A DNA stretch of 37,530 nt from Thermodesulfobacteriota bacterium. GTDB taxonomy: Bacteria > Desulfobacterota > WTBG01 > JAGOGO01. The stretch lies in contig DATEXU010000194.1 in assembly GCA_035256645.1 (NCBI GenBank), positions 1 through 37,530 on the forward strand, read 5' to 3'. This document shows positions 1-37,530 of this stretch, piece after piece; position 1 is the first letter of the stretch; every line of letters begins with the position of its first letter. The translations under genes were made by a program, and so were the position numbers. The notes below the pieces were generated by a model. It ran no database searches. It had not been told where the DNA came from and saw only the letters and a list, made by a program, of their open reading frames with translations.

Positions 1-717
1 ATGCCGCTAACCCCAGAGGCGCTGATTTTCCATCGTTTAGAAATACCTGCTGATGACGGAATCGCTCCTTCCCTCTACAGGCCCAGAAGGCTTAAGACGT
101 TAGACGGCAAAAAGAAAAACGGTCCTTTTGAAAAGTTATGTGACCCCGAGTCAGCATACCGCTATATGCAAAAGTGGAGGTTTTTCCCTTTTATTTACAG
201 TTCGACTACTGGGCTCTCACTGACACGGTCACTTGCCGGTAAAATTTTTCCGCTACCAGAAGAAAGGGCTGCAACTCAAGATGCCTGTTTGGCTTATGCT
301 TCCATGCTGTTAGGCACAGTCTATGGAACCTCACAAGTCCTGGGCTCTTATTTTATTCATGGAAAGAATTTCAGCCTGGCGCAGGCTTGGGCGCAAATTG
401 ATCGTGATCTAATCCTTGAAAATTTTTTAAATGATATTTTAGAGAAAACAAATAAAAAGAGGATCGCTTCGTTTTTCGAATCTCGCCAAGCCCAAGCTTA
501 CTATCGGTATTCTGGTTCAACTAAAGATCTGTTGAAACTGGCCTGGAAAATCCCGGCCCGATCTCTTTGCTGGGAAACAATTTTGTTCTCCATTCAAACA
601 CACTGGCATTGTTTAAAAAGTGGCCTTGGTATCAAGAAAAAACACCGGGGGGAAAAGACGCCTCTCACAAAAACAAAAAACCCGCAGGCAAAAAAGCATT
701 CCCAGTGCCAACCATAG
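1..717 (+). CDS. Family-2 glycosyltransferase paralogue, C-terminal part only (gene starts upstream of the window)
   Basis: Translation is collinear with aa ~125-358 of the complete paralogue at 977..2053 (MPLTPEALIFH, LAGKIFPLP, LGTVYGTSQVLGSYFIH, NFLNDIL, WKIPAR..CWETI). Nt 1-33 are identical to nt 1346-1378. The ATG at nt 1 is an internal Met in the paralogue. Confidence 0.7.
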   Translation: MPLTPEALIFHRLEIPADDGIAPSLYRPRRLKTLDGKKKNGPFEKLCDPESAYRYMQKWRFFPFIYSSTTGLSLTRSLAGKIFPLPEERAATQDACLAYASMLLGTVYGTSQVLGSYFIHGKNFSLAQAWAQIDRDLILENFLNDILEKTNKKRIASFFESRQAQAYYRYSGSTKDLLKLAWKIPARSLCWETILFSIQTHWHCLKSGLGIKKKHRGEKTPLTKTKNPQAKKHSQCQP

Positions 718-976
718 GGTGTGAAGAATAAATTAGGAGATTAAAAACGCAGTGCGAAGAGTAATTGAGAAAGAAATGGTGGAATGGAAAGGGGCTTTTT
801 TCTGAGAAGCGACAAGGGAGTGGGGCATCCTCCAATCAAGAAATTTATTTTAACCTTTTTTATTGCGTTAGTACATTGACATTGATTTATAATATGCCCA
901 GCATGTTAAAATTATTTGGCTTGAGAGAAAAAAAGAAATTCTAATTACATTTTATTGTGTCGAGAGGAAATACTCT

Positions 977-2053
977 ATGTACAAATCGGAGCTTAAAGAA
1001 GTTGAAAGCCCTGTTTATTCTGGCAACCTCCCTCTTGCCAGTATTATTATTACTAGCTATAATTATGAAAAGCTCCTCCCTCGGGCTATTGATAGCGCTC
1101 TCCAGCAAACCTACCCGAAAAAAGAAATCATCGTGGTTGACGATGGTTCTACCGATAATTCCCGCCAGATCATTACTAGTTATGGAAATCAGATAATACC
1201 GGTCTTTAAGAAAAATGAAGGAAGAGTTTCCGCAACCAATGCCGGTTTTTTCGCAAGCCATGGGGAGATCATCTTTTTTTTGGATGCGGATGATATTTTT
1301 TTCCCTCACAAGGTGGGAACGATGGTCAACTATTTTCTCCAGGTTATGCCGCTAACCCCAGAGGCGCTGATTTTCCATTGCATGGAAATGTGCACTGATG
1401 ATGCAAATTCTCCTTCGCACAGTATTCCTAGAAGCTTACGTACGATAGATGGCAAAAAGAAAAACAGCCTCTTTGCAAAGTTAAGCGACCCTGAGATAGC
1501 ATATCAGTATGTTCAAAAATGGGGTTTTTTACCTTTCAGGGCTTCTCCTACCAGCGGTCTTTTGTTGACCCGATTGCTTGCCGGTAAAATTTTTCCGCTG
1601 CCGGGAAAAAAGGCTGCATCGCAAGATGCCTGTATTGTTTATGCTTCCACGATAGTAGGAACAGTCTATGGAACCTCACAAGTCCTGGGCTCTTATTTTA
1701 TTCATGAGAAAAATCTTAGCATGTCACAATCGTACTCGGATAATAAAATTCAGCACTACCAAATAGTGGACAATTTTTTAAATGATATTTTAGCGAAAAT
1801 GAATAAAAAAAGGGTCATTTCGTTTTACGAATCGCGCCTGGCCCGCCCCCACTATCAGCATATCGGTTCGACTAAGGGACTGTTGAGACTATCCTGGAAA
1901 ATCCCTGCCCGATATTTTTGCTGGGAAACAATATGGTTTTCAATTAAAACACTCTGGTTATGTTTAAAAGTTGTTCTTGGTTTTAAAAAAAAACGGCGGT
2001 TGGCTAACAAAACGAAGCTCTTCGCAAAAGCAAAAGAGACGCAGAGAAAGTAG
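977..2053 (+). CDS. Glycosyltransferase family 2 (GT-A fold) with ~230-aa uncharacterised C-terminal extension
   Basis: 358-aa ORF with SD-like agagga 8 nt upstream. N-terminal GT2 signature: IIITSYNYEKLL, AIDSALQQTY, EIIVVDDGSTDNS, FLDADDIF (DxD). The C-terminal extension ends in a hydrophobic helix plus Lys-rich tail, shared with the two paralogues. Confidence 0.85.
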   Translation: MYKSELKEVESPVYSGNLPLASIIITSYNYEKLLPRAIDSALQQTYPKKEIIVVDDGSTDNSRQIITSYGNQIIPVFKKNEGRVSATNAGFFASHGEIIFFLDADDIFFPHKVGTMVNYFLQVMPLTPEALIFHCMEMCTDDANSPSHSIPRSLRTIDGKKKNSLFAKLSDPEIAYQYVQKWGFLPFRASPTSGLLLTRLLAGKIFPLPGKKAASQDACIVYASTIVGTVYGTSQVLGSYFIHEKNLSMSQSYSDNKIQHYQIVDNFLNDILAKMNKKRVISFYESRLARPHYQHIGSTKGLLRLSWKIPARYFCWETIWFSIKTLWLCLKVVLGFKKKRRLANKTKLFAKAKETQRK

Positions 2054-2104
2054 TATCCCCACCAACAAAAATCGATTAATTATTATTTTAGAATTTATTT
2101 GACT

Positions 2105-2269
2105 ATGCCTTTAGTCAAAACCTATCGATTTAAAATGACACTTCATTTTAAGCACTTGGTGATGGCGTTTGTTCTCTTGGTTGCTTTTTTTGGGGCGCGT
2201 GACATTAACGCGGTAGAAGAAAAAATTTCTCAACCGCCCGGGGCGCTAAATGATTTTGATCTTTCATGA
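2105..2269 (+). CDS. Hypothetical 54-aa ORF with signal-peptide-like hydrophobic segment (candidate only)
   Basis: Hand-translated: MPLVKTYRFKMTLHFKHLVMAFVLLVAFFGARDINAVEEKISQPPGALNDFDLS. It lies 80 nt upstream of the radical-SAM gene on the same strand. No convincing SD and no recognisable family. Confidence 0.2.
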   Translation: MPLVKTYRFKMTLHFKHLVMAFVLLVAFFGARDINAVEEKISQPPGALNDFDLS

Positions 2270-2349
2270 TTTAAAAGCCGCAAGGGAAGGTCTCAGCAGT
2301 GAAGTGCTGGAAAAAACCAAAACCTATTGGCGTGTTAGAAGTATAATTT

Positions 2350-3363
2350 ATGTCAAAGCAAATAAGACCCAAAAAAATTAGGCTCGAAGCATCATCGGTT
2401 TGTCAGTTGCGATGTCATTCTTGTCCGAATGCTGATAAAGCGATATTACCGACTGTGGGAACTGGTTTCCTTCGGTTGAGCGATTTCCAAAAGCTTCTTG
2501 ATGAAAATCCATGGATTGAAAAAATAGAACTTTCTAACTATGGCGAGATATTTCTAAATCCTGATCTATTGGAAATTATTAAGCACGCATATAAGCGGAA
2601 AGTTGCCTTAACTGCTGCTAATGGGGTAAATCTTAATAGCGTCAAAATAGAAGTGCTTGAGGGATTAGTGAAATACAAGTTTCGAAGGATGACTGTCTCT
2701 ATAGATGGTGCAAGCAATGAAACTTATAAACAGTATCGAATCGGGGGAAACTACGACGTAGTAATTGCAAATATCAAGAAAATAAATCTTTTCAAGAAGC
2801 ATTATCAGTCAAAATATCCTTTGTTGTCATGGCAGTTCATAGTCTTTGGACACAACGAGCACGAATTGCCAACGGCAAGAAAATTGGCTAACGAACTAAA
2901 TATGGGTTTCTACCCGAAACTCTCATGGGATGCTGAATTTTCACCTGTACAGAATCAAGAAGTTATCAGAAAAGAACTTGGCGTTGTTTCACGGAGTGAA
3001 TTCAAAGGAAAATATGGCGCATCCTATACACAGGGAATCTGCCATCAGTTGTGGGAACAACCACAAATAAACTGGGACGGAAAAGTGTTGGGGTGTTGTC
3101 GCAACTTTTGGGGAGATTTTGGTGGAAATATTTTTACTGATGGGCTTCTTGAGAGTCTCAATAATGAAAAGATTAATTACGCCAGAGAGATGCTTACGGG
3201 GCGACAAGAAACGAGGGATGACATTCCTTGTGCTACTTGTGAGATTTATTTAGAAATGAAAAGAGAGGGGCATTGGCTCAAAGCAAGCGAAAAAAGACGG
3301 TTAATCTCTGCAATTTTCCCTTCGGTTAAGCGTATAATGAAAAGGTTATTATCCGACAAATAA
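2350..3363 (+). CDS. Radical SAM protein with C-terminal SPASM/twitch-like Cys cluster
   Basis: 337-aa ORF with CX3CX2C motif (VCQLRCHSCP; Cys18/22/25). C-terminal cysteines (CHQLW..GCCRNFWG..CATCE) are consistent with an auxiliary Fe-S domain. The gene is noticeably more A+T-rich than its neighbours. Confidence 0.85.
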   Translation: MSKQIRPKKIRLEASSVCQLRCHSCPNADKAILPTVGTGFLRLSDFQKLLDENPWIEKIELSNYGEIFLNPDLLEIIKHAYKRKVALTAANGVNLNSVKIEVLEGLVKYKFRRMTVSIDGASNETYKQYRIGGNYDVVIANIKKINLFKKHYQSKYPLLSWQFIVFGHNEHELPTARKLANELNMGFYPKLSWDAEFSPVQNQEVIRKELGVVSRSEFKGKYGASYTQGICHQLWEQPQINWDGKVLGCCRNFWGDFGGNIFTDGLLESLNNEKINYAREMLTGRQETRDDIPCATCEIYLEMKREGHWLKASEKRRLISAIFPSVKRIMKRLLSDK

Positions 3364-4105
3364 ACATATAAAAGCATGATCGTCATTCTCAATCACAACG
3401 ATGTGTCAATCCTGTGACTTTTAGAAAAATATTTATAAACCACCATGGCGTTACAAAAAACAGTATGATGGCACGCGAAGAATTTTTTACAGGTTATAGC
3501 ATTGCTTGTGATGAAGGAGTCTTAACACCTCGCCGACCGCACGTATTTTGATACAAAAAAATAATTCTCACTCCAAATACCTTACTATTTCTTGGAATTT
3601 ATTTTCCTATGTCTTTAGGGAACCTCTAATATCATTTTGCGCTTGAGTTGGATGTAATAGTTATAATAACCGATTTAAAATCAAATGGTTAATGGTTACA
3701 ATAGTGCCATATCAAGAAGAAAATGATATAATAATTGCCTATTTGTCACTTTTGCAAAAGAATTATGGTAGAATAATCACAATTATATAAATTATATCAT
3801 ATTGTTACAACTATTTTATCGGTAATTTGCCGTGCAAAGGTCTTGCTTCACCAATTCCGAGACGGTATGTTGAGACACAAAGTTCTTGGCTTAAAAAGAT
3901 AGGATTTAAAAAACTATATTGTTATCTAAAAATATCCAAGCACACCGCTTTGAAAAGCGCAGTCTTTATTTCGGATACACCCCGAATGATTTAATGACCA
4001 TTATCCCTGAGGAAGAGGGAGGGGGGAAAAAGAAGAGAAAGAAAATGGAGTTGATTGTAGCGGTAAGGATGTTTAATTTCATAGTTGAAATGTTACCGTG
4101 TTCCC

Positions 4106-4903
4106 TTAACGCAATGCCAGTCGGCCCTGGTAATCAATTTTCATTCTGGGATAAAATTGTGGATGAATGTACCGCAGTATTGTTTGGTCACAGCCGAAGC
4201 CCTTAGGGAATTCAGGCAAATTTTTATATACCGTTCCGTTATCTTTTAAACGTTTGAACTCCGGTCCCGTTAGATCGGTTTCCGTAACATAAACCATCGC
4301 TGCATCTAAAACTTCGCGCAAAAAAAAAGTCCGACCCACAAAAACACCTGCGTTAATATACCAACCAGGAGACCCATGCTCTTTTGCAACCTGGTCAGCC
4401 CAGACCTTAACCTGAGGGAGGTAGTTATAGACTCTCTTTGATCTGGTTTTTGAGAACAGTAGTTCGCAGTTTTCCTCCTCCAGGTATCGAATTGCTTTCT
4501 TCGGGTCATCTCTGAGAATTGCATCTTTACTGTCGCAATAAAGAAGATATTCGGTTTTGCAAGCACCACTTTTGAGATAGCTTAAAACAGCGCTAATTTT
4601 AACGGTGTGAACCCACGGTTTGTTAATGGGGGGCCGCAGCACAATAAAATTTTCGATTCCTACATAACGGAGACTCTTTTCCATGAGGGTTTCATATTCA
4701 TGATTATGGACAAGGAGTATGGTTAACTCCGGCGGACAACTCAACTTTCCTTTGACGTGTCCACAAAGCAAATGAATAATAAGATCAGGAGGGCTTTCGA
4801 TAAGCTTTTGACTGTGAATGACAAGCTGATCCCCGGTGCGCCCTTTACGGCAAACCCATAATAAGGCTTTTACTTTTTTTAAAAATTTAAAGATTTTTTT
4901 CAC
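4106..4903 (-). CDS. Hypothetical protein, possibly nucleotide-diphospho-sugar transferase-like (tentative)
   Basis: 265-aa ORF with GTG start, the last gene of the minus-strand operon. Only weak GT-A-like features: LLYCDSKDAIL as a possible DxD, YINAGVFVG, CDQTILRYI. Confidence 0.55.
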   Translation of the reverse strand: MKKIFKFLKKVKALLWVCRKGRTGDQLVIHSQKLIESPPDLIIHLLCGHVKGKLSCPPELTILLVHNHEYETLMEKSLRYVGIENFIVLRPPINKPWVHTVKISAVLSYLKSGACKTEYLLYCDSKDAILRDDPKKAIRYLEEENCELLFSKTRSKRVYNYLPQVKVWADQVAKEHGSPGWYINAGVFVGRTFFLREVLDAAMVYVTETDLTGPEFKRLKDNGTVYKNLPEFPKGFGCDQTILRYIHPQFYPRMKIDYQGRLALR

Positions 4904-5105
4904 GACTACCTAAATCAAAAGGAAGACTTTAGCATCCTTTGCTGAAGATGCACACCTACTTCATCATTAAAAGTGTCTTCATCCACTTTGCTTTGTGGTC
5001 GATGATTTTTTTTTGCATAGTGACACTTCCCTTACCCGAAGCGGTATTTCAATTTTGAAAAATTAAGGCTAATTACTATGAAAATTTTTTTTTAAAAAAC
5101 AGGTC

Positions 5106-6230
5106 TCACGTCCAGTCAGTATCAAATTTTACCAGAACCTTGCAGTTTTCTTCAAAAATCTTTTCCGGAGACTTTAAAAGATTGCAAATTTCCTCCGGAC
5201 CATTGATAATGTCTGTTACCGCATCATCAATAGATAAGCGCCCACTGCGGCACAAACTCAAAATCTTCGCAAATGCTCCGCCAAGATGCCCTCGCGACCC
5301 TATTAAAGATATCTCATTGGTGATCATGTGGTCTACTGCATCCAACAACAAAGGCTCACCGCTCCTGCCGAGAATCGCGACGCATCCGTTAGCATTTAAC
5401 CTGCGAAACACCCGGTTGATATTACCCATGTTTCCTGATGCCTCCATCACAACGTCAATAGAGGACGGGCCATGGTTGAAAAACTCGTCAATGTCGTAGA
5501 TATCATCGCCCCAATTTTTTGCTATCTTGCGTCGAAATGGAACCGGTTCGACTATGTGCACACGGGAAGCTCCGAAAACAACTTTGCTCAGCATAGCGGC
5601 AAACAAACCAATTGGACCGGCGCCAAAAATAACAACAACATCTCCGGCTTCCAGATGCGTGTTCTGGCAGGCTACATAGGCGACAGCCGCCGGTTCCACG
5701 CAGGCCGCTGCCCGCAGGCCTTTTTCGCTTTTCGCCATTTCGTTCACGTCGTGGGTAATCATGGACGGGACGTCAACGATATCGCCGAAGAGTCCATCTT
5801 TTTCCATTCCCAGCAGCAAAGCATGACGGCATTGATTAAAGTCTCCTCTCCTGCACTCATCGCAGTAATGGCAAGCTATAATCGACTCAAAGGTGACGCA
5901 AGCGCCGGGTTGAACGTGATGGACTTGAGAGCCGACTTCAAGAACTTTTCCGATTCCCTCGTGGCCAATGACCCGGCCTCCAGCGGGGATTTGAGCCGGA
6001 GCAGAACACTGGATATAGCCCGTATCCGGATTCGTGGTCACGAGATGTACGTCCGTACCGCAAACGCCCGCGTAAATCATTTTTACCCGAACTTCGTCCG
6101 GACGAAGTGCCGGTAACATTCGGTTCTCAACCGATATCCGGGGGTTTTTGTATCTTTGGTGAGGCCCCGGCTTGGCAATACCTTTTATTGGATCACTATC
6201 CGCTTGAACAAGCACCACCCTGGATTCCAT
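5106..6230 (-). CDS. Zinc-dependent medium-chain alcohol/polyol dehydrogenase family protein
   Basis: 374 aa. Motifs GVCGTDVH, GHEGIGKV, structural-Zn cluster CHYCDECRRGDFNQC, Rossmann GAGPIGL. Confidence 0.9.
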   Translation of the reverse strand: MESRVVLVQADSDPIKGIAKPGPHQRYKNPRISVENRMLPALRPDEVRVKMIYAGVCGTDVHLVTTNPDTGYIQCSAPAQIPAGGRVIGHEGIGKVLEVGSQVHHVQPGACVTFESIIACHYCDECRRGDFNQCRHALLLGMEKDGLFGDIVDVPSMITHDVNEMAKSEKGLRAAACVEPAAVAYVACQNTHLEAGDVVVIFGAGPIGLFAAMLSKVVFGASRVHIVEPVPFRRKIAKNWGDDIYDIDEFFNHGPSSIDVVMEASGNMGNINRVFRRLNANGCVAILGRSGEPLLLDAVDHMITNEISLIGSRGHLGGAFAKILSLCRSGRLSIDDAVTDIINGPEEICNLLKSPEKIFEENCKVLVKFDTDWT

Positions 6231-6376
6231 ACCAAATTCACTCCATGCTTAAAAAAATTTCACGGAAAAATACCCTATATGGGCTACCTATGACTATCTT
6301 CATTCACCGGTCTCTCATAATTCTGCGTAAGATAAATTTTTCTGCTTATAACCGCTGGTTTTAATTTAGTCGTTAG

Positions 6377-7378
6377 TTAAACTCTGAACTGAAGCAGCGT
6401 CTGAGGTGTTGGCAAGAGTTGCATCGAGTCTACCAGAGTTAACCCAGCAGCTCCGGCCATCGTCTCATATTCGGCGCACGTATACGCATCTCCATCCGGA
6501 GTTGTTGCTAACATTAAAAAAGCGAAGGCAGCCTGCACCGGTGGCGATACACGATCTGGATTCGGCATAATATCAACCACAAATAAAGAACCGTTGATAG
6601 AAAGAGAGCTTTTTGCTTTGCTCAGCATACGAACACATCCATCTTGCTTAAAATGATGCAGTATGTTTGGCAACAAGATCAGATCATAGTTATCGCCCCA
6701 ATCAACCTCGAAAGCATTACCGCTTGTTGTTTTATATCGATTACCCAATCCTGCTAACTCAGCATTTTCTTTTGCAACTTCCAAAACATTGGTCCAGTCA
6801 ATTGCCATCACTGAAGCATCGTTTATAACTTTCGCCACCTCTATACCAAATAGTCCATGTCCTGCCGCTATATCCAATACTTTGCGCGGATGTATCGATC
6901 TACGTGCAATGAATGCTGCGGTTCGTTTGGCTGTTACAGAAACAAAAGGGACCATTGCCCGCGCGAATCTTATCCAGACGGGGTTGTCCGGTGAAAGAGT
7001 TGTCAAGCCAGAAGCACCTCCCGTTATTACATAAGATGGTGGATCATTCATTATCAAAGAGACTATCTCCGGCGCAGCGAAAAAGTCAATTATATCGGCC
7101 AGGCAATGGGGCGATGCCCGATCAAGGAACCTTATTGCATTCACCGAAAGGTTATAGAGACTGGTGTTCTTTTCCAACAAACCAATGACACAAAGAAAGT
7201 CACAAAGGATGCGCACCCCGCGCACCGACCCACCGGCAACCTCTGCGATTTGTTCAGCACTTAAGCAGCGATTACCAATAGTTGTAAAAATATCCAATTT
7301 AATCGCAGCATTCAAGGCTGCGGTCTTTTGATATGACAGGCTGATATCGTACACTGGGTTGTTTGATCTTTTATCCAT
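6377..7378 (-). CDS. Class I SAM-dependent (small-molecule O-) methyltransferase
   Basis: 333 aa. SAM motif I is VLDIAAGHGLFG. It also has an N-terminal dimerisation/winged-helix-like region and LLPNILHHF. The start lies 5 nt after the stop of the A-T-TE gene. Confidence 0.8.
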   Translation of the reverse strand: MDKRSNNPVYDISLSYQKTAALNAAIKLDIFTTIGNRCLSAEQIAEVAGGSVRGVRILCDFLCVIGLLEKNTSLYNLSVNAIRFLDRASPHCLADIIDFFAAPEIVSLIMNDPPSYVITGGASGLTTLSPDNPVWIRFARAMVPFVSVTAKRTAAFIARRSIHPRKVLDIAAGHGLFGIEVAKVINDASVMAIDWTNVLEVAKENAELAGLGNRYKTTSGNAFEVDWGDNYDLILLPNILHHFKQDGCVRMLSKAKSSLSINGSLFVVDIMPNPDRVSPPVQAAFAFLMLATTPDGDAYTCAEYETMAGAAGLTLVDSMQLLPTPQTLLQFRV

Positions 7379-7383
7379 ATAGG

Positions 7384-10011
7384 TCAGCGGTTAATCAAGT
7401 CCCGTATTTTATCGACGACAGACTGTGCATAGCTTTGTCCTCTTAAGGAGCCGTGATTCCCGCGGGATATGTTAATATAAACAGTGTCCTCGGCAATCCG
7501 CCGCCACGCACCCCCGCTAAATTGCCCTGAAATATATAACACGGGCACATTCAGCGAAAGGGGTTTATAGTCAAAGAAAGCATTATCGTAATGCTGTCTT
7601 ATATTTTTGTGTTCTTTCCATTCAGGGCTAAACTTTTGAAAGTGACGAAGATTGCTAAACAAGTTCTTCATTTTTTTCCCCGATGATCGCTTCTGATGCC
7701 CTGTCTTCTGAAAGAAAAAAAGTGCACGACGCCAGAAATCTTTAGTCATGCGATCCATGCGTAACAGCTTTTTATGAATCCAGATTAAAGGCTTACGCCG
7801 CTTGTTTTTTTGAACACCCATGAGACGCATAACGAAGTCTACGACTGTAAAAATGAACTGCGCGGACCTCCTGACTGACATTATTATCGGATCCACCATC
7901 ACCACCGCTTTTACTTCTTTACCCATTGAAACCAGGAGCCTTGCCGCTTCAAACGCCACCAAGGCTCCGTTACAATGTCCAAGCAGAACATAGGGGCCAT
8001 TTGGCTGCCTTTCGAGAATTTTCTGCAATTTTTCTTTTGCCATGTCTTCTATCGAGTCTGGCCACTTCCCTTCGTGAGGTAAATGGGGGGGTATCGCATT
8101 TATAAGATAATCAGTGCCGAGCATTTTGGAAAAAGTTTTAACCGCAACCCCTCCGTAAGTGAAGTCGCCATGGAAAAAATGAATTATTTTACCCTGTTCA
8201 GAACCTACCAGGACGGACTCTTGCGGTTGAACTTTATCCGTTGCTGTAACTCTCTTCAATAACTTCCGAACAGTACCCGTTTCGAATATTGTTGACGATG
8301 GAAGTGTTTTGCCGGTCAGCTGCTCGACCTCAAGCAGCAATTCTATTGCGAGCAAAGAATCACCCCCACACTCAAAAAAATCGTCGTCAATAGTCAAATT
8401 ATCATTTTGGAGCAAACGTCGCCACATTCCCAGAAGTTCTTTTCCCAGAACAACATCACTCAAATTTGCTTGTTCTTCACTGCTCATGAATAAACAAACC
8501 TCACTGAGTTTCTTGCGCAGTGCCTTCCCCCCCGGCCCTTTAGGAATACTTTCCCTGATATGGACTCGTCTCGGCACTTTGTTCCATGAAAGTTGTGAAC
8601 TCATTAATTGACGAAATTCCTCCGCAGCCACAGTTGCTCCCGGACGCAACACTACCGCAGCTCCAACATCCTCGCCCAGACGCGGGTGCGGCACAGCAAA
8701 AGCCACCGCCTCCAAGACATCCGGATGAGTTAAGAGAACTCTTTCAATCTCAAAGGGTGAAATTTTTTCACCCCCGCGGCTGATGAGCTCCTTGATTCGG
8801 CCGTGAATCATTAAAAAGCCCTCTTCGTCAAAACTCCCAATGTCTCCGGTTCGAAACCAGCCCTGTGAGAAAGCGGCTTGATTCAGTTCCGGGCCATTGA
8901 GATAACCTTTCATTACATTTTGACCACGAACCAAAATTTCACCTTTTTCGCCTTTCGGTACATTTGTTCCATCGGGCCCGGCAACGATGACGGTATCAGA
9001 CGGCGGAATACCGACCGTGCCTGATTTATATAGTCCCGGCGCGGGCAAGTTAGCTGAAATCTGACTGGTCTCCGTCATACCGTACTCAGCAAAAACAGGA
9101 ATCCCCAGCGATAGTTGCAAACTTGATCGCACACTTTCGGGCAGTTGTGCTCCACCGGCAACAGCCATTCGAAGGTTATGCTTCAGGCCTGATAAGGTTG
9201 AGCCTAACATTTCCGATATCGCTAAATGGGTGGTCGGTGAGGCTGAAAACCAGGTTGGTTTTAGCTCCCCAAACCATTCTGCTAAATTCACTTGGGTATG
9301 ACTTGCTGGAAACGCCACGCTGCCGCCCGAAAGAAACGGCGCAAGTATGGTGAAGGTTAAACCATGACTGAAGTAGGGTGGCATTATGCTCAAGCAGCGG
9401 TCATGTTTATTGAGGTTGAACCACGTACGAGTGCGTTCTGCCGTGGCTAACAGCCCTGAGTGAAGGCAGGGAACTAATTTCGGCTCTGCGGTAGTTCCCG
9501 AGGTTTGGAAAATGACTGCCACACTATCTAAGGTAGGATCATCAAGCTGATTTTTAGGGGGAATCTTCGGGTCAACCATGGAAAATGCCAGTTCGTACTT
9601 ATCCTGCGGCATAAGTTCGATAATGGCAATGCCCTGTTTTTCAGCGACAGATCTGGTTACGGTATTTTCACCGACAAACACACAGACTGCATCCACGTCC
9701 AGGAGCTTGAGCCGCGTTTCAATTTCTGATTCCGCCAGGTTCTGGTCTAAGGGAATTGCCGACGCTGAACACGCAACCGCTACGATTGCCAATGCGGCCG
9801 TCGCAGTATCCTTCACGGAAATTGCAATCCGGGCCGATCTTCTCAATCCTGATTTACTCAGCACACCAGCAACATGGTCGATCTGCCAAACCAGTTGTGA
9901 ATACGAGAAAGGATTGTATTTTGAAGACACTATAGCAGGAGCAGCTGGATCGGTATAAGCAATACGCTTTATTACTTCTTCGATCCTGTGGTTCTGAGAT
10001 TGACTATCCAT
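7384..10011 (-). CDS. Stand-alone NRPS-like enzyme: adenylation (ANL) - carrier protein - thioesterase (A-T-TE)
   Basis: 875 aa. ANL core motifs TSGTTAEPK, YGMTE, FRTGDIG, GRIKELISRGGEKISP, PKGPGGKALRK. Carrier motif FFECGGDSLLAIEL (Ser552). Alpha/beta-hydrolase TE with GHCNG (Cys680, codon tgt at 7972..7974 on the minus strand), VMVDP, GNHGS. Confidence 0.9.
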   Translation of the reverse strand: MDSQSQNHRIEEVIKRIAYTDPAAPAIVSSKYNPFSYSQLVWQIDHVAGVLSKSGLRRSARIAISVKDTATAALAIVAVACSASAIPLDQNLAESEIETRLKLLDVDAVCVFVGENTVTRSVAEKQGIAIIELMPQDKYELAFSMVDPKIPPKNQLDDPTLDSVAVIFQTSGTTAEPKLVPCLHSGLLATAERTRTWFNLNKHDRCLSIMPPYFSHGLTFTILAPFLSGGSVAFPASHTQVNLAEWFGELKPTWFSASPTTHLAISEMLGSTLSGLKHNLRMAVAGGAQLPESVRSSLQLSLGIPVFAEYGMTETSQISANLPAPGLYKSGTVGIPPSDTVIVAGPDGTNVPKGEKGEILVRGQNVMKGYLNGPELNQAAFSQGWFRTGDIGSFDEEGFLMIHGRIKELISRGGEKISPFEIERVLLTHPDVLEAVAFAVPHPRLGEDVGAAVVLRPGATVAAEEFRQLMSSQLSWNKVPRRVHIRESIPKGPGGKALRKKLSEVCLFMSSEEQANLSDVVLGKELLGMWRRLLQNDNLTIDDDFFECGGDSLLAIELLLEVEQLTGKTLPSSTIFETGTVRKLLKRVTATDKVQPQESVLVGSEQGKIIHFFHGDFTYGGVAVKTFSKMLGTDYLINAIPPHLPHEGKWPDSIEDMAKEKLQKILERQPNGPYVLLGHCNGALVAFEAARLLVSMGKEVKAVVMVDPIIMSVRRSAQFIFTVVDFVMRLMGVQKNKRRKPLIWIHKKLLRMDRMTKDFWRRALFFFQKTGHQKRSSGKKMKNLFSNLRHFQKFSPEWKEHKNIRQHYDNAFFDYKPLSLNVPVLYISGQFSGGAWRRIAEDTVYINISRGNHGSLRGQSYAQSVVDKIRDLINR

Positions 10012-10455
10012 TAAAATTTTCAGCTAATATCATTCAATGATTTCAGCGTGTAAATCGCTTTAAACCTGATACGCAGAAGACCGGATATCTCATTTGATTA
10101 TCAGGAACAGTTGCTGCTGATCATCACATCCAGTATTTTCCAAAGTAGAAAAATTGGAACTGGTGAAAATTTGATCGGTTTTTCAGTAGTAAATAAAACC
10201 GGGAGATGTTCTCCAATATTAACCCTTTGTTTGACCCTTTTAATCGGAATTAACAATTTACTATTTCTTTGATGAGCGAATCCCCAAAATAAAACAAAAC
10301 CCATCACCTTTATACTTGGGAATCCGGCTTTCTTTTTCTTATTTCAAATTAAGACTTTTTTCTCGCAACTATTACAACAACATTCTTTTGTTAATTTCAA
10401 TGATTTATTTATTTTTTACCGTTAAAAAAGAAAAAGTCAATAAAAAATTAATGGC

Positions 10456-10782
10456 CTAGACTAGATGAGAGGGCTTTCGCTCAGGTTTTTTAGAGGGAGT
10501 TGGTAAATAATTTTGGTTCCGGTAATTGAATCGGAACGCGCACTCTTTGAGATGAAGATAACAGGTTGATTTTGGGATTCCATGGAACTTCATGAGCCTG
10601 CGTTTTGAATAAGACCAGAAAGATTCGATGCCGTTAATATGCCGCTTACCATTGGCAAACTGGGGCATTGCCATAATGGATACAATAAGATATAATAAAT
10701 ATTTTTTATATCCCAAGCCAACCAATCCACTGTAACCGCGCCAAGCATCGGAATGAACCATGCACTCAGGTTCTACCTTGCC
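10456..10782 (-). mobile_element. IS1595-family (ISXO2-like) transposase C-terminal fragment, fused in frame to the GT2 pseudogene
   Basis: The last ~108 aa of ORF 10456..11421 read HSDAWRGYSGLVGLGYKK...GKRHINGIESFWSYSKRRLMKFHGIPKSTCYLHLKECAFRFNYRNQN. This is the characteristic C-terminal block of IS1595-type DDE transposases. No N-terminal part and no terminal inverted repeats were seen. Confidence 0.6.
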
Positions 10783-11841
10783 TGCTTTTCCTTTGCTTTG
10801 CTGAGAAGTTTTTTTGTTCTGTGCTGGTGTCTTTTTTTTTATACCAAGGACACCTATTAAGCAATGCCAGAGTGTTTCAATAGAGAAGAAAATTGTTTCT
10901 ATGCAAAAAAATCGGGCCGGGATTTTATAGGCCAGTTTCAATAACTCTTTAGTTGAACCGCTATACCGATAATACCGTCGGGCATAACGCGAGTCATAGT
11001 AGGAGATAATTCTATCTTTATTCATTTTCTGTAAAATGTCGTTTAAAAAATTTCCTAAAATTTGGTCACGACGGCTTTGAAAATCGGACCAGGCCTGCGT
11101 CATGCTGAGATTCATTCCGTGTCTAATATAAGAAGCTAAGACCTGAGAGGTTCCATACACTGTTCCCAAAAGACAAGCGGCCGAAACCAAAGGTGTATCT
11201 TGAGCCAAAATCCTTTCTTCCGGGAGAGGGAAAATGCCGCTGGCAAGAGTTCTGGTTAAGGAAATTCCATCGGCAGGACCAGGCCTAAAGGACAAAAACC
11301 CCCACTTTTGAACATGGCGGTATGCTTTCTCAGGGTCGCTTAATTTCTCAAATAGTCCGGTTTTTTTTGCCGTCGACCGTACGCAATCTTTTGGGCGCGA
11401 ACTGAAGAAAAGCTCCATCATCAGTGATCACTTCTACACGATGGAAAATAAGCGCCTCTGGGGTTAGCGGCATGACTTGGAGGAAATAGTTGACCATAGT
11501 TTCCACCTTGTGAGGGAAAAAATATCATCCGAATCCAAAAAAAAGATAATCTCGCCTCGACTCGCAAAAAAACCAGCATTCGTTGCGGAATTCAACCCCC
11601 CATTTTCCTTGAAAACCGGTATTATCCGGTCTCCGTAACTATTAATGATGTGGCGGGAATTATCCGTAGAACCATCATCAACAACGATAACTTCTTTAAA
11701 CGGATAGGTTTGCTGAAGAGCACTATCAATAATCCGAGAAAGGAATTTATCATAATTATAGCTCGTAATAATAATACTGGCAAGAGGAAGTTCTTGGGAA
11801 GGAGAGTACCCTTTTTGTGCGCTGAACCCCGATTCAATCAT
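10456..11841 (-). pseudogene. Third GT2 paralogue, disrupted by two homopolymer frameshifts and fused at its 3' end to a transposase remnant
   Basis: ORF 11464..11841 carries the GT-A N-terminus (IIITSYNYDKFL, VIVVDDGSTDNS, FLDSDDIF) and then leaves frame. ORF 10456..11421 carries the C-terminal paralogue domain (FEKLSDPEKAY, LGTVYGTSQVLASY, NFLNDIL, YKIPARFFCIETI). The frame breaks map to a T6 run (T7 in the intact copy) and an A8 run. Confidence 0.7.
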
Positions 11842-12215
11842 AAGTTATTTCCCGACAATGAGGAAGGTCATTAAAATTTAGTTTTCCTTCTCAGTGGAAA
11901 ATTTTATTTCTATAAAATTATTAACGGGTATCTTCTATTTAATGAAATTATATTGGTTTCGATTTGATTTTCATAGTTCTTTTTAAAAGAAAAAATAAAT
12001 GGGCTTCAACTAAATTAATCTTATCTTGACAAGAGCAATCTTTTCCCACTATTTTTTCACTTATGATTGACAAAATAGAGTATAATGTTTAAATTATCAT
12101 CACAAATTCGCAAATTGTTTTGACAAGTTATTGAAATCATTAAGGGTCGTATATTCTCTCTTAATCAGTAGGCTTGGGGTTCGATCCCCCGACGGTCCAT
12201 GGACAGAGAATCCCT

Positions 12216-12300
12216 GCGAGAGTGGCGGAATTGGCAGACGCACTGGACTTAGGATCCAGCCCCGCAAAACGGGATGGGGGTTCAACTCCCCCCTCTCGCA
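12216..12300 (+). tRNA. tRNA-Leu (anticodon UAG), type II with long variable arm
   Basis: Hand-folded. Acceptor gcgagag/ctctcgc, anticodon arm ctgga-cttagga-tccag, variable arm cccg-caaaa-cggg, T arm ggggg-ttcaact-ccccc, discriminator A. No encoded CCA. Confidence 0.9.
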
Positions 12301-12345
12301 TGGAAGTGTTTGTAATGTTAATATTTTAAAAAGGAAACCAGCGAC

Positions 12346-13635
12346 TTGAAAGCAGAAGTGAAAGATGTTAGCCCGGTAGTAAAACAACTCGAAGTGACAA
12401 TCTCCGCGGATAGTATCGGCAATGAGATTGAGAAATTTTATTTTGACTTGAGAAAAACAGCAAAAATTAAAGGGTTTCGTCCTGGGAAGGTCCCGCGCGC
12501 GGTTTTGGAAAAGTTTTACAAAAAGCAGGTCGAAGGCGAAGTCATCAGCAAACTCGTCAGCGACTCTTATGAAGCTGCTATTAAAGAAAAAAACATCCTG
12601 CCGGTTTCTCCTCCCATCATCGATACCCCTAAGTTCGCGTCAGAAAAAGATTTTACGTACACTGCCCGCGTTGAGGTTGCCCCTGCCCTTGATTTAAAGG
12701 GGAATTATCTCGGGATTGAAGCTGAGCAAGAAAAATTAGAGGTCACTGAAGAGGATGTCAACAAATATTTGGAGGAAATACGCGCCTATCACGCTCAACT
12801 AAAAGCGGTTGAGGAAGACCGCTCTATTCGTTCCGGGGATTTCGTGGTCATTGACTTTACCGGAACGATTGAGAAAGAGCCTCTGAAAGGCGGAAAAGTC
12901 CAGGATCGGTTGATTGAAATCACCCCCGAAAGCTTTCTCCCTGGATTCACTAACCAATTAATCGGGTTACGGCCAGGAGCTAACCGGGAAATTGTTGTTA
13001 CGCTTCCTGAAGATTTTGAGCAAAAGGAACTTGCCGGAAAAACTATTACGTTTGATGTAACCATAAAAGAAATAAAAGAAAAAATCACCCCGCCTCTGGA
13101 TGATAATTTTGCCCATGACGTCGGTGAGTTTGAAACTCTGGCCGTTCTTAAGGATCATTTAAAAACAGAAATCACCCGCAGGGAGGAAGAGCGCATCCGC
13201 TCTACCCTGTATAATAATCTTCTCCAAAAAATCCTGGAAAATAACCACTTTGACGTTCCGCCCTCCTTGGTTGAACGACAGACTGAATTTTTAATTTATC
13301 ACGCGCGCTCCCAGATGACCAGACAAGGAATCAAAATGGATTCCTCAACTATGATGAACCGGGAACTTAAAGAAGCGTATCGTCCAATCGCTGAATTTCA
13401 GGTAAAGCGTTCTTTCCTTCTTGCCGATATAGCAAAAAGAGAAGGAATAGAAGTTGACCCATCGGAGATAAAAGCGTATCTTAAAAATGTGTCTCCTCAC
13501 GCGGAGGAAGATAGCGAACCGCACTCAGGGCAAGAGGCTAAAGACCAGATCAAGGCCAAAGTCTTGGAGGAGAAAACCCTTGCTTTTCTTGCTGAAAAAG
13601 CTAAACTAAATTTAGTGGATCGAAAGAAATCTTAG
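12346..13635 (+). CDS. tig: Trigger factor
   Basis: 429 aa, TTG start with aagga SD. Typical N-terminus (KQLEVTI...FRPGKVPR) and FKBP-type PPIase middle domain (GDFVVIDF). Conserved tig-clpP-clpX-lon order. Confidence 0.95.
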
Positions 13636-13655
13636 CAGAGGAGGACTATTTTCTG

Positions 13656-14291
13656 ATGCTGGTACCCATTGTGATCGAGCAGACCAGCCGCGGTGAACGG
13701 GCTTATGATATTTATTCACGACTTTTAAAAGACAGGATTATATTCCTGGGAACCCCCATCGATGATATTATCGCTAACTTAATCATTGCCCAGATGCTTT
13801 TTCTGGAGTCGGAAGATCCGGATAAAGATCTCTATCTTTATTTGAATTCTCCCGGAGGTATCGTTACCGCGGGGTTAGCAATCTACGATACCATGCAGTA
13901 TATAAAACCTAATGTGTGCACCATCTGCCTCGGACAAGCGGCAAGCATGGGCGCTTTACTGCTTGCGGCCGGAGCTCCGGGTAAGCGCTTCGCGTTACCC
14001 CACTCCCGCATCTTAATCCATCAGCTGTTGGGCGGAATTCAGGGCCAAGCCACGGATATCGACATCCATGCCCGTGAAATCCTCAGAATGAGGAAGGAAC
14101 TGGACATGATCTTGACCAAACACACCAACCAGCCTTTGGAAAAAATTCAGCGGGATACTGAGCGGGATTATTTCATGAGTGGCGGCGAAGCAAAAAAATA
14201 CGGCATCATTGACGCGGTGATCGAGAAAAATCCTCACGTGGTGATGGACCTTAAATCCATCCTGAACAAAGGAGAAAAAAGTAGTGAGTAA
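13656..14291 (+). CDS. clpP: ATP-dependent Clp protease proteolytic subunit
   Basis: 211 aa, gaggagga SD. Motifs [27 protein letters not shown] (Ser nucleophile), IHQLLGG. Confidence 0.97.
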
Positions 14292-15537
14292 AAAAGGCTC
14301 CGATAAATACAGCAACCTCTTCTGTTCGTTCTGCGGCAAAAGCCAGGATGAGGTAAAAAAACTGATCGCCGGCCCTTCGGTCTATATCTGTGATGAGTGC
14401 ATTGAGCTCTGCAATGATATCATCGCTGAAGAATATGAAAAAGAAGATGCGACCAAAAAAAGCGCCACGATACCCAAACCGGCAGAAATCAAAAAGCGCC
14501 TTGACGAGTACGTGATCGGGCAGGATCGGGCAAAAAAAATTCTTTCCGTCGCAGTGAATAACCACTATAAACGGATTGAGGCCAAGAAGTCAGTCAGTGA
14601 TGTGGAGCTCCAGAAAAGCAATATCCTTTTAATCGGCCCGACCGGGACCGGAAAAACCTTGTTAGCGCAGACCCTGGCGAAGATCCTCAATGTGCCTTTC
14701 ACTATTGCTGATGCCACAACGCTTACCGAAGCAGGCTACGTGGGTGAAGATGTCGAAAACATCATTCTCAGTCTCCTCCAGGCCGCGGATTACGATATCG
14801 AGCGGGTCACTAAAGGAATTATTTACATTGATGAGATTGATAAAATTTCCCGAAAAACGGATTCCCCGTCCATCACCCGTGATGTTTCCGGGGAAGGAGT
14901 CCAGCAAGCTCTTCTCAAAATTATTGAAGGAACCATTGCAAATGTTCCCCCCAAGGGCGGGAGAAAACATCCCCAGCAAGATTTTCTCCAGGTTGATACA
15001 ACGAACATTCTCTTTATCTGTGGCGGAGCGTTTAACGGGGTTGAAGATATTATCGAAAAGCGTTTAGGCCATAGCTCAATGGGGTTTATGGGTAATGTTA
15101 TAAGCAAAAAGGAAAGGAAAGTCGGGAAAATTTTAAACGAGATTCAGCCCGAGGATTTGCTCAAGTATGGCCTGATCCCCGAGCTGATCGGCCGTCTGCC
15201 GGTGATCGCCACCTTAGGTGAACTTTCTGAAGAAGCCCTGATCCAGATCATGGTTGAGCCCAAGAATGCTTTAGTCAAACAATACCAAACCATGTTTTCC
15301 TTTGAAAATGTTAAGCTTCGCTTTACCAAGGGAGCGCTCGCGGCAATTTCTCAACAAGCAACCAAGCGCAAAACCGGAGCACGGGGCTTACGGTCTATCA
15401 TGGAAGACATCATGCTCGATGTCATGTTTGATATCCCGTCACAGTCAAACATCACAGAATGCATTATTAATGAAGAAGTAGTCTTAAAGAGGGAATCACC
15501 CCTCCTCATGTATGAAAAAGAAACAAAATCCGCATAG
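14284..15537 (+). CDS. clpX: ATP-dependent Clp protease ATP-binding subunit ClpX
   Basis: 417 aa, GTG start overlapping the clpP end by 8 nt. Zn-finger [30 protein letters not shown], Walker [18 protein letters not shown]. Confidence 0.97.
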
Positions 15538-15548
15538 GTTATACAAAA

Positions 15549-17996
15549 ATGATTTTCAAAAACCAAAAAGACCAGCTGGTACCGTTTGATCGGGAAAAAG
15601 AAAAAGCGTATCCTCTTTTGCCGTTGCGGGATATCGTGCTTTTCCCGTATATGGTTGTTCCCCTCTTTGTCGGCCGCGCCAAGTCCATAAAGGCTTTGGA
15701 AGAGGCCTTAAACAAAGAAAAACTTGTTTTTTTAGCCACCCAGAGAAAAGCCAAGGATGACAATCCCGTGGAAAACGACATCCATAGTGCCGGCACACTG
15801 GGAACGGTCCTCCAGCTCCTTCGGCTTCCCGATGGAGGAGTAAAGGTCTTAGTCGAAGGGAAAAAACGCGGAGTCATCCAGGAGTTTTCACCTCATCCGG
15901 ATTTCTTTCAGGTTTACGTGAGAGAAATTGAAGACGCTACCGAGATCACCCCTGAAGTTGAAGCCCTGATGCGGCGCGCACACTCCACCTTCGAAAACTA
16001 CGTCAAGCTGAGTAAAAAAGTTCCGCCCGAGATGCTGGTTTCCGTCAGCACGATCGATCAACCGAACCGGCTTACCGACACCATTGCCGCCCATCTGAGC
16101 TTGAAGCTTGATGACAAACAGAAACTTTTAGAAATTGAAAACGGGAAGGAACGGCTGGAAAAGCTCTACGGTTTTATGGAGGCAGAAATCGAGATCCTCG
16201 AGATCGAGAAAAAAATCCGCAACCGCGTCAAAAAACAGATGGAGAAAACCCAGAAGGAATACTACCTCTCCGAGCAGATGCGCGCGATCCAAAAGGAAAT
16301 GGGCGACCGCGATGATATAACCACGGAACTCAAAGACCTCGAAGACCAGATAAAAAAGAAAAAGATGTCTTCGGAAGCAACCGACAAGGTAAAAAAAGAA
16401 TTTAAGAAGCTCAAGATGATGCCCCCGATGTCCGCGGAAGTTACGGTCGTACGAAACTACATCGACTGGATACTCTCGCTTCCCTGGTTTGAAAAAACCG
16501 AAGCCAAACTCAATATTGATGAAGCCGCCCGCATCCTTGAAGAAGACCACTACGGACTTAAAGACCCCAAAGAACGCATCCTGGAGTATTTAGCGGTCCA
16601 GGGTCTGGTGGAAAAACTCAAAGGCCCGATCCTTTGCTTTGTCGGCCCGCCTGGAGTTGGGAAGACCTCGTTAGCCAAGTCTATCGCCCGGGCCACCGGA
16701 CGAAACTTTGTCCGCATTTCCTTGGGCGGGGTTAGGGATGAAGCTGAAATCCGGGGCCATCGACGCACCTATATCGGAGCTTTACCCGGAAAAATCCTTC
16801 AGTACCTCAAGAAAGCTGGTTCTAATAATCCGGTTTTTCTCCTCGATGAAGTAGATAAAATGAGCGCGGATTTCCGCGGTGATCCTTCCGCGGCGCTCCT
16901 TGAGGTCTTAGACCCGGAACAAAACCATGCTTTTAACGACCATTATATTGATGTAGATTATGACTTATCAGAGGTCATGTTCATTACCACCGCGAATTTA
17001 GTGGATCCGATCATTCCTGCGTTACGGGATAGAATGGAGATCATTCGTCTCCCCGGATACACTGAAGATGAAAAGCTGCGTATTGCCCGTCAATTTCTCA
17101 TTCCGAAACAAATAAAAGAAAACGGTTTGACGGAGAAAAATCTCGCGTTTACTGACAACGGCATCCTTACCATTATCCGGCGCTTTACCCGGGAGGCCGG
17201 GGTCAGGAACTTGGAGCGGGAGATATCTTCTATCTGTCGTAAAATTGCTAAGGAAGTCATTCGCAAAGGCAGAGAGAGCCATTACCAGATTACTGCTCAG
17301 AATATTTCCAAGTATTTGGGAGTGTATAAGTTTAGATACGGCAAGACCGAAGAAAAAGATGAGATCGGCATGACCACCGGACTGGCCTGGACCGAAGCCG
17401 GCGGTGAGCTTCTGTCCATAGAGGCAACCATCATGCCGGGAAAAGGCAAACTGCTTCTGACCGGCAAACTGGGAGACGTGATGCAGGAATCTGCCCAGGC
17501 AGCATTAACCTATGTCCGTTCCCGCGGGGAATATCTGAGTTTGGATAAAGATTTTTTTCAGAATATTGATATCCATATCCATGTCCCTGAAGGCGCGATC
17601 CCCAAGGATGGCCCATCCGCGGGTGTGGCTATGGCTACCTCATTAGCATCAGCGCTCACGAAAAAGCCGGTTCGCAAAGATATCGCGATGACCGGAGAAA
17701 TTACCCTCCGCGGCAAGGTGCTTCCCATCGGCGGATTAAAAGAGAAACTTATTGCCGCTCACCGCGGGAATGTTACCTGTGTGATCATTCCCCGCGATAA
17801 TGAAAAAGACCTTAAAGAAATCCCGTCCCGGGTAAAAAAAGACTTGAAGATTGTTCTCGCCGACCATGTTGATGAAGTGCTTCGGCGGGCGCTTATTTTG
17901 GATAACCCGGAAAAATTTTTAAAAGAAAAATTCGAGCGCACCGAAGAGTTCTTTAAATCCTCCACTCAAAAGGTGGGTGAAGTAGTAACCCATTAA
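15549..17996 (+). CDS. lon: Lon protease (LonA type)
   Basis: 815 aa. N-terminal LON domain ([15 protein letters not shown]), Walker [10 protein letters not shown], protease motif PKDGPSAG. Confidence 0.97.
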
Positions 17997-18016
17997 ACGT
18001 GCCGAAGCCCTTTTAC

Positions 18017-18089
18017 GGGCGGATAGCTCAGCTGGGAGAGCGCCGGCCTTACAAGCCGGATGTCACAGGTTCGAACCCTGTTCCGCCTA
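18017..18089 (+). tRNA. tRNA-Val (anticodon UAC)
   Basis: Hand-folded 73 nt. Acceptor gggcgga/tccgcct (G1-U72), D arm gctc/gagc, anticodon arm ccggc-cttacaa-gccgg, T arm acagg-ttcgaac-cctgt. No encoded CCA. Confidence 0.88.
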
Positions 18090-18138
18090 TTGAATAATTG
18101 CAAGGAGTTAACGACTCAGATAAATCAAATAACTTTAC

Positions 18139-18277
18139 CCTAAATTGAGCGATTTTTGTTTGCTAAGGCGCCCAAACCACGGTAGGACAGCCGTCCCGGC
18201 TGTCCGGTCATTTCACCCTTCAAGACAGGCGAGACGCCTGTCCTACTGGTTTTGTAATGAAAATCGCTCAATTTAGG
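18139..18277. repeat. Nested palindromic (MITE/REP-like) element
   Basis: Perfect 18-bp inverted repeat cctaaattgagcgatttt (18139..18156) / aaaatcgctcaatttagg (18260..18277). It encloses two related GC hairpins, ggacagcc-gtccc-ggctgtcc and gacaggc-gagac-gcctgtc. TTTA (or TTTACCC) occurs on both flanks. Confidence 0.7.
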
Positions 18278-18340
18278 TTTACCCAAGATACTAATTGTTC
18301 TGCTATCATAACTGAAGAAAAAAGTACCTAAGGTGAACAA

Positions 18341-18538
18341 ATGAAAACCAAAATAAAAATGGTTTACTGGAAAGGTGAAAAATTCTGGGTAGGTAAACTC
18401 GTTGAACATCCTGAAATAATGACGCAGGGAGAGACATTAGAAGAACTTGAGGAAAACATGAAAGATGCATATATCATTATGACGATGGAGGACGTTCCGG
18501 AGAAACATAAAGTTAAAGAACTTACCCTCGCGGTATGA
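18341..18538 (+). CDS. hicB: HicB-like antitoxin (short, single-domain form)
   Basis: 65 aa, MKTKIKMVYWKGEKFWVGKLVEHPEIMTQGETLEELEENMKDAY. aaggtga SD. ATGA overlap with the downstream hicA. Confidence 0.75.
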   Translation: MKTKIKMVYWKGEKFWVGKLVEHPEIMTQGETLEELEENMKDAYIIMTMEDVPEKHKVKELTLAV

Positions 18539-18708
18539 AAAGAAAAGATCTTATCAAAAAGCTGACTGATTCAGGATGTATTCTCGTCAGACACGGAAGC
18601 CGCCACGACTTATACAAAAATCCTACCACCGGGAAAAAGCAGCCGGTTCCAAGGCATAATGAAATAGACGAAAACATAGCGAAGCATATAATAAAAGAAT
18701 TGACATAG
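18535..18708 (+). CDS. hicA: HicA-family mRNA interferase toxin
   Basis: 57-aa ORF, not in the supplied track and hand-translated: MKRKDLIKKLTDSGCILVRHGSRHDLYKNPTTGKKQPVPRHNEIDENIAKHIIKEL. This is the classic HicA/YcfA pattern (G..H....P......IP.H.EI). Confidence 0.8.
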   Translation: MKRKDLIKKLTDSGCILVRHGSRHDLYKNPTTGKKQPVPRHNEIDENIAKHIIKELT

Positions 18709-18718
18709 CAAAAAATCC

Positions 18719-18782
18719 AACGGATGGCTAATATCGGAGAGGCAAACGCCGGAGGTCGTAGGTTCGAAACCTGCTTCGCCTA
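18719..18782 (+). pseudogene. Degenerate tRNA-Val copy lacking the anticodon arm
   Basis: cggatggctaatatcggagag aligns with the D-arm region of tRNA-Val. gccggaggtcgtaggttcgaaacctgcttcgcctattgaat aligns with its 3' part (35 of 42 positions by eye). The T stem keeps pairing through compensatory changes. The acceptor no longer pairs and the anticodon stem-loop is missing. Confidence 0.6.
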
Positions 18783-18900
18783 TTGAATGAAAAACAAAAA
18801 GGCCTGATTTTTTTCAGGCCTTTTTGTTTTTTGAATTATTTTCAACAATAACCCCGGTCCTTTACTTTTTTGTTGACTTTTATCCTGGTTAAAATTAAAA
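18776..18900 (+). repeat. ~125-bp repeat, copy A (tRNA-3'-end-like lead, terminator hairpin, conserved tail)
   Basis: Aligns by eye over its whole length with 27727..27850, roughly three-quarters or more identical. A 19-nt identical block, aaaaaggcctgattttttt, is included. Confidence 0.7.
18796..18830 (+). terminator. Rho-independent terminator (potentially bidirectional)
   Basis: A-run, then stem ggcctga / tcaggcc with a 6-nt T loop, then tttttgtttttt. Confidence 0.75.
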
Positions 18901-19118
18901 AGGAGAAAAAATATAAACCCAAAAAAGATAAGTAGCGGAGAGGAAAAGGGTGTCTTTGATGGGAAGGATTTTTAAGATTGATGAGAATATCAAATTAAGG
19001 CCGAATTGCTGAATAAGAAAGCGATGGGGCTTTTTTTGTTTTGGGCACTGCCCAATCAGCTAACTAACTTCATCACATTCACTTGAAGCGAACAAATATT
19101 TATTTTTGTAAAAACGAT

Positions 19119-19147
19119 TTGACAGAGACAAGAATCATCGTTATTAT
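19119..19147 (+). promoter_or_regulatory. Sigma70-type promoter for brnTA
   Basis: TTGACA (19119..19124), a 17-nt spacer, then TATTAT (19142..19147), about 30 nt upstream of the brnT ATG. Confidence 0.55.
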
Positions 19148-19175
19148 GTAACCGAGAATACAATAGGCACACGCC

Positions 19176-19454
19176 ATGAAATATTTTGACTGGAATGATG
19201 AGAAAAATGAAATGCTCAAGAAAGTAAGAGGCGTGTCGTTTGAACAGGTCGAATTGGCCATTGCATTAGGAGATATGGTTGACAGAATAAAACATCCAAA
19301 TCCGACAAAATATCCGGATCAGGAGGTTTTTTTGGTAAAGATTGAGAATTATATTTATTCGGTGCCATATATTGAGGATAACGGGAAAATATTTTTAAAA
19401 ACAATAATACCAAATAGCAAAGCAACAAAAAAGTATTTGGGAGGCAAGGAATGA
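19176..19454 (+). CDS. brnT: BrnT-family (DUF497) toxin
   Basis: 92 aa. FDWNDEKNEMLKKVRGVSFEQV at the N-terminus and SKATKKY near the C-terminus. ATGA overlap with the antitoxin gene. Confidence 0.75.
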   Translation: MKYFDWNDEKNEMLKKVRGVSFEQVELAIALGDMVDRIKHPNPTKYPDQEVFLVKIENYIYSVPYIEDNGKIFLKTIIPNSKATKKYLGGKE

Positions 19455-19729
19455 AGAAACCGGCATATTTGGACAAAGACGAAATGGAATTGGCAAAATC
19501 ACTTGAGAATGAAAAATGGATTTCCGACCTCACTAAGAAACAAAAAAAACAATACGAGGAATACGCCCGCTACAGCCTGGGCAAACGAAAGCGGATTAAT
19601 ATCCGAATGAGTGAACGAGATTTAAAGAAGATTCAGGCTAAAGCAATTGAAGAGGGGATACCGTATCAATCCCTCATATCAATGTTGATTCACAAATACA
19701 ATGAGGGGAAATTATCGTTTAATCGATAA
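19451..19729 (+). CDS. brnA: BrnA/CopG-type ribbon-helix-helix antitoxin
   Basis: 92 aa. C-terminal RKRINIRMSERDLKKIQAKAIEEGIPYQSLISMLIHKY is typical of antitoxins paired with DUF497 toxins. Confidence 0.75.
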   Translation: MKKPAYLDKDEMELAKSLENEKWISDLTKKQKKQYEEYARYSLGKRKRINIRMSERDLKKIQAKAIEEGIPYQSLISMLIHKYNEGKLSFNR

Positions 19730-19766
19730 ACAGCCTATCATCTATATGACCTTTCTTGGTCAGGGG

Positions 19767-19867
19767 AACCCCGTTAGAAGGCTTTCACAGGGGGCATTTA
19801 CCCCGTGATTTTTCACCCTGTTAGATATTTGATATCTAATAGGCAAGCGGTGCCTTTCTACCGGGGT
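19767..19867 (+). repeat. MITE-like structured repeat, copy 1
   Basis: A 28-nt block, aaccccgttagaaggctttcacaggggg, is identical to 36708..36735. Imperfect terminal inverted repeats accccgttagaaggc / gcctttctaccggggt. Internal hairpins gggg-cattta-cccc and ttagatat-ttg-atatctaa. Confidence 0.7.
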
Positions 19868-19907
19868 GAACGTGACAGAAAGAAGTAGATGGGTGAGGTC
19901 TTATTAA

Positions 19908-20054
19908 ATGAAAATCAATTGCCAGGAACACCGAAAAACCATGGAACTCCTTGGCCTCAGGAAGAAACTAAAAAAAGGCATTTCTGACCCAAAAGAATTG
20001 AATGAGGTCAAAGAACGGATCAGGACCCTTGAGAAAGAACTCGGGCTGGATTGA
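19908..20054 (+). CDS. Hypothetical 48-aa protein
   Basis: Hand-translated: MKINCQEHRKTMELLGLRKKLKKGISDPKELNEVKERIRTLEKELGLD. SD ggtgagg lies ~9 nt upstream. Predicted helical/coiled. Confidence 0.4.
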   Translation: MKINCQEHRKTMELLGLRKKLKKGISDPKELNEVKERIRTLEKELGLD

Positions 20055-20131
20055 AATCGTATAAAATGGGTGAAACAAAGGATTCTTAACAACGGGATAT
20101 TATACGGATCAATATAAACATTGGTAGAACG

Positions 20132-20446
20132 ATGAAGAATACGGATAAGACAGAACAACGATCTCAACCATCTGAAGATGAACATGGTAAGAGGAAAATA
20201 TCGCCATTTGGGCATTTGTTCAGATTCATCGGTTGGTGGTTTGGATTTACGGGTCTTTACGCGACATTCGCTGTTTGTCCATTTTGTGGTCAACAAGGAT
20301 GCCCAGTTGGGTTGGCATCAGCAGGGACAGTTGGAGCGTTTCTGACTCTTTGTTTTCAGGACTGGAAACGCTTTTTCAGATTCATCAAGAAGAAGTTAAC
20401 GAAAGAGAAAAAAGTAGAAATAGTTCTGACCATTCGCTCCCTTTGA
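20132..20446 (+). CDS. Hypothetical small membrane protein with CPFCGQQGCP motif
   Basis: 104 aa. Two hydrophobic segments (FIGWWFGFTGLYATFAV, AGTVGAFLTLCF) flank a CxxCxxxC motif. Basic C-terminal tail. Confidence 0.45.
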   Translation: MKNTDKTEQRSQPSEDEHGKRKISPFGHLFRFIGWWFGFTGLYATFAVCPFCGQQGCPVGLASAGTVGAFLTLCFQDWKRFFRFIKKKLTKEKKVEIVLTIRSL

Positions 20447-20557
20447 TCGATCTTCCTTTGCCGCTCCACAGTGTGGTAGGTGATCAATACGTGCCAATAA
20501 GAAAGGCGATCGGCTTTTTTAAATATTACCAGCACGTTACAGAAAGGAGTAATCAAT

Positions 20558-20872
20558 ATGAAAAAAATAACGATCTTAATTCGCTATTTTATCGTTCTTG
20601 CCCTGATCGTTGCTTTTGTGGCCTGTGCCTCGTCACGCAAACATGAAAGCACCGGGCAATACGTTGACGATACGGTCATCACCACCAAGGTAAAATCTCT
20701 GATTGCCGCTGATGATTTCCTCAAGTCATTCGACATCAGTGTCGAAACTTATAAAGGTATCGTTCAGATGAGCGGCTTCGTGGATTCGCAAAAAGCCGTC
20801 AGTAAAGCGGGGCAGATTGCCCGGAGCGTCAAAGGAGTCAGAGACGTAAAGAACGATCTGATCGTGAAATAG
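20558..20872 (+). CDS. BON-domain lipoprotein (OsmY-like)
   Basis: 104 aa, aaaggag SD. Lipobox LIVAFVAC. BON pattern DDTVITTKVKSLI...VETYKGIVQMSGFVDSQ...VKGVRDVKNDL. Confidence 0.85.
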   Translation: MKKITILIRYFIVLALIVAFVACASSRKHESTGQYVDDTVITTKVKSLIAADDFLKSFDISVETYKGIVQMSGFVDSQKAVSKAGQIARSVKGVRDVKNDLIVK

Positions 20873-20983
20873 GCGCCCGCTAACTTTTCCCTCATGGGCA
20901 GGCGATTGCTGCGGCACGTAACCATTGCTGACTATGTGCCTCACCAACACGGTAAGCCACAGGATAAAGTTCAGAGCTGAAGG

Positions 20984-21514
20984 TTAAATGTAGTGGGCAA
21001 GAACCCGGCGGCTGGCGGAATCGAGTCGGCGCATATCCGGGATAAGGTATCGGATCCGGTGGGCGTCAATAATGAGAATCCGGTAGGTGCTCAGCCGGTG
21101 GATATCATCTTCATCATTGAGGACAAAACAGGTCTCACCCCGGTCGGTTTCAATCTGCCACTCCGATGGTTCAAAGCGCGATGATATCCCCATAATCTTT
21201 TTAATGATCGGAAGAAATTCGCGAACACCCAATTCTTCCGACAATATGTGACGAACCTGGCCGGGAAGTTGATTCAAATCCTCGATGCAGATTATTTCAT
21301 TACCATCCGCGTCACAAATGGAAACCCAGTGTTCCGGATCGGAAATCGGGAATATGCGGATGGGCTTCACGTCTATGTGCTCCCGCCCCTTTTGATCACA
21401 AAGCACCAAACAGCCCAAAGAATCCCGGAAAAGAGAAAAACCTTCTTTTATATCCGCATCATCCTTCTTCTCAAGGCGCTCGTCATCTCTCTTAAAAGAA
21501 TTTTTCACGCACAA
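20984..21514 (-). CDS. DUF1854-domain protein (cyanophycin-associated family)
   Basis: 176 aa. IRIFPISDPEHWVSICDADGNEIICIEDL, REFLPIIKKI, SEWQIETDRGETCFVLNDEDDIHRL and LDSASRRVL match my memory of the DUF1854 consensus. It lies directly downstream of the ABC gene. Confidence 0.7.
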   Translation of the reverse strand: MCVKNSFKRDDERLEKKDDADIKEGFSLFRDSLGCLVLCDQKGREHIDVKPIRIFPISDPEHWVSICDADGNEIICIEDLNQLPGQVRHILSEELGVREFLPIIKKIMGISSRFEPSEWQIETDRGETCFVLNDEDDIHRLSTYRILIIDAHRIRYLIPDMRRLDSASRRVLAHYI

Positions 21515-21524
21515 ATTCCTTTCA

Positions 21525-23831
21525 TCACGTTGCCATTGATTGGGCCATTTCCAGGTTTACCCGATGCAACCGGGCATACGACCCTTGTTTTTCAAGCAGC
21601 TCAGCGTGACGGCCAACTTCAATGATTTGACCCCGTTCGATAACCACCAAACGGTCGGCACGCCGGAGCGTGCTTAACCGGTGAGCAATCGCTATGGTTG
21701 TCCGGCCCTGAACAAGATTTTCAAGCGCCCGTTGAATCTCTTTCTCCGTTTCCACATCCACGGAAGAGGTTGCCTCATCAAGGATGAGTATAGCCGGATC
21801 AATGAGAAGCGCCCGGGCAATGCCGATTCGCTGGCGCTCACCTCCGGAGAGAAATTGACCGCGTTCGCCCGCCAGGGTATCGTAGCCGTCGGGAAGTCTG
21901 AGAATAAACTCATGAGCGCAGGCAGCTCGTGCCGCCCTGATAATTTCGCTTCGCGCGGCATCGGGCTTCCCATAGGCGATATTCTCGGCAATGGTCCCGT
22001 AAAATAAAAAAGATTCCTGCAAAACGATCCCGATATTGTGCCGGTATCCTTCGATGGAAAACCGTCTGATGTCAGTACCATCAACCATAAGCGCGCCCTC
22101 GTAGACATCATAGAACCGGCACACCAAATTAATCAAAGTGCTCTTGCCCGCGCCCGTGGGCCCTACCAAACCAATCATCTCTCCCGGTCTGATTTTTAAA
22201 TTCACGTTGTCAATCACCCGGCGGCTGCCATAACGAAACCCAACATGGGAAAATTCGATCTCGCCGCGGAATCGTCCGGGAATGATCGGATTAACAACCT
22301 CGGGAACACTTGGCACTCGATCCAGAATTTCAAACACCCGGTGCGCGCTCGCGGCCGTGCGTTGTACCGCTGAAACCATCTTGATCATCGCCTCTAACCG
22401 AGCATAAAAACGGCTGATATACGCCAGAAAGGCGGTAAGAACACCCACCGTAATGTGGTGCTGAAAAACCTGCCAGGCGCCGAAGATCCAAACAACCAGC
22501 AAACCCGCATCCGTGAGCAAGGTCACCATCGGCCCAAAAAAAGACCAGGTAGTATTGATACAATCGTTAGCCTGAAGAACCCGCGTATTGCATTCCTGAA
22601 ATCGGTCAATTTCACGCTGTTCTTGGGCGAATGCCTTAACCACGCGCATCCCGGGAATCGTATCCGCCAGCACGCTCGTCATATCAGCCCAGGCGCGACT
22701 TCCCAGAGAAAAGCCACGCCGGAGAACCGTTCTCACCCGATGGGTAAGCCACAGGATCACAGGAAACGGGCAGAGTGTCACGATTGCCAAAAAAGGGTTA
22801 ATACTTAAAAGAATGGCCGCGGTCATGATGATCATCAACACATCCGAGCCAAACTCCAATAAAGAGACGGACAAAAAATAACAAATACGATCACTATCAG
22901 TACTGACCCGGGAAATAAGATCACCGGTACGTTTTTCTCCGAAAAACTCTAAGGATAAACGATGCAAATGAGGATAGGTAATAGTTCTTAAGTTGGCGCT
23001 GACGCGTTCGCTGACCCATGCCAGAACATAGGTGCGCGCCCAGCCAAGCAGCCAGGCAAGGAGCGCAGCAGCTGCCAAACCGAAGAGGTACCATCCCACC
23101 AGATGGAAATCAACCGTCTTACCGCTCTGGTAAGGGATCAGGACCTTATCAAGGAGGGGCATGGTAATATAAGGCGGTACCAGACCAGCGGCGATACTGG
23201 CCACGCTCAGCAGAAAGCCTATGGTGATCATGCCGGTCCAGGGCCGGGCAAATTTAAACAACCGGAATAACGATCGTGCCGGCGGAGGAGCAGCCGCAGG
23301 AGCGTAGTCCAACAGTACCGCGTGTTCCCCATCGCACGGCACCCCCGTGGTAGTTTCCGTTAAGGATGAGGTCGCGTCGGCTTTTTCTTTATCGCTTTCC
23401 TTAAGCTCCAGAAAGCGCTCTACCAGACGATGCGCGTGGACTTTTTGACTGGTGGTGAACTTCCACCGGGTAAGCAGATGAGCGGTATCGAGAAGATGAA
23501 GGGTTCCTATTCCTTTGTGCTCAGTAGCCCGTAAAGAGACGATCGAGGTGAGTGACCAGGTCTTGAAAACTCTATCGCTATCGGGCGCGTCCCCTTTTTT
23601 TGTCCTTCTCAAGAACTTTGAAATAAATGATTGTGAAAAAGCATGGTGCTTTGCCTGAGGGTGGGGTTGAATGCTGATCAGCGCGCGGTTGGTGAGGACG
23701 ACCAAGCCATAGGCATAATGGAGACGGCTGTCTAAGTCCGGCGCAAACCAGGCTAACGGGATCTCACCCTCGCTCAAGAAACCGTTTATCTGTGCTTGGA
23801 ACTCAACCGGGAATTCCTTAATCTCAGACAA
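21525..23831 (-). CDS. ABC exporter (fused TMD-NBD, type I exporter fold) with ~185-aa N-terminal cytoplasmic extension
   Basis: 768 aa with six hydrophobic helices. Walker A GPTGAGKST, signature LSGGERQRIGIARAL, Walker B ILILDEATSSVD. Confidence 0.9.
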   Translation of the reverse strand: MSEIKEFPVEFQAQINGFLSEGEIPLAWFAPDLDSRLHYAYGLVVLTNRALISIQPHPQAKHHAFSQSFISKFLRRTKKGDAPDSDRVFKTWSLTSIVSLRATEHKGIGTLHLLDTAHLLTRWKFTTSQKVHAHRLVERFLELKESDKEKADATSSLTETTTGVPCDGEHAVLLDYAPAAAPPPARSLFRLFKFARPWTGMITIGFLLSVASIAAGLVPPYITMPLLDKVLIPYQSGKTVDFHLVGWYLFGLAAAALLAWLLGWARTYVLAWVSERVSANLRTITYPHLHRLSLEFFGEKRTGDLISRVSTDSDRICYFLSVSLLEFGSDVLMIIMTAAILLSINPFLAIVTLCPFPVILWLTHRVRTVLRRGFSLGSRAWADMTSVLADTIPGMRVVKAFAQEQREIDRFQECNTRVLQANDCINTTWSFFGPMVTLLTDAGLLVVWIFGAWQVFQHHITVGVLTAFLAYISRFYARLEAMIKMVSAVQRTAASAHRVFEILDRVPSVPEVVNPIIPGRFRGEIEFSHVGFRYGSRRVIDNVNLKIRPGEMIGLVGPTGAGKSTLINLVCRFYDVYEGALMVDGTDIRRFSIEGYRHNIGIVLQESFLFYGTIAENIAYGKPDAARSEIIRAARAACAHEFILRLPDGYDTLAGERGQFLSGGERQRIGIARALLIDPAILILDEATSSVDVETEKEIQRALENLVQGRTTIAIAHRLSTLRRADRLVVIERGQIIEVGRHAELLEKQGSYARLHRVNLEMAQSMAT

Positions 23832-23895
23832 GTAATAAAACTCCTTTTTTCGTTTTGAGGTGATTTATCGAGAACACGGATTAGATTTTGAGGTT

Positions 23896-26565
23896 TCATG
23901 CAGGGTGTGGATGAGTGCTAAGATAATTTTGAAGATGCGCTATGGTTTCGTCAACAACATCTGCCTGGATCACCACTAATGTATTAGGACGCAAAAACCG
24001 CAAACCTTGGTCGATCGCGTTGAGTGAACCATAAACCTCCATGATTTCCTTAACCCGCGCCGTGCCGTTCATGCCCTTGCGAAACAGACCGATAATTTCT
24101 CCTTTTTCCCGCCCCCGCATATAGTGACCTTCATAGAGAATAACCGAGTCAAACGCTTCACCAAGGAGTAATCCTTGAAGAATAATATCGGAATCACGCC
24201 GGTCGCCCGCGGTGGAGTAAACAATGGTTCGATGGGGCGACGAAAAATTATCAAGGGCTTCGATGATAGCTTCTAACGACGAGGCATTATGCCCATAATC
24301 AACCACCATGGTAGCGCCATTGAGCTTTACCAGATTAAACCGGCCCGGAACGTTGTCGATATCAGCGGTAAAGGATGCCACCGAGGCCACGATTTTTTCC
24401 AGGGGTATCCCCAAAGACCACGCCGCCGCGATTGCCGCCAAGGCGTTTTCGATCTGGAATCGCACTCTGCCGTCAAGGGTAAGGGGGACGCAGTCAAGCG
24501 AGACCAGGTGTTGCTCTTGATCTCCGTCGGCAAGGATAACAGCGTCATGTCGCATGAATACCGCGCGGCCGGATTTGCGGCGGTGTTCCACGATCACCCG
24601 GTGGTCTTCGTTGCAGGCAAAAAATACTACCCGGCCCGGACAGTAGGGTGCCATCGCTGCCACCAAAGGATCAGCGGCATTCAGCACCGCGGTGCCTGTC
24701 CCGGGTGTAACCGCTTCTACTACCGTTCTTTTTACCACCGCCAATTTTTCCACGGTGTCGATGTCATACTGATCGAGATGATCTCCTTGGCCGATATTGG
24801 TTACTACCGCGACATCGCAGAAATCAAACCCTAACCCTTCACGGAGAATACCGCCTCGTGCCGTTTCCAAAACTGCGGCTTCGACGACCGGATTCAACAA
24901 AACCCCCCGCGCGCTCTGAGGCCCGCTGCAATCCTCATTGTCAATCCGCCGTCCGTCTATGTAAACCCCGTCAGTGCACGCCATTCCCACCTTAAGACCA
25001 CTGCCGTTGAGGATATGAGCGATAAACCGTGTTGTCGTGGTCTTGCCGTTTACGCCGGTTACGGCAACGATGGGAATTCTTCCGGTTTCGCCTTCAGCAA
25101 ACAACGTGGAGATGATTGCCTCCCCCACGGGCCTCGCGATCCCGTGAGAAGGCTGGGTGTGCATCCGTAAGCCGGGAGCGGCATTAACTTCCACGATTGT
25201 TCCTCCCTGTTCTCCCAGCGGACGGCTGATGTCCGAAACAATCAGGTCGACCCCCGCCACATCCAAACCAACCACCCGCGCGGCATCAATCACGGCCGTG
25301 GCCGCCTCAGGATGAACCTCATCAGTCACATCAATAGCAGTTCCCCCGGTGCTGAGGTTAGCGTTGCGGCGAATGAGAACCATCATCCCCGCGGGAGGTA
25401 TTGACTGCACGGTAAGCCCCTGTTCGGCGAGCACCGCCATTGAAACCGAATCGAGGGGGATTTTACTCAGGGGAAGCGCGTGGTGATTGCCCCGAAGAGG
25501 GTTTTCATTCTCCTTCTCGATCAGCTCAGAAACCGTATGCGTTCCATCCCCAATCACGTGAGCAGGCTCCCTCCGCGCCGCGGCAACCAATCGATCTCCC
25601 ACCACTAACAGACGATAATCCTGCCCGGGAATAAATTTCTCAACCAGGACCGACGACCCTTCGGAGGCTGCGGAGGTATAGGCGGTAATGACCTCTTCCT
25701 GACACGTGAGATTCACGGAAACACCTCGTCCTTTATTGCCATCAAGCGGTTTGACGACCACCGGCAGACCAATGTCACTCGCCGCCGCCCAGGCATCTTC
25801 TTCATTGTGTACGATCCGGCCTTTCGGCACCGGAACACCCACTGCCTTCAAAAGCGTTTTGGTTACTTGTTTATCCTGGGCAATCTCTTCGGCAATCGCC
25901 TTGGTTTGATCGGTCTCGGAAGCAAGGATGCGACGCTGGCGAGAGCCGTATCCAAACATGACAAGACTGCCGGAATTAAGTCTGCGCACCGGGATTTTCC
26001 GGGCGCGGGCAGCTTCTACAATCGCCCGGGTACTTGGCCCCAGGCAAATATCCTGGGCGATATCCTTTAAGCGATTTATCTCGCGTGATATATCAAAAGG
26101 GATATCGTGAACTGCTGAAAAACAAACCTCTGCCGCTACCTTCAAACACTCTTCGGCGAGCGCCTCTTCTTCATATTCTATGGCAATTTTGTAGACTCCT
26201 TGCTCAGATGTTTCCCGGCTTTTCCCATAACCAACATTGGTTCCTGCTAAGGTCTGCAGCTCTAAGGTAATATGTTCCAAGATGTGAGCGAGATACGTGC
26301 CGTCATGCAAGCGAGCGAAAAACCCACCACGCTCACCGCGACTGCACCGGTGTTCGATCATGGTGGGCAACCAGGTCATAAGGCGTTCGTTAAATCCCGG
26401 TATCTCATTGGAAGGAATATCATTAAATTGTTTAAGGTCTACCCATACCTCGAGTACCGGGAAATTTGCCCAAATATTAGGGCCGCGCAGGGTCAGCACC
26501 TTACGAATTTCCATGAATGGTAAGGTGCTGATTCTACTGCTATTACTACCATCATCCTTGTCCAT
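23896..26565 (-). CDS. cphA: Cyanophycin synthetase
   Basis: N-terminal LTLRGPNIWANFPVLEVWVDL, an ATP-grasp region (VVVKPLDGNKGRGV) and a Mur-ligase-like region (VTGVNGKTTTTR). ATG 26565 is preferred (ggaaagga SD 5 nt upstream). The ORF track start 26580 is a TTG. Confidence 0.92.
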   Translation of the reverse strand: MDKDDGSNSSRISTLPFMEIRKVLTLRGPNIWANFPVLEVWVDLKQFNDIPSNEIPGFNERLMTWLPTMIEHRCSRGERGGFFARLHDGTYLAHILEHITLELQTLAGTNVGYGKSRETSEQGVYKIAIEYEEEALAEECLKVAAEVCFSAVHDIPFDISREINRLKDIAQDICLGPSTRAIVEAARARKIPVRRLNSGSLVMFGYGSRQRRILASETDQTKAIAEEIAQDKQVTKTLLKAVGVPVPKGRIVHNEEDAWAAASDIGLPVVVKPLDGNKGRGVSVNLTCQEEVITAYTSAASEGSSVLVEKFIPGQDYRLLVVGDRLVAAARREPAHVIGDGTHTVSELIEKENENPLRGNHHALPLSKIPLDSVSMAVLAEQGLTVQSIPPAGMMVLIRRNANLSTGGTAIDVTDEVHPEAATAVIDAARVVGLDVAGVDLIVSDISRPLGEQGGTIVEVNAAPGLRMHTQPSHGIARPVGEAIISTLFAEGETGRIPIVAVTGVNGKTTTTRFIAHILNGSGLKVGMACTDGVYIDGRRIDNEDCSGPQSARGVLLNPVVEAAVLETARGGILREGLGFDFCDVAVVTNIGQGDHLDQYDIDTVEKLAVVKRTVVEAVTPGTGTAVLNAADPLVAAMAPYCPGRVVFFACNEDHRVIVEHRRKSGRAVFMRHDAVILADGDQEQHLVSLDCVPLTLDGRVRFQIENALAAIAAAWSLGIPLEKIVASVASFTADIDNVPGRFNLVKLNGATMVVDYGHNASSLEAIIEALDNFSSPHRTIVYSTAGDRRDSDIILQGLLLGEAFDSVILYEGHYMRGREKGEIIGLFRKGMNGTARVKEIMEVYGSLNAIDQGLRFLRPNTLVVIQADVVDETIAHLQNYLSTHPHPA

Positions 26566-26997
26566 ACCAATCCTTTCCAAACACCAGTTAATGGAACTAA
26601 TTTCCCCGCGAAATCATCCCACCATAATTTTTTTTAATTAGACAAAAAGTAGGTAATTCACTTTATCGAAATTTAATACTTTTTCAAGGAAATTATAGTA
26701 AGCTTTAAAAAGAAACCTTCAAAAATATCGGGTTCTTTATGGGATAAAGGAAATTTTCTTTTTTTTGGCAAAAAAAATTATCCCCTGAAACATATTGATT
26801 TTAATTGGTTCTTTGTGTTTGATTTTTTAAAGCGGCTGGGTGGTTATCCTTGCTTCATTTGGCATAAATCTTTTTTTTAATTATTTTCAGTTGGTTAGAA
26901 CTCATAAATCAGAGGTCAAGGAAATTGAACCGTGTTTTAAAAAGTGATACTCTTGGTGGCAGACAAATTATGTCCCTATCTATCACAGGAGGCGAAG

Positions 26998-27714
26998 ATG
27001 AAAAAAACATCTCTTATACTTATCGGTTTTCTTTTATTTTTTGCTGCATCCGGTAATGCCGGCTTATTGGATACTATTAAGCAGGGCGCGGGGATTCCCC
27101 AGCAAAAAAGCTCGGATGATAGCACCATCGCGTCTGGCCTGAAAGAAGCCCTCTCCATCGGGACTAAAAACGCGGTAACGTCTGTCTCTCAAACGGACGG
27201 TTATTTTGGCAATGCGATGATTAAGATTCTTATGCCCGAAAAAATACAGAATGTTGCCAGTGTGCTGGGAAAGTTAGGCTACCAAAAACAGGTGGATGAC
27301 TTTATTCTCAGCATGAACCGAGCCGCGGAAAAAGCCGCTCCCCAAGCCGCGTCACTTTTTGTCGGCGCGATCAAGGAAATGACCTTAGAGGATGCCAAAG
27401 GGATCCTTACGGGTAGTGATACTTCCGCGACCGATTACTTCAAGAAAAAAACCTCGGATAACATTTATACGGCCTTCAAGCCGATTATTTCTTCAAGCAT
27501 GAATGAGGTCGGAGTTACCCGCTCCTATAAAACAATGATGGACAAATACACCGCCTTACCGTTTATGAAGTCACCGTCCCTTGACCTTGACCATTACGTA
27601 ACCAACAAGGCGATGGACGGTCTTTTTTATATGATCGGACAGGAAGAGAAAAAGATCAGAACCAACCCGGCGGCACGGGTTACCGACCTTTTAAAGAAAG
27701 TCTTTGGAAAATAA
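26998..27714 (+). CDS. DUF4197-domain secreted protein
   Basis: Start chosen at ATG 26998 (aggagg SD), giving the signal peptide [48 protein letters not shown] and [38 protein letters not shown] match the DUF4197 pattern. Confidence 0.8.
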
Positions 27715-27726
27715 AAGCAAAGCGCT

Positions 27727-27850
27727 CCCCCTACTCAATGAATAAAAAGGCCTGATTTTTTTCTCAGGCCTTTTTTGTTTTCTGCATCCTTTTTATCAAC
27801 AACCCCGATCCGTTATTTTTATATCGACATTTACCTTGGTTAGAAATGAA
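27727..27850 (+). repeat. ~125-bp repeat, copy B
   Basis: Collinear with 18776..18900 in the same orientation, including the terminator hairpin and the tail caacaaccccgatcc...tcgacatttaccttggttagaaat. Confidence 0.7.
27744..27777 (+). terminator. Rho-independent terminator (bidirectional; serves the convergent DUF4197 and GT4 genes)
   Basis: aaaaaggcctga - tttttttc - tcaggcc followed by ttttttgtttt. Confidence 0.75.
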
Positions 27851-27866
27851 GGGCGGGTCGAAATTT

Positions 27867-28985
27867 TCAACACTTCGATTTCATCTTATTAAAAATACTT
27901 CCTTTCATCTTCTCTTTAAAAATTTTTCGGTCCCATTTCAGGGTATGATTCCTAATCGCCAGAGGATCAAATTCCTTTTCAATCGTAACAAACCTTTCGA
28001 TGGCATCAATGAGTGCATTACCATTCGGCTCATGAAAAAACAAGCCGGTGGGAACACTCCCCTCGGTTTTTTCTTTTTGATCATACGAGATGATCGTTTC
28101 TAATGCCCCTCCCCTGCCATAAGCGATCACCGGCCTTCCACTGGCCATAGCTTCCAACGGAACAATCCCAAAATCTTCTTCCCCCGAAAAAATCAGGGCC
28201 CGACATTTCGAATAGGCGTCAGCAACCACATCCTCCGGTAACCATCCGCAAAATTCAACATTCGGTCCAGCCTTCGCCTTGAGCCTTTTTTCCTCCGGAC
28301 CGGAACCGATAATTTTCAAAGGATAGCCCAACCGATTGAACGCCTCAACCGCCAGATCAATTCTCTTATACGGCGCCAGGGAAGAAACAATAAGAAAATA
28401 ATTCTCTTTCTGCTCGTGAATTTTAAATCGGTTACTATCCACCGGAGGATGTATTATCTCAGCTTCCCTTCGATAAAACTTCTTTATCCGATTCTCCACA
28501 TGTTTTGATATGCACATAAAATGATCTACCCGCTGGATCGAGGTCACATCCCATATCCGCAGGTAATGGATAAAAAACGGTATCATTCTATTTCGTTTTT
28601 CCCTGAAATACTCATCATACATATCCCATGCATACCGCATCGGCGTAAGCACATAAGAAATATGGAGAGCATCCGGTGGAGTAATAATCCCTTTGGCCAC
28701 GCAATGACTGCAGCTCAGGATAAGGTCATACCCTTTGAGATTGAAACTTTCTATCGCCATCGGGAACAAGGGAAGATATTTTCGGTAACCCTTTTTCGAA
28801 AAAGGGAGATTTTGAATAAAGGACGTCTTAATGGGCATTCTTTCGATACAAGGAGAAACAGAACCCGGCACGTGCAACAAAGTGTAAAGATCAGCTTGGG
28901 GAAAAAGTTCGCAAAAGATTTCAAGACACCTTTCCCCTCCCCGCATACCCGTAAGCCAGTCATGGATAATGGCTACTTTCACCAA
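27867..28985 (-). CDS. Glycosyltransferase family 4 (GT-B)
   Basis: 372 aa. N-terminus VKVAIIHDWLTGMRGGERCLE. EX7E-type region GEEDFGIVPLEAMASGRPVIA. Confidence 0.85.
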   Translation of the reverse strand: MVKVAIIHDWLTGMRGGERCLEIFCELFPQADLYTLLHVPGSVSPCIERMPIKTSFIQNLPFSKKGYRKYLPLFPMAIESFNLKGYDLILSCSHCVAKGIITPPDALHISYVLTPMRYAWDMYDEYFREKRNRMIPFFIHYLRIWDVTSIQRVDHFMCISKHVENRIKKFYRREAEIIHPPVDSNRFKIHEQKENYFLIVSSLAPYKRIDLAVEAFNRLGYPLKIIGSGPEEKRLKAKAGPNVEFCGWLPEDVVADAYSKCRALIFSGEEDFGIVPLEAMASGRPVIAYGRGGALETIISYDQKEKTEGSVPTGLFFHEPNGNALIDAIERFVTIEKEFDPLAIRNHTLKWDRKIFKEKMKGSIFNKMKSKC

Positions 28986-29031
28986 CGCGTTATCTCCTTT
29001 TTACTCTTCCTGTCTCTTGCCGGCAGTCTCT

Positions 29032-30009
29032 TTACGATTTTCTTTGCAAGAGCCTCAGATCGTTTTCAACCATCTCGTGAACAAGATCGCTAAACCGGTA
29101 GTTGTTGTTCCATCCGAGTTTCAATCGCGCTTTGGAGGAATCGGCCACGAGGTCGCAGATTTCACGTTGCCGGTAGTACATCTGATCGGTGACGACAAAC
29201 TCCCTGAAGTCTAATCCTAAAGCATCAAACGCGGTTGTGGCGAATTCCCTCACTGAGTGGCCCTCACCGGTACCGACCACATAGTCTTCAGGAGAATCAG
29301 CCTGTAACATCATCCACATCGCCTTAACATAATCTTTCGCATGGCCCCAGTCTCTTCTGGCATCCAGGTTTCCCAATCGGAGTTCCTTGGCCAACCCAAG
29401 TTTGATTTTTGCGGCATGCGACGATATTTTCCGCGTTACAAACTCAAAGCCCCGGCGGGGAGATTCGTGGTTATAAAGAATGCCGTTGACCGCAAACAGA
29501 CCATAGGCCTCCCGATAATTTCTGACCAAATGATACCCGGTAAGTTTGGAAATACCGTAAGAGGACCGCGGTCTAAAGGGCGTGTCCTCATTTTGAGGCG
29601 ATTCTTTTGTGTTACCAAACATTTCACTGGAAGCGGCAAAGTAAAAGCGGCATGAAGGAACGATCTCTTTTATCACGGAAAGCATATTATGGATGTCATT
29701 GATATTGGTCAACAGGGTAGAAAACTCGTCACTAAAAAAATCCGCGACAAAACTCTGGGAAGCAAGATGGTAACATTCATTTGGCTCGACTTTCTTGACA
29801 ACAGTGGAAACGCTGGGATAACTGTCAATTGACCCTAAATGAATGCTCAGGCGGTCCATAATATGGATGATCCGTGACATCCGGTGTTCGGGATCTTCAA
29901 TGGCCGAGCGCCGCACAATGCCATGAACTGCATAGCCCTTTTCAAGCAGAAATTCCGCGAGATAACTACCGTCCTGCCCGGTAATACCGGTGATCAGTGC
30001 TCTCTTCAT
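29032..30009 (-). CDS. gmd: GDP-mannose 4,6-dehydratase
   Basis: 325 aa. MKRALITGITGQDGSYLAEFLLEKGY.VHGIVRRS, YGISKL (YxxxK), LYNHESPRRG.FVTRKI. Confidence 0.92.
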   Translation of the reverse strand: MKRALITGITGQDGSYLAEFLLEKGYAVHGIVRRSAIEDPEHRMSRIIHIMDRLSIHLGSIDSYPSVSTVVKKVEPNECYHLASQSFVADFFSDEFSTLLTNINDIHNMLSVIKEIVPSCRFYFAASSEMFGNTKESPQNEDTPFRPRSSYGISKLTGYHLVRNYREAYGLFAVNGILYNHESPRRGFEFVTRKISSHAAKIKLGLAKELRLGNLDARRDWGHAKDYVKAMWMMLQADSPEDYVVGTGEGHSVREFATTAFDALGLDFREFVVTDQMYYRQREICDLVADSSKARLKLGWNNNYRFSDLVHEMVENDLRLLQRKS

Positions 30010-30025
30010 CTGATCTTTTCCCCTT

Positions 30026-31156
30026 TTACGTACCTAAACATTCTTCAAAAATTTTAAGATGCTCTTTTGCCGCCCTTTCCCAGCTGAAAAGCTTCGCTCT
30101 CTCGAGTCCCTTCGCTCTCAGGTTTTGCCTCATCACCTCATCCGTGAGCACCTCATGTATTCCCTGAGCGATGCTTTCCACATCATAAGGATCAACATAC
30201 CGTACTGCATCCCCACAAACCTCGGGAAGGGAACCCGCCCTTGATGTAACTATCGGACAACCGCACGCCATGGCCTCTAAAGGAGGCAAACCAAACCCTT
30301 CGTAAAGAGAAGGAAAAATAAAAGCCGCTGCCTCGGAATAAAGGTGGGGCAAATCCTCCTCAGGCACATAGCCCAAAAAAATAATTTTATCCTTTACTAA
30401 AAGCTTGTCAACCCTTTTCTCGATACCCGGATAAAAGTGAGGGTCTTTCTTGCCTCCAATGACAAAGGAGAGGTCGGTTAGATTCAACCGAGCAAATGCC
30501 TCGAGGCTCCTTTCCAGGTTTTTGTAGGGCCTCATGTCCCCGATATAAAGCAGATAGTTTCCCAGGCCATACCGCTTTTGCACCACACCCTTTTCCCGCG
30601 GATAAAACCTCTGCTTATTATATCCCTCAGAGATCACATAGATGGGTTTGTCCTTAATCGAATAGTAGGTAATTATATCCCGCTTCGTGTTTTCAGAAGT
30701 GCAGATAACGGCCCGCGCTTTCTTTAAAAGAAGCGGCACCGTATAATAAAAATAATATTTCATCCTCGGGTACATCTCCGGATATTTCATGGGTAAAATA
30801 TCATGCATCGTTATAATCTGTTTCAAAGGGGAGAACAAAATGCCCTCAGGAACAGTAGAATACAGTAACGATGCATTTTGTCTTCTTGATTTAAACGGCA
30901 GCATTGTTTGTTGCCAGAGAACCCTCATCAAATGCCCCGTGAACCCCAAAGCAGGTGACGTAAGGGGACTCACCCGGGTTACCTTTTCAGGATACATCTT
31001 CTTTAAGGCAGGAGAACTTGAATATACAGTAAAATCATAGTCGCACTCGGCCTTCAGTAATTCGAGAACCAGCTCATGGGTGTAGACTCCCAGACCGGTG
31101 GGGTTTTCATGGCCAAAGGTGGCATTGATGGCGACTCTGCTCTTATTGCCTTTCAT
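30026..31156 (-). CDS. Glycosyltransferase family 4 (GT-B)
   Basis: 376 aa. FPSLYEGFGLPPLEAMACGCPIVTS. 4-nt overlap with the upstream flippase gene. Confidence 0.88.
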   Translation of the reverse strand: MKGNKSRVAINATFGHENPTGLGVYTHELVLELLKAECDYDFTVYSSSPALKKMYPEKVTRVSPLTSPALGFTGHLMRVLWQQTMLPFKSRRQNASLLYSTVPEGILFSPLKQIITMHDILPMKYPEMYPRMKYYFYYTVPLLLKKARAVICTSENTKRDIITYYSIKDKPIYVISEGYNKQRFYPREKGVVQKRYGLGNYLLYIGDMRPYKNLERSLEAFARLNLTDLSFVIGGKKDPHFYPGIEKRVDKLLVKDKIIFLGYVPEEDLPHLYSEAAAFIFPSLYEGFGLPPLEAMACGCPIVTSRAGSLPEVCGDAVRYVDPYDVESIAQGIHEVLTDEVMRQNLRAKGLERAKLFSWERAAKEHLKIFEECLGT

Positions 31157-32415
31157 GGAGTGATCGTTCTCACTACCCGGGATAATGTTTCTCTGGCTGC
31201 GGTAATTGAGGAGCGTAAGACATCGGGCTCCCTCCTCAAAACGAAATAACCGCAGAGCGCCGCAACGAATATTTCGGTGGCTAAGGTAGCCCAGGCCGCT
31301 CCAACCGCGCCCCGGAGGGGTATAAGAAAATAATTGAGTATGATATTTAACCCTGCCCCCAGGAGAGCCGCCAATAAATAGAGCTTGTTCAGGTCGAGAG
31401 CGACAAGGGATTGGGTCGTTAAATGACCAAGGAAAACCGGGAGAATGACTAAAGCGAGCGTCTGCAAAACCGCTATGGAGCCAAAAAAATTCGGTCCGTA
31501 GACGAGCCTTATCAGACCCGGGGAAAACAGATAAAGCGCAATTGATGTCCCTAAACCAATACCTCCCAGGATAAAAAGGAGTTTCCCGAATATCTCTTTA
31601 AACCTGTCCCGCTTGGCAAGCATGGGAAAAAACACGATCATGATGATGCTGGGTATAAAGAAAACCCCTTCCATAATCCTATAGGCAACATTGTATACGC
31701 CCACCTCCATATCACCTCTCATCATTCCCAACATCACGCTGTCAATTCTAAAATAGATGAGCCAAAGAAAAGCAATCCCCCCAAGCACAACCCCCTCTTT
31801 AATCAAATTATTATACCTCAGAAGATCCGTTTTACTTTTTAAAATCTCCTTCAACTGTGGCCGTGATATAACGAGTAAAAGCACTATTCCAAAAAGAGCA
31901 GAACACGATAAAGTCACTGATCCCAGCAAGGCATTCCTGAATCCTAAAAACCAAAAGACGAACAGTAATCCCAGGGCAGAGATCTTTTGAACCGGGACAA
32001 TGATGCCCTCAAGTTTCATATTTTCAATGCCTCGAAAAAATGCAAAGATCACGTTTTGAAAAGAGATTATTACGAAATAAGGAAAAAGCAGAAAAAGCGC
32101 ATTGCGATCAACCTTCAAAAACAAAGAGGCTATAAAAAGGAGAGGAAATGCGGTTAAAGCCGCAATTAGCCTAATGATGAACGCCTTTTTTACCACATCC
32201 ACTTTGCCCCGACTTACCCATTTGGCAATGATGATATCTAATCCCATCTCGACCAGGGGCTGAACGATAATAAAGGAAAGGGCCAAAGCAAAGGAAAACT
32301 TCCCATACTCTTTAAGACCGATGGAGAGGGGAAGCAATAAATAAAATAAAAAGATCGAAACCTTGCCGATCCCCTGTCCAAAGAATTGCCATCTGAGATT
32401 CTTAGCTGCCTTCAT
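31153..32415 (-). CDS. Wzx-like polysaccharide flippase (MOP superfamily)
   Basis: Polytopic membrane protein with about 12 or more hydrophobic segments. The N-terminus MKAAKNLRWQFFGQGIGK is typical of Wzx/RfbX. ATG 32415 is preferred over the track start 32475 because it reduces the overlap with the upstream gene to 14 nt. Confidence 0.75.
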   Translation of the reverse strand: MKAAKNLRWQFFGQGIGKVSIFLFYLLLPLSIGLKEYGKFSFALALSFIIVQPLVEMGLDIIIAKWVSRGKVDVVKKAFIIRLIAALTAFPLLFIASLFLKVDRNALFLLFPYFVIISFQNVIFAFFRGIENMKLEGIIVPVQKISALGLLFVFWFLGFRNALLGSVTLSCSALFGIVLLLVISRPQLKEILKSKTDLLRYNNLIKEGVVLGGIAFLWLIYFRIDSVMLGMMRGDMEVGVYNVAYRIMEGVFFIPSIIMIVFFPMLAKRDRFKEIFGKLLFILGGIGLGTSIALYLFSPGLIRLVYGPNFFGSIAVLQTLALVILPVFLGHLTTQSLVALDLNKLYLLAALLGAGLNIILNYFLIPLRGAVGAAWATLATEIFVAALCGYFVLRREPDVLRSSITAARETLSRVVRTITP

Positions 32416-33691
32416 GCTGAGAGTTTCCCGCCTCGGCCAGAAAATAAAGCCCGATAGTTGTAAAAGTAAAATCATGCATAAAAAAGTCCACCATTTGGGA
32501 CGCGAAAATCATAATCAAAGGAATTCCGATAATCGGACAATACAAATCCGCTCTCTTAAGCAGACTATAAATAAAGACAAGGAATAGTAAGAGACCGGGA
32601 ATCCCCAACTCAACCAGGAGATTTAAAAACAAATTATGCGTGTGATAACCTTCTTCCTTACGAATCCGCTTTCCGATAATCTTTTCAAACACCTCTATCC
32701 CCACACCGGTGATGGGTCGTTTTCTGATTTTCATCAGCGCTGCTTTCCACAACACAAATCTTGACGTTGATGTCCGCCGTGGAGTAAAAAATGCCGGGCT
32801 TTTGAGTTTTTCTACTACTACCACCAAACTTTTTTTCCTTAAATGCTTCTCCAGAGGGACCACTTTGCTCCCTCTTATCCCCAATTGATGAGTAGAAACG
32901 GGAAAAAACAAAATACAAAAAACCAAAAAACCCACAATAAAAAAACCCTTTCGTAATGTGATCACCTTATAGAGCCATGCCAGAAAAATCCCTGCGGGCA
33001 GAAGAAGCCACGAATTTCTGCTGGCTGCGAGAGCAATCACTATCGTGAACAGAAAGAGACCCAGATAAAATTCAAAAGTCGAAATAAATTTCTCTTTACG
33101 CAATATTAATCCCAGAAGTATTCCGATACCCATAAGAACCCCAAGCTGGTTAGGCCACTGCATGAGGGAGCTGATTCGGGGATATACATCCAAGGAATGC
33201 GGGGACCTAAATAAGGGAAAAAACCATAGATCATGAAACAAATATTCTACGATACCGAATACAGCGAGAAGTATCAAAAAGCGAAGTATCCAGCGATAGT
33301 AGGAAAACGGTTCTCGTTTATTATGTGTCAGGATTAAAAAAGCGACCAGCACGATGAAGTGGATGGAATACTTTACACTATACGTGAAGGCTATACCGTG
33401 AAAGTTACTAAAGAGCGCCGAAACCCACATCCAGATATAGAACAAAAATAAAAAAAACAATGCCTGGCGATGATATCTTAATGTTTCTTTGCATTGCCCT
33501 AAATTGAGCGCAACCAAGAGAATTGCGCATAGAGGGAGTAAAAGATTATACACGCCATAGCCAAGACCAGGAAGCTTCACGTGTACAAAAAGCGAAGAAA
33601 ATAGTAAGAGCACAAAAACCATCTTACTGGCCTGCAAAGAACTTTCTCTGCAGGCCTCAGGAAACATCCTCAAGGGTCTCGCCGCGTTCAT
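32402..33691 (-). CDS. O-antigen ligase/polymerase-like (Wzy_C domain) membrane protein
   Basis: 429 aa, polytopic. YHTHNLFLNLLVELGIPGLLLF matches the Wzy_C/O-antigen-ligase signature. Confidence 0.75.
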   Translation of the reverse strand: MNAARPLRMFPEACRESSLQASKMVFVLLLFSSLFVHVKLPGLGYGVYNLLLPLCAILLVALNLGQCKETLRYHRQALFFLFLFYIWMWVSALFSNFHGIAFTYSVKYSIHFIVLVAFLILTHNKREPFSYYRWILRFLILLAVFGIVEYLFHDLWFFPLFRSPHSLDVYPRISSLMQWPNQLGVLMGIGILLGLILRKEKFISTFEFYLGLFLFTIVIALAASRNSWLLLPAGIFLAWLYKVITLRKGFFIVGFLVFCILFFPVSTHQLGIRGSKVVPLEKHLRKKSLVVVVEKLKSPAFFTPRRTSTSRFVLWKAALMKIRKRPITGVGIEVFEKIIGKRIRKEEGYHTHNLFLNLLVELGIPGLLLFLVFIYSLLKRADLYCPIIGIPLIMIFASQMVDFFMHDFTFTTIGLYFLAEAGNSQHEGS

Positions 33692-33997
33692 AATAACACA
33701 TGGAAAAAGGGTGAATTTAACGGATAGCTTTGTATGACTACCCCTCCTTTTTTATAGAAAAAAGTTACTTTATTCAACACGTTAATTTTCAAAAAGTCAA
33801 CCAAATTATTCCCTTTATTATGAAGAAAATATGGTCGGGTAATTAGTCTCAGTCCTTCACGCGCTTCCAAAATCTCTGTAATTGCCTCACCGTCAACACC
33901 CGCACATTTTACAGTGAAGGTCGCAGTGGTTGGTTAGTTCTATATCAACTACTGTTGGTGCAAAACAACGAAACCGCGAAAAAACAAAGGGAACCAA
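33688..33997 (-). pseudogene. Frameshifted, truncated radical-SAM gene remnant
   Basis: Hand translation of the minus strand gives (TTG 33997) ..VVDIELTNHCDLHCKMCGC-stop (33893), a textbook radical-SAM CX3CX2C N-terminus (motif at 33902..33925). The reading continues one frame over as the 60-aa ORF 33688..33870. The total is far too short for a functional enzyme. Confidence 0.4.
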
Positions 33998-34074
33998 TCT
34001 TAACGACTGAAAAAAAGGGGTTGTTTTAATCTTTTGAAAAGAATGTAGTAAAGCCAGAGTGGGTGAAGAAAATT

Positions 34075-34791
34075 TTAGTTCACTTTTTTTTCAATCAAAC
34101 TCTCAGTAATTGTTGTACCAACTTTTTTCCCTCGTTGGCGGTCGAGAGCGGCTTTGAGGATCTGAACACGCTGGTTAATGAAACTGCGTTTTATGATACC
34201 CTTATTCTGTTTATGAAGACGCCGGAGAAGAACCAAATCAGGCAGTATGATCATCGAGAGACCTTTCTCCATCGCTCTTAGGTACCAACTCATGTCGGTT
34301 CCTACGACCCATTGAGTTTCAAAGAGACCAACTCGAAAAAAAGCTTCTCGCTTGATGAGCATTGCCTGCATCAAATGTCCTGGCAGTAATTCATCAGTAC
34401 AGCGTATTTTTTTTCTCTCACTTTCATCCATTTCCGGACTGTAGAATTGTTTTACGTACCCAGTAACGATATCCGCGTGAGGATTGGCATGAAAAGCGGT
34501 CATCTGAAGTTCGTTTTTATTTTTCGTCCAAAGATCATCAGCGTCAAGAAAGGCAATAAATTCGCCTTGAGCGGCAACAATACCGGCGTTTCGAGCTGCC
34601 CCAAGCCCCTGATTGGTTTGATACATATAGCGGAGGTTTTGATAGGATCGAGCAATGTCAGCAGTATTGTCGATTGACCCATCATCAATAATGATCACCT
34701 CAAATGGTTGATGTGTCTGGGCCAACACACTATCAATCGTTTCTGCTAAATAACGCTCGCCGTTATAAACCGGAATAATAACACTTATCAC
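34075..34791 (-). CDS. Glycosyltransferase family 2
   Basis: 238 aa. ISVIIPVYNGERYLAETIDSVLAQT, VIIIDDGSIDNT, FLDADDLW. A tandem paralogue of the upstream GT2, with a 4-nt overlap. Confidence 0.88.
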   Translation of the reverse strand: MISVIIPVYNGERYLAETIDSVLAQTHQPFEVIIIDDGSIDNTADIARSYQNLRYMYQTNQGLGAARNAGIVAAQGEFIAFLDADDLWTKNKNELQMTAFHANPHADIVTGYVKQFYSPEMDESERKKIRCTDELLPGHLMQAMLIKREAFFRVGLFETQWVVGTDMSWYLRAMEKGLSMIILPDLVLLRRLHKQNKGIIKRSFINQRVQILKAALDRQRGKKVGTTITESLIEKKVN

Positions 34792-35501
34792 CCTTGTTCC
34801 TCATCAAGAGAAGTTGATTTCTTCGTCTGGCCCTTGCTCCGCTGGCGGTCAATCGAAGATTTTAGTGCCCTCAAAACATCGTGACGCATTTCATCTAAAT
34901 GATGCGTTAGGTTCCGGTCGTGAACCCGGTAAATTAACAGCGTCTCCGGAAGAACGGCCATGGGAATTCCGGCATCCCTGGCCCGTGCTAACCATTCCGC
35001 ATTTTCGGCGAACTTGTAATCTGGATTATAATAACCCACCGTCTCGAAAATATTTTTTCGTGCGACTAAGGTACTCGGTATAAGCCCCGGGCTGTCGTGT
35101 TCAATATACCATGATGGCGTTTTAACCCCTTCTTCAATGATCATTCTTCGGTGAGCATAAACAAACCCCACATCAGGGTGTTGGGCCAAATACGAAACTT
35201 GCCTGCTTAATTTTTCCGGCATCCACATATCATCGGCATCGAGAAAAGCAAGAAACTCCCCTTGGGCCGCGGCAATACCGGTGTTCCGGGCACCTGAAAG
35301 ACCCTTATTTTTCTGGAAGAGATAACGAATATTCTTGTAGAAGCGCGCAATTTCAGCGGTGCCATCGGTTGAGCCGTCATCAACAACAATAATTTCAATT
35401 GGGCGATAGTCCTGAGCCAGCACGCTTTGAATGCTTTCCGCCAAATAACGCTCGCCGTTATAAACCGGAATAATAACACTTAATAAAGGTCCTTGCATCA
35501 C
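34788..35501 (-). CDS. Glycosyltransferase family 2
   Basis: 237 aa. LSVIIPVYNGERYLAESIQSVLAQDY, IIVVDDGSTDGT, FLDADDMW. Confidence 0.88.
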   Translation of the reverse strand: MMQGPLLSVIIPVYNGERYLAESIQSVLAQDYRPIEIIVVDDGSTDGTAEIARFYKNIRYLFQKNKGLSGARNTGIAAAQGEFLAFLDADDMWMPEKLSRQVSYLAQHPDVGFVYAHRRMIIEEGVKTPSWYIEHDSPGLIPSTLVARKNIFETVGYYNPDYKFAENAEWLARARDAGIPMAVLPETLLIYRVHDRNLTHHLDEMRHDVLRALKSSIDRQRSKGQTKKSTSLDEEQG

Positions 35502-35541
35502 TCACATCCTTTCCGGAAAACAAATAATACCTCAGGGTTCA

Positions 35542-36651
35542 TCACGCCCAGGCATTCACAGAATTATCATTTTTTGAAAGTAAATCTAAAATAATATCCG
35601 GCACGTTATCAGTATTTTTCCCAAGTTCTAAAAAATAACCTGGCAGGTGTCTGTTTAACCGGGCCATAAAGGATAGATCTTCCTGGGTCGCGCCCCGTAA
35701 CTGCAACATTGTACTGGGCGCAAAAGCCAATAAAGTGTCCCTTGGCGAAGCCGGGGTCAATCTGGTTTTTTCCCCACCTGTGATTCGTGGCACCAAGAGA
35801 GCGCGAACCGGAAAACCTCTTGAAATTTTTTCTGGCCAGTGTCTGTTTAAAAAAAGAAGGGCCTTCTCCTCCGCAAGCCGCTCTATATTCTCTGCTGCTA
35901 ATGCCAAATGAGGAAATCTTTGAAGACCTTTCTCGTCGATCTTGGCAGAGGAATAAACACTGTGGGCGTAAGGATGCGAATCCCTGTCCACCAGACAGTA
36001 ATCATCACTTACGTAACAAAGTTTCGATTGCAGACAGGCTAAAGCGGTCGTTGACTTTCCGGAACCGCCTTCACCGACCAGCAGTATACCACCTGTATCT
36101 ATGCCGATAGCTCCGGAATGCAGTAACTGAAGCCGGTGATTATTCGCCCACCATTGAAAAAGAGCGCGGAGCGGAGAACTTCGCTCATAATACGAGATTT
36201 TGAAGACATCAGGAACCCAAAAAATGGCAGTATTCAGTTTTGTATCCAGCATACTGAGCGTGTCTGTTCCTACCTGGTAAGCTCCGCGAATCCGTTCATC
36301 ATAAAAATATATGACCGGATTCGTTCCCTCGTTTGGACTTTGGATGTTTTTTGCCATCGTTACATTCTCATCCCAGGGAAAAGAGGGAATTTGTTTTTTT
36401 GTGGAAGCGCCATCCCATAAACAAACCGTCAACGATTGTTCCGGTACCCGTTCAGCAACTAAGTGTTCCAAGGCCGGAGATAGAGAGTCCACTAATGTTT
36501 GCCCCACAAAACGTAACCTTACCGTGTGATTGGCAATAGTATAAAATCGGTCTACAGCGCTTGTATCCTGTTCAGCGTCTAAAAAAACTCTGAAGGCTTC
36601 ATTGAAATATGAAAGTAACAAAATAAATGACCCGGTAGAAGAGTTTTTCAT
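35542..36651 (-). CDS. HPr-kinase-like P-loop protein (HprK-related kinase)
   Basis: 369 aa. GILLVGEGGSGKSTTALACLQSKLCYVSDDYCLV mirrors the HprK C-terminal catalytic-domain pattern G.L..G.SG.GKS..AL.L.....L..DD.V. P-loop codons verified at 36052..36075. Confidence 0.7.
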   Translation of the reverse strand: MKNSSTGSFILLLSYFNEAFRVFLDAEQDTSAVDRFYTIANHTVRLRFVGQTLVDSLSPALEHLVAERVPEQSLTVCLWDGASTKKQIPSFPWDENVTMAKNIQSPNEGTNPVIYFYDERIRGAYQVGTDTLSMLDTKLNTAIFWVPDVFKISYYERSSPLRALFQWWANNHRLQLLHSGAIGIDTGGILLVGEGGSGKSTTALACLQSKLCYVSDDYCLVDRDSHPYAHSVYSSAKIDEKGLQRFPHLALAAENIERLAEEKALLFLNRHWPEKISRGFPVRALLVPRITGGEKTRLTPASPRDTLLAFAPSTMLQLRGATQEDLSFMARLNRHLPGYFLELGKNTDNVPDIILDLLSKNDNSVNAWA

Positions 36652-36707
36652 GTGTCCCGTTTGTTATCCAAACGAGAGTTGAAAAGACAACACAATATTA
36701 GCAAGTA

Positions 36708-36810
36708 AACCCCGTTAGAAGGCTTTCACAGGGGGTAAATGCCCCGTGTAAAAAGTGTAAGAATCTTTAATTTTACCCCGTGCTTCTGCTCGGGGCATTT
36801 CTAGCGGGGT
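36708..36810 (+). repeat. MITE-like structured repeat, copy 2 (inside the pqqD-like / hprK-like spacer)
   Basis: Same 28-nt left block and same TIR type as 19767..19867. The central hairpin is gggg-taaatg-cccc, the reverse complement of the copy 1 loop. Confidence 0.7.
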
Positions 36811-36874
36811 AAACCTGAACTTATTTTTTTATTTTCGCTCAGAAATAAAATAAAGGTACTGACATTTCTTCACA

Positions 36875-37330
36875 TTATTCAGGTTTGTTTTTAGGCCAGT
36901 CGGTGTAATCAATTTCATGAATTGGGTCTACCAACAAAAAATCCTGCATGTTAGTAAATTTACTGAGAACCGGGAACTCGAAAATGAGTTTTTCTGTTTC
37001 GGAACCGATGGTATTTTTGTTATGAAAACTTTTGGTGCTTTCGGTTTTTTGCGTTTCATCCGGAACAATCAGTCCCTCCTCTTTTAATTCGCTCAAAAAT
37101 TTTTTTACCGCATCTTCAATAGTCGAAAAGCTCTCTACGTATCGCTGAGAAATCTCCTCGATGATTTCAGTCTCCGAAGCACGGTTTTGTATAAATCCCC
37201 AGATATCTGTCCCAACCTTTTCACAGCTATAGTAATTACCACTATCAAGATTAATTAAGACAAGTTCATCATCAAATTTCTCATAGACGACGCTCGGTTT
37301 ATTAATTCTAAATCGCAAATCTTTGTTCAT
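36875..37330 (-). CDS. PqqD-family (RRE-type peptide-binding) protein with ~60-aa C-terminal extension
   Basis: 151 aa, aagaggag SD. VVYEKFDDELVLINLDSGNYYSCEKVGTDIWGFIQNRASETEIIEEISQRY...AVKKFLSELKEEGLI matches the PqqD/PF05402 pattern. Confidence 0.75.
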   Translation of the reverse strand: MNKDLRFRINKPSVVYEKFDDELVLINLDSGNYYSCEKVGTDIWGFIQNRASETEIIEEISQRYVESFSTIEDAVKKFLSELKEEGLIVPDETQKTESTKSFHNKNTIGSETEKLIFEFPVLSKFTNMQDFLLVDPIHEIDYTDWPKNKPE

Positions 37331-37417
37331 TCTCTGTTTCTCCTCTTAGTTTTCATTCAGTGTTGATCTGCCGGTTAACTCAAGCACCAAAAAACGAGGT
37401 CCCATTCACCACCTACC

Positions 37418-37530
37418 CTACGCGATTTTTAAAACCTTAGCGCCTCTAATTTTTCGTTCCTTAAGTTCTACCAGCGCTTGATTTGCCTCCTCCAGTCTGA
37501 ATTCCTGAATCTCAGGCTTTATCGGAATTT
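37418..37530 (-). CDS. C-terminal end of a Zn-ADH / quinone-oxidoreductase-family (MDR) protein (partial, runs off the window)
   Basis: Hand-translated: ..IPIKPEIQEFRLEEANQALVELKERKIRGAKVLKIA-stop (stop at 37418..37420). This is the typical MDR C-terminus (L.eaN.Al..l...k.rGr.VL). Confidence 0.55.
   Translation of the reverse strand, partial: IPIKPEIQEFRLEEANQALVELKERKIRGAKVLKIA

Follow-up and report, generated by a model that had tools for sequence, protein, structure and literature searches.

Closest described systems

The closest known systems to the locus analyzed here are the phosphorylated and phosphoglycosylated lasso peptides and the Linear Polyphosphorylated Peptides (LPPs) of Bacillota (PMC13381572). 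LPP clusters are reported to be restricted to Bacillota and are embedded in capsule loci (Popov et al., Nat Commun 2026, PMC13381572). The phosphorylated lasso systems include paeninodin (PadeK/B1), BsfK/BsfB1/BsfN, and pseudomycoidin (PsmK/PsmN). BsfB1 accelerates BsfK, that is, the RRE stimulates the kinase, and the lasso N enzyme, which belongs to the NTP_transf_5 family, adds hexoses to phospho-Ser (PMC8498205).

As in LPP clusters, a discrete lasso-type RRE and an HprK-like kinase are encoded without a macrolactam cyclase in the window (the whole stretch of DNA that was analyzed, 37,530 nt, which is an entire contig). GT-rich polysaccharide loci host both systems, and a leader motif of the [Y/W]xxPx[L/V] type is common to them (PMC13381572). 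However, the window has no SpI-like (SipW-type) leader peptidase, and none is recurrent among 113 neighbors. A separate LppA precursor with an N-terminal YxxPxVLxHQxIxFETxxS leader is also missing here; instead, the leader-like motif is fused to the C-terminus of the RRE itself and usually begins with Phe. Two to three conserved short GT2s are core members of the present cassette, and its family spans many phyla, whereas LPPs have been reported for Bacillota alone (PMC13381572). The NTP-transferase (N) and the MsbA-like exporter (D) that characterize LPP clusters were not found as such in the window, but they occur in relatives.

The likeness to the phosphorylated lasso systems lies in the B1-type RRE and in a kinase whose H...GxxGxGKS...DD motif is identical, also in its spacing, and an ABC exporter is shared with the phosphorylated and phosphoglycosylated systems. 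In contrast to these systems, the precursor (A), the cyclase (C), and the B2 protease are absent here, the RRE of the cassette carries a tail in cis, and the conserved gene set includes GT2 and GT4 genes. The kinase has just a catalytic core of ~45 residues in common with BsfK, and its likeness to characterized peptide kinases is limited to this core. We consider the PqqD-family protein and the kinase to be the core of a widespread, uncharacterized glycosylation cassette related to lasso-peptide tailoring enzymes. No description of this cassette was found in the literature searched.

Organization of the locus

Both ORFs of the pair were confirmed, and both lie on the minus strand, as do the downstream block and the upstream neighbor described below. 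The PqqD-family RRE protein (151 aa, 36875..37330) consists of an RRE domain, a disordered linker, and a conserved C-terminal tail. A spacer of 223 nt (36652..36874) separates its gene from that of a two-domain P-loop kinase of the HprK/PEPCK superfamily (369 aa, 35542..36651), which has the full HprK/lasso-kinase catalytic motif. The original prediction had read the downstream block as GT2, GT2, a radical-SAM remnant, Wzy-like, Wzx-like, GT4, gmd, and GT4, and every one of these assignments was confirmed. The two short soluble GT2 glycosyltransferases, GT2a (34788..35501; Pfam Glycos_transf_2, 141.6 bits) and GT2b (34075..34791; 130.5 bits), are cassette orthologues; GT2b is a tandem paralogue of GT2a, with 73% nucleotide identity over 261 nt. 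Beyond the radical-SAM/SPASM stub lie a Wzy_C-family membrane protein of the polymerase, ligase, or O-oligosaccharyltransferase type (32402..33691; Pfam Wzy_C, 68.7 bits), whose gene is syntenic with the related locus L096, and a Wzx-type (MOP) flippase (31153..32475; Pfam Polysacc_synt, 67.6 bits), which together are the two components expected of a Wzx/Wzy-dependent polysaccharide locus. They are followed by a GT4 glycosyltransferase (30026..31156; Pfam Glycos_transf_1, 133 bits), a GDP-mannose 4,6-dehydratase-like enzyme (gmd; 29032..30009; Pfam GDP_Man_Dehyd, 364.8 bits) that scores 365.7 bits against TIGR01472, under the cut-off of 415, and a second GT4 as the final gene of the block (27867..28985; Pfam Glycos_transf_1, 85.9 bits).

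The pair had been proposed to head a polysaccharide operon. It does precede the block, but its position as the operon head is left uncertain because a zinc alcohol-dehydrogenase-like (ADH) gene on the same strand, whose 3' end (37418..37530) was read directly from the sequence as context, terminates (stop codon at 37418-37420) 87 nt upstream of the PqqD gene. This ADH gene probably lies outside the system, and the order LUD-ADH-PqqD is common to the related loci L095 and L096. The contig end (37530) is 200 nt upstream of the PqqD gene. As had been predicted, no cyclase, protease, or credible precursor ORF was found within the window. Among the ten proteins encoded between 26944 and 37330, none gave a family match to an initiating polyprenyl-phosphate phosphoglycosyltransferase, and the sole ABC exporter in the window is located at 21525-23831, alongside cyanophycin genes.

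The RRE protein and its C-terminal tail

The 151-aa protein belongs to the PqqD family, as had been claimed, with a score of 52.7 bits against Pfam PqqD (PF05402; gathering score 23.4). Its winged helix-turn-helix RRE domain (about aa 12-90; 37061..37297), delimited by HMM alignment to TbiB1 (residues 13-88) and by DSSP, was modeled by AlphaFold2 with a pLDDT of >90. The model is closest to the leader complexes of TbiB1, TfuB1, PbaB1, and LppB, and the best Foldseek matches are TbiB1-leader complexes (target TM-score 0.89, rmsd 1.0). The RRE profile scores TbiB1 at 61.8 bits and PbaB1 (9x90) at 46.3 bits, and it is weaker on LppB (9x8z, 29.9 bits). The lasso B1 chaperone models NF033536 and NF033530 gave 52.2 and 23.5 bits, below their cut-offs of 80 and 70. 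The PqqD protein is a lasso-B1-type RRE.

A conserved tail of 35 residues (aa 113-147, EKLIFEFPVLSKFTNMQDFLLVDPIHEIDYTDWP; 36890..36994) opens with the lasso leader recognition motif [F/Y]xxPxL, here F117-x-x-P120-x-L122. It is present in all 58 homologues that were aligned and in 541 of the 600 candidates from metagenomes. D135 and H138 are found in all 58 homologues, L122 and P146 in 57, F/Y117 and W145 in 53, and P120 in 52. An alignment of the tail profile with the BsfA leader (SRKLIYKKPQLTYH) was obtained, and its score was reached by 9 of 2000 shuffles; no other ORF across ~100 related loci carries the motif. This leader-like tail on the PqqD partner is a new observation. The first residue of the motif is mostly Phe, rather than Tyr or Trp; in known leader complexes, the side chain of the Tyr or Trp is held by hydrogen bonds.

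In the AlphaFold2 model, residues 112-133 have a pLDDT of ~82-84 and are preceded by a linker with values of <50. A strand (residues 123-125) is located immediately after L122, and its register matches that of the leader in the crystal structure of PbaB1-PbaA, where the leader adds residues to the RRE sheet; this agreement supports the placement of the tail. Most simply, the tail would be docked on its own RRE, as judged from the pLDDT and secondary structure and not from complex coordinates. LppB without its leader is insoluble.

The RRE protein could itself be the substrate, as a fused RRE-precursor in which T/S126 of the tail or the variable extension is phosphorylated and the glycan is built on the protein. 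The tail is the sole leader-like peptide in the cassettes, and a short C-terminus of variable sequence comes after its conserved leader-like segment, a layout also seen in LPP precursors. Moreover, position 126 is T or S in 55/58 homologues, and some relatives (L098 and L099) are self-contained cassettes among unrelated neighbors. However, position 126 is D, E, or N in the remaining homologues, and this S/T/D/E/N pattern suits an N-cap at the start of the predicted helix 128-132 no less than it suits a phosphosite. No universal Ser/Thr acceptor was found downstream of the tail motif in the aligned homologues: of 127 extensions after GWP, only 78 (61%) include a Ser or Thr, and that of the window, KNKPE, has neither. 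If the tail is aligned without gaps to BsfA and the LPP consensus, the invariant D135 or P136 stands at the position of the phospho-Ser. Furthermore, a protease to free a product is lacking, and an MsbA-like pump is unlikely to export a 17-kDa protein. We consider the RRE protein an unlikely substrate.

The kinase

The HprK-type catalytic core that had been recognized in the 369-aa protein is complete. It extends over H178...G193-E-G-G-S-G-K-S200...D216-D217 (36001..36120; alignment A1) with the canonical spacing of an HprK/P-type core (H...G-x-x-G-x-G-K-S...D-D). The intact motif residues (H178-G193-G196-G198-K199-S200-D216-D217) are spaced as in the lasso kinase BsfK (H148-G163-G166-G168-K169-S170-D186-D187), where they have been tested by mutagenesis. 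Seven of the eight positions are invariant among 21 homologues (alignment A1), and G193 is at least 90% conserved. BsfK aligns to the kinase family profile over residues 147-190. By sequence comparison, the kinase keeps every catalytic residue of the peptide-Ser kinases of the HprK type.

The kinase matches HprK models over residues 172-227 only and under every curated cut-off, and its match to Pfam Hpr_kinase_C (PF07475) covers residues 177-226 with 21.2 bits (gathering score 33.3). The AlphaFold2 model (mean pLDDT 88.5) retrieves PEPCK chains in Foldseek (query TM-score 0.5-0.57), and the kinase profile matches solved HprK structures over the P-loop region only. The N-terminal domain is functionally uncharacterized. 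The true start may lie 10 codons after the ATG, to give a protein of 359 aa, because the kinase homologues begin at the position of the TTG at 36621.

Two uncharacterized systems had been suggested for the pair, and neither assignment held when the HMM searches were run. In the HPr-rel-A system, a distant HprK-like kinase (HprK_rel_A, TIGR04352) likewise adjoins a PqqD-family protein (PqqD_rel_X, TIGR04353), but the two models gave 20.3 of 200 and 18.8 of 35 bits, the kinase score being about a tenth of the cut-off and confined to the P-loop region. HprK-related kinase B (TIGR04355) is the top-scoring NCBIfam model for the kinase, but it reached 25.4 of 200 bits, over residues 172-227 only. 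The kinase has >900 homologues, most of them with the broad Pfam model PF27840 'ScmC'; precomputed PF27840 matches include homologues up to 82% identical (P0002) and also P0015. The family comprises at least 2,610 clusters (50% identity) at E<=1e-30, and occurs in cyanobacteria, Deltaproteobacteria, Thermodesulfobacteriota, Nitrospirota, Chloroflexota, Chlamydiota, Planctomycetota, and Margulisiibacteriota. The pair belongs to a large separate family outside Bacillota, which falls under the cut-offs of HprK-related kinase A, kinase B, and ScmC.

The cassette in related loci

The recurrent cassette contains PqqD and kinase genes, two to three orthologous short GT2s, and often a GT4, an MsbA-like exporter, and NTP_transf_5. 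In 42 of 53 loci selected by their PqqD gene, the kinase gene comes next, and in a further 5 it lies at most three genes away; in kinase-selected loci with enough flank, the PqqD gene is just upstream in all. The gap between the two genes is typically -4 to +7 nt in relatives (21 nt in L096), and the 223 nt of the window is the largest of 50. The PqqD and kinase genes are almost always adjacent and usually translationally coupled. A GT gene is found within three genes downstream of the kinase in 31/35 loci. Among the 30 well-covered loci, a GT gene is near the kinase in 29, NTP_transf_5 in 24, an ABC exporter in 12, and a radical-SAM gene in 4. GT2a aligns over its entire length, at 42-69% identity, with GT2s located mostly 1-4 genes downstream of the kinase elsewhere, and GT2b is 49-69% identical to cassette GT2s of other loci. 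Compared with the GT2s next to the kinase in these loci, the two are orthologues of 45-69% identity. The GT4 at 30026..31156 clusters with GT4 genes frequently found after the kinase elsewhere. Natural fusions (GT2-kinase, kinase-GT2, exporter-kinase, and kinase with an epimerase/dehydratase-like domain) were also observed. The proposed linkage between the pair and glycan genes was thus upheld for the glycosyltransferases, which follow the kinase as orthologous GT2s, but not for Wzx/Wzy, whose linkage is confined to the nearest clade (L095 and L096). Outside this clade, an MsbA-like ABC exporter replaces Wzx/Wzy, or the cassette stands alone. The context in related loci also includes sugar-nucleotide enzymes and LPS-core loci.

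These loci also bear on whether the window holds an ordinary kinase-associated lasso cluster, with the precursor, cyclase, and protease just past the contig end. Lasso B1 proteins are the closest match to the RRE, the kinase has the motif of the lasso kinases, and the contig ends shortly upstream of the PqqD gene. However, in the upstream region the syntenic L096 and L095 have LUD and ADH genes in place of lasso genes. No recurrent Asn-synthase-like cyclase, transglutaminase-like protease, or precursor was found in ~100 related loci, many with 10-kb flanks; no separate precursor or small conserved ORF was found in related loci; and each family outside the cassette occurs in at most 4 of 113 other neighbors. 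A truncated lasso cluster is hardly credible, because the cyclase, protease, and precursor are absent both here and in the related loci. The idea that the pair acts outside an ordinary lasso cluster was borne out by fully flanked relatives. The phosphoglycosylation candidate of the original prediction gained weight from the frequency of NTP_transf_5, because this is the family of the lasso enzyme that hexosylates phospho-Ser (PMC8498205).

Reduction of the window copy

The copy in the window is a reduced, partly eroded cassette inside a polysaccharide operon. The region 33829..33997 contains a deletion scar (33829-33889) and a radical-SAM/SPASM stub (33893-33997) of 34 aa with CxxxCxxC (IELTNHCDLHCKMC, MVPFVFSRFRCFAPTVVDIELTNHCDLHCKMCGC). 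The N-terminus of the stub matches radical-SAM/SPASM genes that L038 and L068 have after the kinase. A blastn comparison with L096 showed that the window lacks a segment of 2.75 kb (L096 7582-10326), which holds the remainder of the radical-SAM gene and a 539-aa Phosphodiest gene. The repeat element that had been noted in the spacer was confirmed as a 41-nt repeat (36708-36748), 90% identical to 19767-19807. NTP_transf_5 was not found on the window contig. The leader-like tail, the 2.75-kb deletion, the missing NTP_transf_5, and the LPP parallel (PMC13381572) had not been part of the original prediction.

The radical-SAM genes recall the SynChlorMet system (ScmC, ScmD, ScmE, and ScmF), which combines PqqD-like and ScmC-like proteins with radical-SAM/SPASM genes. 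The pair might serve a radical-SAM/SPASM maturase, with the glycosyltransferases being incidental. Close homologues of the kinase match PF27840 'ScmC', ScmD is the second-best NCBIfam match of the PqqD protein, and radical-SAM/SPASM genes occur after the kinase or the GT2s in some relatives, with a stub persisting here. However, ScmC (TIGR04249) gave 11 of 125 bits and ScmD (TIGR04248) 37.5 of 100 bits. Instead of the two maturases ScmE and ScmF, the window has the stub alone, and radical-SAM genes are occasional in the cassette, never two side by side. The cassette is defined by glycosyltransferases and NTP_transf_5, and its GT2s are conserved orthologues rather than chance neighbors. Moreover, the window copy lost the radical-SAM gene while its other genes are still constrained. 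A SynChlorMet-type pathway is very improbable.

The reduction also raises the question of whether the module in this genome is a decaying remnant with no current function. In addition to the deletion of the radical-SAM and phosphodiesterase genes and the lack of NTP_transf_5, the repeat insertion parts genes that are normally coupled and shifts the usual upstream region of the kinase. No strong ribosome-binding site was seen by eye before the kinase start, and of the genes compared with L096, the kinase has diverged the most (64% amino-acid identity, dN/dS 0.26). On the other hand, both ORFs are intact with all family-invariant residues kept, and dN/dS against L096 is 0.15-0.26 for all six genes, well under 1, though these values average both lineages. 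NTP_transf_5 could be elsewhere in the genome, and the intact L096 also lacks it within 14 kb. The remaining genes of the window are still under purifying selection, and complete loss of function is improbable.

Proposed mechanism and acceptor

On balance, we favor the reading that the pair is the core of a conserved cassette derived from the phosphorylated-lasso/LPP tailoring set, with a built-in leader, phosphorylation, glycan extension, and export. The ancestral set would have comprised the RRE ('B1'), the HprK-like kinase ('K'), the nucleotidyltransferase ('N'), and the exporter ('D'). The tail would occupy the leader-binding cleft of its own RRE as a cis leader, and the permanently loaded RRE would bind and activate the kinase without a separate leader peptide. 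The kinase would then put a phosphate on a hydroxyl of the acceptor. In complete cassettes, NTP_transf_5 would add a hexose to that phosphate, as in pseudomycoidin, and the dedicated GT2 and GT4 enzymes would lengthen the sugar. The product would be exported by the ABC pump or, in the nearest clade and if the Wzx/Wzy genes act on the same product, handed over to a Wzx/Wzy-type route. On its own, this contig could not support the full scheme, because it lacks NTP_transf_5 and an exporter in the operon.

WbdD-type terminal kinases of ABC-transporter-dependent O-antigen synthesis phosphorylate the glycan to control its assembly and export. By analogy only, they resemble the present kinase in that their genes share a glycan locus with those of glycosyltransferases and an ABC exporter, but they have an unrelated eukaryotic-like kinase fold and no RRE, and no homology was detected here. 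A kinase that acts on a sugar chain or lipid carrier, by priming or chain-terminating phosphorylation, with the RRE and tail as a leftover structural or activating subunit, is a minority possibility. The context, which regularly points to glycans (GT2, GT4, sugar-nucleotide enzymes, and LPS-core or Wzx/Wzy loci), is consistent with such a role, as are the fusions to GT2, an epimerase/dehydratase-like domain, and the ABC exporter. Neither a precursor gene nor a universal acceptor Ser in the tail was found, the cassette lacks an initiating phosphoglycosyltransferase, and the kinase has a weak NCBIfam match to the FomB small-molecule kinase family. However, every characterized relative of the kinase, the RRE, and the nucleotidyltransferase works on peptides, and the RRE and tail are more strongly constrained (dN/dS 0.15 for the PqqD/RRE gene, several invariant tail columns) than one would expect of a relic subunit.

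Within the favored cassette scheme, a peptide or protein supplied in trans is a possible acceptor, and a glycan or lipid-linked intermediate may be considered to a similar degree. The C-terminal region of the RRE protein is a somewhat weaker candidate, and another acceptor, or a non-functional system, appears improbable. This is a rough split, with a share kept for none of these or no function. We tentatively propose that the cassette is a widespread sister of the lasso/LPP systems outside Bacillota with its leader in cis, which may take either of two forms. In one, the RRE would be a glycan carrier, and the phosphate-linked glycan built on it would represent protein-primed glycan synthesis or a fused RRE-precursor RiPP. 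In the other, the cis leader would act as a switch that frees a RiPP kinase for leaderless, possibly non-peptide, acceptors; if true, this would be a glycan priming route without a classical phosphoglycosyltransferase.

Implications

RREs are usually viewed as adaptors whose leader peptide is a separate molecule that they capture. If an RRE in nature has its leader built in, this would be a new operating mode, and the leader-enzyme fusions that have been engineered in RiPP chemistry would have a natural equivalent. As a minimal system of five to seven genes, the cassette would also lend itself to reconstitution. It extends the 2026 LPP finding of a kinase and RRE in capsule loci without a cyclase well past Bacillota (PMC13381572), and it is abundant in cyanobacteria and many uncultured lineages. 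Since a RiPP-type kinase/nucleotidyltransferase pair is linked to dedicated glycosyltransferases and exporters, the cassette probably makes an unknown class of phosphate-linked glycoconjugate, peptide-borne or otherwise, which is possibly located at the cell surface.

Organization of the locus

The window is an entire contig of 37,530 nt. The two genes under study lie near its 3' end on the minus strand, and encode a PqqD-family protein of 151 aa (36875–37330), which matches Pfam PqqD, and a kinase of 369 aa (35542–36651) with an HprK-type P-loop and the full catalytic signature. Downstream, and all with the same orientation, lie two GT2 genes, GT2a (34788–35501) and GT2b (34075–34791), a gap of 383 nt, a Wzy_C-family gene (32402–33691), a Wzx-type flippase gene (31153–32475), a GT4 gene (30026–31156), a GDP-mannose-4,6-dehydratase-like gene (29032–30009), and a second GT4 gene (27867–28985). 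Within the gap lies a 34-aa ORF, IELTNHCDLHCKMC, which carries the radical-SAM CxxxCxxC motif. The Pfam match, the complete signature, and this gene order therefore confirm the pair and the downstream block as they were described in the original prediction. An alcohol-dehydrogenase gene on the same strand ends 87 nt before the PqqD gene. Homologues of the kinase start where the window has a TTG codon, at 36621.

The 223-nt spacer between the PqqD and kinase genes contains a 41-nt repeat (36708–36748), whose second copy is found at 19767–19807 with 90% identity. Both copies are rich in CCCCG/CGGGG inverted motifs, and the repeat is possibly a small element of the REP or MITE type. Its copy in the spacer is inserted between two genes that are normally coupled elsewhere.

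Several other features were observed on the contig. A large inverted duplication (1–2053 and 10832–11841; arms of 116–335 nt, 70–85% identity), whose arms span a GT2 gene together with the preceding ORF, brackets a segment of approximately 9 kb with an rSAM/SPASM gene (2350–3363), alcohol-dehydrogenase and O-methyltransferase genes, an adenylation-PCP-thioesterase protein (7384–10011), and an IS1595-type transposase (10456–11421). This segment looks like a transposon-associated small biosynthetic island. A tRNA gene (18017–18089) is accompanied, 693 nt downstream, by a 41-nt copy of its 3' half (18744–18788, 85% identity), a pattern often left by an integrating element. The region 20984–26580 encodes a DUF1854 protein (20984–21514), an ABC exporter (21525–23831), and a cyanophycin-synthetase-like protein (23896–26580). 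This exporter is the only one on the contig and appears to be unrelated to the genes under study.

The kinase and the RRE domain

The catalytic signature of the kinase is complete (H178-G193-G196-G198-K199-S200-D216-D217), and its spacing is exactly that of H148...D187 in BsfK, a lasso-peptide kinase characterized by mutagenesis (PMC10368454). HprK-type models match the kinase around the P-loop only, below every curated threshold. Likewise, the kinase profile matches the solved HprK structures over the P-loop region only, and the alignment of BsfK to the kinase family profile is limited to residues 147–190. The predicted structure (mean pLDDT 88.5) has two domains, and its overall fold resembles that of PEP carboxykinase. 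The PEP carboxykinase superfamily includes HprK/P. On these partial matches and the predicted fold, the kinase is a distant branch of the HprK-like kinases.

In the NCBIfam search (E up to 10), the kinase scored 20.3 bits for HprK-related kinase A and 25.4 bits for kinase B against cut-offs of 200, and 11 bits for ScmC against 125, all approximately a tenth of the cut-offs. Membership in kinase family A or B, which the original prediction had raised, is thus rejected, and so is membership in NCBIfam ScmC. Close homologues of the kinase match Pfam PF27840 "ScmC", which is a newer and broader model.

The PqqD protein scored 52.7 bits against a Pfam cut-off of 23.4. An AlphaFold2 model based on 51 homologues predicted the RRE domain with pLDDT >90, and the nearest solved structures are leader-bound lasso B1 proteins, namely TbiB1 (5v1v and 5v1u; target TM-score 0.89, 30% identity) and TfuB1 (6jx3). 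The sequence profile also matches PbaB1 (9x90) and LppB (9x8z), the latter from the Linear Polyphosphorylated Peptide (LPP) family.

A recurring cassette

Related loci were collected through the kinase (14 loci), through the C-terminal tail of the PqqD protein (at least 80), and by look-up (five). The tail alignment was far more productive than the kinase alignment for locus finding in metagenomes: 541 of the 600 candidate stretches listed were relatives. A profile scan of genome contigs with the kinase alignment was dominated by the generic P-loop pattern and gave only 6 loci.

In the PqqD-selected loci with room downstream, the kinase directly followed PqqD in 42 of 53 and lay within three genes of it in 5 others. 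Conversely, every kinase-selected locus whose upstream flank was long enough had a tailed PqqD gene just before the kinase. The two genes are usually separated by −4 to +7 nt; the 223 nt in the window is the largest gap of 50. A GT2 or GT4 gene occurs no more than three genes downstream of the kinase in 31 of 35 loci, and an NTP_transf_5 nucleotidyltransferase gene is nearby in 24 of 30, an ABC_membrane plus ABC_tran exporter in 12 of 30, and an rSAM/SPASM gene in 4 of 30. GT2a and GT2b are orthologous over their full length to the kinase-side GT2s elsewhere (42–69% identity). Natural fusions (GT2-kinase, kinase-GT2, ABC exporter-kinase, and epimerase-kinase) were also found. In two loci, L098 (on a record of 5.2 Mb) and L099 (in a genome from Nitrospirae), the cassette is isolated among unrelated genes, in the order PqqD, kinase, two or three GT2s, exporter (L099), and NTP_transf_5.

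The cassette also occurs within an LPS-core locus. In this Deltaproteobacteria MAG (L007/L008, 1–21080), it consists of PqqD, the kinase, a 732-aa triple-GT2 fusion, and NTP_transf_5, surrounded by LPS-core and lipid A genes (heptosyltransferases, Kdo-family kinases, ArnT-like PMT_2, a sulfotransferase, LpxK, WaaA, MsbA, and LpxB). Another locus (L038/L039, ~3700–17700) contains two kinase and two NTP_transf_5 genes in the variant order PqqD, NTP_transf_5, kinase; a DUF2784 gene directly precedes PqqD, and the second kinase is immediately followed by an rSAM/SPASM gene.

Among 113 other neighbors, no family was present in more than four loci, and no Asn-synthase, transglutaminase, or signal-peptidase family was among the recurrent ones. 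PADLOC models for anti-phage defense gave no match. An ordinary lasso cluster whose remaining genes lie just outside the window, the case that the original prediction named as its refutation, is rejected on the evidence of two syntenic relatives (L095 and L096) and approximately 100 other loci. A separate precursor was also sought. When 1,197 small ORFs from the vicinity of the cassettes were clustered, no conserved small ORF emerged; the clusters comprised gene fragments and reading frames from closely related DNA only. HMMs of the tail and of its leader part, run over 25,281 six-frame segments, returned only noise (E >0.3). Six related loci (L018, L019, L021, L022, L023, and L025) share a conserved untranslated leader approximately 250 nt upstream of PqqD, in which ORFs appear "conserved" in several frames. 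It had no Rfam match, and its conservation (86%) is close to that of the coding sequence (88%) and so is uninformative; the candidate element was dismissed.

A leader-like tail on the RRE protein

All PqqD partners have approximately 150 aa. The RRE domain is followed by a variable linker of approximately 25 residues and by a tail whose conservation exceeds that of the domain, with the consensus K-x-x-F-x-x-P-x-L-x-K-[Y/F]-[T/S]-D-M-Q-[D/E]-[L/F]-L-L-[V/L]-D-P-I-H-[E/D]-[V/I]-D-x-x-x-W-P. In 58 sequences, F/Y117 is present in 53, P120 in 52, and L122 in 57, whereas D135 and H138 do not vary. The start of the tail is a motif of the [Y/W]xxPx[L/V/I] type, through which the leaders of lasso peptides and LPPs are recognized by their RREs (PMC10368454, PMC13381572). 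The tail profile aligns to the leader of BsfA, the precursor in the BsfK system, at SRKLIYKKPQLTYH with 2.7 bits, a score reached by 9 of 2,000 shuffles (p ~0.005). The alignment covers the leader motif only, and the tail as a whole was rejected as a homologue of the precursor; an ungapped E-V/I-D match beyond the leader motif was not significant. The DP[IV]H[ED][IV] motif was found at the C-termini of these PqqD proteins only, and neither the tail nor its leader part has a counterpart in any other ORF of the approximately 100 loci.

In the AlphaFold2 model, linker residues 95–111 are disordered (pLDDT <50), the tail residues 112–133 are predicted with pLDDT of approximately 82–84, and a strand (123–125) directly follows L122. 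The PbaB1-PbaA crystal structure shows the RRE sheet extended by the three leader residues that follow the motif Leu, and the predicted strand appears to be in the same register. LppB is insoluble without bound leader, so a tethered leader would be of obvious benefit.

Possible reaction and acceptor

In lasso and LPP pathways, HprK-like kinases transfer a phosphate to a Ser of the precursor, and the B1 RRE strongly stimulates BsfK. In pseudomycoidin, the nucleotidyltransferase puts one or two hexoses on the phosphate. LPP clusters contain an RRE, a kinase, this nucleotidyltransferase, and an MsbA-like pump without a cyclase, and are located in capsule loci. In the most likely scheme, the tail of the PqqD protein would occupy the cleft of its own RRE, as the model suggests, and the RRE, already filled, would engage the kinase as a pre-loaded adaptor. 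Phosphorylation would be followed by hexose transfer where the nucleotidyltransferase is present, and the dedicated GT2 and GT4 enzymes would extend the hexose. The product may be exported via the ABC pump, or via the Wzx/Wzy route in the clade of the window.

The tail has no universal Ser or Thr after the leader motif. Position 126 is Thr or Ser in 55 of 58 sequences and otherwise Asp, Glu, or Asn, and it begins a predicted helix (128–132); T/S126 is therefore ambiguous, explained equally well as a phosphosite or as a helix N-cap. The extension after GWP has 1–28 residues (median 8) and contains Ser or Thr in only 61% of cases; that of the window protein, KNKPE, has neither. A C-terminal Ser, as in paeninodin, can be discarded because Ser is the last residue in only 14 of 127 sequences. 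The acceptor therefore divides among several tentative candidates. A peptide or protein in trans is possible, and a glycan or lipid intermediate is just as possible; the C-terminus of the RRE protein itself is a slightly weaker candidate. Another acceptor, or a cassette without function, is improbable.

Erosion of the copy in the window

The copy in the window is eroded. In L096, whose PqqD is 79% identical to that of the window, the order is LUD, ADH, PqqD, kinase, GT2, GT2, rSAM/SPASM (383 aa), Phosphodiest (539 aa), Wzy_C, Wzx, and GT4. Alignment by blastn showed that the two loci are colinear except for L096 7582–10326, which comprises most of the rSAM gene and the whole phosphodiesterase gene and is absent from the window, where a deletion scar lies at 33829–33889. 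The PqqD-kinase spacer is a gain in the window relative to L096. No NTP_transf_5 sequence, not even a fragment, was found on the contig. The surviving genes are under constraint, with dN/dS values against L096 of 0.15 (PqqD), 0.26 (kinase), 0.165 (GT2a), 0.164 (GT2b), 0.225 (Wzx), and 0.18 (GT4).

The kinase (35542–36651) is the most diverged gene of the block shared with L096 (4710–5765), with 72% nucleotide and 64% amino-acid identity against 80–83% nucleotide identity for its neighbors. In L095 (10001–20402), the closest relative of the locus in NCBI, many genes are split or shortened: PqqD has 133 aa and the kinase 209 aa, and GT2, Wzy, Wzx, and GT4 are fragmented. These are either assembly frameshifts or signs of a decaying copy.

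Relation to known systems and distribution

No description of the cassette was found in the searched literature. The nearest published kinds are the kinase-associated lasso peptides and the LPP family. The cassette shares with them the set of RRE, kinase, nucleotidyltransferase, and exporter, and, like LPP clusters, it tends to sit in polysaccharide loci. However, it has neither a peptidase nor a separate precursor, it carries the leader in cis, and it counts the GT2s among its core genes. The phylogenetic range differs as well: the LPP family has been reported as restricted to Bacillota, whereas the named sources of the present family include Cyanobacteria (Nostoc, Nodularia, Cronbergia, and Chamaesiphon), Deltaproteobacteria, Thermodesulfobacteriota, Nitrospirae, Ardenticatenaceae, Planctomycetia, Chlamydiae, and Margulisiibacteriota. 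A HMMER search of 1.84 billion representative proteins placed 2,610 clusters in the kinase family at E ≤1e-30 and 8,920 at E ≤1e-3. The copy in the window is thus a degraded example that points to a large uncharacterized family.
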